DNA from: Thermoplasmatota archaeon
Lineage (GTDB): Archaea; Thermoplasmatota; E2; JACPAO01; JAHFTW01
Length of the DNA: 64,000 nt
Direction: 5' to 3'
Assembly: GCA_041601615.1 (NCBI GenBank)
Contig: JBFIHX010000008.1
Location: forward strand, 30,677-94,676
Position 1 is the stretch's first letter, and each line of letters opens with the position of its first letter. Positions 1 through 64,000 of this stretch are shown here, piece by piece. A model generated the notes under the pieces. It had not been told where the DNA came from. It worked only from the letters and a program-made list of their open reading frames with translations, and searched no databases. The translations under genes and the position numbers were made by a program.

Positions 1-116
1 GGCCCGAGAACCGCCCACCGGGTCCAGGAGGAGTACCTGCAAGCCTCGGCGGGCCGCCGTGATGGCGGTGGCCGTACCCGATGGGCCGCCCCCGAGCACC
101 ACGAGGTCCGCAACGT

Positions 117-2066
117 TCATGCTTTGGCGGCCTTGGATTGGGGCGGACGAGCAGGAGCATCTTCTGGGCTTGCAACAGGGACCGGTGCAGTCGTTCTGGG
201 TGCTGCCTCGGCGACGCGGGCTTGTCGGTCGTGGAGGATGTTGACCGCGTGGCCTGCCATGCGGACGGCGTGGACGGGCAGTGGTGTGGTTCGAGGGCGG
301 CTCTCGACGAGGAATTCGGAGGGGAAGGACGCGCCGAATGCTACTTTGTGGCGCTCCAGGATGCCGAGTTCTCCAAACATGGTCACCATGTTGTTGATGT
401 GGGTCTGATAGTGGCCGCCGCTGGAGGGCCCTAGGATGCGGCTCCAATCGGCGCGATCCAAGAAGAGTGCTTCCAGGCGCTTGCGGTCGCGGGGGGTTGC
501 TTGCATCTCCTGGAAGGTTTCCTGGGTCAGCACTTGGTTGGGCACGCGGGCGGGCCAGAACGTGGGCAGGAATTCGTCGTACGAGGCGTCGTAGCCGGCG
601 TTGCAACTGGAGGTGTCGGTTTGCCAGGGTACGGCCATCCATTTGCTAAGGTCTCCTGCGCGACTGCCGTCCAGGCAACTGCCGGGGCCAAAAACGGGTG
701 TTGGTTGCAGCGTGGCGGGCGGCAGAGGGGCCGGTCCGGTGGCTTCCTTGATGCGCATGCCCGCCCGGTAGAGAACCGGTTGCCGCATGGGCCAGGTCAG
801 TTCGCAGCCGGGGTGGAAGGCGCCTCCCAGGCAGGCTTGGAGCTGTGCTTGGTCCATGGAGGCGGGACGTCGCTGGAGTGGCACTTCGCTGAGTTGCGTG
901 GCGCGGCGGGGACGGCCTTTTTGGAAGGTCCCCGCGGCCCAGAGGCGCAGCCGATCGTATTGCAGGTGTGTGAGTGCAAGCCACTGGCGCGTGTCCTGGG
1001 GCGTCAGGTCCATGCCGTCGCCGTAGATGGGCGGCAGGGCTTGGCTCGACATGGTGGTGTAATCGGGGTCTCGAAACAGATGGAACACTTGGGTGCGCAG
1101 TTCTTTCCACTCAGGCGAGGGGTTGGCAAGGCGGCGCAGCATGCGGGGCGCCAGGAAGTCCATGAGTCCGCCTTTGCCAAATTGCACAAGGAAGCCTTTG
1201 TTGGCCCATTGCGTTGTCGCCATGCGCTCAAAGATTGGGTAGATGTGGTCGTAGAACACAACGGGCTCGGTGGGGGGCGTGCCGGGGGCGTGCTTGACGT
1301 TCTCCCAGACATCGAACATGGTGACGGGGTCGTTGAGGCCGGGGCCGTAGTCGGGCGGAGCGACCGCGACCCAGGCGCCGTCGACGGGGACCTCGCGGCC
1401 TGAGCCATTCATTCGAACCGTGGCGTATACGGGGCCGTCGCTCGTGTCATCGTGCCAGCCAGGATTGTTGCCAAAACTCACGGCGGGGCGGCCGTCGTTG
1501 GAGGCAGAGACACCTAGGCCTCCGAAAAACAGCAAGCGCCCATCCGGGTCGGTTTGAAGTTCCCCAAGGTAGACGGACTTGTCAAAGAAACGGCCCGTGT
1601 CGAACTTGGGGGCCTTGTCGCCGGCCACACTTGGACCCGAGACGCTGCGGGGCCCGGGCACAATCTCCAGTTTGCTCCGGTCGGCTCCCTGGATGGTGTC
1701 GTTGCGCAGCCCCACAGGTTGGGCCTCTGGAATGTCCATGGCGGTGGCGAACTTGTACCAACTGGATTTTTTGTTGGCAACTTCAACGGTCCACGCGATC
1801 TGAGCGTCGTCGAGCGTCAATTCCTGCACGACTCGGCCGCGAGCATCGTAGCCATAGACCCGGAACCGAACCGCTTGGCGCTTGATGCGGCCTTGCGCGT
1901 CCTTGTACCCTCCCGGGGGCGCCTCGACGGCATCCGGCACTTCGGGCCCTAGAAAATATTCATCCGGGCTGTTGCCGATGCGAGCAATACCGATGGCCGG
2001 GTGGATGGCGGCACGAACGATTCGAGACGTTTTCTTGGATTCCGGCGCGGCGCCATCTAGGGTCAT
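117..2066 (-). CDS. LodA/GoxA-like quinoprotein L-amino-acid (lysine epsilon) oxidase family, tentative. ~650 aa after trimming an Arg-rich over-extension.
   Basis: The ORF runs 117..2519. The N-terminal 151 aa are an Arg-rich GC artefact. The start was re-placed at ATG 2066 (MTLDGAAPESKK). The length, the W/C-rich core (WMAVPWQTDTSSCNAGYD) and the overall composition resemble LodA-like oxidases. The family assignment is from memory only. Confidence 0.45.
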   Translation of the reverse strand: MTLDGAAPESKKTSRIVRAAIHPAIGIARIGNSPDEYFLGPEVPDAVEAPPGGYKDAQGRIKRQAVRFRVYGYDARGRVVQELTLDDAQIAWTVEVANKKSSWYKFATAMDIPEAQPVGLRNDTIQGADRSKLEIVPGPRSVSGPSVAGDKAPKFDTGRFFDKSVYLGELQTDPDGRLLFFGGLGVSASNDGRPAVSFGNNPGWHDDTSDGPVYATVRMNGSGREVPVDGAWVAVAPPDYGPGLNDPVTMFDVWENVKHAPGTPPTEPVVFYDHIYPIFERMATTQWANKGFLVQFGKGGLMDFLAPRMLRRLANPSPEWKELRTQVFHLFRDPDYTTMSSQALPPIYGDGMDLTPQDTRQWLALTHLQYDRLRLWAAGTFQKGRPRRATQLSEVPLQRRPASMDQAQLQACLGGAFHPGCELTWPMRQPVLYRAGMRIKEATGPAPLPPATLQPTPVFGPGSCLDGSRAGDLSKWMAVPWQTDTSSCNAGYDASYDEFLPTFWPARVPNQVLTQETFQEMQATPRDRKRLEALFLDRADWSRILGPSSGGHYQTHINNMVTMFGELGILERHKVAFGASFPSEFLVESRPRTTPLPVHAVRMAGHAVNILHDRQARVAEAAPRTTAPVPVASPEDAPARPPQSKAAKA

Positions 2067-2146
2067 AAGCGAGACTCCAACTTGGTACAGCGACAGGCGA
2101 TTATAACCGAGCTTGACGATGAACGGCCAACGTACGCACAAACCAA

Positions 2147-3202
2147 GTGCTTCAGGCCAATCCTGAAACACTGTCCCGCCTCGGCGCCCCCGTGGCATTG
2201 GCCGTCCTGCTCTCCGGCGACCCCACCAGCATTCCCCGCGCCGAGGCCGAGGCCTTGCTGCGACCCGAGCGCTGGATCGGCGACCGCGTCGTGCTCTGTG
2301 CTGACGACGACGGGCCCGCCGCCGCCCGACTTGCCTACGGCCGCATATACGGGTCCTTCTGGGCCGACGCCGAGGACACTCCGGAAGGCCACGCAGCGCT
2401 TGCGCAAGTGGTACGAGACCTTGCCCCCGGCGCCAGCACCGCCGCCGTACAAACCGTGCGCACAGGCGAGGACAAATCACCACACAAGCACGCCGTCGAG
2501 AGGCTGCTTGGCGGAGCACTCATGGACGCTGGCCACTCCATTGACCTTGACACACCCGTCTTCGTGGTGTTTGCTTGGTTCCACGCCGGTCGCGTCGTCG
2601 TGGGCAAGCTCGAAGGCAATATGGAGCATGATTTCGAGCACCGCACCGTGCAAAAACGCGCCCACTTCAGTCCCGTAAGCCTCCATCCGCGCCTCGCGCT
2701 TGCACTTGTGCACCTCACCCGTTGTGGCTCCGGCCAACGCATCCATGACCCCTTCTGCGGCACGGGCGGACTTGTCTTGGAAGCGGCATTGGATGGCTTC
2801 GACGCCTCCGGCTCCGACTTGGACGCCTGGATGGTAGCCGGCACCCTGGGAACGCTCGCCGATGAAGGCCCAGAACCCCTCGACGCGCCCGCATTCGTTG
2901 CCGACGTGGCCGACGTACCCAACTTGCTTGGGCCGGGGAGCGTGGACGGCATCGTCACAGACCTACCCTACGGAGGCGCAAGCACCACCAACAAAGAGGC
3001 GATCGCAAGCCTCTACGACCGCGCATTTGCCGCCTTCGCGCTCCTGTTGCCCGCGGGCCGCCGCGTGGTGTTCGGATGCCACGACGAAGCACTCGGTCGC
3101 CGCATCGAGGACGCCGGGTTCCGCGTCGAAGCCGTGCATGAACAGTTCGTCCACCGCAGCCTGACACGGCGGTTCTTCGTGGCTCTGCGAAGCGACCGTT
3201 AA
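2147..3202 (+). CDS. THUMP-domain tRNA (guanine-N2) methyltransferase, Trm-G10/Trm11-like
   Basis: The N-terminus matches the Trm-G10 LLSGDPT...AEAEALL pattern. It has the SAM motif DPFCGTGGLVLEAA and the catalytic DLPYG motif. Confidence 0.7.
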   Translation: MLQANPETLSRLGAPVALAVLLSGDPTSIPRAEAEALLRPERWIGDRVVLCADDDGPAAARLAYGRIYGSFWADAEDTPEGHAALAQVVRDLAPGASTAAVQTVRTGEDKSPHKHAVERLLGGALMDAGHSIDLDTPVFVVFAWFHAGRVVVGKLEGNMEHDFEHRTVQKRAHFSPVSLHPRLALALVHLTRCGSGQRIHDPFCGTGGLVLEAALDGFDASGSDLDAWMVAGTLGTLADEGPEPLDAPAFVADVADVPNLLGPGSVDGIVTDLPYGGASTTNKEAIASLYDRAFAAFALLLPAGRRVVFGCHDEALGRRIEDAGFRVEAVHEQFVHRSLTRRFFVALRSDR

Positions 3203-3267
3203 AAGCGCCTAGGCGGTCGACAACAGAGTATGGGACTGGTCAGCACGCAAAACGGAGCTGCGGCGTA

Positions 3268-4188
3268 GTGGCCGCCGACATGACGGTGACATTTCTTGGC
3301 ACCGGCGCCAGTTGGCCCACCGTGCAGCGCGGCCTTTCTAGCGTCGCCTTGAAGCGTGGCGGCGAAATCGTCTTGTTCGACTGCGGTGAAGGGACACAGC
3401 GCCAACTCCAGCTCTCGGACTTGTCGTATCAGCAAATCACGCAGATCTACCTCACGCACTACCACGGCGACCACTGCTTTGGCGTGCCTGGCCTCGTCAA
3501 GACCATGGCACTGAACGAACGCGACCGGCCGCTATGGATCTACGGCCCCCGAGGCCTGCAACGTATGGTGGACGCCTGGCAAAAAATGGGCGGATGGACG
3601 AAGCAATTTCCCATCCACGTCCAGGAGCTTGCCCCCGGCGACCGAATCGAACGCGACGGCTACACCATCGAAGTACACGAGGCCGATCACAGCATCCAAA
3701 ACATCAGCTACGCGCTGCAAGAACCGATGCGCCCCGGCCGCTTCGACAAACCCGGCGCTCTGGCCATGGGCATCCCAGAGGGCCGCATGTTTGGCATGCT
3801 GCAACGAGGCCAGAGTGTGACCCTGGACGATGGCCGCAAAATCGATCCCTCCATGGTGCTCGGCCCCAGCCGCCCAGGACGGCGCGTGGTCTACAGCGGC
3901 GACACCCAACCCTGCCTTGGGCTCATGGAAGCAGCCCGCGACGCCGACTTGTTCATTTGCGAAGCCAGTTTCACATCCGACCTCGTTGATCGGGCCCGCG
4001 AAGTCAAACACATGTGCGCCGGAGAAGCGGCCGCGATCGCCCACAAGGCCGGCGCCCGTGGCCTCGCACTTACCCACATCAGTCCGCGCTACAAAGACGC
4101 CACTCCGGTGCTCGAAGAAGCCCAAGCGGTCTTCCCCTCGGCTGTCCTTGCCGAGGACTTGATGACATTGGAGGTGCCGTTTCGGTGA
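3268..4188 (+). CDS. rnz: ribonuclease Z (tRNA 3' endonuclease)
   Basis: Metallo-beta-lactamase fold with the HYHGDH motif. Length and layout are typical of short-form RNase Z. Confidence 0.85.
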   Translation: MAADMTVTFLGTGASWPTVQRGLSSVALKRGGEIVLFDCGEGTQRQLQLSDLSYQQITQIYLTHYHGDHCFGVPGLVKTMALNERDRPLWIYGPRGLQRMVDAWQKMGGWTKQFPIHVQELAPGDRIERDGYTIEVHEADHSIQNISYALQEPMRPGRFDKPGALAMGIPEGRMFGMLQRGQSVTLDDGRKIDPSMVLGPSRPGRRVVYSGDTQPCLGLMEAARDADLFICEASFTSDLVDRAREVKHMCAGEAAAIAHKAGARGLALTHISPRYKDATPVLEEAQAVFPSAVLAEDLMTLEVPFR

Positions 4189-4703
4189 AGGGGCTCCTCG
4201 CTTTGCTGGCCGCTGCCAGTGCGAGCGAGGACGCCCCCGACGACGAATCGGCTGCCATGGAGGCCAAGAAACAGGCCCAATTGGAGCTGGCTCGCCAACG
4301 ATTGCGCGAAGCAATGATGACGCGGGAACCGGCAACGCCCGTGCGACCCGAACCGGAAGCAGCGCCTACTGGACAAGGCGCTCCGGCTCGCGGCAAGGTC
4401 GGCCAGACCGTGGACAAATACTTCGGCACCAAACTGCCCCCCGTCTGCGCTCGGCTTGGCTGCTACTTGACCGACGATGGCAAGCGATTCTACTGCGTCA
4501 ATCCGGGCTGCCAGAAGCACAAGAAACGAGCCACCAAGCACAGCCGCGTCAAGAAGGCCCGCGAAGTGCCCGGCGTGTACTTTCGCTGCCCCAAGTGCCA
4601 GAGTCGCAGCCTGGAAATCCTGCATGAGGCCAACGAGTATGCCTGCTTGGACTGCAAGCACCACTGGCCGCGTGCCCCGATCGAACCGCCGTCGGCCGAC
4701 TAA
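4185..4703 (+). CDS. zinc-ribbon protein with hydrophobic N-terminus and coiled-coil segment (hypothetical)
   Basis: A GTG at 4185 overlaps the rnz stop. Four CxxC-type pairs are present (CARLGC, CVNPGC, CPKC, CLDC). The start is uncertain; alternative ATGs lie at 4258 and 4318. Confidence 0.45.
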   Translation: MKGLLALLAAASASEDAPDDESAAMEAKKQAQLELARQRLREAMMTREPATPVRPEPEAAPTGQGAPARGKVGQTVDKYFGTKLPPVCARLGCYLTDDGKRFYCVNPGCQKHKKRATKHSRVKKAREVPGVYFRCPKCQSRSLEILHEANEYACLDCKHHWPRAPIEPPSAD

Positions 4704-5158
4704 GAGGACGGCACGGAACCCGGCGGTTCCTTGCGGCCGATGATTTCGCCCTCCGCCGTCTCCGGGCACAGCCACCATACAAGGTGCTCCGCGTCTGGCC
4801 ATGGATCTGACTCCTCCAGTTCCACCACGATCGTGAGGTCGCCAAGCACATGGGGTGTCGGAGGGACCGCCACTTGACCCGCCAGCGCCGCCTGCTTGCC
4901 GATGCGAAAACGCAGGACGCGCTCGTGGGCGCCAGGCAGGACATTGCGGCGGAAGGCGTCGATGATGCGCAATTCCCACACGCGAGCACGCAAGGTGTCC
5001 AACTCCGACGCGGTGGCCGAAATGGAATCGTCATGCAACACCGGCTCTGCATCGGGCCAAAACATCACAAGCGCATCGGCGACCTTGTCCGGATCCTCCG
5101 TGGGCCGAACGGGCGTGGACAACTGGATGCGCACAGCCGCGCCAGTCCGGGCCTGCAC
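4700..5158 (-). CDS. UPF0201/DUF54-like archaeal conserved protein (predicted RNA-binding), tentative
   Basis: The V-R-P-T-E-D-x-x-K-V-x-x-A-L N-terminal signature and the ~150 aa length are recalled from archaeal UPF0201 proteins. Confidence 0.4.
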   Translation of the reverse strand: MQARTGAAVRIQLSTPVRPTEDPDKVADALVMFWPDAEPVLHDDSISATASELDTLRARVWELRIIDAFRRNVLPGAHERVLRFRIGKQAALAGQVAVPPTPHVLGDLTIVVELEESDPWPDAEHLVWWLCPETAEGEIIGRKEPPGSVPSS

Positions 5159-5205
5159 AAAAGCAAATCACTCTCGTGAAAGGTCAGGAGAGCCGGCGGA
5201 GCGAT

Positions 5206-5586
5206 TCACTTGGAGCCGAACATCAAGACGAGCCCCATGACGCCAAGCGACGGGGCAACGACGAGGTTCAATGGATAATCCAGGAAGTAAACACTCGCAG
5301 GCACCAGGGCAAGGGCGGGCACGGCGAGGACACGCAGGAACGTCTGCATGCGTCGTTCTTTGCGCATGCGGTTGCTGACGCGCCCGGACGCCTTGGTGCC
5401 CGGCTTGTAATGGCGAAACCGGTGCTTGCGCTTCCCGTACAATTTCTTGCGTTTTCGGGGCTTTTCGGGCTTGACCTTGACCGGCCTTGCCAGCTCAGAG
5501 TCTTCTGCCCAAAGGTTGCTGGTGTGCAACGTGGACCCGGGGGCCATGGGAGCGTATTGCCCTTGGGTCAAAAAGGCGCTTGTCAC
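5206..5586 (-). CDS. small protein: basic N-terminal region plus C-terminal double-TM segment (hypothetical; start uncertain)
   Basis: This is the only plausible ORF in the gap at 5160-5690. It has a hydrophobic C-terminal ~45 aa. It may be shorter, starting at the internal Met MQTFLRVL. Confidence 0.25.
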   Translation of the reverse strand: MTSAFLTQGQYAPMAPGSTLHTSNLWAEDSELARPVKVKPEKPRKRKKLYGKRKHRFRHYKPGTKASGRVSNRMRKERRMQTFLRVLAVPALALVPASVYFLDYPLNLVVAPSLGVMGLVLMFGSK

Positions 5587-5691
5587 TTGTACGCAGGCCC
5601 AAAATCCCCAAAATCGAGCGGGTTTCGGGCCGATTTTCGCTGCATTGTGGCCACCGTTCCTCGGCCCAAGTCGCCAGCCATCCCAACCCGG

Positions 5692-6603
5692 TTACGCCGG
5701 ACCCACAGGCACCGGCGGAATGGATCGAACGAGACGGGCGCCGTGCGGCTCGACGCGGCTGCGAAGGATGCGTCCGTGTCCCTCAAGCAACGCCTCAGCG
5801 CGGTCGAGATCTCCGGGTGCGCCTTGGACCCAGAGCGTCGTCCCGAGCATGCACTGTCCCCAGTAGACATCCTCGGGCAATTGCTGACCCAATGCGACCA
5901 TGTGGTCGGGTCGAAGGCCGAGGGCGGTGCTGAACGTGGCCGCCTCGTGCAGAAGCTGCGTCCAAGCGGCTCCCCGCCCGGCTTCCAGCACGCGATCCAC
6001 GGCGGCGTCTCCGTGTCGGCGGGTGCGTTCCTTCCAGGAGTGGTCTTGGATGATGCTCTTGGTGCTGATTTCGCCGCCCAGCACGCAAAATAGGAATTCG
6101 GTCGCTTCGGGAACGGCAATTTGCATGGCCCAGCCGTGCGGGGGGCAGCCGGGGCGGATGCGGAGTTCGGCACCGCCAAACCAGGAGCCGACGGCGTCGC
6201 CAAGCCCTGCTCCGAGTTCCACTTCGGCAGCATGGGTGGCGGCGAGCGCATCTTCGGGTTCGCGGTCCAAGAGGCGGGCCGCCGCAAGGCAAGTGGCAAG
6301 CGTGCCGGCGGCACTCATTCCGAAGCCTTGGCCCAGGGGAAGTTGGATGTGGATGTCCACGTCGAAGAAGTCCTCGGGTGCCAGAATTTCAAGGGCGCGG
6401 CGCGTCACGGGTGCGTCGTGTTCTTCGCCGTTGATGCGCACGTCGTTTTGACCGGTCTCGTAAGGCAGCACACTGGCGTAGGCTCCTTTTTGCAGGCACC
6501 ATCCGCCGCCTCGGCTGCCGTTTTGCACGGGTTCGGCAAAGGCGTCGTGGACCGCAAAGAAGCCGGTGACATGGCCGGGGGCAAAGGCGCAGGCGCGGTT
6601 CAT
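5692..6603 (-). CDS. pantoate kinase (archaeal CoA pathway, GHMP-kinase family)
   Basis: GHVTGFF N-terminal signature, GHMP-kinase Gly-rich loop (PLGQGFGMSAAG), ~300 aa, adjacent to coaBC. Confidence 0.75.
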   Translation of the reverse strand: MNRACAFAPGHVTGFFAVHDAFAEPVQNGSRGGGWCLQKGAYASVLPYETGQNDVRINGEEHDAPVTRRALEILAPEDFFDVDIHIQLPLGQGFGMSAAGTLATCLAAARLLDREPEDALAATHAAEVELGAGLGDAVGSWFGGAELRIRPGCPPHGWAMQIAVPEATEFLFCVLGGEISTKSIIQDHSWKERTRRHGDAAVDRVLEAGRGAAWTQLLHEAATFSTALGLRPDHMVALGQQLPEDVYWGQCMLGTTLWVQGAPGDLDRAEALLEGHGRILRSRVEPHGARLVRSIPPVPVGPA

Positions 6604-7838
6604 GGGGCGCTCCGTTCTTCAGCCACGCGGCGCGCGATCTCTGCGAGCACCGTTTCCTTGGGGCCTTCGTAGTGTTCTTGCAGGCCGTTGGCTCCGAGCA
6701 GCCATGCTTCTGTGTCGTGGGCGCCAAAGCTGCGGGCGGTGTTGGCGATGATGAATTGGGCGCCGTAGCGCTCCAGGCGTCCTCGGGCTCGATCCAGCAG
6801 GGCGTCGGCGTCGCTTTCGGCTTTGAAGGCCACGAGTGTTGCGCGGGGGAGGCGGGCGCGGATGGATTCGATGATTTTGCCAAGCGGCCGGAGTGTGAGG
6901 GTGAGGTCTTGTTCCGACGCGAGCTTGGTGGGGCTGGCTTCGGGGGCGTAGTCGTTGATGGCAGCGGGCATCCAGACTTGGTCGTAGGCGTCGTCCGTGG
7001 CGCCGTCGCCCAGGCTTTCGACGAGTCGCACCAAGTCCGCGTGGGTCGAATAGCGCAGGGTTCGTTCTTCCAAATCGGCGGTCACGGGGGCGGTGGCGTT
7101 GCCGTACCAGAGGCGGACGTGGGCGCCAAGCCTGCGCAGTTCGCGGGCAAGCACGAGGGCACTTTGGCCGCTGCTGCGGTTGGTGAGCACGCGCATGGGG
7201 TCCACGGGTTCAGCGGTGGCGCCACCGACCACGAGGGCGGATTTTCCGGCAAGTGGACCGTGTTGTTGGGCAAGCCGATGGATGACTGCTTCCACGATTG
7301 CCTCCACGGGCGCGAGTTTGGCTTTCTTTTCCTCGTGTAGCGGCTCGACCCAGGTGACTCCGAGTTCTTCGACGAGGGCGCGGGCGTGTCGGCCAACAAT
7401 GGGGTGTTGGAGCATCGCTTCGTGCATCGCGGGGGCGACGACCACGGGAGTACGGGTGCCAAAGGCCACGGTGGCGCAGGTGGTGACGGGCGAGTCGTCG
7501 ATGCCGAGCGCCATTTTGCTCACGGTGTTGGCCGTGGCGGGTGCTATCAGAAGTAGGTCGGCTTTTTCGGGCACGTCACCAAGCAATTGGACGTGTTCCA
7601 CTTGGCCAGTGAGCTTGGTGACGACGGGGTTGCCGGTGGCAAATTCCATCGCAGCTTCCGTGAGGATGCCGAGGGCGGCGTCGCTCATGACTGCATGAAC
7701 CCGCGCACCATGGCGGCCTAGTTCTCGGGCAAGCTCCACGCACTTGACGGCGCCAATGCTGCCGCTGACGCCGAGGACGATGCGGCGGCCCTCGAGGTGG
7801 CGGCTGGCCAAACCCCGCAGGTTCTCCACCGGATGCAC
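6600..7838 (-). CDS. coaBC: bifunctional phosphopantothenoylcysteine decarboxylase / phosphopantothenate-cysteine ligase
   Basis: N-terminal flavoprotein domain (RIVLGVSGSIGA) plus C-terminal DFP/CoaB domain. Overlaps the pantoate kinase gene by 4 nt. Confidence 0.9.
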   Translation of the reverse strand: MHPVENLRGLASRHLEGRRIVLGVSGSIGAVKCVELARELGRHGARVHAVMSDAALGILTEAAMEFATGNPVVTKLTGQVEHVQLLGDVPEKADLLLIAPATANTVSKMALGIDDSPVTTCATVAFGTRTPVVVAPAMHEAMLQHPIVGRHARALVEELGVTWVEPLHEEKKAKLAPVEAIVEAVIHRLAQQHGPLAGKSALVVGGATAEPVDPMRVLTNRSSGQSALVLARELRRLGAHVRLWYGNATAPVTADLEERTLRYSTHADLVRLVESLGDGATDDAYDQVWMPAAINDYAPEASPTKLASEQDLTLTLRPLGKIIESIRARLPRATLVAFKAESDADALLDRARGRLERYGAQFIIANTARSFGAHDTEAWLLGANGLQEHYEGPKETVLAEIARRVAEERSAP

Positions 7839-7882
7839 GGGGGCTACTCGGCGAACTTGGCTTAAAAGGGCCCGGTCGGGTC

Positions 7883-8695
7883 GTGTCGCTGCGCGTGCGG
7901 AGGCACTTGATAAGTAGGCGCGGTTGTGCCTTGCGCGTGCCCATCACTGTCCACGAGACTGCCGAATTCGATGTCCAGGGAGGCGCGGTGATGGTGGCGT
8001 TTCCGAGTTTTGGCCTCGTGGGGACGTTGGCGGCCAATTTTTTGATCGAGCACTTGAAGCTCCAGGAAGTTGGGGCCTTGGACGGCGAGTCGTTCCCCAC
8101 ACTCGCGGTGGTGGAGGACGGAGAGCCGCTGTCGCCGATTCGTTTGTACTTTGGACACTTGGACGCAGCCAGTGCAGGCAGGACGCCGCTCGTGTTGGTG
8201 TTGTCGGAGTTCCAGCCAGATCCACCGATGGTGCATGAGTTGGCGGCGTCCTTGTTGCGTTGGAGCCACGACAAGGGCGCGGCACTAATGGTCAGCCCCG
8301 AGGGTTTGCTCGTGGAGGAGGACCCTAGCGGGCCCGATATGGAGGTGTTTGCGGCCGCGAGTTTGCCGGAGCTTCGGGAGCGGTTGCGTGGCCTGGGAAC
8401 GCCCTTGTTTCGCAACGGGCTGGTGACGGGAGTAACCGGCACGCTTCTTGCGATGGGCAAGCGCCAGGGCATGCCGATTGTGGGCGTGCTTGCGGAAGCG
8501 GTGCCCGATCAACCAGATGCGCGCAGTGCCGCCCAAGTGGTGACGTTGCTAGGTCGCTTGTTTGCGGTGGATTTGGACACTTCAGTCCTCCTGGCGGAAG
8601 CGGAGCGGTTTGAGGCGCGGGTGGCGGAGGCAATGCGGGTGCAGTTGACGCGGGACGGCGAGCGCGGCCACACGCAGTCGGTCATGTACGGATAG
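7883..8695 (+). CDS. PAC2-family (proteasome assembly chaperone-like, COG1938) protein
   Basis: AFPSFGLVGTLAANFLI core typical of archaeal PAC2. The true start may be the internal ATG at 7988. Confidence 0.65.
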   Translation: MSLRVRRHLISRRGCALRVPITVHETAEFDVQGGAVMVAFPSFGLVGTLAANFLIEHLKLQEVGALDGESFPTLAVVEDGEPLSPIRLYFGHLDAASAGRTPLVLVLSEFQPDPPMVHELAASLLRWSHDKGAALMVSPEGLLVEEDPSGPDMEVFAAASLPELRERLRGLGTPLFRNGLVTGVTGTLLAMGKRQGMPIVGVLAEAVPDQPDARSAAQVVTLLGRLFAVDLDTSVLLAEAERFEARVAEAMRVQLTRDGERGHTQSVMYG

Positions 8696-8762
8696 CACTT
8701 CGAGGCATGGCGGCGCCGGAGCCGTTGGGACCGCTTTTCTGTCCGACCCGTGTCCCCGCTTC

Positions 8763-10661
8763 GTGGAGTACGCGGCCCTGGTGGATCACTTCGAGCGCAT
8801 GGATGCGACGACGAAGCGACTCGAGATGACCGCGATTCTTGCCGAGGCGCTTGATGATCTTGGCCGGGAGGAAGTGGAACCGGCACTTCGGCTCATGCAG
8901 GGCAAGGTCGCGCCGGATTGGGAAGGCATCGAATTGGGTCTTGCCGAGAAGCTCGTGTTGCAAGTGCTGGCCCGTGCCGCCGGCCTCAATGTCAAGGCGG
9001 GTGGGGTGGCGCAGGCCACCAAGATATACCACGACGAGGGAGACCTGGGGCTCGCCGCACAACGCCTCATGGAACAAAAAGGCGGTGCTGCACAAGTGGG
9101 GCTTTTTTCATTCCAAAACGAAGCAACTGCATCACTTAGTGTTACAGAAGTATTCAATCGCCTCAAATCCATTGCTTTGGTGCAAGGGCAGGGAAGCCAG
9201 GACGAAAAGCAACAACTGCTATGGAAGCTCCTGTCCGACGCTGGACCCCGCGAAGCCAAGTACATCGTGCGCACCGTCGCCGGACGCTTGCGCCTCGGTG
9301 TCGCGGACATGACGTGCCTCGATGCGCTTACTGCATGGCACCGAAGACAACCGGTTCGATCCGTCACCGAAATGGAGCCCGAGGAACGCGCCACCCACGA
9401 AGATGTGCGCCGCCGCATCGAACGCGCCTTCGACCTGCGTAGCGACTTGCCGTTTGTGGCCCGCACGCTTGCCGAGGGCGGACTGGACGCCATCGACGAA
9501 GTGCAAGTGCAACACGGCACGCCGCTTCGCCCCATGGCAGCCGAGCGCTTGAAGACCCTAGGCGAAATTCTCGAAAAACACGAGGGCCGCTCCGCCTTGG
9601 AATACAAGTACGACGGTCTGCGCGTGCAAGCGCACGTCAGCGCCGACCCGAGTGTCCCCGTCAAGCTGTTTAGCCGCCGCATGGAAGACCTCACAGCGCA
9701 ATTTCCAGACGTTCAACAGTACCTCCGGGCCGCACTCAAGGGAAAAAGCGCCATCGTGGAAGGCGAATGCGTCGCAATGGACCGCGCCACGGGACGCATG
9801 AGGCCGTTTCAGGAAGTCAGCCGCAGGCGAGGGCGCAAGACCGGCCTCGGAGAAGATGCGCGCCAGGAATCCGCGCTGGCCGACGGAGCCGCCACCACCA
9901 CGAACATGATGGACGAAGTGCCCGTCACTGTGTTTTTGTTCGATTGCATGGCCGTCGACGGCCAATCCGTGATGCACGAGGGCTACCAGACCCGCCGCGA
10001 CCGCATCCCGCACGTCTTCCGACTCGGTGACGAAGTCATGTTGTCCACCATGAGCATCACGGAAGACGAAGGCGCCATGGAGACGTTCTTTCAACAAGCC
10101 GTGCAAGACGGCGCCGAGGGCGTCATGGCCAAGGCACTCGACGCGCCGTACAAGGCCGGCAACCGAGGCTTTGACTGGATCAAATACAAGACCGATTACA
10201 CCGAGGATCTCGTGGACACCATGGACCTCGTGGCCATTGGTGCATTCTACGGTCGCGGCCGCCGCGCCGGTTGGTACGGGGCTCTTCTCATGGCTGCCTA
10301 CGACCCGGACTCGGACACCTACGCCAGTGTCTGCAAGCTCGGCACTGGCTTCGACGACGCCACCTTGATGGGCCTCAAGGACAAATTCGCCCCGCACCAA
10401 AGCGAGACGAAGCCCGCCGGCGTCGACAGCGACATGGTGCCCGACGTTTGGTTCCAACCATCCGTTGTCATGGAAGTGCAAGCCGCCGAATTGACCTTGA
10501 GCCCGACGCACCGCGCCGGATGGGGCAGCATAAAAGAAGGCGCCGGGCTCGCTGCGCGTTTCCCTCGGTTTACGGTGTGGAGAGAGGACAAATCGCCGCA
10601 GCAGGCGACGACTGTGGGAGAAATTCAGGGAATGTACGAGATGCAAGGACAAACCACCTAG
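8763..10661 (+). CDS. lig: ATP-dependent DNA ligase
   Basis: Adenylation motif EYKYDGLRVQAH (KxDG). Length and domain order are those of archaeal/eukaryal ligases. Confidence 0.9.
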   Translation: MEYAALVDHFERMDATTKRLEMTAILAEALDDLGREEVEPALRLMQGKVAPDWEGIELGLAEKLVLQVLARAAGLNVKAGGVAQATKIYHDEGDLGLAAQRLMEQKGGAAQVGLFSFQNEATASLSVTEVFNRLKSIALVQGQGSQDEKQQLLWKLLSDAGPREAKYIVRTVAGRLRLGVADMTCLDALTAWHRRQPVRSVTEMEPEERATHEDVRRRIERAFDLRSDLPFVARTLAEGGLDAIDEVQVQHGTPLRPMAAERLKTLGEILEKHEGRSALEYKYDGLRVQAHVSADPSVPVKLFSRRMEDLTAQFPDVQQYLRAALKGKSAIVEGECVAMDRATGRMRPFQEVSRRRGRKTGLGEDARQESALADGAATTTNMMDEVPVTVFLFDCMAVDGQSVMHEGYQTRRDRIPHVFRLGDEVMLSTMSITEDEGAMETFFQQAVQDGAEGVMAKALDAPYKAGNRGFDWIKYKTDYTEDLVDTMDLVAIGAFYGRGRRAGWYGALLMAAYDPDSDTYASVCKLGTGFDDATLMGLKDKFAPHQSETKPAGVDSDMVPDVWFQPSVVMEVQAAELTLSPTHRAGWGSIKEGAGLAARFPRFTVWREDKSPQQATTVGEIQGMYEMQGQTT

Positions 10662-10777
10662 CATCGGCCCAATTCAACACCTCCCTCTCCATTTATGCAC
10701 CCCCTAGAGTAGCCGCCGGGGTGGGTTTGACCAAGATTCGCCTGTCTCGGTTGCGTGACGAGGTGCGGGCATTGCAG

Positions 10778-11608
10778 ATGCGATTGTCGGAGATAGAGCG
10801 CAAGCTTGCCAAGAAAAGCGATGATGCGCAGGCCATGAACGCGCTGACGTCGGCGCAGGATTATTGCGTGGAAGCAGAAAAATCGGCGAAGGCTGGAGAC
10901 TTGCAACGGGGCTGGAAGAAGGTGCACCGGGCCCGCGAGGCGTTGGTGTGTACGATGCAGCCGGTGCAGGTGCGCCTGGAGGCCGATGATTTGCTGCGCC
11001 GAGCCGCCTATTTGGATGTTGAAAAGAATCAGCTCTTGCAGCAATGGTTGAGCCAAGGCCTGGAAGCATTGCCCTTGGAGGACCAGCGGCGCACGGTGCG
11101 GCGGGCACTCAACCTGCACAACGAGCACTGGGATGTATTCTACCAAGCGGCGCGATTGACCGATGCGCGATTGCGCAGTCTTTCAGGGATGCTGATGATT
11201 GCCACCGCGGGCGCCATAGCAGCGGCATCCGTGGGTGGTCTTGAGTTGGTTCCAGGAATGGCAGGCGGCACGTTTGCGGCCATCGTCGTCTTGCTGGGCC
11301 TCGTCGGCGGTAGCACGAGTGCGTTGGTGGCCACCATCACGGGCTCCACGGATCGAATTCTGCCCATGCATACCATCGATAGTTCCTGGAGCGTCCTGCG
11401 AACACCGTTTGGCGGATCCAGCGCATTGCTGGTGGTCCTGGCACTGGGCGGCGGCATGCTCGGAGTCACCGTGGAAACGGCCCAGGGATACTACGTCTGG
11501 GCGGCGGTTGCCGGTTTCAGCGAGGGACTCTTCGTGCGCTTGGCCGCCGGCATCGCGGGACGGTTTGGCACGGAGCGATCTGCGGATGACCGGGTGATTG
11601 ACGCGTAG
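10778..11608 (+). CDS. membrane protein with N-terminal coiled-coil and C-terminal Gly/Ala-rich TM helices (hypothetical)
   Basis: The ORF 10271..11608 overlaps the ligase. The start was re-placed at ATG 10778 (GTG 10721 is also possible). Hydrophobic helices begin at GMLMIATAGAIAAASVGG. Confidence 0.5.
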   Translation: MRLSEIERKLAKKSDDAQAMNALTSAQDYCVEAEKSAKAGDLQRGWKKVHRAREALVCTMQPVQVRLEADDLLRRAAYLDVEKNQLLQQWLSQGLEALPLEDQRRTVRRALNLHNEHWDVFYQAARLTDARLRSLSGMLMIATAGAIAAASVGGLELVPGMAGGTFAAIVVLLGLVGGSTSALVATITGSTDRILPMHTIDSSWSVLRTPFGGSSALLVVLALGGGMLGVTVETAQGYYVWAAVAGFSEGLFVRLAAGIAGRFGTERSADDRVIDA

Positions 11609-12048
11609 CGCAAAGCGATTCGCACGAAATTTGGAAGCCACTCTGGGCAACCGGCGATCTAGTTGATTCGAGGCACAGGACTCTTCACCCTCATGCCGGC
11701 TCCGTCCGAGAGTCCTATCAAGGCCAGCAAGACAGGGACCTCGAGCTGAGCGCCAGGCCGCGGACGCCGCGCCTCCCCCCCCAACCCATCCCGAGTGCCT
11801 CTTCGACCTCGGCCAGACGCTGAACCATTTTGATTCATTTCTCATCTTTTTAATGGGGTTTATCCGAGCAAGCCAATCCCCCATTCAACCATATATCCAC
11901 TATATCTAGTGGAATAATGCCCGAATATTGGTAGGTATTCCCCCATCCGCCTTTACAGCGGAAAAATACTCGAAGAGTCGAGGATATTGGGCCAACAGAA
12001 GCATATATCAGCATAAGGTCCATGATGGTGCTGTCTGATACAGACTAG

Positions 12049-12267
12049 GTGAACAACATGGCCAAGACGCTACCCACCGTGCTTCTCGCACTATCACTGC
12101 TTGCCCTCACATGTGCCGCCCCAGTCGATGCATACGGCGCCTGCGTTGGGATCTGCATCGATGTCGCCGACACCAATGGCGACGGTGAGTACCGCGTTCA
12201 AACATGCACCGGAAACGTGAACGTCCAAGTGGGCCTGAGCAACGAAGCCCATTTCTGCGGGAACTGA
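12049..12267 (+). CDS. small secreted Cys-containing peptide (signal peptide plus ~44-aa mature part)
   Basis: Sec-type signal LLALSLLALTCAAPVDA. The mature part has 5 Cys and a NVNVQVGLSNEAHFCG motif shared with the two following genes. An AT-rich promoter region lies upstream. Confidence 0.5.
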   Translation: MNNMAKTLPTVLLALSLLALTCAAPVDAYGACVGICIDVADTNGDGEYRVQTCTGNVNVQVGLSNEAHFCGN

Positions 12268-12277
12268 GGCGGTTCAA

Positions 12278-12778
12278 ATGAGCCCACTTCTCACATGGGG
12301 CAGCACGACACTGCTTCTCGTCGCCGCATCGCTTGGATTGTCCCTCGTGGACAACGCATCGGACCCCGAAGCCCCTACCTCGATGACTGAAGCACTCCCG
12401 CCGCTGGACTCGACCGGCGGCGAGCACGAGTCGTTTGACCTATTGACAACGATTCATGGACACTTGGATTTCGACCTTCCAGAACATGCAACAGGTTGGG
12501 CGACTGCGACGCTGGCACCACTCGATTCTACTCCAGTGCGAAGCGACCGCAGCCTCTGCATCAAGCTCGTTCGACTCGAGCCCTCCCCTGTAACGCTTCG
12601 CCAATCCGGTCAATGCGGAATGAACGTCAACGTGCAATCGAACTTGGATTTTGGCGACCAAACCGTATTCGAGACAGATCTTGCCGAACTAGACCCCGGG
12701 CAATACCGCCTTGAATTCGAGGCGGACCCGCAAGCAGCGACCCTCCAATTTGTGGTTGCCTGGGAGATTGCACAATGA
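12278..12778 (+). CDS. secreted hypothetical protein carrying the CGMNVNVQSNLDFGD variant motif
   Basis: Signal peptide TTLLLVAASLGLSL. It is 11 nt downstream of the previous gene and overlaps the next gene by 4 nt (operon-like). Confidence 0.5.
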   Translation: MSPLLTWGSTTLLLVAASLGLSLVDNASDPEAPTSMTEALPPLDSTGGEHESFDLLTTIHGHLDFDLPEHATGWATATLAPLDSTPVRSDRSLCIKLVRLEPSPVTLRQSGQCGMNVNVQSNLDFGDQTVFETDLAELDPGQYRLEFEADPQAATLQFVVAWEIAQ

Positions 12779-13086
12779 ACAGTTGGGTACTCGCAACAGC
12801 GCTTGCCTTGGTAGCTCTCGCGGCCCCAGCGTCGGCCGATCAAGAAGCCAGCGACGGAGCTTGCGAGAATGAGGTGGTGGTCCAGTATGACCTGCGCCAC
12901 AACGAGAAACACTGCAGCAGTTGCACATTCATGATCATCATCCAGGTGGGTCTGGATAACGATACATCATGCAGAGACATCTGCATGTACAACGTCTTCA
13001 TACAGGTTGGGTTGGGCCATAATTTTGTTCATTGTGGATCTCTCCCCGTTGACCTCGTGTCACACGTACAAGCAACGATTCCCTAG
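12775..13086 (+). CDS. small secreted Cys-rich protein with two copies of the [IV]-x-[IV]-Q-V-G-L motif
   Basis: Signal peptide ALALVALAAPASA. Motifs MIIIQVGLDNDTSC and NVFIQVGLGHNFVHCG. 7 Cys. Confidence 0.5.
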   Translation: MNSWVLATALALVALAAPASADQEASDGACENEVVVQYDLRHNEKHCSSCTFMIIIQVGLDNDTSCRDICMYNVFIQVGLGHNFVHCGSLPVDLVSHVQATIP

Positions 13087-13159
13087 ATTCAAGGGCATCC
13101 GAACGCACCCAATTCTTGGAAGCTGGTGCTTTCCAAGGCGACCCTTGGTGATGAACCGT

Positions 13160-14725
13160 TCACCCTAGGGCACTTCGATGCACCAAGCTCTTCGCCGTCA
13201 TCTCAGCCCCAATCGGGAGCCCCATCAAATCCAGCAACGTCGGAGCAACGTTGCACAGCGCCCCGCCGGAGCGAAGCGAGACCCCTACGCCCGCGTGGAC
13301 GGCGATGAGTGGACTGGGTTCCATGCTGTGCGCCGTGACGCGGTCTCCGCGCCCTCCGTCGTCGGCGACTTTGCACATTTCTTCGCAGTTGCCGTGGTCG
13401 CTGGTGATGAGGACGAGGTAGCCGAGTTCGCCCGCCACGGAGACGAGGCGGTTGAGGCAGTTGTCCATGAATTCCATCATTTGGACTGCGGCATCGAGGT
13501 TGCCGGTGTGGCCGACCATGTCGGGGTTGGCGTAGTTGACGACCATGAGATCGTAGTCTTCGCTGCCCATGGCATGGAGGAGTCGATCGGTGACTTCGCC
13601 TGCGTTCATTTCGGGTTGCAGGTCGTAGGTGGCGACTTGGGGGCTGGGGATGAGGATTCGGTCTTCTCCTTCGAATGGAGTTTCGCGGCCGCCACTGAAA
13701 AAGTAGGTGACGTGGGCGTATTTTTCGGTCTCCGCGATGCGCAATTGACGCATGCCAAGGCCCGCGATGTGTTCGCCGAGCGTGCCGGTGGGGCGGGAGG
13801 GCGGGTAGGCGATGTGGATGCCGGGCCAGGCGACGAAAGCGTCGTCGTATTGCGTGGTGCATACCCAGAGGAGGTTGCTGGGCGGCGTCCGGTCGAATCC
13901 CGTGAAGGCTGGGTCCATGAAGGCGCGGGTCATTTCGCGGGACCGATCGGGTCGGAAGTTGAGCCAGATGCAGGCGTCCCCTTCGCGCACGGCACCGTTG
14001 GGATCGATGCGGGTGGCGGCTGCAAATTCGTCGTCCTCGCCGGCAAGGTACGCGGCGGCAAGAGCGGCTTGGGCGTCTGGTGCGTCCCGAGTGGCGGCGG
14101 CTCCGGTGTACAAGTCGTAGGCGGACTGCACGCGCTCCCAGCGCTGGTCGCGGTCCATGGCGTAGTATCGGCCCACGATGTCGGCGATGGTGCCGTTGTT
14201 AGCCCGGGTCATTTGGGTCGTGAGGGTGTCGAGGAAGCCGGCGGCGCTGCGGGGGTCCGTGTCGCGGCCGTCGAGGATGGGGTGGACGAACACCTCGTCG
14301 ATGCGGGCACTTGCAGCGGCTTTGAGGGCGGCGGCAAAGTGGTCTTCGTGGGCGTGGACGCCGCCGGGGCCTAGGAGCCCGAAGAGGTGCAGCCGTCCGC
14401 CGGTGCTGCGAACATGATCGAAGGCGGCTTGGTAGGCATCGTTGTTGCCAAATTCGGTGTCCTCGATTGCCTTGTTGATGCGCAAAAAGTCCTGGTAGAC
14501 GATGCGTCCGGCGCCGATGTTCAAGTGCCCCACTTCGGAGTTGCCCATCTGGCCTTCGGGCAAGCCAACGTGGTGCTGGTTGTTGTCGATAAACGTCCAG
14601 GGCGACTCGGCGCGCAGCTTGTCGAGCGTCGGCGTGTTGGCCAGTTCCACGGCGTTGCAGGGGTGATCGGGGTCGCCGAATCCAAAGCCGTCAAGAATCA
14701 CCAGAAGAGCTGGGCGGTGGGCCAC
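13160..14725 (-). CDS. gpmI: 2,3-bisphosphoglycerate-independent phosphoglycerate mutase
   Basis: LVILDGFGFGD N-terminal motif and full-length iPGM architecture. The ORF is over-extended to 14887. The start was re-placed at GTG 14725 (VAHRPALLVILDG), which is uncertain. Confidence 0.8.
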   Translation of the reverse strand: MAHRPALLVILDGFGFGDPDHPCNAVELANTPTLDKLRAESPWTFIDNNQHHVGLPEGQMGNSEVGHLNIGAGRIVYQDFLRINKAIEDTEFGNNDAYQAAFDHVRSTGGRLHLFGLLGPGGVHAHEDHFAAALKAAASARIDEVFVHPILDGRDTDPRSAAGFLDTLTTQMTRANNGTIADIVGRYYAMDRDQRWERVQSAYDLYTGAAATRDAPDAQAALAAAYLAGEDDEFAAATRIDPNGAVREGDACIWLNFRPDRSREMTRAFMDPAFTGFDRTPPSNLLWVCTTQYDDAFVAWPGIHIAYPPSRPTGTLGEHIAGLGMRQLRIAETEKYAHVTYFFSGGRETPFEGEDRILIPSPQVATYDLQPEMNAGEVTDRLLHAMGSEDYDLMVVNYANPDMVGHTGNLDAAVQMMEFMDNCLNRLVSVAGELGYLVLITSDHGNCEEMCKVADDGGRGDRVTAHSMEPSPLIAVHAGVGVSLRSGGALCNVAPTLLDLMGLPIGAEMTAKSLVHRSALG

Positions 14726-14823
14726 GGGGCGGCGACGGTGCAGGTGTTGTTCAAGGTTGGGAAGCGCTGGGCTCAAGTTCGTCCACCAAAAAGACCAACA
14801 ACCGCAAAGTTTCGGCGCCTCGC

Positions 14824-15858
14824 ATGCGCGTCGTGGTGGCCTTGGCCCTGATCGTGGTCGGTTTTGCCGGGTGCAGTGAAGAAACAACTCCTTTGGTCCT
14901 CGACGAGGAACCAGCGCCTACCGTGGTTACGGACCCGAGTGATTATTCCTACAACACGACCCGCCAGCACATCCACGACTACTGGAACGACCAGCAGAGC
15001 ATAGAGGTGTTCTCGAAGACGAAGTCGATCGGCACCATTGTGTTCGACGACTATGAAGACGAAGAGGTGCGCGGAGATACGGACCAGGTCATTCCGCAAG
15101 GAGCCAAGTGGGTCAACATCACCATGGACTGGGACCTGAATGAGCCGCGCATCTACAGCGCGACCGAATTGTGGCTGCGCACCGCCAAGGAGACCGAGCC
15201 GTTCCTAGTGGGCCCCATCGAAGACGGCGAGACGGTGACGTTCCTGAGCGACAACGGCCACGACGACCTGCCGCACCAGCGACTGAGTGCTTGGATGTTC
15301 ATTCTGCGCTTCTACAGCGACGTGGCGGACCACATCCTCACCCAAGGCACCGTGGACGTGACGGTGACGGCGGCGCGAGGCTTGGAAATTCCCGTCTATC
15401 CTGGACACCCAGACCAATGGAAGGATGCCACGGAATTGCCCTTGTTGGAGCATGAAGGAAATGTGGGCATGGACACGGGCCCCCACTCGGTTGCTGGAGT
15501 TGGCGCCGGCCACTGGTGCTTGTTCCAGTGCTTTGGAATCCTGCGGCTGGACGACGGCGCCATTGTTCCGTACAACACGAGCATGGTCGAGGTGGTGTTG
15601 AGCGAAAGTTCCGGCACTTCCACTCCGACTCTGCCTGGCCTGATGTTCCACGGCGCCGATACACTCGAATGGACCCTACTGGAACCCTCCGAGCAATCTG
15701 GCTCCACGCGGACGTATCAAATCGAAGTGCTCCCCGGAGCCGGCGACGGCGCCTACGCCCAGCAGAGCTTATGGGAATTCCATGTGGTCATCGATGAACC
15801 GGTGCCGAATGGAGTGTTCGTTGGATCCTTTGATTTGAAGGCGAGGGCGATTCGCTAA
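14824..15858 (+). CDS. secreted lipoprotein, hypothetical
   Basis: Signal peptide plus lipobox-like VVGFAGC. Acidic mature protein with no recognised domain. Confidence 0.55.
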   Translation: MRVVVALALIVVGFAGCSEETTPLVLDEEPAPTVVTDPSDYSYNTTRQHIHDYWNDQQSIEVFSKTKSIGTIVFDDYEDEEVRGDTDQVIPQGAKWVNITMDWDLNEPRIYSATELWLRTAKETEPFLVGPIEDGETVTFLSDNGHDDLPHQRLSAWMFILRFYSDVADHILTQGTVDVTVTAARGLEIPVYPGHPDQWKDATELPLLEHEGNVGMDTGPHSVAGVGAGHWCLFQCFGILRLDDGAIVPYNTSMVEVVLSESSGTSTPTLPGLMFHGADTLEWTLLEPSEQSGSTRTYQIEVLPGAGDGAYAQQSLWEFHVVIDEPVPNGVFVGSFDLKARAIR

Positions 15859-15888
15859 CCTCGCAGCCCCCGACGCGGTGCTGTTGTG

Positions 15889-16428
15889 TCAGGGAGCCGC
15901 CAAATTCCAGGTCTGGACGCGCTCATACTCGGGCCCCTCGGGTCCGAGGCGACTCTGGAAAAGCACGACCTCGGCCAGAGGGCCTTGCCAGAACGGCCCT
16001 GGGAATTCTTGGAGCAAGTTGCGCAGATCCTGAGGCCGCTTGCACCGAGCAAGCGTGATGTGCGGGACAAATTGCCGGCTTGCTTCTGGTTGGCCAAGCG
16101 ATTGCGTCGCCGCCACGATTCGCTGCTGCAGCGCGCGCAGCGGCTCCGCCTCCAAGTTGGCCCAGACAATGCGGGCATGGCGCGGGTCTTGGAACATCCC
16201 AAGGTGCCGAATTGCGCCGTCCATGGCTTGGGCGTCTTTCACCGCGGCCCCAACGGCGGTACGGATGGCTTCCCTGTCGCTCGATTCCTCCACGTCGCCA
16301 AAAAACCGCAGCGTCACGTGCTCCGTGCCCTCCGGAACCGGCCGCACGCCATCCAGCCGCTGCAACGTATTTCGTACCGGACCCAGGACATCCGCGCAGG
16401 AGACCGGCAGGCCAACAAACAAGCGCAC
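15889..16428 (-). CDS. thpR: RNA 2',3'-cyclic phosphodiesterase (2H family, LigT/ThpR)
   Basis: Two H-x-T-L motifs (HVTLRF, HITLAR). 179 aa. Confidence 0.8.
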   Translation of the reverse strand: MRLFVGLPVSCADVLGPVRNTLQRLDGVRPVPEGTEHVTLRFFGDVEESSDREAIRTAVGAAVKDAQAMDGAIRHLGMFQDPRHARIVWANLEAEPLRALQQRIVAATQSLGQPEASRQFVPHITLARCKRPQDLRNLLQEFPGPFWQGPLAEVVLFQSRLGPEGPEYERVQTWNLAAP

Positions 16429-16527
16429 GCAAGATCATTGTCTCCGGGCGCTTTGGAGGTTCGGGTGGACACAAGCGGACACCCCAATCCGCTCCGGCGG
16501 CGGCAAGCGTCAAGTTCTCGGGCCCGA

Positions 16528-17946
16528 ATGAGCGACCCGATGCGTGCCCTGTCCGTCCTGTCTGTCCTTCTGGCGCTGATGCTCCTGCCCTCCACCCTCG
16601 CGCAAGTGCCCGGGATCAAGGATGCCATCACCGACGGGACCGCCTTCGAATACGACGACGAAGCCAGCGTCGAGCGCATCCGAGCCGTGGCGGACTCGAT
16701 TTCGGGCAACGGGGTCCATGATTGCGTACAAATGGTCACATCCGACCCGACCACCGCGTACCGCATGATGGGCACCCCAACGCAAGACGCATTCATCCAA
16801 AAGCACCGCAACACCTTCGCGGATTTTGGCCTCGCATCCGACTTGCACCACTTCCAAAACGGATCCGCAGCGTTCGGAGTCGGCGGCACCGTGTTCGGAG
16901 AGGGCGGCACGAATCTACTTGCCGTCCTGCCCGGCACCCACCTCGACAAGTGGGTGGTCATCGGCGGCCACTACGACACCCGCGAAGCGACCATCGGCGC
17001 CTTGGACAACGGCAGCGGCCTCTGCTCCGTCTACGAAGTTGCTCGTGCCATGAAGGCCGACGTGGACGCCAATGGCCCCTACGAGGCGAGCATCGTGTTT
17101 GCCTGGTACGACGGCGAAGAATGGGGCCTCTACGGCGCCGTTGCATTCTCCCAAGACACGAAAGTCGCCAAGCGGCTCCTAGGTCTGCCAGAGGATGCCA
17201 GCGTGGAGATACTGGTGAGCCAAAGCTTCGACATGCCCGGCCTCAACTACCCCGCCCGCAACATCTGGGTACAATACGGCGAACCCGTCGACCTCGAAGG
17301 CTACGCCGTGCTGAACCTGCGCACCGCACCCATCCATGACGAAAACGACTGGACGTGCTGGAGCTACGGCTGCTATGAGGACCTCAAGACCCGCACCGAC
17401 TTCGAGACGGTACTGCACGCCAACACCAACTACCAATTCCTGGTGCGCGAAGTGGCCTACGACCTCCTGCAATACCCACCCGAATACGTCTGGATCAGCG
17501 ACGACCACTACGGACGCAGCGACCACATCCCCCTCATCGCAGCTGGCGCCGCAGGCATGCGCATCCAAGGCAGCCACGACGAAGAATACCCCTGCTACCA
17601 CCAACCCTGCGACACCCTCGAATGGCTCTACCTCCAAGCCGGAAGCCGCGACGAGTTGTTGCTTGCCTACAACACGGAAGCAACCATCGGCGGCACCGTC
17701 GCCATGTACGCAGCCCTACGAGGCGAAGTCGGACCCTACGGCGAACCCTTCTGGGCCGCCAAGCGCGGAGCCAACCTCGCAGACCTCCTTGCCTTGCACC
17801 CCTACGTGACTGCCCCCGGCACCCTCCAAGACGACACGCCCCCCACGGACGCCGAAATCCCCGCGCCAGCCGCCCCCGCCAGCCTCGCCGCCGTCTGCCT
17901 CGCCGCCCTCATGCAAGCCCGCCGCATCACCGGCCGAATTGGATGA
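16528..17946 (+). CDS. secreted M28-family zinc aminopeptidase
   Basis: The ORF 15886.. is over-extended. The start was re-placed at ATG 16528 (MSDPMRALSVLSVLLALMLL signal). M28 metal-ligand context GGHYDT, LDNGSG, YDGEEWGLYG. Confidence 0.8.
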   Translation: MSDPMRALSVLSVLLALMLLPSTLAQVPGIKDAITDGTAFEYDDEASVERIRAVADSISGNGVHDCVQMVTSDPTTAYRMMGTPTQDAFIQKHRNTFADFGLASDLHHFQNGSAAFGVGGTVFGEGGTNLLAVLPGTHLDKWVVIGGHYDTREATIGALDNGSGLCSVYEVARAMKADVDANGPYEASIVFAWYDGEEWGLYGAVAFSQDTKVAKRLLGLPEDASVEILVSQSFDMPGLNYPARNIWVQYGEPVDLEGYAVLNLRTAPIHDENDWTCWSYGCYEDLKTRTDFETVLHANTNYQFLVREVAYDLLQYPPEYVWISDDHYGRSDHIPLIAAGAAGMRIQGSHDEEYPCYHQPCDTLEWLYLQAGSRDELLLAYNTEATIGGTVAMYAALRGEVGPYGEPFWAAKRGANLADLLALHPYVTAPGTLQDDTPPTDAEIPAPAAPASLAAVCLAALMQARRITGRIG

Positions 17947-17996
17947 AAACGAACCGCCGCGACGACTCTAAGCCCCGCCGCCCGAATCGTGCCCCG

Positions 17997-18230
17997 ATGC
18001 GAACCATCGCCATCCTCCTAGCAAGCATGTTCGTCCTCCTGGGCGCCTTCAGCACCACTGCAAGCGCCAGCCATGACTGCGACAAGAGCCGCGACGTAGA
18101 CGCCACACTCGTCAAAGTACACGTCGAGTACGACGTCGTCTGCGCCAGCCTCGAAGTGTCCCGCTGCACCCTCTACAGCGACCCCGAATACCCCTCGCAC
18201 CCCTACTGGCGCTGCGAGCGCGTTCTCTAG
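17997..18230 (+). CDS. small secreted Cys-containing protein (77 aa, hypothetical)
   Basis: Signal peptide MRTIAILLASMFVLLGAFSTTASA. 5 Cys. Confidence 0.35.
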   Translation: MRTIAILLASMFVLLGAFSTTASASHDCDKSRDVDATLVKVHVEYDVVCASLEVSRCTLYSDPEYPSHPYWRCERVL

Positions 18231-18371
18231 ACACGCACAACAACAGCAGGCATTCTTGAATCCCTGATGAACACCTTCTCCATCTCAACCCATCCAAGCG
18301 ACACCAATCCGCCGACAAACCGCCTCTTTCTGGCAAGAATCCTTATGAGCCGCGGCCCCGGCTGCACACCC

Positions 18372-19922
18372 ATGCGCCGCCCCTTGGCCGTCCTCCTGCT
18401 TCTGCTCCTGCCCACCCTGGCAGGCTGCCTTTCCGACTCCGACAAAGATGGCGGACGCGACCTCGAAGTGCTCCCCGACAACCCAACCCACGTCCTCGAC
18501 GGCAGCACGGAACCAGTAGCGCTGCTTGCCCCCACCTTCCAACTCCGAGGCCCCCTCGCCACTGCCGACCCCGTGCTTGGCGCCGGTGAACCCAGCATCT
18601 GGGTCGCCCTCGACGGCACCATCTACGTCGCCTTCCCCGGCTGCGACCAACCAATTACCGGCGATCCGCTGGGCGCCGGCAACTGCCCCCACGGCCCCCT
18701 CTACCGAAGCCAAGACGACGGCGCAACCTTCGAACGCATGAACCAAGCCAGCGACGGCCGCTACTCCCCCGACGGACCCTCCGCCAACGGCGACGCAGAC
18801 GTAGCCGTGGACAGCGCCGGCACCGTGTACGTCAGCAACCTCGGCGGAGGCGGCATCCAACTCCACCGCTACGACGGCAATTGGACCTATCTTGGCAACA
18901 TTGTCCCACCCACCGAAAACCCCAACGACGACCCAGACCGACGCGACGGCGCCGACCGCCAATGGCTCGCAGCAGCCGGACCCGGACACGTCATCAACAC
19001 CTGGATGCGCACCAGCCCCGCCCGGGACGTGGCCATCAACACCACCTTCGACGGCGGCGCCACCTGGACCGGCACCACCTACTTCGGCAACGACATCGGC
19101 TGGCTCGGAACCGTGCAATTTGCACCCGATGGCAAACATGCCTACATCCCCTACACCCAACCCATCACGACCGCCCCTGTGGCCGACATCTACGGAGGCC
19201 AAGAATTCAGCATGCACGTCGCCTACACAGCCGACGGAGGCCTAACCTGGAACGACGTGGACACAGGTGCCCGATGGTTCAGCAGCATGACCGGCGGCCA
19301 CTGGAGCGGCACCCAAATGGCCCCCAGCCTCGACGTCACCGGCGACGGCACCGTCGTGCTCGTCTGGGCCCAAGACGAATTCCTGCCCGAAAGCACCCCG
19401 CCCTACACCGCCACCAGCGCGTCCACCATCCTCTACGCCATCACCAGCAAAGACCACGGCACCACCTGGACCGAGCCCGCCTTCATCACACCCCCGGGTA
19501 TCGCAGACACGCCGTTTGGCACCAGCATCATGCCCTGGGTCACAGGCGGCGCAGGCGACCGCTTCGCCGTCACCTTCCTGCACAACGACAGCCCCCTCGA
19601 TGGCGACTACATTGGCCTATCCTGGGACGTCATGGCACTCGTCGCCGATGGCATGGGCACCGACGACGAACGCATCGTCTACGCCACCATCGACACCAAC
19701 GTGCACCAAGGTGGCATCTGCACCCGAGGCGGACTCTGCATCCTCACCGCCAGCGACCGCGCCCTTTTGGACTTCTTTGAAGCCGACCTTTTGCCCGACG
19801 GCCGACTCATCGTAGTCTACCCCGCCGACCCACTCACCGGAGGCAAGACCATCGAAATGCGCATCGCCATCCAAGACGGCGGGACACTGATGGCCATCCC
19901 ATCCGAACCCCAAACCGCGTAG
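18372..19922 (+). CDS. BNR/Asp-box repeat (sialidase-like beta-propeller) lipoprotein
   Basis: Start re-placed at Met 18372 (MRRPLAVLLLLLLPTLAGC lipobox). Multiple S/T-x-D-G-G-x-T-W Asp-box repeats (DDGATF, DGGATW, DGGLTW, DHGTTW). Confidence 0.7.
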   Translation: MRRPLAVLLLLLLPTLAGCLSDSDKDGGRDLEVLPDNPTHVLDGSTEPVALLAPTFQLRGPLATADPVLGAGEPSIWVALDGTIYVAFPGCDQPITGDPLGAGNCPHGPLYRSQDDGATFERMNQASDGRYSPDGPSANGDADVAVDSAGTVYVSNLGGGGIQLHRYDGNWTYLGNIVPPTENPNDDPDRRDGADRQWLAAAGPGHVINTWMRTSPARDVAINTTFDGGATWTGTTYFGNDIGWLGTVQFAPDGKHAYIPYTQPITTAPVADIYGGQEFSMHVAYTADGGLTWNDVDTGARWFSSMTGGHWSGTQMAPSLDVTGDGTVVLVWAQDEFLPESTPPYTATSASTILYAITSKDHGTTWTEPAFITPPGIADTPFGTSIMPWVTGGAGDRFAVTFLHNDSPLDGDYIGLSWDVMALVADGMGTDDERIVYATIDTNVHQGGICTRGGLCILTASDRALLDFFEADLLPDGRLIVVYPADPLTGGKTIEMRIAIQDGGTLMAIPSEPQTA

Positions 19923-20211
19923 GGAATCGAATCTGCCATCCTCTGGGTGCCGTCCCAAACTCCCCAAACCTTCCAAAATGACCGAAGGCAGTGGAGCCGT
20001 AAGTAGTGACGGACCATCTAAGGATCTAGGGCTTGGTTCCCAGAACCCGTGCGTGACTCCCACGGCACGAGCAGAATTCAGGTGGATCCCAGATTCTGGA
20101 AAAGCATCCTCTCGACCGAGAGAGTGGAATTACTCTTCAAATTATTGGGAAGTCTCGGCGCCAACCTTAACCATCAATTGGCCTAATAAGTGCTACGCCA
20201 TCTTGGGGCTC

Positions 20212-20580
20212 ATGCATAAGCAGTGGGCGCTATTCTTCCTTCTCGTAACTCTCGCTAGCCTTTCAGGTTGCGCCAAGAGTCACGCTCCGCCAGCAGCCCA
20301 TGTTATCGTAACATTGGTTGACGAAGCACAAGAGACGTCGATAAAATGGGAAGAGCTGCCCGAAACTGGAAAACATAAAATATTAGAGACTCATTTTAAG
20401 ATGGCGGCAGTAGATTCAACGATGGAATCCAGTTTTGAGGTAAACATTGACGAGGCTAATGGCATTAGGATGGGACTGCAGCCAAAATCAGATCCGAACT
20501 CCAATGGAGGGTATGATGATTTATATTACATTGTTTTTCAAAACTCTACTTTCCGTGTTATAATATCTGAAATAGGTTAA
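20212..20580 (+). CDS. small lipoprotein, hypothetical (lower-GC islet)
   Basis: Start re-placed at ATG 20212 (MHKQWALFFLLVTLASLSGC lipobox). Codon composition is AT-richer than the core. An AT-rich spacer follows. Confidence 0.4.
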   Translation: MHKQWALFFLLVTLASLSGCAKSHAPPAAHVIVTLVDEAQETSIKWEELPETGKHKILETHFKMAAVDSTMESSFEVNIDEANGIRMGLQPKSDPNSNGGYDDLYYIVFQNSTFRVIISEIG

Positions 20581-20831
20581 CGAGGTTGCATGATGTTATA
20601 AGCAAAATCATAATTAGGGATTTAGTTATTATATACAATCAGTAAATATTACTAAATTTACATCGATAATAGAAAATTAAAGGGGCGCAAGTCGCTTCGC
20701 CCCCTGGGCTGTTCAGGCCAATTCGGCCCAATATCACCACCTTTGCTTATATTATGCTTACTCGATGCTGAACTAGACGTGATTACACGTCGGTGAACAT
20801 TATGCATGTAAAACAAATTTGAGCCACCTTT

Positions 20832-22100
20832 GTGGTGATAACCCTCCTTGGTGTAATCAACGCCCAAGGCCACGAGAGCAATGGTCCCGAAGGCCCTGCT
20901 ACCGACTACAAGACCTCCGAATTCGAGGTTGATACAAGCCAGATGCGCAAGAGCATCAACGAAGGCACGCCCGTGGTTTTGCCCTTTGGGGACATCGGCG
21001 CCATTTCGCTGGTCCTGGCGGAGTTCGACGTGTTCGCTCCGGGCATGAAGATTCGGCCAGTTCACGACGAAACCGGCTCCCCCGTTGGATACGAGCCGTT
21101 CCCATACTGGTCCTTTGAGGGCGTCGTCGCCAACGACCCGACCTCCCGAGCAGTCATTACGATGGACGACAGAGGCCTGTATGGCACCGTGAGGGCTTTT
21201 GACGTGCTGATGCACTACAAGCCAGTCGATGAAGACCATATCCTGGCGAGCGGTGAAATGGCCGTGGTCCGGGCGAAGTGGATCGACAACGGCAGCGCAG
21301 GCAGCATCCTCGTTGACGCGGAAAAGTACGCCATAGACACCGTCCGGGAAAACGATGCATCGCAGTCATCTCAAAGGAGCAGCGCCAAGACGGGTGGCAC
21401 AATCTACTACAAGTCTCCCGATACCAACCGAGTCTACGAGAACGACCTAAGCGTCAGTTGCAACCGCCAGCCTGCCACCGCCAAGTCCCTCGCGGACAAG
21501 CGATTCACGGACAAACACAGCAACTACGCCACTCGCATCGCCAACGCCTTCGCCATTCAACGAGCTATGTGGGACGCTTACACCTGCAACATCCTAGTCC
21601 TCAACAACATCGAGGCGCTACCGTATAACTATAGTAGTTCTGGCACTTGTTCCACGCACCTATTGCATTTCCGCCAATTCAACGAGGAAGAGTGGGGAAT
21701 CAATGCGTATCAACTATTCACTGGCATTGAGCTTAATGACTGTGATGGAATTGGATACAAGGAAAGTGCCGGGGTGCAAGCCAAGCACTACTATGGGTAC
21801 CGAACCGAAAATCCAAACAATTGGTGGGACGACCGTTTGAGCCTCATAGAGGCCGTTGACCACAACCGCTGGTCGGACTCTAACGACCCGGACGAACAGA
21901 GCGACCTGGGCCTTGTGAGTGCCCAAGAAATCGGCCACAACTGGGGCGAGCCAAGCCACCCACAGAGCGCGCAAAACTACCGCTACAACGTAATGGCGGA
22001 TGGAACGATCTATGACGACCGCGATTTCTGGATGACCAATGGAAATTCTTGGAACACTGCGGAGCTTATCGTCAAGGCAACGCAAGGAAAATTCATCTAA
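20832..22100 (+). CDS. hypothetical protein with degenerate metzincin/reprolysin-like motif
   Basis: GTG start immediately after a stop. QEIGHNWGEPSH resembles HExxHxxGxxH, but the first His is Gln and the third His is shifted by one. GC is ~50-58%, below the core. Confidence 0.5.
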   Translation: MVITLLGVINAQGHESNGPEGPATDYKTSEFEVDTSQMRKSINEGTPVVLPFGDIGAISLVLAEFDVFAPGMKIRPVHDETGSPVGYEPFPYWSFEGVVANDPTSRAVITMDDRGLYGTVRAFDVLMHYKPVDEDHILASGEMAVVRAKWIDNGSAGSILVDAEKYAIDTVRENDASQSSQRSSAKTGGTIYYKSPDTNRVYENDLSVSCNRQPATAKSLADKRFTDKHSNYATRIANAFAIQRAMWDAYTCNILVLNNIEALPYNYSSSGTCSTHLLHFRQFNEEEWGINAYQLFTGIELNDCDGIGYKESAGVQAKHYYGYRTENPNNWWDDRLSLIEAVDHNRWSDSNDPDEQSDLGLVSAQEIGHNWGEPSHPQSAQNYRYNVMADGTIYDDRDFWMTNGNSWNTAELIVKATQGKFI

Positions 22101-22575
22101 CTAGGATTTTCAGCGTCAACTCCCCCCCCTTTCCCGCTCCACTCCCGTCGGCATGCTTGAATCTAAAGACACCGCCTTGGAACTACCCCAATATATCGCA
22201 ATTTAGTGCCAGAAATCTTTTAATTTTGGGTTAATATGGACTTTCATTATCAAAAATATTGGCATGGTGAAAATTAAGTTTTGCGCATCCCCCTCCTTGG
22301 CTGCTCCAAACATGGGCTTCTGGGTCTACGAGGATTTTTTCCATGTAGCTGGATTTGCTCACGATTGCCCTGCGGTTCACTCCGATGGCTGACGCTGAAC
22401 CCAAATTCGAATGTGAACAGCCTAAGGACGCGGCTCGTTTTTGGCGGTCTATCTAAAACCGGGGGCACCAGGGGCCATTGCCTATAGCCTCTCCAGCACC
22501 AGGCGCCAACACCGGGTTTTGGAAGGCACCGCCATCCTCCACAATCCATAAGACGCCGCACCGCTGGAGCGCATC

Positions 22576-23082
22576 GTGGACCGCCGCCAGTGGCTCGAAA
22601 CCGCCCGCGAAGAATCCGGCTACACCAGCACCGACCCGGCGCCGCCTCTCGTGGCCCCGGGAGCGTCGGCCGAAGTGGCAGACCTGGCAGCAAAGCTCCT
22701 GGATACGTCGCAGCCCATGTTTCAACGCATGCGTGCCGTCTTCGCGCTTCGCAACGTGGGCGGAGCTGCCGCCGTGGACGCACTCGCGTCGGCGTTTCTC
22801 GACTCGTCTGCCTTGCTTCGCCACGAACTGGCGTACGTGCTTGGCCAAATGGGCGACGCCCACGCGCTGCCCTACCTCGTGAAGGTGCTATCCACCGAGG
22901 ACGAGCATGTGATGGTGCGACACGAAGCCGCCGAGGCTCTAGGCGCGATAGGCGATGAGCGCGGGCGCGCCGTGTTGGAACGATTCCTGGCAGACCCGAA
23001 CCCGGAGGTCTCCGAGTCGTGCGAGGTCGCCCTCGACCTCCTGGATTGGGTCAATTCGTCGTCGATGGACTACTCGGAGTAA
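22576..23082 (+). CDS. HEAT/PBS-lyase repeat protein with two His-Glu motifs (half a deoxyhypusine-hydroxylase-like dyad)
   Basis: Repeats LRHELAYVLGQMGD and VRHEAAEALGAIGD. 168 aa. Confidence 0.55.
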   Translation: MDRRQWLETAREESGYTSTDPAPPLVAPGASAEVADLAAKLLDTSQPMFQRMRAVFALRNVGGAAAVDALASAFLDSSALLRHELAYVLGQMGDAHALPYLVKVLSTEDEHVMVRHEAAEALGAIGDERGRAVLERFLADPNPEVSESCEVALDLLDWVNSSSMDYSE

Positions 23083-23089
23083 ACGCGCA

Positions 23090-23293
23090 CTAATTCAGTG
23101 GGCAATGGTGGAAGATCCAGCACCATCCCGTGTCGCTGAGGACACAGACCCAACCCGTCATCACGTTGTAGACACAGGAAGCGTTCTCCCGGGGAATGCT
23201 GTCCGGCATGTGGTCTGCAGCGGCCGTCGGCGCCAAGGCTGCGGTGCCAAGCACCAGCAGGCAAGTCATGGCGAGTGTGATGGTTTTGTTCAT
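23090..23293 (-). CDS. small secreted Cys-rich protein (67 aa, hypothetical)
   Basis: Start re-placed at MNKTITLAMTCLLVLGTAALAPTAAA signal peptide. 5 Cys in the mature part. Confidence 0.35.
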   Translation of the reverse strand: MNKTITLAMTCLLVLGTAALAPTAAADHMPDSIPRENASCVYNVMTGWVCVLSDTGWCWIFHHCPLN

Positions 23294-23337
23294 GGTTTCA
23301 CGTCCAGCCAGCATTGGGCCGACCAAGGGAGGACTAC

Positions 23338-24687
23338 TCAGTGGCTTTGTGAACTGTTCGGTGGCCGGCCCGGATGATCCGATGCGCGAATGGGCCCCTC
23401 GCCGGTTTCCTCAATTTCTACGTCAAGGCCCCGAATGAACGTCAAGTCCGGACCACGTTCGCCCGTGACGCGGCGAGGAATGTCGCGGGAAATCCGAGCC
23501 ATCAATTCGTAGTTCAAGAGGTGCTGGCCCTCGGCAAACGAATGGACCGTGATTTCCTCATCGCCTTGGTGACCAATCAGCACAACCTCATCGCCGGGGC
23601 CGGCCGAAGGCAAGTGCCCCACATCCACTTGGACCATGTTCATGTTCACCTGCCCAACAATGGGACAAGGCGTGCCATGAATCAGCACCTGGCCCGCATT
23701 CGAGAGCCCCCGAGTGAATCCATCGCCATAACCCACGGGTAGAATCGCAAGCGTCGTGTCGCGGTTCGTGCGGTGGGCTTGGCCGTATCCCACGAACGTA
23801 CCCTCTGGAACGTGCTTGACTGCCATGATGCGGGTTCGCCAGCTCATGGCCCGGCGCAACCGAAGCGGCCTCGCCTCATCTCGCACACGATACCCTGCCC
23901 GCACCTCTGGTGTTGGCCACAAGCCGTACCCTGCTATGCCGGATCGGACCATTTCCATGCGAAACCGCTCGTCAAGAAGTGCCGCGCTGGAACTACTCAC
24001 ATGCCGCGCCGGCACCGCGCACCCCGCACTTCGCACTTGGTCGCAGACGGACTCAAACACCTCCATTTGGGCTTGGACTCGGGCTTCATTGCGGCGATCC
24101 TCGGCGCCCGCCAGATGCGTGCAAAGCCCCACCACTTCAATCTCGTCCATGTCCGCAGCAGCACAGATGACATCCACCGCAGAATCCGGTTCGAGTCCCG
24201 TGCGGTGCATGCCTGTCTCTACCTCCACATGCACCCGAAGCGGCAGGCAATCCGAACGATTGCGGGCCGCATCCCGCGCACCCTGCATCGTCGCCTGCCA
24301 GTCCGCATCATCGTTGACCCAAGGCTCCAAGCCGCAGCGAGCAACCCACAGCATGTTCTCCGGCTCCACATGCCCCATGACCTGAATGCGGCTTTGGCCA
24401 TCACTGGCACCAAGCGCATGCCAAGCCTCATGGGCGCTGAAGACGGCAAAATCACGCACACCCGCCCCCTCGGCGATGGGCACCACGGCGGCGATGCCAT
24501 GGCCGTAGGCGTCCGCTTTGATCACGAAACACAATCGGGCCGGGTCGAATTCTCGCTGCAACGCTTGCAGATTTCCCTCAAGTCTGCCCTGATCAATCTC
24601 AATCCATGTTCCCTGCGCTGGCGGGGCATCCTCCGGCTCCTGCACCGCGTCGTCTAGGCTCATGCTCGCCTCGCAAGCTGCACCCAA
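23338..24687 (-). CDS. alr: alanine racemase (PLP-dependent) with ~40-aa C-terminal extension
   Basis: PLP-lysine motif VIKADAYGHG. Full Alr fold length. Extra acidic tail after ...IPRRV. Confidence 0.85.
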   Translation of the reverse strand: MGAACEASMSLDDAVQEPEDAPPAQGTWIEIDQGRLEGNLQALQREFDPARLCFVIKADAYGHGIAAVVPIAEGAGVRDFAVFSAHEAWHALGASDGQSRIQVMGHVEPENMLWVARCGLEPWVNDDADWQATMQGARDAARNRSDCLPLRVHVEVETGMHRTGLEPDSAVDVICAAADMDEIEVVGLCTHLAGAEDRRNEARVQAQMEVFESVCDQVRSAGCAVPARHVSSSSAALLDERFRMEMVRSGIAGYGLWPTPEVRAGYRVRDEARPLRLRRAMSWRTRIMAVKHVPEGTFVGYGQAHRTNRDTTLAILPVGYGDGFTRGLSNAGQVLIHGTPCPIVGQVNMNMVQVDVGHLPSAGPGDEVVLIGHQGDEEITVHSFAEGQHLLNYELMARISRDIPRRVTGERGPDLTFIRGLDVEIEETGEGPIRASDHPGRPPNSSQSH

Positions 24688-25808
24688 AATTGAATGCCCC
24701 GCTCCAGCAGAACATCGGGAAATTCATACCGGTCGTCATGCAGCGGCGGCTGATCCACGCCCGAACCGAGCCCCAGAAGTGCTCCTGGCCAACGGGCACA
24801 TGCGTGTCCAAAGTCCTCGCTCCAGCCAAACGGACCCTCCAACCGCACAAGCTCCATGCCGACCGCCAGCGCCGCCTCGGACGCCGCCGTGAGCGCCCCA
24901 TCGTCGTTGCGGGTCTCCGGAAACGGATCCACCTCCGCCCAGTGCAGCTCCAGGTCCAGGTCCCCGGCGGCCTCCGAGGCAAGCTCCAGCCAGGTCGAGC
25001 GCATCCATTCCACGTCCTCAGCAGAACCGCGCAGGGTAGCCGCCACCGTGCCCCAGCCGGGACTGGTGCCGTACGCTTCCTCGCCGAGGCGCACATGGAT
25101 CAACGTCGCAAGTGCTTCCGGGCCAAGCCCCATGGCAAGCCCCTCCACCGCGTCGGCGAGGCGGGCCAAAGCTGCCCACGGAGACCGCCCGTCGCCGGGT
25201 TGCGCCGCGTGGCTCTCGGTGCCCAAAAACGTCAGACGGACGCCCTGACTCGCAAGCGCGCCAGGACCAAGCAACAACGCCCCCATTGGATACCCCGGAA
25301 CGTTGTGGATTGAGTAGCAATCCCGCATGTTCAAACCTGACAAGCGCGGGTCTTCGAGGCAACGCGCCATGCCCGAACCATCCTCTTCACTCGGCTGAAA
25401 CAGAACCGACACAGGACGCTCGGCTGGAGCCGAAGCAAGGTGCGCTAGGGCCGCCGCCACCATCACCATGTGCCCGTCGTGCCCACAACCATGCCGAGCA
25501 CCATCCCGGGCCGGAATCGCATCCAATTCGGCGCGAAACAGATGCACCTTGCCGCCGCTCGTGCCCGCCACCTGCGCCAACAGCCCGTGGCTGCCGTCGC
25601 CACCGATTCCGGTTTCCACGCGGACACCCCGCGCTTCCAACCACGTTTGCAGCAGGTTCGCAGTCTGTGATTCGTGACCACTCTGCTCGGCCAACGCGTG
25701 CAGCGACGCACGCAACATGGTCGCTTCGGCAAGCTCTGCGGGGGTCAGCGATTCAATGCGTGGCCTCTTGGAAGGCACTGCGGACCCCTTCGACACGAGT
25801 CGGGTCAA
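24660..25808 (-). CDS. M20-family amidohydrolase (aminoacylase / hippurate hydrolase-like)
   Basis: Metal-binding context GHDGHM and SEEDGSGMA. ~380 aa. The start could instead be the internal Met at 25718. Confidence 0.7.
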   Translation of the reverse strand: MTRLVSKGSAVPSKRPRIESLTPAELAEATMLRASLHALAEQSGHESQTANLLQTWLEARGVRVETGIGGDGSHGLLAQVAGTSGGKVHLFRAELDAIPARDGARHGCGHDGHMVMVAAALAHLASAPAERPVSVLFQPSEEDGSGMARCLEDPRLSGLNMRDCYSIHNVPGYPMGALLLGPGALASQGVRLTFLGTESHAAQPGDGRSPWAALARLADAVEGLAMGLGPEALATLIHVRLGEEAYGTSPGWGTVAATLRGSAEDVEWMRSTWLELASEAAGDLDLELHWAEVDPFPETRNDDGALTAASEAALAVGMELVRLEGPFGWSEDFGHACARWPGALLGLGSGVDQPPLHDDRYEFPDVLLERGIQFWVQLARRA

Positions 25809-26193
25809 GCTTGAGGAAGTAAATGCCCCTGTCGTCGCGCTTTGGCAAGCCCCCCGGGTAGTTTCCAGAGCGCGGCGGAAACGGCACCTGGTACAACGCC
25901 GCCTGGGCCGCCTCGATGTCCGTGTTGAGCGTGCACCGCTCGACGGGTCCGAACGCCTGCACCGACTCCCAGATGTTCTCCGACTCCATGTGGACCACCG
26001 TCAGGCACGCCTCCTGTGTCTCGTTCTCGTACCTGTCCTTGAGTCCCGGATGACACTGGAACCATGCCCGCTCGCCGTCAAAACCATAGAACAGAGGCAC
26101 CGCGTAGGCCCGCCCGCCGTCGGCAAGCGACAGCACACCCATACGCGAGCGGCGCAGAATCTCCAGAGCATCCTCGTGCGGCATCGGCTCCAT
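25753..26193 (-). CDS. pyridoxamine 5'-phosphate oxidase-like FMN-binding split-barrel protein
   Basis: N-terminal HEDALEILRRSRMGVLSL pattern typical of the PNPOx-like family. 146 aa. Confidence 0.6.
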   Translation of the reverse strand: MEPMPHEDALEILRRSRMGVLSLADGGRAYAVPLFYGFDGERAWFQCHPGLKDRYENETQEACLTVVHMESENIWESVQAFGPVERCTLNTDIEAAQAALYQVPFPPRSGNYPGGLPKRDDRGIYFLKLDPTRVEGVRSAFQEATH

Positions 26194-26305
26194 ACGTCCT
26201 ATCGTGCAGTTTCTTCGATATTAACTGTATCCCCGCCGAGACGGCGGCCAAGAAGACCGAGCTGCCCCACGCCTAAATATGGGTCCTCCGTCGCCGGTTC
26301 ACGGG

Positions 26306-27868
26306 ATGAAAGTCACCCGTGCCCTGCTGTCCGTCAGCGACAAGACAGGCATCGTCCAATTTGCCCGCCGACTCTCCAAAGCCGGCGTCGAACTCGTCAG
26401 CACCGGAGGCACCGCCTCCCTGCTGCGCTCGGAAGGCCTAGAGGTCCGCGACATCAGCGACCTCACCGGTTTTCCAGAGATGATGGACGGCCGCGTCAAG
26501 ACCCTGCACCCGATCGTCGCCGGCGGCATCCTCGCTGCCCGTGACGACCCGGCCCACGTTGCCAGCATGGAAGCCCACGGCATCTGCGCCATTGACCTCG
26601 TCTGCGTCAACCTCTACCCCTTCGAGCAAACCGCCTCCAGCGACGCGACGCTGCCCGAACTCATCGAACAAATCGACATCGGCGGCCCCAGCCTCCTTCG
26701 CGCCGCCGCCAAGAACCACCGCCACGTCTACGTCGTCACCGGCGCCGACCAATACGACCGCGTCATGGCCGGCATCGAAGGCACCATCCCCGCCGACGAA
26801 GACGAAGCCCTGCGCCAGGAACTCGCCCTGCGCACCTACCAACTCACCGCTCGCTACGACGCCGTCATCGCCCGTGTGCTCTCGAAACGATTCGGCCTCA
26901 CAGACTACCCCGAACACCTCGTATTCGCCTTCGACCGCCGCGACGTGCTGCGCTACGGCGAAAACAGCCACCAACGCGCCGCCTACTACGAAAAATCTGG
27001 GCCCCGCAACGAACTGGAACCGAGCATCATCAAGGCCGAACAACTGCACGGCAAACAACTCAGCTACAACAACATCCTCGACGCCGACCTCGCGCTCGAA
27101 TCCGTCAAGGAATTCCCCGAACGCCCCTGCTGCGTCATCATCAAACACGCCACACCGTGCGGCATCGCCACAGCCGACACCCTCCAAACCGCCTGGAAGG
27201 ACGCCCTCGCCTGCGATCCCTACTCGCCCTTCGGCGGCGTCGTCGCCATGAACCGCGAAGTCACCCTAGATGTTGCCGAAGAACTTGCCAAACTGTTCTT
27301 GGAAATCGTCGTCGCCCCCGGCTTCAGCCCCGACGCCCTCGCGCGCCTTCAAAAGAAAAAGAACCTCCGCCTCCTGTCCGTCCCCGACCTCGACGACGAC
27401 TACCACCGCAGCGGCACCCAAATCCGCAGCATCACCGGCGGCCTTCTCGTCCAAGACCGCGACCTGAAGCCCTACGACACCACCCAGTGGCAAACCGTCA
27501 CCAAGCTCACCCCCACGGACGAGCAAGTGGAGAGCATGCTGTTTGCCGCGCGCTGCGTCAAGGCCATCCGCAGCAACGCCGTCGTCTTCGTCCAAGGCAC
27601 CAAGACCGTCGGCATCGGCGGCGGCCAAACCGCCCGCGTGGACAGCACTACCATTGCCACCGTCAAGGGCGGCGACAACATCAAGGGTAGCGTCATGGCC
27701 AGCGACGCCTTCTTCCCGTTCCGTGACGCCGTGGATGTGGCTGCCGAACACGGCGTTTCCGCCATCGTGCAACCCGGTGGATCCATCCGCGACGACGAAG
27801 TGATTGAAGCCGCCGACGAGCACGGCATCGCCATGATGTTCAGCGGCCAGCGATCGTTCCGCCACTAG
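26306..27868 (+). CDS. purH: bifunctional AICAR transformylase / IMP cyclohydrolase
   Basis: Start re-placed at MKVTRALLSVSDKTGI. MGS-like plus AICARFT domains at full length. Confidence 0.9.
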   Translation: MKVTRALLSVSDKTGIVQFARRLSKAGVELVSTGGTASLLRSEGLEVRDISDLTGFPEMMDGRVKTLHPIVAGGILAARDDPAHVASMEAHGICAIDLVCVNLYPFEQTASSDATLPELIEQIDIGGPSLLRAAAKNHRHVYVVTGADQYDRVMAGIEGTIPADEDEALRQELALRTYQLTARYDAVIARVLSKRFGLTDYPEHLVFAFDRRDVLRYGENSHQRAAYYEKSGPRNELEPSIIKAEQLHGKQLSYNNILDADLALESVKEFPERPCCVIIKHATPCGIATADTLQTAWKDALACDPYSPFGGVVAMNREVTLDVAEELAKLFLEIVVAPGFSPDALARLQKKKNLRLLSVPDLDDDYHRSGTQIRSITGGLLVQDRDLKPYDTTQWQTVTKLTPTDEQVESMLFAARCVKAIRSNAVVFVQGTKTVGIGGGQTARVDSTTIATVKGGDNIKGSVMASDAFFPFRDAVDVAAEHGVSAIVQPGGSIRDDEVIEAADEHGIAMMFSGQRSFRH

Positions 27869-27915
27869 GCCCCGGCTGAGCCTGACCCCGTTTTCTCCTG
27901 TTGAGCCGGGGCTTT
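27869..27915 (+). terminator. GC-rich hairpin (GCCCCGGCT...AGCCGGGGC) downstream of purH
   Basis: A 9-bp inverted repeat enclosing a T-rich loop (GTTTTCTCCTGTTG). Confidence 0.25.
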
Positions 27916-27974
27916 CGAGACCGACTTATAGGTTTTGAACGATGTTATAATGTAGTTGGGAAGCTATAGGATTC

Positions 27975-28391
27975 TTGATGGCAACCACCATTGCGTTGCA
28001 CGATTCAACCCGCGAGCGACTGGCGATTTTTCAGAAAAAGAGCCACCTGCCCAGCATGGATGCCGTCGTTCTCGCACTTCTGGACGCCCCACTACACACC
28101 GCCCAAGCCATCTGGTCGCGGCACCGAAGCGCCGCCCTCGAAGTTTGCAACCGGCGGGGAATTTTGCGCGCCGTGGCATTCGGCAGCCGCGTCTGGGGAA
28201 CCCCGCACGGCACCAGTGACTTCGACTTGATGGTGGAATTCGAACGCACCCCAGACCTTTGGACCTACCAAGACATCGCGGAGGAACTGGAGCAAGCCCT
28301 TGGAGTCCACGTGGACATGCACACGCCCCGCGGGCTTCGCCCCAGACTCCTTGCACGCATCGAAGCCGAGGGAGCGCGCCTCCTTGGATGA
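27975..28391 (+). CDS. mntA: MntA-type nucleotidyltransferase antitoxin with N-terminal ribbon-helix-helix-like segment
   Basis: Polymerase-beta NTase motif AFGSRVWGTPHGTSDFDLMVEF. N-terminal STRERLAIF is RHH-like. Directly precedes a HEPN gene. Confidence 0.7.
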   Translation: MMATTIALHDSTRERLAIFQKKSHLPSMDAVVLALLDAPLHTAQAIWSRHRSAALEVCNRRGILRAVAFGSRVWGTPHGTSDFDLMVEFERTPDLWTYQDIAEELEQALGVHVDMHTPRGLRPRLLARIEAEGARLLG

Positions 28392-28722
28392 AGCGGCCCA
28401 CGACGCGCTCATCGACATGCTGGAGCACGCAGAATCCGCCATGGCTCGCCTTGAACATCGCGGTGTCGAAGATCTGCTCGAAAACAAGGACCTCGCGTGG
28501 GTGATGGAACGCCTCCTCATCACCATCGGCGAAGCCGCACGGCGCATACCAGACCCAATTCGCGCACAGATGGAGCTTCCTTGGAAACGAATCGTGGGCA
28601 TGCGGAACATCTTGACGCACGATTACGGCAACGTTGACCAAGTCGCCGTAACGGACACCGTCCACAATCGACTGCCCGAGCTCGTCGCCCAGGTGCAAGC
28701 ATTCCTGTCCACAAACCCTTGA
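28384..28722 (+). CDS. hepT: HepT-type HEPN toxin (DUF86)
   Basis: R-x4-H-x-Y motif RNILTHDY. Likely TTG start at 28384, overlapping the mntA stop. Confidence 0.7.
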   Translation: MDEAAHDALIDMLEHAESAMARLEHRGVEDLLENKDLAWVMERLLITIGEAARRIPDPIRAQMELPWKRIVGMRNILTHDYGNVDQVAVTDTVHNRLPELVAQVQAFLSTNP

Positions 28723-29414
28723 ATCCCCCCTGCCTCCCCGCCCCCGTGCCCCTGCGCGTTGCCGTCCTTGCTTCCGGCCGTGGCTCGAATCTCAAAGCGC
28801 TCCTGAAGGCCATCGACAAGGGCCTCGTGGACGCCTCGGTCACCCTCGTCATCACGGACCGCCCCGGCGCTGGTTGCTTGGAGCACGCCCGCGACCATGG
28901 GGTGCCGGCGGTGGTGGAGTTGCCGCGCGAGACGGACGAGTCGCGCGCATCCTACGACGCGAGGCTCCTGCCGGTGCTTGCGGCGGAGGCGCCAGACCTC
29001 GTGGTGCTTGCGGGCTTCATGCGCATCCTGACCCCCGTGGTCCTTTCGCCGTTTGCTGGCCGCGTTGTCAACATCCATCCGGCTCTGCTTCCCTCCTTCA
29101 AGGGTGCCCATGGCATCCGCGACACTCTGGCTGCGGGGGCGCCACTTGCCGGCTGTTCGACGCATTTTGTCACGCCCGACTTGGACGGCGGGCCGCTCAT
29201 TTTGCAAGCCGCGCTCGCGGTTGCGCCGGATGATGACCAAGCGAGCCTGGGTGCCCGAGTCTTGGGCCTCGAACACCAAATCCTGCCACGCACGGTGCAA
29301 TTGATTGCCGAAGGCCGCGTCTCCATCGACTCCGAATCGGGCCTGGTGCGGATTGCGCCGGGCGCCGCCTGGACGCCCACGGTCGCTGATGCTCTCTACA
29401 GCCACGGATTCTAG
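28719..29414 (+). CDS. purN: phosphoribosylglycinamide formyltransferase
   Basis: RVAVLASGRGSNL N-terminus and the HPALLPSFKG catalytic region. Confidence 0.85.
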   Translation: MNPPCLPAPVPLRVAVLASGRGSNLKALLKAIDKGLVDASVTLVITDRPGAGCLEHARDHGVPAVVELPRETDESRASYDARLLPVLAAEAPDLVVLAGFMRILTPVVLSPFAGRVVNIHPALLPSFKGAHGIRDTLAAGAPLAGCSTHFVTPDLDGGPLILQAALAVAPDDDQASLGARVLGLEHQILPRTVQLIAEGRVSIDSESGLVRIAPGAAWTPTVADALYSHGF

Positions 29415-29415
29415 G

Positions 29416-30753
29416 ATGTCGACGCCAAACGATGTGGACCCGTGGAGCTACGAGGAGGCCCTGGAGTGGCTGTACGCTCGCCAAGGCCTCGGCATCAAGC
29501 TCGGATTGGAGAAAGTCCACGAGCTTCTAGCCCTGCTTGGCGACCCGCAGCACGCCTTCAAAGTCGTACACATCGCAGGAACCAACGGCAAGGGCAGCGT
29601 CACCCGCATCCTAGCCAACGTTTTGCACCGCGCCGGTCAGCGCGTCGGCGCCTTCACCAGCCCGCACCTCGTTCGATTTACGGAGCGCGTCGAAGTGGAC
29701 GGGGCAGAAATCAGCCGCGAGGCCGTTGCTCGCATCCTCGCCCGCATCCGGCCGCTTGTTGCCGACTTTGATGCCCGAGACGAACCGCCCACGTTCTTCG
29801 AGATCAACACGCTTCTGGCGTTCGTGCATTTCCAGGAAGCCGGCGTGGACTGGGCCGTGGTGGAAACCGGACTCGGCGGCAGGCTCGACGCCACCAACGT
29901 CGTGACTCCAGAGCTGTCCATCATCACCAACGTCGCCAACGACCACGCAGAATTCTTGGGCGACCACCCCGCCGACATCGCCTACGAAAAAGGCGGGATC
30001 ATGAAACCGGGCGTCCCCTGCGTAACCGGCGCCGAGGCCGACGCCTTGCATGTTCTGAAACTGATCAGCCGCGAATTGCGCTGCCCCATGAGCATCCTCG
30101 GCGAAGACTACGAAGTGCTCCCCGACATCAACGGCTTCCGCTTGCGCTGGCCCCTGGGAGAAGCACGGTACGACCTAGCCATGGCCGGCGCGCACCAAAT
30201 CCAGAACGCAGCACTCGTGGTCGCCGCCGCCGGAGCGCTACGAGGCCTTGGCCACACGATTCCCGAACCATCGGTCCAACAAGCACTGGCCACGGTGCAG
30301 GTGCCGGGCCGCATGGAACAATTCACCCTCCACGAACCCGTGGCCCCCGCACATGCCGTAGAAGTGCTTCTGGACGGAGCCCACAACGAGGCCGGCGCCG
30401 GCGCCCTGCGCTACCACCTCGGCCGCATCGACTGGGCCGGCTTCCACCTCATCGTCGGCTTCAACCGCGACAAAAATTGGCAAGTGATGCTGGACCAATG
30501 GATGCCCCTAGCGGCACACGTCTGGGCCGTGCCGCTTCGCACGTCGCGCAGCCTTGCCCCCGTCGAAATCTGCGCCTACGTTGCCCCCGCCGGGTTCCCC
30601 ACCGACGAAGCGCAAGACGTTGCCGACGCCATCGCACGCGCCATCGCCTCCGGGGCCCGCCGCATCGTCCTTGCCGGCAGCTTGTTCTTGGTCGGCGAAG
30701 CACGCGCCCACATCACAGGCGAGCCCATGGAGGAGATCCGTGGCAACCAGTGA
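29416..30753 (+). CDS. folC: folylpolyglutamate synthase / dihydrofolate synthase
   Basis: Start re-placed at ATG 29416. P-loop HIAGTNGKGS. Mur-ligase fold length. Confidence 0.85.
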   Translation: MSTPNDVDPWSYEEALEWLYARQGLGIKLGLEKVHELLALLGDPQHAFKVVHIAGTNGKGSVTRILANVLHRAGQRVGAFTSPHLVRFTERVEVDGAEISREAVARILARIRPLVADFDARDEPPTFFEINTLLAFVHFQEAGVDWAVVETGLGGRLDATNVVTPELSIITNVANDHAEFLGDHPADIAYEKGGIMKPGVPCVTGAEADALHVLKLISRELRCPMSILGEDYEVLPDINGFRLRWPLGEARYDLAMAGAHQIQNAALVVAAAGALRGLGHTIPEPSVQQALATVQVPGRMEQFTLHEPVAPAHAVEVLLDGAHNEAGAGALRYHLGRIDWAGFHLIVGFNRDKNWQVMLDQWMPLAAHVWAVPLRTSRSLAPVEICAYVAPAGFPTDEAQDVADAIARAIASGARRIVLAGSLFLVGEARAHITGEPMEEIRGNQ

Positions 30754-32797
30754 AGCAACACGCACACACGACTCCGAACGGCCCTGGATTGAACCTCTTG
30801 AAGCCTACCGCCAGCTTCGCGCCGCCGGCCTCCATCCGCAATTGCTGGAGGGCCTCGGAGCGCACCCAGAGGCTCGCCGCGCATACATCGCACTCGGAGC
30901 CGCCGTCCAGCTAGAAGTACGGGGCAACACGCTCACCGCCACCGAAGGCACCCAGCGATCCAAGCGCCACGATGTGCTGCCTGCCCTGCGTGAATGGACC
31001 AGCAAATACAGCGCCCAAAAAAGTGAACACGGCGTGTTTACAGGCGGCTGGATCGGATTCGTCGGCTACGAATTCCTGCACCACCTCGAACCTACACTCC
31101 CCGCCCGCTCCGCCACGACCCCCGACCTTTGCATGTGGCTATGCCGCGATGTATTGGTGTTTGATCGCGCAACCAAGCGCGTCCAGCTGCTCTGCCACGA
31201 CCTTCCGGGCGAACTAGAAGCGGACGCACGCGCCGAAGCGACCCTGCGGGCCCTGGAATCGCCGCCGGCGCCTCCTCCGCATTCAGCTCCGTCGAATCCA
31301 CCCACGCCAAACGGCGCCTGGGCCACAAGCCTCGACCAAGCCTCCTTCAAGGCCGCAACCGCCCGCCTCGTAGAACTCGTAGCATCAGGCGACCTGTTTC
31401 AGGCCAACCTCGCAACCCGATTCCAAACCCCCTGCACCGACGACCCCACAGACCTATTCTCGCGCCTAGCCGAAGCCAACCCAAGTCCCTACATGGCCCT
31501 CCTTGACGGCGGCGACTGGCAGATTGTGTCATGCAGCCCCGAACAACTGTTTGCCGTAGAGGACGGCGTCCTGCGCGCACGACCCATCGCCGGCACACGG
31601 CCCCGAGGACAGACCGCCGCAGCAGACGAAGCCCACGAGCAGGAACTCCTTTCCGACCCCAAGGAACAAGCAGAACACACCATGCTCGTGGACCTCCTTC
31701 GCAACGACGTGGCCAAAGTCGCAATGCCCGGCACCGTACGCGTCCCGGAACGCATGAGCGTGGAGCGCTACCGCCACGTGATGCACCTCGTCAGCCGCGT
31801 CGAAGGCACCGTACGCCCCGACACCGGCTTTGTCGACTGGCTCGCAGCCTTGTTTCCCGGCGGCACCATCACGGGCGCCCCCAAGCACCGCGCCTGCCTG
31901 CGCATCGCCGAAGCCGAACCCGTCGCACGCGGCCCCTACACAGGCTCCGCCGGTTGGATCGGCTGGAATGGTGACGCGCACTGGAACATCCTGATTCGCA
32001 CGCTCGTGTTGGAGGCAGGCCACGCGACCGTCCACGCCGGCAGCGGCATCGTGGCCGAATCCGACCCCGAGCGCGAATGGCTGGAAGCAGGCCACAAAGC
32101 CCAAGCCCTTCTGGAAGCAGCAACCGGCGGCGACCAAGGCGGCGGCAACCGCACACGCATCGGCGAAGTAACCCGACACGGCTCCTGGAACCCACCGCCC
32201 ATCCCTCCCGGGCCGCCCTTTGCCGCGCGCGTGCTCCTCGTGGACAACTACGATTCCTTCACCTACAACCTAGCCGACTACCTCGCATCCCTTGGCGCCA
32301 AAGTACAAGTGGTGCGCAACGACGAAGACTGGATGGGTGCCCTCGCGGCGCACGCGGCAACGCACATCGTGCTCAGTCCAGGCCCCGGCCGGCCCGAAGA
32401 CAGCGGCGCAACCCTAGAAATCGCCCACGCCGTGGCACGCGGAAATCTGAATCTGCCCGTGCTCGGCGTCTGCCTCGGACACCAAGCGCTGGCCCTGGCC
32501 GCCGGCGGGACCGTCGACGTGGGCCACGCCGTGCACGGAAAAACCGGCACCATCACCCACCAAAACAGCCGCCTGACCGAATGCCTGCCCTCGCCCATCC
32601 CTGTCGGACGCTACCACAGCCTCGTCGTGCGCCGCGACTCGCTGCCGGACTCCTGGAAGGAAACAGCTTGGCTTTCCGACGGCACTTTGATGGCGATGGA
32701 GCACCAAGAACGACCCGTCTTCGGCTTGCAGTTTCACCCGGAATCCATTTCTACCGACACGGGCCTCGAAATCTTGCGCGCGTTTCTGGTGCTTTGA
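30740..32797 (+). CDS. pabAB: aminodeoxychorismate synthase, fused component I (PabB) and glutamine amidotransferase (PabA)
   Basis: Chorismate-binding domain (PIAGTRPRG, GAPK) followed by a class-I GATase (LGVCLGHQAL, HPES). GTG start at 30740 overlaps the folC end. The ORF track over-extends to 30554. Confidence 0.85.
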   Translation: MATSEATRTHDSERPWIEPLEAYRQLRAAGLHPQLLEGLGAHPEARRAYIALGAAVQLEVRGNTLTATEGTQRSKRHDVLPALREWTSKYSAQKSEHGVFTGGWIGFVGYEFLHHLEPTLPARSATTPDLCMWLCRDVLVFDRATKRVQLLCHDLPGELEADARAEATLRALESPPAPPPHSAPSNPPTPNGAWATSLDQASFKAATARLVELVASGDLFQANLATRFQTPCTDDPTDLFSRLAEANPSPYMALLDGGDWQIVSCSPEQLFAVEDGVLRARPIAGTRPRGQTAAADEAHEQELLSDPKEQAEHTMLVDLLRNDVAKVAMPGTVRVPERMSVERYRHVMHLVSRVEGTVRPDTGFVDWLAALFPGGTITGAPKHRACLRIAEAEPVARGPYTGSAGWIGWNGDAHWNILIRTLVLEAGHATVHAGSGIVAESDPEREWLEAGHKAQALLEAATGGDQGGGNRTRIGEVTRHGSWNPPPIPPGPPFAARVLLVDNYDSFTYNLADYLASLGAKVQVVRNDEDWMGALAAHAATHIVLSPGPGRPEDSGATLEIAHAVARGNLNLPVLGVCLGHQALALAAGGTVDVGHAVHGKTGTITHQNSRLTECLPSPIPVGRYHSLVVRRDSLPDSWKETAWLSDGTLMAMEHQERPVFGLQFHPESISTDTGLEILRAFLVL

Positions 32798-32798
32798 C

Positions 32799-33653
32799 AT
32801 GGACGGACTTGCCTACATCGACGGAAGAACCACAGACCTCGGCGCCGCTCGCGTGCCCCTGCTAGACCGAGGCTACCTCCTCGGCGACGGCGTCTTCGAA
32901 ACCCTCCGCACCGCCCACGGCCAAGTCTTCCAACTTGACGACCACGCCGCACGGTTTCGCACCGGCCTCAAAGCCCTCGGCCTCGACCCAGAAGTGGAAG
33001 ACCTGTTCCAAGAAGCAGTAGCACTCCTGGTTGCCGACGGTGTTCCCAAATTGGGCGACGAACTGTACCTACGCATCAACGCCACCACCGGCGTCATGGA
33101 AGACCTCGACGGCCGCGACGCAGGCGTCACCATCACCGGCATCTGCAAACCCTTCAAGCCGTACCCCATGCGCTACTTTACCCACGGGGTCCACTTGATT
33201 CAAAGCCGCCGCGTCCTCGAAGCGCCAAGCCCGACCCGAGGCGCCAAACCCATGAGCTTCCTGCCCCACGTCATGGCACGACGCGAGGCCCACACCCGCA
33301 CCGCCCACGACGCCATCCTCTGCAACGGCGCCGGCCGCGTCGCAGAAGCGACCACCAGCAACGTCTTTGCCTACCAAGAAGGCACCGTGTACGCACCCGG
33401 AACCGACGAAGGCGCCGTGGACGGCGTCACCCGCAAATTGGTGCTCGGATTCCTGGCCGACGCAGACATTCCCGTAGACGAACGCCTGGAACTGGACACC
33501 CTACGCGAAGCCGATGAAGTGTTCGTCACCAACACCACCGGAGGCGTAGTCCCCGTCACTCGATTTGAGGACGAGCCCGTGGGCAATGGCCAGAAGGGCG
33601 AACTTACGGCGAGACTCGGCCACGCCTACGAAGACCTGGTGCGCGGTCGATGA
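32799..33653 (+). CDS. pabC: aminodeoxychorismate lyase / class-IV aminotransferase
   Basis: Fold-type IV PLP enzyme (GDGVFET) sitting between pabAB and folP. Confidence 0.65.
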   Translation: MDGLAYIDGRTTDLGAARVPLLDRGYLLGDGVFETLRTAHGQVFQLDDHAARFRTGLKALGLDPEVEDLFQEAVALLVADGVPKLGDELYLRINATTGVMEDLDGRDAGVTITGICKPFKPYPMRYFTHGVHLIQSRRVLEAPSPTRGAKPMSFLPHVMARREAHTRTAHDAILCNGAGRVAEATTSNVFAYQEGTVYAPGTDEGAVDGVTRKLVLGFLADADIPVDERLELDTLREADEVFVTNTTGGVVPVTRFEDEPVGNGQKGELTARLGHAYEDLVRGR

Positions 33654-34513
33654 GCATTCTGGGACCGGTCGCCGAGCCACGCGTGCTGCCCCTGGCGCAT
33701 GGCGGCGAACTCGTGATTCCCCGAGGCCAATGCCTCGTGATGGGCATCCTCAACGCGACCCCAGACAGTTTCAGCGACGGCGGCGAATTGGATACCCCAC
33801 TGGCCCTGGAAGCGCGCATCCGGCAGATGCTCGAAGAAGGCGCAGACATCCTGGATGTGGGCGGCGAATCGACCAGGCCCGGACACGAGCCCGTTTCTGC
33901 CGGCGAGGAACTGACCCGCGTGCTTCCTGTCATCGAAGCTATTCGACGCATCAACGAGCAAATCCCCATCAGCATCGACACCCGCAAGACCCGGGTCGCC
34001 AGACTCGCATTGGAAGCCGGCGCAAGCCTCGTCAACGATGTGAGCGGCCTCGGCGAACCAGGAATGGGCCGACTCGTCGCGGACGCCGGGTGCAGCATCG
34101 TCTTGATGCGCAGCGAGACCTGCCACGGCGACGTGGTCACGTCCACGCGCAGCCAATTGCAGGCCGCTATGGTCCGCGCTCGAACCTCAGGAATCCCCGA
34201 TCATTGCTTGGTGCTGGATCCAGGGCTTGGCTTCGGCGAACGCCCCGGCGCCAGCGTCGAAGACAACCTCGCCTTGATCGACCGCATCGCAGACTACAAC
34301 ATGGGCCGGCTGGTGCTCATCGGAGCAAGCCGCAAACGATTCGCGGGCGCCATGATTGGTGGAGCACCTAATCCACTTGACCGCGTGGAAGCAAGCGTAA
34401 AACTGGCCGTGCGCGCAGCGCAGGCCGGTGCATCCATTGTGCGCGTGCATGACGTACAGGCGACCGTGCAGGCCCTCGCGGCATCAGGTTTCCGACGCAC
34501 CGCGCTCGGCTAA
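33650..34513 (+). CDS. folP: dihydropteroate synthase
   Basis: Pterin-binding motifs ILNATPDSFSDGG, DVGGESTRPG, VNDVSG. Confidence 0.9.
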   Translation: MSILGPVAEPRVLPLAHGGELVIPRGQCLVMGILNATPDSFSDGGELDTPLALEARIRQMLEEGADILDVGGESTRPGHEPVSAGEELTRVLPVIEAIRRINEQIPISIDTRKTRVARLALEAGASLVNDVSGLGEPGMGRLVADAGCSIVLMRSETCHGDVVTSTRSQLQAAMVRARTSGIPDHCLVLDPGLGFGERPGASVEDNLALIDRIADYNMGRLVLIGASRKRFAGAMIGGAPNPLDRVEASVKLAVRAAQAGASIVRVHDVQATVQALAASGFRRTALG

Positions 34514-34543
34514 ACAGAAAGCCTGGACTCTGCTTGGATACGA

Positions 34544-35923
34544 TCAGTGGCCGTGGTCGTGACCGTGGCCATCGTCCTCGTGCTGGTCCGGCTCGGCTGG
34601 CTCGTCCGAATGCGTCGGTTCATCGTGGTGATCTGCACCGTCTCCAGAGCCCGACGGGGCGGCCGCGTGATCACCTTCGTGGTGGTGCGAAGCGTCCACA
34701 CCCTCCGGGTTGCCACGCACGTACGGCGAGGATCGCATCCCATAGTTGTCGCCATCCTCGACGGCGGGTGCGGGATCTACGGTGCGCACTTCCACATGGA
34801 AGGTCACGGCGCGACCCGTAAGCACGTCGTACTTCAGGGGCGTGTAGCCGTAGACAAGGTTGCCTTTCTCGGCGCCTTCGGTGCGGTACTTGCCATTGTC
34901 CAAGCCAAGCAGTCCCTGGCCGGGGGCGGCAGCCTGAATATCGAAGGTCTTGCCCACGTCCGGTTCCAAGTCGCGCACCAATTCATCGCCGACGATGCGC
35001 GTCAAGAGAATCGCACCCACGATGTCGGCAGGGTCGCGCTGGCCCGCCTCGGCGATGTCGAAGCGGAACGTCACGCTGCCATCGTTGAGACCGTCGCCGT
35101 CCGTGTCCACGTTGGCAGGATCGGTGCCGAGGGCGCGCTCGCGGCCGTTGGATAGGCCATCTTGATCGGTGTCGTCCGTTTCTGCTGGATCGGCCGGGTC
35201 CTGAGGGTCCGTGCCTAGGTTTGCCTCGAATGCGTCGGTGAATCCGTCGCCATCAGAGTCGGGGCCGGCGGGCACGAAGGGCGTCGCGCTCTGGCTTTCG
35301 ATGGCGACCACTCGGCCCTTGTAGGTGGGGCTGAGGTCGAACAAGGCGCCCACGGTGGGCTCGATGCTGATCTGGGTCACGAACGTGTTCATGTCCACGC
35401 TGTCCTGGGCAGGATTCACGTCCAGGCGCTGCGGGATGCGGACTGTTTTGTGATAGCCGGCGCGAGTGGGGTCGTTGCGGCTCTCGATGACCTTGATTGT
35501 GCCGTTTTCGGCTCCGATGAGCGCTTGTTCCATTTGGGCGCCGAAGCCACTCTGCTCCGAGCCGAGGGCGAAGGTCACGGGGATGCCAAACTTGGCTAGG
35601 AGTCCGGCAGAAGCAAGTGCTTCCGACACGTCACGGACCGAAAGCTGCGTTGCATTCGTGGCCAAGAGCGATTCCATGCGGGTCCGGTTTTCGTCCTTCA
35701 AGATCGCGTCGAACGCCTGCCGGAGTGCCACGGTTCCTACGGTGCCGTCCGCCGCAACAATGGTGGAGAGACCCCAAACCAGTGGTTCGTTGGTGTCCGC
35801 GTCGAGTGCGACCACGGAAGCGGTGATGATGGAGCCTGGAACGGCGCCATCCTCGGGGAATCCGGTGCAGCCACTGGATGCCAGGGCGGCGGTTGCGAGC
35901 AACAGAACGAGGAATCGGTTCAT
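34544..35923 (-). CDS. secreted lipoprotein with thrombospondin-type-3-like Ca-binding repeats and His-rich C-terminal tail
   Basis: Lipobox ALASSGC. D-x-D-x-D-G repeats ([27 protein letters not shown]). C-terminus HHHEGDH...[10 protein letters not shown]. Confidence 0.6.
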
Positions 35924-37158
35924 GAGGAAAGTCTCCGACGAAGGAAGGCGTCGAGTCGTTCGAAGGCGGCACCCAATATGTCGGTATCGGGAAGCAGCAC
36001 GAGGCGGAAGTGGTCGCGGCCGTACACTTTGTCGAAGCCGCTGCCGTGGACCGTGAGCACTTTTTCTTCGTGCAGGAAGTCGAGAACGAACTCCTTGTCG
36101 TCGCTCCAGGGCCCGGTGCCGTCCACGAGGGCATCGATGCGGGGGAAGGCGTAGAAGGCGCCGTCGGGCTTGGCGCAGTGGATCCCGTCGATTTCATTGA
36201 GTTGCTTGACGGTGAAGTCGCGGCGGACGCGCAATGCGTCATTCATGGCGGCAATGTGATCTTGGGGTCCGTCGAGTGCCACGGCTGCGGCTTTCTGGGC
36301 GATGGTGGAAGCACAAATGCGGTTGCGGGCAACCTTCAGTACGCCTTCTTTGATTTGCGCAAGGCTACCCGTGGGGTCGTTCCACAAGCCGTGCCCAAGG
36401 CGCCAGCCGGGAACGAGGTACACTTTGGACATGCCGTTCAGCGTCACCATCGGAACATCGGGCGCAACGGTTGCGCTGGCAACTTGGGTGCCGTCGAAGG
36501 TCATGTCGTCGTAGATTTCGTCCGAAATGAGGAAGGCGTGGTCTTGGTGTTCGCCCACGAGGTCGGCAAATTGCTTGACGATCTTCTCCGAATACAACGC
36601 GCCCGTGGGGTTGTTGGGGTTGATGAGGCAGACCGCTTTGGTTTTGGGCGTGAGCTTGGCGCGCACGTCCTCCACGTCCGGCTGCCAGTCCTCACTTTCC
36701 AGCGTCGCGTAGTGAACGGGAGTGCCGCCGAAGTACTTCACCAAGGAATCATACGGCGGGTAGGCGGGGCCAGGAATCAAGACCTCGTCTCCGGGGACGA
36801 TGGCAGCGCCAAGCAGCATTTGCAGGACCTCGGTGACGCCCGTGCCCACGGTCACGTCGCCCACGGCGTAGTCCATGCCGTTGCGGCGCTTTTCGCGGCG
36901 TCGAATTGCATCCACGAACGCAGGGTCTCCCTCCGAAGCCGTGTAGCCGTTGTGGCCGTCGCGTGCCGCGTCCGCTAGGGCATCGAGCATGTGCTGCGGT
37001 GGCTGGAATCCATACTGGATCGGGTCGCCGATGTTGAGCTTCAGCACCTCGTGCCCTGCTGCCTCAAGCTTGCGGGCCGGAATCACAACGTCCCGGATGG
37101 CATACTCGACCTGGAGCGACCGCTCGGCGGCGGCCAGTGCGTGCCCCGTCGTCTGCAT
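35920..37158 (-). CDS. class-I/II PLP aminotransferase (alanine/aspartate aminotransferase-like)
   Basis: NPNNPTG, SKVY (PLP-Lys) and GWRLG motifs. Confidence 0.85.
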
Positions 37159-37256
37159 GAATGAGCGGAGAGCAGGTGGGTGAAAAAACCAGGGGAACGA
37201 GGGTCTCCTCGCCCCTAGGTGCTGCCATCGGCATGAAATAGCCCGGGCCGCGTGCG

Positions 37257-38180
37257 ATGGTTATGGGCCGATTCCTGAGTGCCATGTGCGCCATCGCTTT
37301 GCTCCTGCTTGCCGGCTGCTCGCAGTCCGCGCCAGAAGGAGCGCCTGAGGAATTTGCACTCGAAACCGATCTGGCAGCAACCAAGGACACGGGCGTCATC
37401 CGCGGCATCGTCGTGGACGGATCGGTCGTGCCCATCGTGGGCGCCACCATCACTGTCTCGGGGTTGGAACGATCCACCACGAGCAACGAAAACGGCGCAT
37501 TTGGCTTTGCAGACTTACCCCCCGGCACCTACTTTCTCCAAGTCCTCCAACCAGGCTATGCTCCGGCTCAATCCAGTGTAGATGTCAAGGCCGGCGTCAA
37601 CGACCCTCCGATCGTGAAAGTGCAATTGCAGCGTGACGCTTCCACGAGCCCGTACAACTCCGCCTATCAGTTTCGCGGCTTCATGAAATGCAGCCTCAGC
37701 TACATCGCGCTTTGCGGAGTCTCCCCCGAATCCACGGGAGACAAATTCCTCGCGACATTCGAACTCAATGGCGCGCCCACTTGGCTCAACATGGAATCAG
37801 TATGGGACGGAACCCAACCCACCGGCGACCAAATGAACCTCAACATGGGACGAACTCCCGCCGGTCCGGCCACCACCTGCTGCACCGCGCAAGGCCCCAG
37901 CCCATTGCTCGTCCAAGCCAATGAAACCGTGATCCTCGAATCCGGAATCGGCGTCGAAGGAGATCTCATCGGCCGCATGTTTTCCTGGGAAATGGAAGGC
38001 ACCGGCATCGACGACCACACAGGCCAATGTGTCTACGTCGTCTTGACCACCTATTGCCAGGGCCCCGGCGTGGCGCTGGAGCAAGAATTCGAGTTGTTCG
38101 TACACGCATTCTACCACTATGCACCGCCCGAAGACTGGCGGTTTACCTCGCAACCGGACGTCCCGGCGCCGCCCTACTGA
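37257..38180 (+). CDS. lipoprotein with carboxypeptidase-regulatory-like (CarbopepD_reg) beta-sandwich domain
   Basis: Lipobox LLLLAGC. GVIRGIVVDGS...GATITV...TTSNENGAFGFADLPPGTYFLQV is typical of the CarboxypepD_reg fold. Confidence 0.6.
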   Translation: MVMGRFLSAMCAIALLLLAGCSQSAPEGAPEEFALETDLAATKDTGVIRGIVVDGSVVPIVGATITVSGLERSTTSNENGAFGFADLPPGTYFLQVLQPGYAPAQSSVDVKAGVNDPPIVKVQLQRDASTSPYNSAYQFRGFMKCSLSYIALCGVSPESTGDKFLATFELNGAPTWLNMESVWDGTQPTGDQMNLNMGRTPAGPATTCCTAQGPSPLLVQANETVILESGIGVEGDLIGRMFSWEMEGTGIDDHTGQCVYVVLTTYCQGPGVALEQEFELFVHAFYHYAPPEDWRFTSQPDVPAPPY

Positions 38181-38333
38181 GACGCGAAAGTCGCCCCTGT
38201 AGTGGCCGCTTGACGAACCGTACTTGGGCTAGGCCACGGCGCGATGCCCGCCACAGGTCCCACGAGCCGTTCGGCAAGAGAAATTCGAGCGAACAGCGAA
38301 ACGAGCCAGACTTGGCGATGGCGACAGTGCCAC

Positions 38334-39749
38334 TCAGGGTTGGTTTTCGTCCAGCGTTCGCCGGGCCGTGGTGTCAGCCATGAAGAACGAATCCTCTGTG
38401 GCGCGGTCGGGAATCTCCGTCTCTCCAAGTGCTGCCGAAATGTGGTCCCAGAGCGTCAGGTTGCCCACTTGTCCATACCCGACGTAGTAGTACAGGGGCA
38501 GGGTCTCAGGGAAGGAGCTCCATTCGACGGGAACGGAGCTGTAGATGCCGAGACCGCCGACGATGCAGTCTGCACCGCTGCACTTGGGGCCGTCCCAGTG
38601 TCCATCTTCGACGGGCCGGGGATTGGCCGTGTGGTAGAACAACATCTTGGCTTCTTCCAGGCTCAAGAATCCGTCCGCAAGCGGCCCCGTGGCCGGCGCC
38701 ATGTCGTCTGCCGCCACGACGATGTTGCCGTCACGAACCCCGACGCCGGTGTCGCCCACCGCTTGGCGGACTTCCATGAGCATGCGAGCAAAGGTGCCTG
38801 CGGCAAACGGTGTTGCGCCGCTGGTGCCGCCCCCTCCGCGCTCGTCGCGTGCATCGACGGAATCGTACTCTGCCGCCGGGTGGGCATTGGCGTCCGCGAC
38901 GATGTGGGGCATGGTCATGGTCCAGGGCGTGTAGTAGCCGTTGTCGTGGCCGCCGACCATGATGATGCCGTCGCCGCCTGCGATGTTGTCAAAGTAGGCT
39001 GGGTGCCCAGTGACGCCGAAGAATCCAGCGAGTCCATTGCCGCCGGCCACAAAGATGGCATGGCGCTTGGCTGCGGCGACCACTTGGCTGCGGTCGTTTC
39101 CGAGCAAACCCGCGGAGCCCTCGGGCGCCAAAGATTCCAGGTAGCTCATGGGAAGGTCGCCCCAGGAATTGGTTTGAAGGTCGATCCAGGGTTGCTCCGA
39201 TGCCCAAACCATGGAATCGTCCGTGAAACCTTGGATGCTGACAATGCGGCACTCGGGACAGAGGCTGGATTCGCTACCGGCAACTCGGCTCGTGGTCATG
39301 GTACCGTGGCCGCCTCGGTCCAGAATCGATCCGGGGAGTGTACCCTGGTCGCAGTCGGTTCTTCCGGGCGAGAACGTGATGGCTCCGATGATTCGAGTGC
39401 CAGGAATCCAGTACAGCGTTTCTGGTTCCACGCTGCTCCAGACTTCACAATCAGCCAGCACGGCCATGTTGTAGTCCTCGACTTCTAGGCTCAATCGAAG
39501 CGCTTGCACGTCGGCCGGGAAGCCTGGAATGTAGGTGCTCGGGTGCGTCCAAGCAATGGGACGGTTGTCGCGGAATTCAAGGTGGTACGGGTTCACGCCC
39601 GTGTCCACGTCCGCCACGACCACGAGGGCGCCCGAAGGAGCGACTCCAGGGCCACCGCCATCGACCGGGTCAGGATTGTTGCTGCCGTTGTCGAGGCAAC
39701 CACCGAGAGTTACAGCCAGGAGGGCCAAGAAGAGCATCCAAGTGCGCAT
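38334..39749 (-). CDS. secreted subtilisin-like serine peptidase (S8)
   Basis: Start re-placed at MRTWMLFLALLAVTLGGC. Catalytic-triad contexts VADVDTGV (Asp), HGTMTTS (His), GTSGATPFAAG (Ser). Confidence 0.8.
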   Translation of the reverse strand: MRTWMLFLALLAVTLGGCLDNGSNNPDPVDGGGPGVAPSGALVVVADVDTGVNPYHLEFRDNRPIAWTHPSTYIPGFPADVQALRLSLEVEDYNMAVLADCEVWSSVEPETLYWIPGTRIIGAITFSPGRTDCDQGTLPGSILDRGGHGTMTTSRVAGSESSLCPECRIVSIQGFTDDSMVWASEQPWIDLQTNSWGDLPMSYLESLAPEGSAGLLGNDRSQVVAAAKRHAIFVAGGNGLAGFFGVTGHPAYFDNIAGGDGIIMVGGHDNGYYTPWTMTMPHIVADANAHPAAEYDSVDARDERGGGGTSGATPFAAGTFARMLMEVRQAVGDTGVGVRDGNIVVAADDMAPATGPLADGFLSLEEAKMLFYHTANPRPVEDGHWDGPKCSGADCIVGGLGIYSSVPVEWSSFPETLPLYYYVGYGQVGNLTLWDHISAALGETEIPDRATEDSFFMADTTARRTLDENQP

Positions 39750-39857
39750 GCCTTGCCACGAAGAGTGCGAGTACAAGATTGTTGAGGCGTGAGACAGCTC
39801 TGTTCGTGGACGCAGGGACTTCGGTAGACTCAAGCAACCCACGAAACTTCGCTGCGC

Positions 39858-40649
39858 GTGGATGGTCCACGGTTGGCACTATACGACCGCATTAGTGCGC
39901 AAACACGGTTGGTCCAAGCATTTCATAATCGCATGATTGCACAGTTCTGGGTGCTCGCCGTCTCGGGTGCGGCCCTCGTGCGGTTTGTTTTTCTCGAATG
40001 GATGCCACACTTGCCAGGCTCAAATCGCCTTGGCTTGGCGACCGCCATTCTCTCCCTTAATGGCGTTCTAGCCGGCCTAGCGCTATCTGTGCGGATTCGC
40101 AAATGGACGTCCACCAGGACCTCCGAGTACCCAACGCCCATTCGAAGCTACCGTGCATCATGGACCCAGATTGCAGTAGTCTGGATTGCAGGGGCCGGTT
40201 TGATTTCATCGTGGTTTTTGGAAGTGGGCTTTGGCGCAGCGGCGACAATGTTCGGATTTGCTCTGGTGGTTATGTCCATCCCGGCTACCATTCCATGGAT
40301 GGGTGGAAACAAAGACACGAAATTTCGGGCGTGGATGTATGGAATATTTGCATACAGCTATGGTTTCTTGATATTGGCCGCAGTTTTGGGGGCATTCGCA
40401 GCAGTTGTAGCGAGTGGCCCAACTCGATATGCCTTATTCAGTCTGTTTGGAATCGGAATTGGACTTCAATTGCTCGCCAGTGCCGCCATCTCCCTCGACC
40501 GGTCGGACCTAAACACCCCAAATAAGTTTCGAGAACTGCGTCGCAAACTCATGGAACCAAATTCAAACTTGAAAAACATCGAGTCAGAATACTGGCTCAT
40601 TGTTCGCGCCGCCCACGAAGATTCGCATCGGCCGATCTTGGATGGTTAG
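39858..40649 (+). CDS. polytopic membrane protein, hypothetical
   Basis: About 6 hydrophobic helices. Somewhat AT-richer codon use. Confidence 0.45.
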   Translation: MDGPRLALYDRISAQTRLVQAFHNRMIAQFWVLAVSGAALVRFVFLEWMPHLPGSNRLGLATAILSLNGVLAGLALSVRIRKWTSTRTSEYPTPIRSYRASWTQIAVVWIAGAGLISSWFLEVGFGAAATMFGFALVVMSIPATIPWMGGNKDTKFRAWMYGIFAYSYGFLILAAVLGAFAAVVASGPTRYALFSLFGIGIGLQLLASAAISLDRSDLNTPNKFRELRRKLMEPNSNLKNIESEYWLIVRAAHEDSHRPILDG

Positions 40650-41344
40650 GCCACATCCAGTAATTCGTCAATTTGCACTAGGACCCAAATCGACCCCACC
40701 AGCCAATCGTACTCGTGACGCTCCACCAATGCGTGTGCTGTGGCGCCGACGGGCAGCCCCGCGAGTCCCTTCCGGGCAAATGATTCGTAGCCATCGGGGA
40801 CGCGCATCCCCTGCGGCGTTGGCCCTTCGCCCAGATACCACGGCCTACTGCTGAGGGTCACGAAATCGCCATACAGGTGGTAGCGGTTGCGGCTCGTGGC
40901 GCCGGCGTTGCTGGCCAGCAATTCGCCTTGTTCGTTGAATACGAAGATGGTGACGACGGTGGCGTTTCGACCGCCTTCGCCGAATCGTTCTGTATCCGCT
41001 TCCGAAGCCTCCGTGACTGCCAATACGTCACCGGGTGTACGGCATCCGGCTGGGATGTCCACGCGCCAGAGGACGGGAGATTCCGAGTGCAATTGCATGC
41101 TGCGGGGCCCGTCAAGGCACGTCAAGTCGAGGCTGCGGGCGGAGGGTTCTCCGACAGCAAGAAACGGAATCGACTTTCCCGGTTCCGCGACAGCTTCGTG
41201 AAACGCCCACGCAAGTCCCAGCGGTTCTTCTACGGGTGTTGGAAGTGGATCGTCATGTGGAAGGCTTGGAGCCGGCAGTACCACGACGAGGCCGGCGGCC
41301 ACGAGCCCGAGCACCAGGGGCAGCACCCATTCCCGGGCGCTCAT
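40646..41344 (-). CDS. N-terminally membrane-anchored hypothetical protein
   Basis: Single N-terminal TM (VLPLVLGLVAAGLVVVL). Overlaps the upstream acyltransferase gene by 4 nt. Confidence 0.45.
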   Translation of the reverse strand: MSAREWVLPLVLGLVAAGLVVVLPAPSLPHDDPLPTPVEEPLGLAWAFHEAVAEPGKSIPFLAVGEPSARSLDLTCLDGPRSMQLHSESPVLWRVDIPAGCRTPGDVLAVTEASEADTERFGEGGRNATVVTIFVFNEQGELLASNAGATSRNRYHLYGDFVTLSSRPWYLGEGPTPQGMRVPDGYESFARKGLAGLPVGATAHALVERHEYDWLVGSIWVLVQIDELLDVA

Positions 41345-42198
41345 TCTGCCTTCGGGCTCCCGGTGGTGGCGCTGACGTCGTTGGCCGTGACGCGCTCGCC
41401 GGGGACGAGGTCGCGGATTTTGCGCACAGGTACGCCGCCGTAGATGGCGTCACCGTCCAGGGTGGTTCCCTTGGGAACGAGACTCATGGCGCCGATGTGG
41501 CAGTTGTCGCCCATGGTCACGCCGGGGAAGATGTTCGTGTACTGGCCGATGGTGCAGCGGTTGCCGATGACGACTTTTTCGCGCACAAGGCTGCCTTTTT
41601 CGCCGACGTGTCCGAGGATGCTGGCGTTGGCGCCGATGACGGTGTCGTCGCCGACGCTGATGAGGTCCAGATCGTAGACGTGCTGGGTGTTGAACACCAC
41701 GTTGCGGCCGATTTTGGCCCCCATGGCGCGCAGGTACCAGTTGTAGACGTTGGTCAGGCGCGCAAATCGTCCATAGACCGTGTTGAACAGGAAGACGAGG
41801 CCGTTGTGGTTGTACCAGAACCAGATGCGGAAGCTGTGGATTTTGATGGCGCCGGTGTGTGGTTTCCAGCCCATGAGCAAGAACAGCATCCGGACGGCAG
41901 GCAGGACGACCATCAGGGCGAGTCCGAAGGTGAAGAACCCGATGATGCTCCAGTAGAGGCCGACGAAGTTGTCCAGCACGGAACCGAAGGAGCCTGCCCA
42001 CGCGGGGTGCACATCGAGGGACCAGCCCCAGCGCGCCAGAGCCAGCGCCGGAAGTGCAGCCACGGCCATGAAGGCGCCGAGACTGAGATAGGAATAGATC
42101 CAGATGGTCCCGGCGATGGCCCGGATGAGTCCTTTGGCACCCACGAGTCTCCGAGACCCGGCCCCTGTTTCAAGGATGCGTTGCTGCGAGGCGCCCAA
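41341..42198 (-). CDS. membrane-anchored left-handed-beta-helix (hexapeptide-repeat) acyltransferase
   Basis: Two to three N-terminal TM helices, then hexapeptide repeats (IGRNVVFNT, VIGANASILGHV, VVIGNRCTIGQYTNI, MGDNCHIGAMSLV). Confidence 0.65.
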   Translation of the reverse strand: MGASQQRILETGAGSRRLVGAKGLIRAIAGTIWIYSYLSLGAFMAVAALPALALARWGWSLDVHPAWAGSFGSVLDNFVGLYWSIIGFFTFGLALMVVLPAVRMLFLLMGWKPHTGAIKIHSFRIWFWYNHNGLVFLFNTVYGRFARLTNVYNWYLRAMGAKIGRNVVFNTQHVYDLDLISVGDDTVIGANASILGHVGEKGSLVREKVVIGNRCTIGQYTNIFPGVTMGDNCHIGAMSLVPKGTTLDGDAIYGGVPVRKIRDLVPGERVTANDVSATTGSPKAE

Positions 42199-42389
42199 TC
42201 AGGACCCGATGGGTGTGTCGGGGCAGATGCCGAAGAGGCCCTCACCTGGCTTGCACTCATCGGAAATCAGGGGACCCGGCATCAAGGCGACGACGGATGC
42301 CCGAGGGGAGCTCCAGCCCCGGCCCACACCGCCCAGGGTGATGGAAATCCACGGCAGGCACGCCATGAGCGGTGCCGCGAAGGAGCCCG

Positions 42390-42551
42390 CCGCCGAAGGC
42401 TGTTGGGGCCCGTGCATGTATGCAGGGCAATGCACGCGGTTCCGGATCGAGATCCGGGCGAACAAATTAGGAATGGGAAGGGAAAAGGGGGAGTGTTCCA
42501 AGGAACATTTTCGTGCACCTTGGCAGGGTTCAGCTGATCCGAACCAACGGA
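42390..42551 (-). repeat. conserved non-coding 3' flank of Tyr/Cys-rich gene copy 1 (contains hairpin CGTGCAT-N12-ATGCACG)
   Basis: Near-identical to 43300..43457 and recognisably related to 44010..44154. Confidence 0.6.
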
Positions 42552-42872
42552 TTAGCAGAGGCCAACGCGAACGGGGCTCGTGTCGACGTACAGTTCGTTG
42601 CCGTAGCAGGTGTAGGAGTTGCCGTCGCAGTAGTAGCTGGTCCACGGGTAGTACACGTTCAGGGGGCCGTCGACGTAGGTGCGGTAGCTGTAGCAGCTGC
42701 TCGGGAAGTCGTAGTACGTGGTGCATGTCCGGACTAGGGAATCGCCGGTCAAGGGATCGTACAAGATTGGCGAGTTGCAGTACGTGGTGTGCGTGGCAGA
42801 TGCCGGCGAAATCATCAGCATGGTTCCGACGAGCAGCATTCCTAGCAGCAGGGGTTTGAGTATGGAGTTCAT
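42552..42872 (-). CDS. small secreted Tyr/Cys-rich protein, tandem paralog 1 (106 aa; ~80-aa mature part with 6 Cys and ~17 Tyr)
   Basis: Signal peptide MNSILKPLLLGMLLVGTMLMISPASA. 75-80% identical to the two paralogs downstream on this strand. Confidence 0.65.
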   Translation of the reverse strand: MNSILKPLLLGMLLVGTMLMISPASATHTTYCNSPILYDPLTGDSLVRTCTTYYDFPSSCYSYRTYVDGPLNVYYPWTSYYCDGNSYTCYGNELYVDTSPVRVGLC

Positions 42873-42940
42873 CCAATCCCCGCATTCAAAATATTCAATA
42901 TAAATATAATACGGGATGTTCGGAAAATCCTAAAATATGG
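42873..42940 (-). promoter_or_regulatory. AT-rich archaeal-type promoter (TATA-like TTTATATT ~30 nt upstream of ATG) for paralog 1
   Basis: A very AT-rich block directly upstream of the gene in otherwise 65% GC DNA. The reverse-complement reads ...GTATTATATTTATATTGAATATTTTGAATGCGGGGATTGGATG. Confidence 0.35.
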
Positions 42941-43299
42941 CCATGCGCCGAGCCGAACTATATTTTCCTAGATGGTTTAGTATCAGTGAAATGGACACCA
43001 CACCCACTTGGAATTGCCCCCGGACTGCGGCCCTAGAGGCGCCGACCACCACTAGGCTGCCCAGAAGAACGTAGGCCAGTGCGCCACCCCCGAGGCCAGT
43101 TTCATTGCAATCACTGCTTGCACTGGCTGTTCGGCCAAGCGTACAAGAATAAGGCGCCAACGAGAATAGGGACGGCATCCTCGACGGCCCGGACCAGTTC
43201 TTTGGCACCCGTAACTTGCCGAGACTTGGGCCCTGATTCAAGGACGCGAGAAATCCGACGCATCCGCGGGCGGTGCGCGGAGCCACGAAGAGCCCGCCA

Positions 43300-43457
43300 C
43301 CAAACCTTGGGGGCCCCGTGCATGTATGCAGGGTAATGCACGCGGTTCCGATCGGAGATCCTAGCGAGCAATGCCGGAATTGGAGGGGAAAAGGAGGAGA
43401 GTACCAAGAGACATCTTGGCGAAACTTGGCGTGTTTCAACTCATCCGAACCGACGGA
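43300..43457 (-). repeat. conserved non-coding 3' flank of copy 2 (same hairpin element)
   Basis: Near-identical to the copy-1 3' flank. Confidence 0.6.
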
Positions 43458-43775
43458 CTAGCAGACGCCAACGCGAGCAGGGTTCGTGTCGACGTACAGC
43501 GTGTTCTGGTAGCAGGTGTAGCTGTTGCCGTCGCAGTTGTAGTTCCTCCACGGGTAGTACACGTTCGTGGGACCATCGATGTAGCTGCGGGAGTAGTAGC
43601 AGCTGCTAGGGTAGTTGTAGTAGGTGGTGCACGTCCGAATCGGGTCACCAGTCAAGGGGTCGTACACGATGGGCGAGCCGCAGTACGTGTAGTGGCTGGC
43701 AGAAGCCGGCGAAATCATCAGCACGGTTCCGACGAGGAGCATTCCGAGTAGCAGGGGTTTGAGTATGGAGTTCAT
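43458..43775 (-). CDS. small secreted Tyr/Cys-rich protein, tandem paralog 2 (105 aa)
   Basis: Same signal peptide and Cys spacing as paralog 1. Confidence 0.65.
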   Translation of the reverse strand: MNSILKPLLLGMLLVGTVLMISPASASHYTYCGSPIVYDPLTGDPIRTCTTYYNYPSSCYYSRSYIDGPTNVYYPWRNYNCDGNSYTCYQNTLYVDTNPARVGVC

Positions 43776-44009
43776 CCAATCCCAGCATGCAAAAAATTCA
43801 ATATAAACATAAGACGGGATGTTCGAAAAATCCTAAAATATAGTCGTGGGGCAGCGCCATTCTACATGTTACTAGCGGTTTTAGAATCAATGAGAAGGTG
43901 GCCATCCCCAACCTCGAATTGGCTCCAGGCAGCGCCCCTCGAGGCGGCTCCGCCACCCCCCCTAGACTTCCCAGAAGAACGTCGACAGACCCGCCACCGA
44001 ACACAGAGG

Positions 44010-44154
44010 GGGCCCGCGCATGTTTTCAAGGTTAATTGAACGGTGTTGTGTCGAGATCCGAGCGAACAAAGCAGGAATTGGAAGGGAAAAGGAGGAAAAT
44101 CCAAGGGGCTGCTTCGTGCACCTTGGCCTGTTTCAACCCATCCGATTTGACAGA
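44010..44154 (-). repeat. diverged copy of the conserved 3' flank (copy 3)
   Basis: Shares the CCTTTTCCCTTCC pyrimidine tract and the GGATCTCGA segment. The hairpin has degenerated. Confidence 0.45.
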
Positions 44155-44475
44155 CTAGCAGAGGCCAACGCGAACGGGGCTCGTGTCGACGTACACTTCG
44201 TTCTGGTAGCAAGTGTAGCTGTTGCCGTCGCAGTAGTAGTTGGTCCACGGGTAGTACACGTTCACGGGGCCATCAACGTAGGTGCGGTAGTAGTAGCAGC
44301 TGCTAGGGTAGTTGTAGTAGGTGGTGCAGATTGTGACCATCGGATCGCCTGTCAAGGGATCGTACACAAGGGGCGGATTGCAGTACGTCGTGTGGTTGGC
44401 GGAAGCCGGCGTAATCATCAGCACGGTTCCAACGAGCAGCATTGCGAGTAGCAGGGGTTTGAGTATGGAGTTCAT
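44155..44475 (-). CDS. small secreted Tyr/Cys-rich protein, tandem paralog 3
   Basis: Starts at MNSILKPLLLAMLLVGTVLMITPASA. The ORF track allows 3 extra codons up to 44484. Confidence 0.65.
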   Translation of the reverse strand: MNSILKPLLLAMLLVGTVLMITPASANHTTYCNPPLVYDPLTGDPMVTICTTYYNYPSSCYYYRTYVDGPVNVYYPWTNYYCDGNSYTCYQNEVYVDTSPVRVGLC

Positions 44476-44987
44476 ACAATTCATTCATGCCAAATACCAA
44501 TATAAGTTTGGCTCGGGATTTTTGATAATTGGCCCAATATCAATGGTCGATGTAGCCCCCATATAGTTTACTATTTAGTTTTTTATCCAAGGATTGGGGA
44601 CGCACCCAATATACCTGCCTTCAGCGACGAATGGCCCAGTGGAGTCGCCGGCCGGTTGCGAGCCCAGCAGCAATTGAGCAAGTCCGCCATCTTTGAAAGC
44701 GGCATCACTGCGAGCACAGGAGGTGCTGTCTCTACAGAGGCGTCCGCTGAATGCCAGCGCCGTCGGTAGGACCCAGGTCGTTCATCCATTCATGATTGAA
44801 TCGCAGTTGTTTGCGGGTCCAAGGCCAAATGCAGGGGCCCGAAGCGCAGATTTCCCTTACAAGCGCGCCAACAAGCGCCGTGCGATCCTTGCCCCGCGCT
44901 CCTCTACAAAACCAGAACCACCCAATGGTTGACGGCCCGCCCCTCCCCCCCACAACCTTCACGACCCCACCTAGACCTCCACGCCCC

Positions 44988-46022
44988 ATGCGCACCCTGG
45001 CCACCCTTCTGTTGATCATCCCCCTTTTGGCAGGTTGCCTCTCCGACGATAGGGCAGATTCCATCGACAGCGCCGACGATCCCCTGCCCTTGACTGAATT
45101 GAATTGGGACGTGGTGGCCGGCGTGGATTGGTGGGAAGACCTCGCCACGAGCTACCCGAAACACGACACCTACACGCCCGTCAACGCAGCACTTCGCCAA
45201 CACCTCGTTTCCGAGATGCAGGCACTTGGCTTCGAGGTGGAAGTGCGCACCTACTACGCCTTGCCCCGCGATCCATCCCAAGTTCCGGCGCCTGAAGTAG
45301 AACCCATCGAAGTCCACGCCATCGTCGCGACCAAACTTGGCACCGAATTTCCCAACGAACGCATCGGCCTCGTCAGCCACTACGACACCCAAACCCTCAC
45401 CGTCCATGGCGCCTACGACGACGCCTCTGGAGTCGCTGCCGAATACAACATCTGCAAGAGCCTCGCCGACGTGCCCATGAAGCGAACACTCGCCTGCATC
45501 TTCTTTGACGCCGAAGAGCAAGGACTGGTCGCGTCGAAGCGCTACGTCGAAGACGTGGTGCTGGCGGGCGACGAGGGCTACACCTACGAATTCGTGCTCG
45601 GCTACGACATGACGGGCATCAACTGGCCCGGCTACCCCGACTGGAAAATGTACGTCATGGTCGGCGAGAACGTCGTCGAATGGCTGCGCCCCTTTGCCCA
45701 AGACGTGATGCACAACCAACTCGGCTACCCCACGAGCGGCGTCGAAGTGCTCGACGTACACGACCGCAACTCGGACGAACGTCGCTTCAAGGAAGCCGGT
45801 GTGCCGATCCTGCGCTTTGCCGGGGGTCGCAACGCCGCCGACTACCCCCAATACCACATGCCCCTCGACACCGTCGACTATGTCTACGACTTTGTGGGTG
45901 GCCGCGCCAACTTTGAAGCCGGATTTGCCACCGTCGTGGAAGCAAGCCACCACACCATCCTCGCCCTCGACGAAACCGGCGCCACCGCTTTGCAGCAGAA
46001 GGCCGGCATCCCAAGCCAGTAA
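44988..46022 (+). CDS. M28-family aminopeptidase lipoprotein
   Basis: Start re-placed at MRTLATLLLIIPLLAGC. M28 contexts HYDT, DDASGV, FFDAEEQGL. Confidence 0.8.
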   Translation: MRTLATLLLIIPLLAGCLSDDRADSIDSADDPLPLTELNWDVVAGVDWWEDLATSYPKHDTYTPVNAALRQHLVSEMQALGFEVEVRTYYALPRDPSQVPAPEVEPIEVHAIVATKLGTEFPNERIGLVSHYDTQTLTVHGAYDDASGVAAEYNICKSLADVPMKRTLACIFFDAEEQGLVASKRYVEDVVLAGDEGYTYEFVLGYDMTGINWPGYPDWKMYVMVGENVVEWLRPFAQDVMHNQLGYPTSGVEVLDVHDRNSDERRFKEAGVPILRFAGGRNAADYPQYHMPLDTVDYVYDFVGGRANFEAGFATVVEASHHTILALDETGATALQQKAGIPSQ

Positions 46023-46173
46023 CGACCCCAATCCACGCCAAGGAGCCCCTGAGCCTAGAGTTCACAGAACACGAATAGCGGCAGGTTGCGCGGCATTCCC
46101 TGATTGAATCCGCCGGAAGGGATTCCGGTGGTTTGCTAGAAACACCATCCTCCAGCACCACCGAAGTCAACCC

Positions 46174-48672
46174 GTGGACGCGCCGGCTGGATTCCGCGCC
46201 ACCCTCTTCGTGGTGGTCCTTCTTGCGGCACTCGCCATCCCAAGCGAGGTCGTGGCACCTGCAAGCCCATTCACTGCCCAACTCGCCGCAACCTCCGCCG
46301 AAGGCTGGACCAACAGTGCCGAGGCACGCACATCCCCCGGCGCCGCAACTACATCCACCAGCGGCACCGTGCTCACCCTCACCGCCTTCGGCCCCGCCGC
46401 CAGCGGAAGTATCGAATCCATCCGGATCCGCGTGGACGCGAGCCAAGCCAACCACTACGACGACGAAATCACCGTTTCCATCACGGGCGGCTGCAACGAC
46501 GCGACAGTCAGCACCCCCAGCATTCAACCAACCACGAGCCGAGCCACCTACACACTCAACGCCCCATGCAGCGCGGGCTGGACCTGGCCCGGCGCCACTT
46601 CCTTGCAGGTGCGACTCGAATCCAAAGCCAACGGAGGCATCCTCGGCGTCGGCGCCACCGACGGCACCTGGAGCATCCATTTCGCTACCCTAGAAGTCAC
46701 CTACACCAACCAAGTCCCCAGCGCAAACGCGGGCGCCGATCGAACCGTCATGGAGGGCAGCACAGTCACCCTCCAAGCCAGCGGCAACGACCCCGAAGGC
46801 GGACCCCTGGCCTATTCCTGGAGCCAAACCAGCGGCCCCACCGTGACCCTCAGCACCGGCCCCGAGCCCACCTTCACAGCACCAACGCTCGCAACAAACA
46901 ACCCCACGAGCCTTACCTTCTCGCTACAAGCCCAAGACGACCACGGCCAACAAACCACCGACACCATCCAAATCACGGTCCAAAACCACAACCAACCCCC
47001 CGTAGCCCGCGCCGGCAGCGACCGGCCCGCCAAAACAAGCGAAATGGTGACCCTAGACGGCAGCACCTCCACGGACCCCGACGAAGACCCCTTGACCTAC
47101 TCCTGGAGTCAAACCGATGGCCCCGTCGTCCAGCTTCACGCCGCAAACACCGCAACACCCGGATTCACAGCAGCCACCAGCGGCATCCACACCTTCCAAC
47201 TCACCGTACTCGACGGCCACGACGGCAGCCACTCCGACTCCATCACCATCACCGTCAGCACAGCCACGACTCCGCCCGCGACCGAAAACAACATTCCCGC
47301 CCCCACCCCTGCACCCTCCTCTGCGCCCTCGCCTGCGCCCGCGCCCGCGCCCTCCTCCGCGCCGGCCTCCACTTCGGCACCTGCTGCCCCCAGCACCACG
47401 CCCGAATCCACAACCACCACAGCAACCAGCCCCACCGAACCCAACCCCCACCCAAGCAATGCAACAACCCTAGCGCCCCCGCCAGCCAACACCACAACCA
47501 GCCCCAGCAACCAAACCGACAACGGCAGCAACAGCGCCTCCGCCGCCAGCCGCACAACCCACCAAGCCAGCCAAACCCAATCCCAAAGCCAAACGCCCGC
47601 CCCCGAGCCATTCCAACGCATGGACGCCTGGATCTACTGGATCGGAGCCGCATTCCTCGCCAGTGTCACCACCACCGGCGCCGTCGTCCACCGACGAATA
47701 CGCCACCGCCCCCGCCTGCTACCCGCCGGCACCATCCCCAACCAAATCCCGCCCCGAGAACCCATCCTCACACAACCCGACCCCACCGCCACTGCACGGG
47801 AAGCCACAGCCGAACCCATCATCACGCCACCACCCACGCCAAGCCCCGAACCACCCACATCCCAACGACCCAACATCATCCTCGGTGACCTCGGACAAGA
47901 ACTACGCAACCAAGAACTCCTGCAATTTCTCAACAACGCCAGCCACGACCTCGCAAGCCCCCTCACCCCCATCCGACTCCAACTCTCCATGCTCCTGCAA
48001 TACCACGGCGACAACCTCGACGACAAACAACGCCGCGCCCTCGCCGTCGTCACCCGCAACGTCGACCAAATGGGCCTCCTCATCACCGACCTCAAAGACG
48101 CCGCCCGCCTCCAAGCCGGCCACATGGACCTCTACCCCGAACCCATGGACCTCACCGCACTCACCCGCGACGCCGCCGAAACCTTCGAAGCCCCATGCCG
48201 CGAGAAAGGCGTCCAGCTCCACTTCGACGCCCAACCCACAACCGCCTACATCCTCGGAGACGCCGGCCGCCTCAACCAAGTCCTCTACAACCTCATCAAC
48301 AACGCCCTCAAATTCACCGACCAAGGAGGCACCATCCACATCGCACTGCGCCAAAGCGACAACCACTACGTCGTCGCCATCCAAGACACCGGCATCGGCA
48401 TGACACCCGAAGACGCCGCCCGCCTCTTCCAACCCTTCAGCCAGGCCCACGGCGCCAACCAGAAGAAAAAAGGCAGCGGCCTCGGCCTCTACATCAGCAA
48501 AGGCATCATCGAAGGCCACAACGGAGAAATCTGGTGCCAAAGCGAAGGCAGAGGCCACGGCAGCGTATTCGCATTCATGATCCCCACGCACACAAAATCA
48601 AGCACGCAAGGCGAAAGGGAAGAACAGGAAGAAAACGCCGCAAGCGACGCAACAGAACAAACGACGGACTAA
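46174..48672 (+). CDS. sensor histidine kinase with extracellular PKD-like repeats, Pro/Thr/Ser-rich linker, one TM, HisKA and HATPase domains
   Basis: Signal peptide. Two SWSQT-type PKD repeats (PLAYSWSQTSGP, PLTYSWSQTDGP). TM MDAWIYWIGAAFLASV. H-box HDLASPLT. N/G1/G2 boxes (LINNALKFT, DTGIGM, GSGLGL). Confidence 0.8.
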   Translation: MDAPAGFRATLFVVVLLAALAIPSEVVAPASPFTAQLAATSAEGWTNSAEARTSPGAATTSTSGTVLTLTAFGPAASGSIESIRIRVDASQANHYDDEITVSITGGCNDATVSTPSIQPTTSRATYTLNAPCSAGWTWPGATSLQVRLESKANGGILGVGATDGTWSIHFATLEVTYTNQVPSANAGADRTVMEGSTVTLQASGNDPEGGPLAYSWSQTSGPTVTLSTGPEPTFTAPTLATNNPTSLTFSLQAQDDHGQQTTDTIQITVQNHNQPPVARAGSDRPAKTSEMVTLDGSTSTDPDEDPLTYSWSQTDGPVVQLHAANTATPGFTAATSGIHTFQLTVLDGHDGSHSDSITITVSTATTPPATENNIPAPTPAPSSAPSPAPAPAPSSAPASTSAPAAPSTTPESTTTTATSPTEPNPHPSNATTLAPPPANTTTSPSNQTDNGSNSASAASRTTHQASQTQSQSQTPAPEPFQRMDAWIYWIGAAFLASVTTTGAVVHRRIRHRPRLLPAGTIPNQIPPREPILTQPDPTATAREATAEPIITPPPTPSPEPPTSQRPNIILGDLGQELRNQELLQFLNNASHDLASPLTPIRLQLSMLLQYHGDNLDDKQRRALAVVTRNVDQMGLLITDLKDAARLQAGHMDLYPEPMDLTALTRDAAETFEAPCREKGVQLHFDAQPTTAYILGDAGRLNQVLYNLINNALKFTDQGGTIHIALRQSDNHYVVAIQDTGIGMTPEDAARLFQPFSQAHGANQKKKGSGLGLYISKGIIEGHNGEIWCQSEGRGHGSVFAFMIPTHTKSSTQGEREEQEENAASDATEQTTD

Positions 48673-48860
48673 GCGACGCGAACGTTGGCGGCGCGAGGAC
48701 CGCGCTCGGATTGCTCGGTGTCGAACTCGACAGTCATGCCCTCACGGGGCTCACCCTCGAACGCAGAGTGGTGGAAGAAAACCTCCTTCGTTCCACCCTC
48801 CGGCATGATGAAGCCGAAGCCCTTGTCGTCGATGAATTTTGTAATGGTTCCAGTGGCCAT
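48669..48860 (-). CDS. cold-shock domain protein (CspA family)
   Basis: MATGTITKFIDDKGFGFI matches the RNP-1 motif of CSDs. 63 aa. Confidence 0.85.
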   Translation of the reverse strand: MATGTITKFIDDKGFGFIMPEGGTKEVFFHHSAFEGEPREGMTVEFDTEQSERGPRAANVRVA

Positions 48861-49047
48861 ACACGGCGACCAAACCTAGAACCATAAAAGCGTGCAGGCT
48901 TGGGACGAGCGAGGAAAAAAGGCCCCAATCGCCGAAAAAACAGGCCGCGCCAGAGCAGAAAGCGAGGCGGCGAAAGTGCCCCCACCCCCGGCAATCTCCC
49001 AGGCCTTGCCACCCATGCATCAGCCAGCCCCAATCCTTCTTGGCGCC

Positions 49048-49413
49048 TCACACAGCACCGGGTTGCTGTGACAGTAGGTTGAGGGCACCGGCACATGTCC
49101 AGATTCCATACTCTTCCAGAGGCATGGATTCAATGAATCCGTAGGGGCCAAGGGGGCTGCCGTCATCGAATTGAATGACGCGCTTGGGGAAATTCACCAA
49201 CCTAAAGTTGGCATTCGTGACTTCCGCTTGAAACGACACATTGCCCCTCTCCAGCGTGCTGTGGTATACGATGCCGGGCGACTGTACCTGCAGGTCGTAT
49301 TCGCCGTGGTACACCATCCGGCCCCGGACCTCCAGGTCGGCAGCCACGAAGGAATCTGCCCCTGCCACTCCCGGTACGAGAAGCAACAGTAAGACGAGAT
49401 GCCACGAAGCCAT
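49048..49413 (-). CDS. secreted hypothetical protein (~120 aa)
   Basis: Start re-placed at MASWHLVLLLLLVPGVAGA signal peptide. Confidence 0.4.
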   Translation of the reverse strand: MASWHLVLLLLLVPGVAGADSFVAADLEVRGRMVYHGEYDLQVQSPGIVYHSTLERGNVSFQAEVTNANFRLVNFPKRVIQFDDGSPLGPYGFIESMPLEEYGIWTCAGALNLLSQQPGAV

Positions 49414-49475
49414 TACCTTAGCCCGACTACGGGCGCAAGCACTCGGTTCCATGCCTCCATGATTCAACGAAAAAC

Positions 49476-50456
49476 ATGGTTTATAATGATAGTCTTGATA
49501 GCTGGTTCCTCTTGAACAAAGGATTTGCCCTAAAAGCTTTGTATCCTGCTTTGTCTCGTTTCTTTGTGGTTTGGCAACAGGTGCGTGCATCCGTCCTGCT
49601 TGGCCTGCTGGCCCTGACCCTCCTCGCCGGATGCTTGAGTCAGGACGACAATTCTGACAAGCCTACGGGAATCTCCTCCACGGACCCACCGACCAGCAGC
49701 AAGAGGGGCGAGACACCCGAGGGAAACGGGAGCGCAGATCCGGCGACCTCACCGCCTGCATTCTTTGATCCGTTCAGGACTGTCATCGACCTTTCCCAAT
49801 GCCTGTTTATGCCTGTTTCATCCTTGATTCAAAGCGCGGACGCGCAGGCGGCACTGCCGAGTGGATATCGGCCCGCCCCCCTCGCCCCCGGCTTGGTCCC
49901 CGTCAACCTGAATCTGTATGATTGCTCAGCCGTCATCATCGACAATAGAACCGTCCTGCATGATGTCCGCTTCGGCTATGTCTCCATCGCTGCCTACGCA
50001 GATGATAAGAACGTCAGCGGAGTCGGCCGCTCCGAAGGATACATCGAGAGCTTCTTCTCCGATAACCCTGTTCTTCTTGGCCTGATTGCCGGCGTCGATA
50101 TCCCGACCCACGCAGCAATTTTTACGATAGAGCGTGGTTCCAACACCAGCGCTTGTACGGTGGAAATTGAAGGCGAGGCATGGTACTCGTTCCAAGGGGT
50201 CAAGAGCGATGACCTTCGAACAAATTCGATTGCGTACCGCGAGCACCGTCGGTCGGAGTCGGCGGCCGCTTGGGCCGACATCACGGTCACCTATGACTAC
50301 AACAACCTCGTCACCGAAGGAGTCCTCCATGCACAATCAGGAGTCCTTGCCACTGCATCCCCTGCGAATTCAGGATTGCACGCGGCCATCTCCAGCCAAG
50401 GAGAAATGACTGGAGAAATTCGGTTCGGTCGGCACCTCTTCCCAATGGAAACGTGA
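49476..50456 (+). CDS. lipoprotein, hypothetical
   Basis: Lipobox LLALTLLAGC. The start may be GTG ~49581 rather than 49476. Confidence 0.5.
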   Translation: MVYNDSLDSWFLLNKGFALKALYPALSRFFVVWQQVRASVLLGLLALTLLAGCLSQDDNSDKPTGISSTDPPTSSKRGETPEGNGSADPATSPPAFFDPFRTVIDLSQCLFMPVSSLIQSADAQAALPSGYRPAPLAPGLVPVNLNLYDCSAVIIDNRTVLHDVRFGYVSIAAYADDKNVSGVGRSEGYIESFFSDNPVLLGLIAGVDIPTHAAIFTIERGSNTSACTVEIEGEAWYSFQGVKSDDLRTNSIAYREHRRSESAAAWADITVTYDYNNLVTEGVLHAQSGVLATASPANSGLHAAISSQGEMTGEIRFGRHLFPMET

Positions 50457-50460
50457 TCAC

Positions 50461-51110
50461 ATGAAAAATCGTATTTTTGCCATCGCCTCCGCGCACACAA
50501 TCGCCCTCAGCATGGTTCTTGCAACCCTTATGGCCCCAGTGGGAATGGCCCAGACACCCCCGTCAAGATAGATGCGACCAACCCCACGAAACGTGGAAAT
50601 TCTCACCGAAGAGGACCACGAAGCAATGCTCGCCGCCATTTCCAAGGCAACATTCCGAAGCCCACACTACGCGGGGCACCTACGGGCCCACTTCATCTCT
50701 AGTTCGGAACCCGGCTTCGGAGCCCCCGAACCCCAATTCCCCTGGCCGGCAAGCAGAAGACCAGGCAGGTTTGTAGAGCGTATCTGTCTCACGGATTTCC
50801 GCCCACCGTTGACCATCCTAGGGCTGCACCCAGAGTACCGCAACGCCCGAACACGCTGCATGGCCTGTTCCAAGACGAAGGCGAGGCCATCCAGCATGCG
50901 GAGGAACTCGAACACGACGGCACTGACACCTACATCTTCGCCGACGAGGCCCCGTCCGGCGAGCGCGTGGAATCCCTGACCGCGTCGTGGATGACGCCGC
51001 AGAATTTCAGGGGTTTCATAGAGCAACTGGACGAGGGCAAAGCAGACCAGGATGTGAATGCGGCGTGGCCCGACGAGGAACATGGATCGTGGTACCGGTG
51101 GTGCGCGTGA
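50461..51110 (+). pseudogene. possible decayed or frameshifted gene(s)
   Basis: A 36-codon signal-peptide-only ORF lies at 50461-50571. A protein-like 83-codon acidic reading frame (HGLFQDEGEAIQHAEELEHDGTDTYIFADE...) ends at 51110 with no start codon. The stretch is otherwise gene-poor. Confidence 0.25.
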
Positions 51111-51955
51111 GCGTGCGGTCCATGTGCGGCCAGTGCGGCATGGGGTTGTCGATGGGCGTGGGCGAGGCAGTGACCTCGCACGACTGCTGGAGCGAATGCT
51201 CGACCGAGGAAACCATGTTGGCCTTCGACCCGGCGTGGCCGCCGTGCCCGTGCCCCCGGCTGGGTCGGCTGGTGCCGCCCCGGTGGCTTGACTGCGCTTC
51301 GAGCCAGAGGCCCTCGTGTCGAAGAAGACCGAGAGCCCTGCACACGTCGAATACTTCCACGGAAAAGGAGGCATGGGCAGCTGGGCGCTCCCGTTTTCGT
51401 GGAGCGGGGAGGCCGTGGCCCAAGCGCTGCGAAGCACCGCGCACACGTCGCCTTGGACAACGGCCGCGTGCCGCCGTCGTGGACACATCCCTGCACTACC
51501 GGCCCAGGGGACTCGTTGTCGGGAACCTGAAATTGTCTGGAGCGAGGCAGGGCACGGCTATTGCCCGCTGATGAAAATGCATTTGTTCTACGATCTGCTT
51601 CAGGAGTCGTGGGCTTTCCACGGTTGGATGATCCAGGGTCTTGGTTTGGCCTTTCATTCCTGGCATTGGTGGGAGCCTTTTTATTGGCTGGAGCACGCCG
51701 TCATGAAACCGAGGCGGCGCCTGCCCCGGCCGTATTCATTGCGGTCGCTCTGTTGCTGTGCGCGTCCTTCCTGCTCGTGGCGCTCATCGCGGTCGTCGTT
51801 CGCTGGCGTGCGAAGCGGAAGGCGGTGGCAGGAGAGCAGGAAGCATAGAGTCTACTGCCTCCGCTGCTCAAGCCGCACGTCGAGGCCCCAGAGACACAAC
51901 CCCCTGCCCCGCCGTAGCTATGCACCGTTGGTTAATTAGTTGAAGAAGAAGGTAA

Positions 51956-52600
51956 AGGGAGGAGACATTCGGATTCCCAGGCTACGAGGCGGTAGAGGAT
52001 ATCGCCTTCACCACCACGGTCGAGGGAATCCAATGGGGCAACTCCACGTTGATCCTGGGCCACATGAAAAACAGCGACGGCACCCACACCGTCGTGCTCA
52101 CGGATCGCGCCGTCCGCGCCCTGCGGGCCTGGGTACGCGGCCTCCATGCCTCCCCCACGTGGCGTGGACCCGCAACGCCCCTCTTCACGGGGCCCGACGG
52201 CCGCGTGGTCACGAACAAGTGGCTCAACGAGGTCATGAAGCGCGTCGCGGCAATTGCCGGCGTCCAAAAGCGAGTCACGAGTCATGTCTACCGGCACACG
52301 GCAGGAACCCTCATCGGCCGCGAGAACCCCAAACTCGCCGTGTAACAACTCGGCGTCACGGACAAGGTCTTCCAAGCCCACTACAACCGGCCCCGACTCG
52401 AAGACCGCCTCCACCGACGCGACCTCCTGCCAGGAAGCAACGGCTCGCGCAAAACCCCGATGGAACGCCTCGGCTCGGCGTATTGGAAGTTCGAGCACGG
52501 CCTCATCGACCGCCAAGAACTCGACCACGTCCGAGAACTCACCCGGCTTGAAGTGACCACCAAAAACCAATCGAAACACGAAGAATCCGCATATGCATGA
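51956..52600 (+). pseudogene. tyrosine recombinase (integrase) C-terminal catalytic fragment, copy 1; 5'-truncated and carrying an in-frame TAA at 52343-52345
   Basis: Beta-hairpin segment after box I (ILGHMKNSDGTHTVVLTD), box II HVYRHTAGT, and catalytic Tyr region (AHYNRPRLEDRLHRRD) after the stop. ~60-70% identical to copy 2 at 60427..60993. Confidence 0.6.
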
Positions 52601-52612
52601 AACAAATCGTGT

Positions 52613-52692
52613 GGGGCCCAATTGGGCCCCGACACGGTTCGTATACGCGCTACGGTTCGTATACGCGCACTGCGGTTGATAGTCCCACCCGG
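52613..52692 (+). repeat. att-proximal repeat cluster: 18-bp perfect palindrome GGGGCCCAATTGGGCCCC, 2 x 17-bp tandem ACGGTTCGTATACGCGC, then 13-bp att core TAGTCCCACCCGG
   Basis: The att core is identical to 61051..61063 (the 3' end of tRNA-Gln). A GGTTCGTAT segment also follows integrase copy 2. Confidence 0.55.
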
Positions 52693-53063
52693 TTTCTTCA
52701 GAGGTTGGTGCCCAATTGGGCGCTTTTCCATCTTTTCCCTTCCCACATTTGTTCGCCCGAACAGCCGGCCTTGCTTGCACCCTTCGGTGCTCTGATTGCA
52801 TCCAGGCACTCCTGGTTCTGCCCTTCCTAGGGCCGACCCGAATCGGGACCCAATTCTGAACGGGGGCAGGAAGGCAGACTCATTACAAAATCAGAGGATT
52901 GCGTGCCGCAATCACTCAAAAACCCGCCCGCCTCGGCGTCTGCGTCCAAGCGGTTTCAGTTCACCTTCGGGCCAACAGTCGAACCGCCCTACAGAACGGT
53001 TCGTTCGTCCAGCCTGGGAAAGTGAATGACGAAGACCTGCTTCCCTACCCAGACCCAACAGGA

Positions 53064-53372
53064 ATGGTCGAGGTCATCGTCCTGCTCGCAGCCATATCCG
53101 TAGGGGTCACCGGATATTTCACCAGAAATGGCGACGTAGAAGCCGGGTGTGGCTGCGCTTCGGCTGGCTTGCTGTTGGCCTTCTACGCCACTGTGGCGCT
53201 TGCCTGTCTGAATGACGAACATCTGTCCTCCGATGATGACGTAGCAGTAGCTGTCGTGCTGTTGTTCAGCGTCGGGGCTGTCGTGATCGCAGTGCCACTT
53301 CACTTCGTCGCCAAGCTCGCCGATTCTGAGCGCGGTTGCAACGAGGGGGGTCTCGGAGGATGCGCCTGCTGA
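53064..53372 (+). CDS. small membrane protein (hypothetical)
   Basis: Start re-placed at MVEVIVLLAAISVG. Three hydrophobic helices. Confidence 0.35.
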   Translation: MVEVIVLLAAISVGVTGYFTRNGDVEAGCGCASAGLLLAFYATVALACLNDEHLSSDDDVAVAVVLLFSVGAVVIAVPLHFVAKLADSERGCNEGGLGGCAC

Positions 53373-53949
53373 ATCCCAGATGGGGATGCCCAGAATTTCG
53401 GGGCCGGTTTGCGTCTCGAAGGCATGACCAAGGACCCAGATAAGGCCAGTCTCGTAGCGTCCAAGTACCGCGTTCCGGGATGCTACGGCCCTTCAGAGCC
53501 GGGTCCGGTTGGCGGTGGTATGACAGGTGCGCCACTGGGGCTTGCATGAATGAAAAGGTCAGGACTGCTTCGCTTCCCGTCCTTTCCTGAAGGATCTTTG
53601 TCCTAGAGAAGAAGTCGTGCCGGAGTCTGATTCTTAAGGGTGGTCGTCGTCCAGGCGCTTTGCCGCATCGGCGTGAACGTCGCCTTGGACACCGACCGCA
53701 TACCACCATAATGGCTCCCCTGCCACCCTCGGCGTTGAGACCTACGCAGTGCCGACCCCACCCCCCACTTCAGGGCAGAGCTACGACGTGCTGGCGTGGT
53801 CCACATCGGGACATGAGCCTCGGGGTGTGGGCATGAGCGAAGTGAATCCAATGTGTGGGAGTGCATGTCCTCGTAGTGTACCGCGAGGGAGGCCTCAAGA
53901 GCCTTCACGCCTTCGTATTGAGGAGGTTAGTGTTGCCTCGCACTCGAAC

Positions 53950-54825
53950 TCAGGCCATGGTGGGCGTGGGCCCAGGGTTGAGGCGCGAAGGCAGCAAGGG
54001 AGTGAGTGCGAGCCAGGGCCAGATCAGGATCATTGAGTCCAATTGGAGCCATGCACGGGACATTCCCCAGTACGCCAGGAACAGCAACGCAAGCGTTACG
54101 GCGTGGGTGGGTGTGAGGTGTTTGTCCTGGTAGCGGCTAGCCAGGAGGTCGAGGTGTTGCTGTCTTGCTTCGGGAGTGTCGCGTTCGGCGGTCTCGGTGG
54201 CAGGGGGCCGAACGATGGCGTACAGGGGGGACGCGTATGCAACTACCAGCGCGAAAAGAAGGCCCGAGGCCAGTGCCTCCAGTGTGGGCGGAGGGGCACC
54301 GTCGAAGAAGAAGGATAGGGCGCCCCAATTGAATTGCCATCCGAAGAGGAACACAAGTTGAAGGGCACCGTAGGCGGATGCGACGATGCGCAGACCGCGC
54401 GGTGGGTTCCAGGTGGTAGCTACCAGGATGAGGGTGGCAATAGTCGCGGCGGCGTGGATGGTAGCAAGAAAGCGGACGCCCGCGTTGCTCCAGTCGGCCT
54501 CGGCAAGCAGCGCCCACATCGGTAGCGCCGAGAGAAAGAGCGTGTGTTCTCCCGCCTTGGGTGTGATGGTGGCGCGGAAAAAGAGCGCGAACGCCATGAC
54601 CGCGCCCATCGCGACGGAAAACGCCGCCGTCACGGGGTCCTCCAACTGTGCAGTGGCGAAGGCCCAGCCGAGGGGCGCGACGACGAGCACAATCAGGACA
54701 TGCTTTTTGGTCCAGTGCCGCCACGTCAGGTACAGGAGTTGCAGGAGACACCCCGCAGCAAAGGCGGCTGCCGCTACACCAGATCCAGGCATGGTCATTC
54801 CGACTCGGGCGGCTTGACGCCCCAA
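53950..54825 (-). CDS. polytopic membrane protein (hypothetical)
   Basis: Seven to eight hydrophobic helices. No recognised motif. Confidence 0.45.
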   Translation of the reverse strand: MGRQAARVGMTMPGSGVAAAAFAAGCLLQLLYLTWRHWTKKHVLIVLVVAPLGWAFATAQLEDPVTAAFSVAMGAVMAFALFFRATITPKAGEHTLFLSALPMWALLAEADWSNAGVRFLATIHAAATIATLILVATTWNPPRGLRIVASAYGALQLVFLFGWQFNWGALSFFFDGAPPPTLEALASGLLFALVVAYASPLYAIVRPPATETAERDTPEARQQHLDLLASRYQDKHLTPTHAVTLALLFLAYWGMSRAWLQLDSMILIWPWLALTPLLPSRLNPGPTPTMA

Positions 54826-55427
54826 TCCTGAAGGGTGAGCAACTTCCCACTTGTACCTGTGAATTTTATGAAATTCTCTACATCTGGGCTATACCATGCG
54901 TGCCAGATTTCACCACTTTGGAATGTACTAATTGTGTGGATTGTTTTCATTTTACCCCATGTGGTGTCTACGGTGTCCCACCCTTCGACAGCCACGTCAT
55001 AATGGTAATTTTCCTCGTATCCGTCTTGGTAGGTGGTGCAGTTATGGGTGTAGTTTGCCATCGGGAAAATTGGTCGTTGAGGGCAGTCATTCCAGAAGTA
55101 AAGCTTCGTCTGAAATGCCACCCACCCTAACGACTCTGTATCTACCCACTGGGTTCCCGCGCCTGTTGGGTGGATGTAGGGATCGGGCGGAGTCTCTACA
55201 AGAAGTCGGTATGTAGAATACCCTTGGTGTTCTTCAATACCCTCAACTTTGTAATGAAGCCACTCACCATCCGTGGTGTTGTATTTCCACCACTGTCCTA
55301 CCCCCCATGTGGGTACTGGCACATCCGACGGATCTGGCAAGGAGGCGTCCGCCTCGGAGGCCATACAGCCCGACAGGACGATGGCAACGAGCAGCAGGGA
55401 AGGAACGATAAGGATACGCATATTCAT
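54795..55427 (-). CDS. lipoprotein, Trp/Tyr-rich (hypothetical)
   Basis: Start re-placed at MRILIVPSLLLVAIVLSGC lipobox. AT-richer codon use. Confidence 0.45.
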   Translation of the reverse strand: MNMRILIVPSLLLVAIVLSGCMASEADASLPDPSDVPVPTWGVGQWWKYNTTDGEWLHYKVEGIEEHQGYSTYRLLVETPPDPYIHPTGAGTQWVDTESLGWVAFQTKLYFWNDCPQRPIFPMANYTHNCTTYQDGYEENYHYDVAVEGWDTVDTTWGKMKTIHTISTFQSGEIWHAWYSPDVENFIKFTGTSGKLLTLQDWGVKPPESE

Positions 55428-55440
55428 CTCCGAGATGATT

Positions 55441-58400
55441 TCAGTCATAAATAACTTCGTCGTGTCTCCAAACGTATTCCTGCGACGGAGTCGGAGAGAC
55501 TAAGTGGTCTACGAAGAACAGATCGACAGGTAGTGCCCAGTTGACAATGGGCGGTTGTTGGATGACAGCAGTGTATGGTACGCGGAGGAAGTTCGGATTG
55601 AAATCCCGCTCCTCCAATGCGTAGTGGATTTCGTCGCCTGTCTGGGCAAGGTTCCAGTAATACCCAACGATATCCCCGACGAAGTGTATTTTCATCATTG
55701 TTAAGAGCCATTTTTCGATATTTTTAGATTCTAGTGTTTTTATGATGGCCTTGACCCACCCATCGGCTTTTTGAGTAACTTCGGCGAAATTCGCGAAGTC
55801 CTCGTCCATGTCTAGAACATGGTGACGGAAGCCGATGCAATCATGGGGGTGGCTCGACTCACCCGAATGCCCGTAGTTTATCCACTCACAGGACTTGTAG
55901 TATGCCTCCCAATAGGCATTAAGAGCAAAACCATTGCCATCATTAGGTGCACGGCCGCTGGGAGGCGGGTTCTGCACTCTGTCGCGGTCTACAGACGAGT
56001 ACGGGTTGGATGGTACGAGGTTCATGAACCGGTCGCCGTCCGTGGCAGGGTTGCCTCCATTTCGAGTCTCGTATTGTTGGATGAACCATGTGTAATACTG
56101 GCCGTTGATTGGCGTAATCTGACCCCGGTTGGAACTGAATCGTTGGTCGTGGTCGTACTCGTAGTGATCCCACCCACTGACACGATTGCTGGAGGAATAG
56201 TATTCGTTCTTCAGCAGTTGCAGATTCGACCAGTAGTGGAAGCGGTTCCCAGTCTCATCCTCCTTCCACAACACCTTCAGGGTGTCCTTGTAGGCATGGT
56301 CGAAGAACGCATACGCATCGTAGCCGTGGCTGTCGTGATTGATGCCATTGGCGTCCGTGCGCCGAGTCGTGGTGAACCGGCTCATGACCTCGTAGTCCTC
56401 CTGGCCTGAGTAGAGCGCGACCTCTACGATCAACTCGCCGGCCCGGTCGGAACCGCCGTTCTCGCGGATCACGGAATTGGCGCTGCCGCTGTCCAGGTCT
56501 ACGCCGAAGCGCAAGCCGGGTGCAAACGACGTGCCGACGAAACGGAACGTATTGTCGCCCTCCACAAGGTATTCAGGCGGGAACGAAATGTAGCGGTACT
56601 GTTCCTCGGTACTGCTCCATGCGCAAGGATTGATCATGTAGATCATGACTCCGTTGACTTCCAAGCTGATGCTGTACTCACCTCCTTCGCTGCACCCGGT
56701 GCTGCGGCCCCAGATGCCCATCCAGGCGTCGTAGCCGCCGCCGTAACTCAGGTCTCGGATGTCGAGAGTCTTGATGAACTCGTCATTGCCACTGTTGACC
56801 TCCGCGCTCGTCTCGGCAGAAAAATCGTCGTTGTAGTATCCCTTGTAAGTATTGGCCTGGACCGTGTTGTAATTCCATTCCGTCGTGTAGACAGTGGTTG
56901 AATCGTTCGGAGATGGGGGCTGGCTGCTCGTGGTACCTGTCACGGACACGTCGTCCACGAACCAACCAAGGAAGCCGTTGGCGATGCTGTCTATTGTGTC
57001 GAAGCGGAACGCGAGGCGCACGTCCTGGCCGGTGAAGCTGCTCAGGCTGTACGTGCGCGTGACCCATTGCTCTTGGCTACCGTCGATGAGCGGGAAGTCC
57101 TGCAACACGGCACCCGTCGAACTGACGACCTGGACCCATTTCCGGTCGTAGCTCGTGCCAGATTCCGTCTGGTGCCAGCTCCTGAACGACAACGTGGCGC
57201 TTCCTGGAACGGTGAAGATGGGGCTGGTCAGGGTGCCGCTGTTGCGGGCGCCGTTGTCGTAATTGTTCGTGGATTCTTGTCCGTACCAACTGCTCTTGCA
57301 ACACGACTGGTACTTGTCAGAGGACAAGTGCCACATACCGGTCGTGCTCCACGAAGTGGAGGCGCTGTTGAATCCCTCCGATATGCCTTGGCCCGTGGAG
57401 CCGCCACCTCCGGTGTCGTCGGTTTCGGTGATTAGCACGTCGTCGATGGCCCAATGGTCGTAACTCGACCCACTGTGGGTCAGTTGGCGCCACCGGAACT
57501 GGGTGCTGGTCGTCTGGGCTCCCACTGGAATGGTTTCCGTGATGGACGTGAAGAGCGAGTAGCTGTCTTCTTTGTAGGTCTTGATAGTCGCCCAAGAGCC
57601 GCCGCCGTTGGTGCTGTATTCCAGGACTACGTCCTCGCTGGAGTCTGCATTCTCACACGGCGAGGACCCGGTACCGATGCGGAGGTAGAAGTTGACATGG
57701 CCTCCGCTGCTTACGTCCAGGCTCTTGGTGGCGGCGCTACGGGTGGAGCCGCCATCAAAGTAGAGCGCGTAGGGGCTGCTCTGGCTGCCGCAACTGCTGC
57801 CTTCGCTAGCGCCTGAGTAGGTCCACTTGTTCGTGTCAAAGCTGCCGTCATTGAAGTTGTCCGAGAGCCGGGTCACACCGCTACCGCCGTTGGTGACGGT
57901 GTTGGTGATGACCACGTCGTCCACGGCCCAGTGGTCTCGGTCTGTGTATGCTGCGAAGTTGAGTTCCCGCCATCGGAACATGGTGTTGCTCGTCTTAGCG
58001 ACCGATGGAATCGCGGCGGACTGGGACCCCCATGAGCCGTGGCTTCCAGCTTGAAGCGTCTTGATGGCAGTCCAGGAGGAACCGCCGTTGGTCGAGTATT
58101 CCAGGACCAGATCGTCGTCGTGTTCGGGTTCGGGCTTGTCACAGGTCCCTCCCCCCGTCCCGGTTCCGTGGCGGGCATAGAAGGATATGGAATCACCGTT
58201 CTGGACGTTGAGGCCTGGGGTGCGGGCGTAGCGGCCGCTGGTGCCGTAGAAGTAAAGGGCACGGCTTCCGCTGACGCTGCCGCAATTCGTGGATTCACTC
58301 ACGCCGCTTCGGCTCGGCCACTTGGATGAACTGATGGTGCCGTCGTCGAAATCGTCCTGGAACACGATCTGGGTGCCGACTTCCTGCAAGTCCGGGGATG

Positions 58401-59118
58401 CCGTGGGTAGTTCCGGTGTGAGGTTGGTGGTCTGGTGGTACGTGCGGTTCCAGTCCTCGAAGGGAATGTAGTCGGCCATCATGCCCGGCATGGGGTTGCT
58501 GCCGGTGCGGGGCACGCGGATGTCGGGGAGAACGTCGCGGGGCGCGGGGAGGCTGGCAGGCATTGGGGTGGATGTGGATTGGGTCGAGTCGTTGCAGTCC
58601 GGCGGGCTCGGCGGTTCGGGTGGATTAGTGTCACCCCCGCCTTCCACCTGAACGTTTACCTTGCCCCCGCTAGAGTCCGAGGACGAGGCTCGGGAGGAGG
58701 TGGTTTGGCAGGGGTTGATAGGCGGGTCTTCCACAAGATCCAGCAGGTTGGTGTGGTAGAAGACCCGAGTCGGCACCGGGCTTTGCTGGATGGCGATCTC
58801 GTCATCGGGGAATTCCGCAAGGTCGTAGGCGGGAAGGGCGCCGGAGTAGAGTAGGCCCTTGTATTCGTCCAACTGGTTTGCCAGGGCAGTCATGACGCTG
58901 TTGGCGCGGAGGCTGCGGGCGGTGGGGGCCATGCCAGTGGGGTCAAGGCCGCCGACGGTCAGGTCCATGGCGTCCAGAAGTTCGCGCTCCAGTTCCCCCA
59001 CGTCGTCGCGGCCCAGGGGCAGTTGGTCTTGGCTGGCGGTGAGGGGGATGCTCACAAGTAGCGTCAGGCTCAACACGGCGGCAGTCGTAATCTTTGTCAG
59101 GGTGGCAGGATTGAACAT
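55441..59118 (-). CDS. large secreted protein (~1220 aa) with three MAM-like/jelly-roll repeats and an uncharacterised ~420-aa C-terminal domain
   Basis: Start re-placed at MFNPATLTKITTAAVLSLTLLVSIPLTAS. Three repeats carry the C-G-S...ALYF-x-G...LEYSTNGG-x-SW...FRWRQ...DHWA[IV]DDV pattern. GC is lower than the core. Confidence 0.7.
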   Translation of the reverse strand: MFNPATLTKITTAAVLSLTLLVSIPLTASQDQLPLGRDDVGELERELLDAMDLTVGGLDPTGMAPTARSLRANSVMTALANQLDEYKGLLYSGALPAYDLAEFPDDEIAIQQSPVPTRVFYHTNLLDLVEDPPINPCQTTSSRASSSDSSGGKVNVQVEGGGDTNPPEPPSPPDCNDSTQSTSTPMPASLPAPRDVLPDIRVPRTGSNPMPGMMADYIPFEDWNRTYHQTTNLTPELPTASPDLQEVGTQIVFQDDFDDGTISSSKWPSRSGVSESTNCGSVSGSRALYFYGTSGRYARTPGLNVQNGDSISFYARHGTGTGGGTCDKPEPEHDDDLVLEYSTNGGSSWTAIKTLQAGSHGSWGSQSAAIPSVAKTSNTMFRWRELNFAAYTDRDHWAVDDVVITNTVTNGGSGVTRLSDNFNDGSFDTNKWTYSGASEGSSCGSQSSPYALYFDGGSTRSAATKSLDVSSGGHVNFYLRIGTGSSPCENADSSEDVVLEYSTNGGGSWATIKTYKEDSYSLFTSITETIPVGAQTTSTQFRWRQLTHSGSSYDHWAIDDVLITETDDTGGGGSTGQGISEGFNSASTSWSTTGMWHLSSDKYQSCCKSSWYGQESTNNYDNGARNSGTLTSPIFTVPGSATLSFRSWHQTESGTSYDRKWVQVVSSTGAVLQDFPLIDGSQEQWVTRTYSLSSFTGQDVRLAFRFDTIDSIANGFLGWFVDDVSVTGTTSSQPPSPNDSTTVYTTEWNYNTVQANTYKGYYNDDFSAETSAEVNSGNDEFIKTLDIRDLSYGGGYDAWMGIWGRSTGCSEGGEYSISLEVNGVMIYMINPCAWSSTEEQYRYISFPPEYLVEGDNTFRFVGTSFAPGLRFGVDLDSGSANSVIRENGGSDRAGELIVEVALYSGQEDYEVMSRFTTTRRTDANGINHDSHGYDAYAFFDHAYKDTLKVLWKEDETGNRFHYWSNLQLLKNEYYSSSNRVSGWDHYEYDHDQRFSSNRGQITPINGQYYTWFIQQYETRNGGNPATDGDRFMNLVPSNPYSSVDRDRVQNPPPSGRAPNDGNGFALNAYWEAYYKSCEWINYGHSGESSHPHDCIGFRHHVLDMDEDFANFAEVTQKADGWVKAIIKTLESKNIEKWLLTMMKIHFVGDIVGYYWNLAQTGDEIHYALEERDFNPNFLRVPYTAVIQQPPIVNWALPVDLFFVDHLVSPTPSQEYVWRHDEVIYD

Positions 59119-59235
59119 TCGATTTCCTCCAGTGGACTCATCGACTTCGGGCATATCGGCCGATGTGAGTTGCCCCAAGAAATGGACTTTGGTACTTGAA
59201 TTCTTGCTGTAAGGGCAATTTGCATTTCCCATTTG

Positions 59236-59259
59236 ACCCAATATCAATAATCATATTGG
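59236..59259. promoter_or_regulatory. inverted repeat CCCAATAT-N8-ATATTGGG upstream of the large secreted-protein gene
   Basis: A member of the recurring CCCAATAT intergenic motif family (see findings). Confidence 0.3.
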
Positions 59260-59871
59260 GGAAGATTTCTGTAGTGCCTCCTGAGCCGCAGGGTGGAGCG
59301 GGAGCGCTACAAGGCGGACGTTGCGTTTGCCGGGTTGCCCCGGCCGGACAAGGCCTGAATCTGTCACGCGCCGGACGCGGGCCTTGGTTGTGGAGATGGC
59401 CCACCCGTGATGCTGCTGGAGCTTGTGGCACAGCACCGCCAACGCCCAGGCGTTGTCCCGGATGAGCTCGTAGAGCAGCCGTAAGGCGTCGTCGCGTAGG
59501 GTGGCGGCCTGAAGCCACCACACATCTAGGTCATCGCGCCACGGGAAGAGGCAATGGCGATGGCCCAGCACGCGGCGCTCGATATTACCCTCCTTGGTCA
59601 GGTCACCAACTACCTCCATTGCGAACGCCGCCCGCACCGGAACCCTCCGGCGGACCCGCTGGACCGCTTCAGAAACGCCGATGCCAGGGTGGCGGCGAAC
59701 GACACGGGCCAGGCACCGGGCCACCTCCTTGTGGCGGCGAATGCAAGACTCGTGCGTGGGGCGCGTTTGTGTTTGGGGGTGAAGCAACAATGAGCAGGCA
59801 GGACGCATCGAGCCGTCCTGATCGTCTTGGGTAGTTAGGTGCGTTGGAGCAAACGCCGGCATTGGGTTCAT
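59251..59871 (-). CDS. hypothetical protein (possibly shorter, starting MEVVGDLTKEG)
   Basis: Open frame with protein-like composition in its C-terminal 120 aa. No recognised motif. Confidence 0.25.
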   Translation of the reverse strand: MNPMPAFAPTHLTTQDDQDGSMRPACSLLLHPQTQTRPTHESCIRRHKEVARCLARVVRRHPGIGVSEAVQRVRRRVPVRAAFAMEVVGDLTKEGNIERRVLGHRHCLFPWRDDLDVWWLQAATLRDDALRLLYELIRDNAWALAVLCHKLQQHHGWAISTTKARVRRVTDSGLVRPGQPGKRNVRLVALPLHPAAQEALQKSSPI

Positions 59872-60426
59872 TCTGGATCTCGTTCAAGGGCGGTCACGAG
59901 CCATGAGTGCGCTTCTAGTTCCATTTGGACGCCGCCGGGTCCGCAAGCGTAGATGGAGTCGTCGCGGCGTTGCCAGAATCCCCCTGTCCCTGCGTCGAGA
60001 TTCCGCAGGAGCCGGCGGTGTTCTGCGGCCATGCGAAGGGATGCGAGGCTTTGCCGTGTCGCGCCGGCCTTGTGCCTCAGTAAGACATCAAAATCAGAAT
60101 CATCGACGTGCCGGTTGCGATTGGAGCCACGGCGATAGCTGCATCGTCCGGGGGTGTGACTCATGCTACCCTCAGGCCCTCTTGCGTCCCGCCCTTGAAT
60201 GATCGAGGGTCCAGGGATTGTTGGTGCGTCTTGGCTCCCGTGTGTGGCCTTAGGGGGATTGCAAATGGTCTCTGTGCCGGGAATCGGCCGTCAAGGACAA
60301 CAGGAGCGGCCATCATGGCAACCACTCCCGGCCGGTCCTGTCGTCATAGAATCGCACCGTGCCGTGGTCGTCTTGCCACGCAGTCAAGAGGCCCAGGTCC
60401 AGCAAGGCCCGCAAGATTAGCTCTTC

Positions 60427-60993
60427 TTGGCCACCGCAAGCAAGCGGCAAATCACCCCAGGTCCCGCGGAGGGGGACAAGCTTGTACTCGAAGAGGGACG
60501 CGCCGTGCGCACCCTGCGCAAGCGGATTCGATCCCTCAGCACCTCGCCAATATGGCGGGGCCCTGAGACGCCCATCTTCATAGCCCCGGATGGAACGATT
60601 CCAACGGGCAAGTGGCTCAACGACGGCCTCAAGCGCGTCGCGGCCATCGCAGGCATCCGCAAACGCACCACGTCACACGTCTTCCGCGCCACCGCAGGCA
60701 CCCTCATCGGCCGCGAGAACCCAAAACTCGCCATGCAACAACTCGGCGTCAGCGAAGGCGTGTTCAACCGCCACTACAACAAACCCCGCCTGGAAGACCG
60801 CCTCCACCGACGCGACATCTTGCCGGGTGGCGAAGGCGTGCGACAATCGCCCATGGAGAAGCTCGGAACTGCCCACTGGCGCTACGACCACGGGCTCATC
60901 AACAAGGCCGAGCTCGAGCAAGTCCGAGAACTCACCCGGCTTGAAGTGACCACGCAAACGACACCCAAACCTGAAGAAAGCGCTTACGCATGA
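60427..60993 (+). pseudogene. tyrosine recombinase (integrase) C-terminal fragment, copy 2 (open frame but lacking box I and the N-terminal domain)
   Basis: TTG start immediately after a stop. Box II HVFRATAGT and catalytic Tyr context FNRHYNKPRLEDRLHRRD. Followed 58 nt downstream by the att core and tRNA-Gln. Confidence 0.55.
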
Positions 60994-61051
60994 ATGGGTT
61001 GGGGCGGTTCGTATCCTTCTCCCCGGTGCGTAGCCGGACGGAGAAGTAAGT

Positions 61052-61123
61052 AGTCCCACCCGGATTCGAACCGGGGTCACAGGCTCCAAAGGCCCGTATG
61101 ATTGACCACTACACTATGGGACT
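61052..61123 (-). tRNA. tRNA-Gln (anticodon UUG)
   Basis: Reverse-complement AGTCCCATAGTGTAGTGGTCAATCATACGGGCCTTTGGAGCCTGTGACCCCGGTTCGAATCCGGGTGGGACT. Acceptor AGTCCCA/TGGGACT, T-arm CCCGG-TTCGAAT-CCGGG, anticodon stem CGGGC/GCCTG with loop CTTTGGA. Closely resembles haloarchaeal tRNA-Gln. Confidence 0.75.
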
Positions 61124-61137
61124 GAGCGGATGCGAGG

Positions 61138-61208
61138 TCCCAGAGGGGAGTGGTCTTGATTGCGGTCCCGAAGGACCGCAGGACTGACCACTACACTATG
61201 GGGCTCGG
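61138..61208 (-). repeat. partial tRNA-like duplicate (5' ~22 nt of tRNA-Gln) fused to a GCGGTCC-TTCG-GGACCGC tetraloop hairpin
   Basis: CCCCATAGTGTAGTGGTCA matches the tRNA-Gln 5' end. No T-arm. Second-att-like remnant. Confidence 0.4.
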
Positions 61209-61416
61209 CGTGTTGCTTTGCGCATGGACGTTTGGAACTTCATCGTGGTCCTTTGGGACGTGGACGAGGGCCATTTTGACCATGCGCGAGGCGCTTGGGT
61301 TGCCTTGCGGCGAGCCGCCCAGCCCTGACCCCTTTTTAGGGCCTTCAGTCCCGCGTGGGCCTTGGCCCGGTTCGACCGGGGCGCTGTGGTTTTGGCTTTG
61401 GCCGTCGTAGGTTAGG

Positions 61417-61689
61417 TTGGTGAACATCATGAGAGGTCACGATACAATCCAGGAAACACCCACGGTTCATGCGCATCGAACGGCGAAAGTCGTGGAGTTG
61501 GTGGCGACTTCCTCGAAGAGTTTCGAGGATGCGGTCAAGCACGCGATTGAGGATGCGAATCGCACGACGCGAGGCATTACCGGTTGCGAGGTGCAGCGCT
61601 GGTCGGTCCGGTGTCGTGATGGCAAGGTTTCGGAGTACCGCGTGGACCTGAAGCTGGTGTTTGGCATCGAGCATTCGCCGCAGCCGTAG
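61417..61689 (+). CDS. dodecin-family flavin-binding protein
   Basis: KVVELVATSSKSFEDAVKHAIEDA...RGITGCEV...KLVFGIE matches the dodecin fold signature. The start may be at 61429. Confidence 0.7.
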   Translation: MVNIMRGHDTIQETPTVHAHRTAKVVELVATSSKSFEDAVKHAIEDANRTTRGITGCEVQRWSVRCRDGKVSEYRVDLKLVFGIEHSPQP

Positions 61690-61717
61690 GTTGGCGTGCT
61701 GGCCGTCCGGATTCGTT

Positions 61718-63523
61718 CTATTCTGCTTCGATCCAGCCGTTGGCTTCGGCTTGCCTGAGCATGCGCCGGAAGCTTTGGGTTTCCATGCCGGTGATTTGAA
61801 TGCGGTCGCCGGTGTGGTACTTGTGGTCCTTTTCCCAGTCTTTGAAGGCCTTGACGACTTTGACGGTGCCTTGGACGCCGCTGCCGACGAATTTCATGAG
61901 TTGCTTGCTGGTGTAGGCTTCGCTGAAGTTGCCTTGGAAGACGCCGAAGCGTTGGTGGGCGATGACGGCGATTTTGGTGCAGACACGATCCAGGAAGGCG
62001 CGGTCGTGGCTGACGACGAGGATGGTGCCTTCGTATTCTTGCAAGGCGGCGGCGATGACCCGTTGGCTATCAATGTCCAAGTGGTTCGTGGGTTCGTCGA
62101 GCACCAGGAGGTTGTGTTTGTCTGCGATGAATTTGGCGAGGGCTAAGCGTGCGCGTTCGCCGCCGCTGAGGTTCTTGACTTTCTTGAAGACGTCGTCGCC
62201 GACGAAGCGGAAGCGCCCGAGGAGGCCGCGGCTCCATTCGTCGGGTGGCGGTGGGTCTCGCAGGCTGCGGATTTCATCGATGATTTCTCGCTCCGGGTCC
62301 AGGGTTTCGTGGTGCTGGTCGAAGTAGCCGATGCGGACGTTTTTGCCGAGTTTGATTTCGCCGGCGTCGGGGGGGAGTTTGCCGATGAGGGTCTTGATGA
62401 GGGTGGATTTGCCGCAGCCGTTGGGGCCGATGATGCCGATCTTGTCGCCGCCGACCACTTCGAGGTTGGCGTCTTTGAACAAGGTGCGCCCTTCGAAGCC
62501 TTTGGTGAGGCCTTCGACATCCATGACGTCTTTGGCGACACGGTCGGTTTCGAAGAGGAGTCGGAAGCCTTTGCGCTTGGTGGGTGCTTCGGGTGCGGGC
62601 GCGCCTTGTTGTTGCTGCGATAGGCGCGTCTTGCGGCTTTTGACTTGGGAGTCGAAGCGGTTGCGGCGCTTGAGTTCCTCAATGATGGAGAGTTGGCGTT
62701 TGACTTCGTTGAAGTCGCGGCGTTTCTTTGCGGCGATGGCTTGTGCCATGGCGGCGCGTTGCTCCTGGTAGCTGGTGTAGTTGCCGTCGTATTCGAAGAC
62801 CTGTTTGTGGTCCACTTCGAAGACGCGGTTGCTGACGTTGTCCAGGAGGTATTCGTCGTGCGCGGCGACGACCACGGCGGCATCGAGGTCCAAGAGGTAG
62901 TTTTCGATGAATTCCACGGTGGGGATGTCCATGTGGTTCGTGGGTTCATCGAGGAGAAGCACGTCCGTGTCCTTGGCGGCCGAGAGCGCTTTGCACAGGA
63001 GCACTTTGCTGCGCTCGCCGCCCGAGAGTTCGCCAAACTTGGAGTCCAGCACTTCTTCGGTGAGTCCGAGGCTGTTGAGCAGCGGATTGCCGCTGGCGTC
63101 GCCCTTGGAGCGTTCCGTGGCCAGTTCTGTCTGAAGTTCGGAGTAGCGCGCCATTTTTTGCTGCGCGTCGGGCTGGTCCCAGGCTCCGGGTTCGCCCATC
63201 CATGCTTCGAGGGCGGAGACTTCGGCTTCCATGGCGTCGGCGCGGGCGGTGGGAGCGGCCAGGAGCTCCGAAACGGGCGTGTTGTGGGGAATGTCCGGCA
63301 CTTGGGGCAAGTAGCTGACGCGCAGGTCCGGCTTGGTTTCGAATTCGCCGAGGTCCGCTTTCATTTGTCCGGCAAGGAGCTTGAACAGCGTGGTTTTGCC
63401 GGCTCCGTTGGGCCCCACGAGGGCAATCTTGTCGCCGGGGTTGATGACGAACGAGGCCTCACGCAGGATGTGGCTGGGGCCGTAGGATTTGGATATGCCG
63501 TCTGCGCGCACCAGATGTTGCAT
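61718..63523 (-). CDS. ABC-F family ATPase (two tandem ABC ATPase domains, no TMD) with ~50-aa C-terminal extension
   Basis: Two Walker A motifs (GPNGAGKTT, GPNGCGKST), two LSGGE signatures, an inter-domain linker and a basic coiled stretch. Confidence 0.85.
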   Translation of the reverse strand: MQHLVRADGISKSYGPSHILREASFVINPGDKIALVGPNGAGKTTLFKLLAGQMKADLGEFETKPDLRVSYLPQVPDIPHNTPVSELLAAPTARADAMEAEVSALEAWMGEPGAWDQPDAQQKMARYSELQTELATERSKGDASGNPLLNSLGLTEEVLDSKFGELSGGERSKVLLCKALSAAKDTDVLLLDEPTNHMDIPTVEFIENYLLDLDAAVVVAAHDEYLLDNVSNRVFEVDHKQVFEYDGNYTSYQEQRAAMAQAIAAKKRRDFNEVKRQLSIIEELKRRNRFDSQVKSRKTRLSQQQQGAPAPEAPTKRKGFRLLFETDRVAKDVMDVEGLTKGFEGRTLFKDANLEVVGGDKIGIIGPNGCGKSTLIKTLIGKLPPDAGEIKLGKNVRIGYFDQHHETLDPEREIIDEIRSLRDPPPPDEWSRGLLGRFRFVGDDVFKKVKNLSGGERARLALAKFIADKHNLLVLDEPTNHLDIDSQRVIAAALQEYEGTILVVSHDRAFLDRVCTKIAVIAHQRFGVFQGNFSEAYTSKQLMKFVGSGVQGTVKVVKAFKDWEKDHKYHTGDRIQITGMETQSFRRMLRQAEANGWIEAE

Positions 63524-63567
63524 GGGCTTGCGGGCGGCGAGTTGGGCCTTGGTGATGAGCGTTGGGC

Positions 63568-63993
63568 TCAGTCCTCGTCCTCGTCGTCGTCCTCGTACTC
63601 CTCGCCTTCTTCCAAATCGTCTGCGTCGAGGCTGTACTCTTCGGGGTCGACGCCGGGGCCGGGGTGGAAGCCGATAGGGAGCTTCGGGTTCAAGGGTCCG
63701 TCGTCGAATTCGTAGGGGAATTTATTCCAGTACGGGGAGTCGTCGAGGACGTGGTAGCGACTGTTTTCGGCGTTGATGCCACGGATCATGTGGCTGCCGA
63801 TGCGGTCGATGTGGTACAGGATGGTTCCTTGGAAGACGGATTCGCCGATTTGCTTGTAGAAGCGGCCACAGACGGTGATGGCGATGGTGCGGTCGGTGAC
63901 GAATTCGTCGACGTAGTGCGCCATGTGGTAGGCGCTGGGCAGTTCAATGTGGGGGCGGATGGTGATTTCCTCTCGGAGTCCGTGCAGGATCAT
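63568..63993 (-). CDS. hypothetical protein with poly-acidic C-terminal tail; N-terminus may extend beyond the window
   Basis: Open frame to the window edge. Ends EEGEEYEDDDEDED. Confidence 0.35.
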   Translation of the reverse strand: MILHGLREEITIRPHIELPSAYHMAHYVDEFVTDRTIAITVCGRFYKQIGESVFQGTILYHIDRIGSHMIRGINAENSRYHVLDDSPYWNKFPYEFDDGPLNPKLPIGFHPGPGVDPEEYSLDADDLEEGEEYEDDDEDED

Positions 63994-64000
63994 GAGGGGC

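What the first reader, a model, noticed from the sequence alone, without database searches (positions are those of the whole stretch)
49000..61210. Decayed integrative elements at tRNA-Gln: two truncated integrase copies, each followed by the same att core, bracketing a lower-GC cargo island
Integrase C-terminal fragment copy 1 (51956-52600, in-frame TAA) and copy 2 (60427-60993) are paralogous. Each is followed within 60-80 nt by a GGTTCGTAT segment and the 13-bp core TAGTCCCACCCGG (52680-52692, 61051-61063). The second core is the 3' end of an intact minus-strand tRNA-Gln(UUG). This is the signature of two successive site-specific integrations into the same tRNA, for example tandem proviruses or plasmids, followed by loss of the integrase N-terminal domains. 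The elements would then be immobilised and partly eroded. The gene-poor, pseudogene-like stretch 50457-51950 would be the eroded left element. The 52.7-60.4 kb interior is the cargo of the right element.
Basis: partly seen in the sequence, partly recalled or inferred. Interest (0 to 1): 0.7.

Follow-up and report, generated by a model that had tools for sequence, protein, structure and literature searches.

The report
Decayed integrated elements at tRNA-Gln
Two dead, N-terminally truncated integrase genes, each followed by the same attachment site, mark the eroded remains of mobile elements that inserted one after another into a tRNA-Gln gene of an uncultured Thermoplasmatota archaeon; this is a well-known kind of genomic scar, here made by an undescribed integrase subfamily.

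Summary
A minus-strand tRNA-Gln(UUG) lies at 61050-61123. Its last 13 bases recur only once more in the window, at 52680-52692. Each copy lies 58-80 nt downstream of an integrase C-terminal fragment; the two fragments are 65% identical in protein.

Full-length relatives are about 390-aa tyrosine recombinases, found almost only in Thermoplasmatota MAGs. In all six loci where the DNA downstream of the integrase gene is visible, the layout is the same: integrase, stop codon, three GGTTCRTA-like direct repeats about 19-20 nt apart, then the 3' end of a tRNA-Gln or tRNA-Met gene. Both window copies keep this layout but lack the first 200-220 residues, including the first catalytic arginine. Copy 1 also has an in-frame TAA.

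Relatives show a decay series at the same tRNA-Gln:
- a full-length integrase
- a truncated, frameshifted one
- a 1.3-kb remnant between 17-bp repeats
- a 126-bp scar
- apparently clean sites, where the tRNA abuts the phosphoglycerate mutase gene or no integrase is visible

A further integrase piece at 50572-50781 is probably the upstream part of copy 1, split by about 1.2 kb.

No capsid, replication or transfer genes remain, and the left boundary is lost.

This is a new member of a known kind, of modest interest.

The parts
61050..61123 (-). Intact tRNA-Gln(UUG), the integration target. Its 3' end faces the island.
   Evidence: ARAGORN. Rfam RF00005, 63.1 bits.
61051..61067 (+). Right att core. 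It is the last 13-17 nt of the tRNA gene, read on the plus strand (TAGTCCCACCCGGATTC).
61006..61052 (+). Integrase-proximal arm of the right element. It holds three direct repeats: GGTTCGTA (61006), GGTGCGTA (61025) and AGTAAGTA (61045, overlapping the tRNA end). Spacing is 19 and 20 nt.
   Evidence: Sequence; motif search; same architecture in L003, L004, L005, L007, L008 and, with another repeat sequence, L018.
60427..60993 (+). Integrase fragment, copy 2. It is an open 188-codon ORF, with homology from about 60496 onward. It corresponds to residues about 221-392 of the 393-aa homologue P0002. It keeps HxxR (SHVFR, 60673) and the catalytic Tyr (RHY, 60769). It lacks the first catalytic Arg and the beta-hairpin Lys.
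   Evidence: PHROG integrase phrog_216, E 1.1e-5.
59251..60164 (-). Two genes transcribed away from copy 2: 206 aa at 59251-59871 and 98 aa at 59868-60164. Neither has a family match. Both are present at 100% identity in a second MAG of the same species.
55441..59247 (-). Cargo gene of 1268 aa (longest ORF; probably secreted, judged by eye). It has two Reelin-subrepeat-B domains and a MAM-like domain. Its 3' part has low GC.
   Evidence: Pfam PF21471, E 6.5e-60, and PF20773 (below the Pfam cutoff). GC 0.51-0.56 at 55-57 kb.
52860..55448 (.). Other cargo ORFs: 217 aa (54795-55448, minus), a 291-aa probable membrane protein judged by eye (53950-54825, minus), and overlapping candidate ORFs at 52860-53492. 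None has a family match.
52680..52696 (+). Left att core (TAGTCCCACCCGGTTTC). It is a displaced copy of the tRNA 3' end and marks the junction between the left and right elements.
52636..52681 (+). Integrase-proximal arm of the left element. It holds three direct repeats: GGTTCGTA (52636), GGTTCGTA (52654) and GGTTGATA (52674, abutting the core). Spacing is 18 and 20 nt.
   Evidence: repeat family D14.
51956..52600 (+). Integrase fragment, copy 1, a pseudogene. Homology runs from about 52013 onward and corresponds to P0002 residues 199-392. It keeps Lys (HMKN, 52061), HxxR (52280) and Tyr (AHY, 52376). It has an in-frame TAA at 52343-52345 and no first catalytic Arg.
   Evidence: PHROG integrase, E 1.1e-10.
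50572..50781 (+). Third integrase piece, corresponding to P0002 residues about 141-197 and including a box-I-like WPASRRPG. It is collinear and contiguous with copy 1 but lies 1.23 kb upstream of it. It is probably the upstream part of copy 1.
   Evidence: hmmsearch E 1.1e-3 against the six-frame set. tblastn to the L003 integrase, E 2e-5. hhalign E 8.3e-5, probability 61%.
50782..52012 (.). Gene-poor stretch between the third integrase piece and copy 1. It has no family hits and no further integrase homology. It is either an insertion or rearranged element DNA.
49048..50456 (.). Two lower-GC ORFs that look secreted (judged by eye): 180 aa on the minus strand and 326 aa on the plus strand. Neither has a family match. 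They are probably island DNA, but the left boundary is undefined. The last clearly ordinary gene on this side looks like a cold-shock protein by eye (48669-48860, minus).

Best explanation
The region from about 49.0 to 61.05 kb is the eroded remains of at least two related integrative elements that inserted by site-specific recombination at the 3' end of the tRNA-Gln(UUG) gene.

Proposed mechanism for the intact element (inferred, not shown): it encodes a tyrosine recombinase of about 390 aa. Just downstream of the integrase stop codon lie three GGTTCRTA direct repeats, likely integrase-binding sites, and then a copy of the last 13-17 or more nt of the tRNA. Recombination between this attP and the tRNA gene inserts the element. 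The element-borne copy rebuilds the tRNA, and the old 3' end is displaced to the far side of the element.

A second, related element then recombined with a core already present at the locus. That core was either the rebuilt tRNA or the displaced copy; the order cannot be told. The result is: integrase 1, arm repeats, core (52680), 8.4 kb of cargo, integrase 2, arm repeats, core inside the tRNA (61051).

Deletions and point mutations then removed the N-terminal 200-220 residues of both integrases, including the first catalytic Arg. Copy 1 gained a stop codon and is probably split by about 1.2 kb. The outermost att site and any replication or transfer genes were also lost. The elements can no longer excise.

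The integrase 3' end survives preferentially, probably because deletions extending further would destroy the tRNA gene.
For: Observation and paralogy:
- establish the tRNA, the two cores, the motif and the two paralogous fragments.

The integrase family is real and targets tRNAs:
- 48 cluster representatives were found, and many of those listed are 368-445 aa long.
- The three full-length members scanned (P0002, P0003, P0007) pass the PF00589 cutoff.
- The integrase is followed by a convergent tRNA-Gln(UUG) in L005 and L007, tRNA-Gln(CUG) in L004, and tRNA-Met in L003, L008/L009 and L018.
- The triple direct repeat is conserved between the stop codon and the tRNA end in these loci.

Both window copies are truncated:
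-.

The same locus in relatives shows the full range of states:
- L007 has a full-length integrase plus the dodecin gene seen in the window.
- L005 has a truncated, frameshifted integrase plus dodecin and ABC-F.
- L015 has a 17-nt att-like repeat 1276 nt from the tRNA end and no integrase.
- L012 has a 59-nt repeat 126 nt apart, then the phosphoglycerate mutase gene.
- L011, the closest relative (ABC-F 94% identical), has no integrase in the 0.8 kb after the tRNA.

The elements move horizontally:
- L004 comes from the same MAG as L011. Its integrase is 80% identical to P0002 but about 60% identical to the window copies.

The copies diverged partly under selection:
- dN/dS is 0.42, and third-position differences number 78 against 48 and 36 at the first and second positions.

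Intact relatives carry typical island cargo:
- A NACHT-like NTPase in L007.
- A DNA methylase and a serine recombinase in L018, within more than 10 kb of lower-GC DNA.

Literature:
- Tandem integration and integrase loss are documented in archaea (PMC8371274).
Against: - No att copy or other boundary marks the left end of the left element.
- No replication, capsid, conjugation or excisionase gene was recognised, so the type of element is unknown.
- The cargo shares nothing with the other elements that carry this integrase.
- The core repeat is short: 13 exact bases, 16 of 17.
- GC and GC3 deviation is patchy, and similar dips occur outside the island.
- Copies 1 and 2 are each other's closest known relatives (65%, against 63% for copy 1 and P0002), so an old in-situ duplication cannot be excluded on sequence alone.
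- The empty-site genomes are only 74-94% identical in the neighbouring ABC-F protein, and L011 shows just 0.8 kb beyond the tRNA.
- The binding role of the arm repeats and the position of strand exchange are inferred, not tested.
Confidence: 0.85

Rival explanations
1. Local segmental duplication. A single integrated element left one integrase remnant plus att. A later duplication or insertion event copied the 'integrase C-terminus, arm, core' block, and the two copies then diverged in place.
For: Copies 1 and 2 are each other's nearest known relatives at 65%. Neither element has recognisable mobility genes. The window contains other tandem duplications, such as three units at 42.4-44.5 kb.
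Against: - The copied block would have to end exactly inside the tRNA 3' end, at the position where this integrase family's att core lies. DNA to the right of the two cores is unrelated.
- dN/dS of 0.42 with excess third-position change implies divergence while the genes were functional, not as dead duplicates.
- Tandem integrase arrays occur independently in L019.
- The locus is demonstrably a recurrent integration site.
Confidence: 0.07
2. Retained, functional truncated integrase. The open 188-codon copy 2 is kept because it does something without catalysis, for example occupying the arm repeats and blocking further integration or excision at the tRNA.
For: - Copy 2 is an uninterrupted ORF in two MAGs.
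- C-terminal-only remnants recur: L005 in this locus, and probably P0005, whose homology covers only the C-terminal part.
- dN/dS is below 1.
Against: - Copy 2 lacks the N-terminal half that aligns ahead of the PF00589 catalytic domain, the first catalytic Arg and the Lys. By general knowledge of tyrosine recombinases, that N-terminal region is the DNA-binding part.
- Six of the seven differences between the two MAGs fall within 47 nt of copy 2, and they include the two amino-acid differences seen between the two products. This gives no sign of constraint.
- Copy 1 and the L005 remnant carry a stop codon and a frameshift respectively.
- Recurrent survival of the 3' end is explained by its closeness to an essential tRNA gene.
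Confidence: 0.05
3. SSV1-type 'suicidal' integration. The integrase genes are not decayed but were split by integration itself, because attP lies inside the integrase ORF. The N-terminal halves would then sit at the other ends of the elements.
For: The host is an archaeon, and the integrases are split or incomplete. This mechanism is common in archaeal elements (PMC8371274 and PMC7253208).
Against: - The att core lies 58-80 nt downstream of the stop codon, not inside the ORF.
- Full-length integrases remain intact next to the tRNA in the integrated state in L007, L008 and L018.
- No N-terminal fragment (profile positions 1-139) exists anywhere in the window.
- The motif is HxxR, not the KxxR of the SSV1 type.
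Confidence: 0.01

Closest known systems
Archaeal integrative elements whose integrase stays whole after integration (the class exemplified by pNOB8-type elements in Sulfolobales, and integrated plasmids and proviruses at tRNA genes in Thermococcales, Methanococcales and haloarchaea)
   Same: A tyrosine recombinase targets the 3' end of a tRNA gene. The integrase lies at the tRNA-proximal end and att lies outside the ORF. The literature describes tandem integration at one locus and later loss of the integrase (PMC8371274).
   Different: - The catalytic motif is the canonical HxxR, not the YxxR that defines the pNOB8 type.
- The family is confined, as far as was seen, to Thermoplasmatota MAGs plus one MAG labelled Halobacteriales.
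- It carries an extension of about 70 aa after the catalytic Tyr, with a conserved DRLxRRDxLPG motif.
- The type of element (plasmid, virus or other) is unknown.
Bacterial tRNA-linked genomic islands and prophages with P4- or lambda-like integrases, including tandem arrays and integrase pseudogenes
   Same: The anatomy matches: integrase next to a tRNA, direct repeats of the tRNA 3' end, variable cargo, patchy low GC, absence from relatives, and decay to integrase remnants. The repeated sites next to the core resemble arm-type sites. These bacterial features are from general knowledge and were not tested here.
   Different: The host is an archaeon. Sequence similarity to phage integrases is only about 24%. 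The three repeats are tightly packed, about 19-20 nt apart, directly abutting the tRNA end and partly resembling it.
SSV1-type (suicidal) archaeal integrases
   Same: An archaeal tyrosine recombinase that targets tRNA genes and leaves incomplete integrase genes in chromosomes.
   Different: Here the incompleteness comes from deletion, not from attP lying inside the gene. Att is downstream of the stop codon, and integrated full-length copies exist.
XerA and other chromosomal tyrosine recombinases
   Same: The only solved-structure matches by sequence are weak ones, to an entry named 'Integrase' (3nkh) and to XerA (5hxy).
   Different: The E-values are only 3e-3 to 5e-3. The family is variably present, lies next to tRNAs and is linked to foreign cargo, unlike a housekeeping dimer-resolution enzyme.

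Membership tests
Tyrosine recombinase / phage integrase (Pfam PF00589) | Significant similarity to the catalytic domain | tested here: met
   - The window fragments alone fall below the Pfam cutoffs. Copy 2 gives only a weak DUF3435 hit of 17.5 bits against a 25.8-bit cutoff.
- They do hit PHROG integrase families, at E 1.1e-10 and 1.1e-5.
- They are 57-63% identical to P0002, which passes PF00589 at 32.5 bits against a 27.1-bit cutoff. P0003 scores 36.1 and P0007 50.6.
Tyrosine recombinase / phage integrase (Pfam PF00589) | Complete catalytic set R...K...HxxR...H/W...Y | tested here: not met
   Full-length P0002 has R190, K217, H289, R292, H321 and Y322. Copy 1 lacks the first Arg and has a TAA between HxxR and Tyr. 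Copy 2 lacks both the first Arg and the Lys. The window genes are therefore dead members of the family, not active enzymes.
tRNA-linked integrative element / genomic island | Integrase gene adjacent to the 3' end of a tRNA gene | tested here: met
   Copy 2 ends 57 nt before tRNA-Gln. Homologues in six other loci show the same arrangement.
tRNA-linked integrative element / genomic island | Direct repeat of the tRNA 3' end at the far side of the element | tested here: met
   This is met for the right element: 13 of 13 (16 of 17) bases at 52680-52696 match 61051-61067. It is not met for the left element, for which no third copy was found.
tRNA-linked integrative element / genomic island | Absent from the same site in related genomes | tested here: met
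   In L012 and L015 the tRNA-Gln is followed by the phosphoglycerate mutase gene, after 205 nt and 2.6 kb respectively, with no integrase. L011 shows no integrase within 0.8 kb. In the window that mutase gene lies 46 kb from the tRNA.
tRNA-linked integrative element / genomic island | Recognisable self-mobility or replication genes (capsid, Rep, conjugation, excisionase) | tested here: not met
   Pfam, PHROGs and NCBIfam give no such hit between 49 and 61 kb. The neighbourhood at 37-49 kb gives none in Pfam. Scans of viral contigs found nothing.
SSV1-type (type I, suicidal) archaeal integrase | attP inside the integrase ORF, so that integration splits the gene; KxxR motif | tested here: not met
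   Att lies downstream of the stop codon. Integrated full-length copies exist. The motif is HxxR. The definition is taken from PMC8371274.
pNOB8-type archaeal integrase | YxxR in place of HxxR | tested here: not met
   The window copies read SHVYR and SHVFR, and P0002 reads THVFR. The definition is taken from PMC8371274. The elements behave like this class, with the integrase whole after integration, but by this motif they are not members.

The most novel reading that the evidence does not exclude
C-terminal integrase stubs next to tRNA genes might not be mere debris. They could be kept as non-catalytic proteins that, together with the triple GGTTCRTA repeats, occupy the att region and shield this integration hotspot from further invasion or rearrangement. 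This might also explain why such stubs recur in this family (window copy 2, L005, P0005).
Probability: 0.05. Interest if true: 0.6.

Novelty: new member of a known kind. Interest (0 to 1): 0.3.

Why it matters
It documents an integration hotspot and an uncharacterised, lineage-restricted integrase subfamily in uncultured Thermoplasmatota, a group with almost no described mobile elements. The subfamily has a distinctive attP layout: three short direct repeats abutting the tRNA end.

Comparison of loci gives a natural decay series at one tRNA-Gln: intact integrase, truncated integrase, integrase-less remnant, then a 126-bp scar. This is useful for annotating islands in MAGs and for defining att sites for future genetic tools.

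It changes nothing about how such elements are thought to work.

Tried and rejected
Approaches that gave nothing useful:
- The word-indexed protein search with copy 1 found only the same-species copy.
- The alignment-based locus search failed until the alignment was narrowed. The genome scan then gave only 4 loci.
- Three viral-contig scans, with the integrase profile, P0002 and the 206-aa neighbour, found nothing.
- The metagenome scan with ABC-F found only a distant paralogue.
- Phage and plasmid collections gave only distant integrases, at about 24-28% identity.
- The window's own 100-kb contig could not be retrieved.
- Short contigs for P0007 and P0009 gave little context.

Ideas tested and rejected:
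- SSV-type split integrase, because att lies outside the ORF.
- A third att core to the left: none was found with up to 2 mismatches, and hits with 3 mismatches equal chance.
- Paralogy between the left and right element interiors: none.
- Shared accessory genes between the window's cargo and other elements with this integrase: none.
- An apparent 40-nt duplication flanking the 1.2-kb gap between the third fragment and copy 1: the alignment scores no better than shuffles.
- Continuation of integrase homology inside that gap: none.
- Terminal inverted repeats or IS-like features in that gap: none convincing.
- The tRNA-like copy at 61137-61205 as a second tRNA: neither ARAGORN nor Rfam recognises it.

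Full report
**1. What is in the sequence**

ARAGORN and Rfam both find one tRNA in the window: tRNA-Gln(UUG), on the minus strand at 61050-61123. Read on the plus strand, its last 13 nt are TAGTCCCACCCGG (61051-61063). This 13-mer recurs only at 52680-52692. With up to one mismatch allowed, 0.04 matches are expected by chance and no shuffle reached two. The match extends to 16 of 17 bases.

Upstream of each core, on the plus strand, lies an integrase-like reading frame.
- Copy 1 spans 51956-52600 and has a TAA at 52343-52345 where homologues have Gln.
- Copy 2 spans 60427-60993 and is an open 188-codon ORF.
- The two share 113 of 175 identical residues with no gaps (E 2e-87) and 77% nucleotide identity.

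GGTTCGTAT occurs three times in the window against 0.2 expected. All three copies lie between an integrase stop codon and a core.

**2. What the fragments are**

Pfam alone barely recognises copy 2. PHROG integrase profiles hit both copies (E 1.1e-10 and 1.1e-5).

An exhaustive HMMER search found 48 cluster representatives, and many of those listed are 368-445 aa long. The best is P0002, 393 aa and 57% identical to copy 2. P0002, P0003 and P0007 exceed the PF00589 gathering score.

A profile built from 21 full-length members (at least 360 aa) shows which part each copy covers.

| Copy | Profile positions | P0002 residues |
|---|---|---|
| Copy 1 | 196-390 | 199-392 |
| Copy 2 | 226-390 | 221-392 |

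P0002 carries the full catalytic set R190, K217, H289-x-x-R292, H321 and Y322. Copy 1 retains K, HxxR and Y. Copy 2 retains only HxxR and Y. Neither has the first Arg. Both are catalytically dead.

The motif is the canonical HxxR. It is not the KxxR of SSV1-type integrases or the YxxR of pNOB8-type integrases, as defined in PMC8371274.

**3. A third piece**

The profile also hits ORF 50572-50979 at positions 140-177. The E-value is 1.1e-3, and the next best hit is at 2.4. Two further comparisons support this.
- tblastn of this ORF against the L003 integrase gives E 2e-5.
- hhalign aligns its residues 1-70 to P0002 141-197, including a box-I-like WPASRRPG (E 8.3e-5, probability 61%).

The piece lies on the same strand as copy 1 and to its left. 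It ends where copy 1 begins in P0002 numbering (197 against 199), yet it lies 1.23 kb away. I therefore favour, at roughly 60:40, one integrase gene split by about 1.2 kb of inserted or rearranged DNA over a separate third remnant.

The gap holds no further integrase homology, no IS-like ends and no family hits. An apparent short duplication at its edges is not significant. Profile positions 1-139 are absent from the whole window.

**4. Family hallmark and target**

In every locus where DNA downstream of a family integrase is visible, the integrase is followed within about 50-130 nt by a convergent tRNA gene.

| tRNA | Loci |
|---|---|
| Gln(UUG) | L005, L007 |
| Gln(CUG) | L004 |
| Met | L003, L008/L009, L018 |

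Between the stop codon and the tRNA end there are three short direct repeats about 18-21 nt apart. The last one abuts or overlaps the tRNA end. The repeat is GGTTCRTA-like in the Gln-targeting and some Met-targeting members, and GATAGC-like in L018. The window copies show the same layout.

| Copy | First repeat | Second repeat | Third repeat |
|---|---|---|---|
| Copy 1 | GGTTCGTA (52636) | GGTTCGTA (52654) | GGTTGATA (52674) |
| Copy 2 | GGTTCGTA (61006) | GGTGCGTA (61025) | AGTAAGTA (61045) |

The repeat resembles the tRNA T-arm sequence in inverted orientation. By analogy with arm-type and core-type sites, I infer that these repeats bind the integrase. This was not tested.

**5. Is the island absent elsewhere?**

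The organism is a Thermoplasmatota archaeon known only from MAGs. The table compares the tRNA-Gln locus across genomes. Identity refers to the neighbouring ABC-F protein unless stated otherwise.

| Locus | Relatedness to the window | State next to tRNA-Gln |
|---|---|---|
| L001 | Same species, 99.7% nucleotide identity | Same right end as the window |
| L011 | ABC-F 94% | Unrelated DNA, no integrase in the 0.8 kb visible |
| L005 | ABC-F 82% | P0002-like integrase, truncated at box I and frameshifted |
| L007 | Dodecin synteny | Full-length P0002, next to a NACHT-like NTPase |
| L015 | ABC-F 75% | No integrase; 17-nt copy of the tRNA end 1276 nt downstream, then the phosphoglycerate mutase gene |
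| L012-L014 | ABC-F 74% | 59-nt direct repeat (tRNA end plus flank, 95% identical) 126 nt apart, then the mutase gene 205 nt after the tRNA |

Together these form a decay series at one integration hotspot, and they give an integrase-free state in which tRNA-Gln is followed by the mutase gene. In the window the mutase orthologue lies at 13175-14725, 46 kb from the tRNA. The housekeeping block that follows it in relatives is inverted in the window. This block runs from an M28 peptidase through the BNR, HEAT, purH, purN and folC genes. Because of this rearrangement, synteny cannot define the left boundary of the island.

The integrase tree conflicts with host relatedness. L004 comes from the same MAG as L011, yet its integrase is 80% identical to P0002 and about 60% identical to the window copies. 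This indicates horizontal movement.

**6. Two integrations or one duplication?**

The junction at 52680 reads: arm repeats of element 1, then the tRNA-derived core, then unrelated DNA. This is the expected product when a second element recombines with a core next to a resident first element. DNA to the right of the two cores is unrelated.

dN/dS between the copies is 0.42. Differences at the three codon positions number 48, 36 and 78. Much of their divergence therefore accrued under selection, that is, in functional genes. Another tandem case exists in L019, where a family integrase is followed by a tRNA-Met 3' fragment and then a second, unrelated integrase.

Copies 1 and 2 are nevertheless each other's closest known relatives, at 65% against 63% for copy 1 and P0002. 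An old duplication therefore keeps a small probability. The order of the two integrations cannot be determined, because integration into the rebuilt tRNA and integration into the displaced core give the same map.

**7. Cargo and element type**

The right element spans 52697-61050.

| Coordinates (strand) | Product | Notes |
|---|---|---|
| 55441-59247 (minus) | 1268 aa | Reelin-subrepeat-B and MAM-like domains; lowest GC in its 3' part |
| 54795-55448 (minus) | 217 aa | No family match |
| 53950-54825 (minus) | 291 aa | Looks like a membrane protein by eye; no family match |
| 59251-59871 (minus) | 206 aa | No family match |
| 59868-60164 (minus) | 98 aa | No family match |

None of these proteins, and none of the ORFs at 49-52 kb, matches a viral, plasmid, defence or NCBI family. 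None resembles genes of other elements that carry this integrase.

Intact relatives carry variable island-type cargo. L007 has a NACHT-like NTPase. L018 has a DNA methylase and a serine recombinase within more than 10 kb of lower-GC DNA. 'Cryptic integrative element or genomic island' is all the evidence allows.

To the left of about 49 kb the genes look chromosomal: a gene that looks like a cold-shock protein by eye, a PKD-domain histidine kinase, an M28 peptidase and folate genes.

**8. Why the same end survives**

The surviving pieces cover profile positions 196-390 (copy 1), 226-390 (copy 2) and 185-347 (L005). P0005, one of the short database entries, likewise shows homology only over the C-terminal part. 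The simplest reading is that deletions erode the element from inside, but cannot extend through the adjacent tRNA gene without destroying it. The integrase 3' end is therefore the last part to go. This is inference.

The alternative is that stubs are retained for a function. Several points weigh against it:
- Copy 1 has a stop codon.
- The L005 remnant has a frameshift.
- Six of the seven differences between the two same-species MAGs cluster inside copy 2, and two amino-acid changes separate the two products.

**9. Comparison with known systems and verdict**

The region works like the classic tRNA-linked integrative elements of bacteria and archaea. Tandem integration and integrase loss are already described in archaea (PMC8371274).

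By its motifs and att position it is neither SSV1-type nor pNOB8-type. Its nearest characterised relatives are only distantly similar: about 24% identity to staphylococcal phage integrases, and weak hits to a PDB entry named 'Integrase' (3nkh) and to XerA (5hxy).

The novelty is limited to an undescribed, lineage-restricted integrase subfamily with a distinctive triple-repeat attP arm and a long conserved C-terminal extension. It is a new member of a known kind, of modest interest.

Noticed in passing
window 61137-61205 (minus strand), just upstream of tRNA-Gln: An 86%-identical copy of the first 35 nt of the tRNA lies 82 nt upstream of the real gene. With an inverted partial copy and an inner GCGGTCC-UUCG-GGACCGC hairpin it folds into a long stem (-39.3 kcal/mol, z = -4.4). 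ARAGORN and Rfam do not call it a tRNA. L012 has a similar 5'-end duplicate 89 nt upstream of its tRNA-Gln, but L005, L007, L011 and L015 do not. Its origin and function are unknown; it may be a recombination scar, a leader or a terminator.
   Followed up: partly
window 42366-44505: Three tandem units of about 700 bp, 80-82% identical to one another. Each encodes a protein of about 105 aa that looks secreted and Cys/Tyr-rich by eye (42552-42872, 43458-43775, 44155-44484, all minus strand). None has a Pfam match.
   Followed up: partly
window 13175-30750 compared with L012 and L015: Synteny is broken. In relatives the order is ABC-F, tRNA-Gln, phosphoglycerate mutase, then M28/BNR, HEAT, purH, purN and folC, all on one strand. 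In the window the mutase gene keeps its orientation but lies 46 kb from the tRNA, and the block from M28 to folC (16.6-30.7 kb) is inverted. At least two rearrangements are needed. One breakpoint may coincide with the island.
   Followed up: partly
window 52617-52626 and 52711-52720: The palindrome CCCAATTGGG occurs exactly twice in the window. The two copies flank the left att core, one about 55-60 nt upstream and one about 20 nt downstream of it. The first is part of a GGGGCCCAATTGGGCCCC hairpin just after the stop codon of integrase copy 1.
   Followed up: no
window 60884-60930 compared with L001: Six of the seven nucleotide differences between the window and the same-species contig L001 (2384 nt compared) fall within 47 nt of integrase copy 2. 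Two amino-acid differences separate the two products, and in both cases L001 carries the residue found in copy 1. This may be a short gene-conversion tract or a mix of paralogues in a MAG assembly.
   Followed up: partly
window 50462-50571: A 36-codon ORF reads MKNRIFAIASAHTIALSMVLATLMAPVGMAQTPPSR and looks like a signal peptide. It ends at a stop codon directly abutting the third integrase fragment. It looks like the stub of a secreted-protein gene joined to the integrase remnant by a deletion.
   Followed up: no
L012 14252-14436 and L015 6440-7732: Relatives carry integrase-less scars at the same tRNA-Gln. L012 has a 59-nt direct repeat (95% identical) 126 nt apart. L015 has a 17-nt copy of the tRNA end 1276 nt downstream, bracketing DNA that looks AT-rich by eye.
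   Followed up: yes
L019 5997-8987: A family integrase (P0171) is followed by a tRNA-Met 3' fragment (AGTAGCGGGGA) with no tRNA gene. Two small ORFs and a second, unrelated PF00589 integrase come next. This is an independent example of stacked elements.
   Followed up: partly
Integrase family alignment (A1, A2); window 52403 and 60796: All family members carry an extension of about 70 aa after the catalytic Tyr. It has a nearly invariant P-x-(L/I/V)-x-D-R-x-x-x-R-(D/E)-x-(L/I/V)-P-G motif and an aromatic residue at the penultimate position. This is unusual for tyrosine recombinases and is uncharacterised.
   Followed up: no
window 20001-22100: This is the lowest-GC kilobase of the window (0.456 at 20-21 kb), lying between the BNR and HEAT genes. 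It holds ORFs without Pfam hits, including 20823-22100 (425 aa). It may be another insertion.
   Followed up: no
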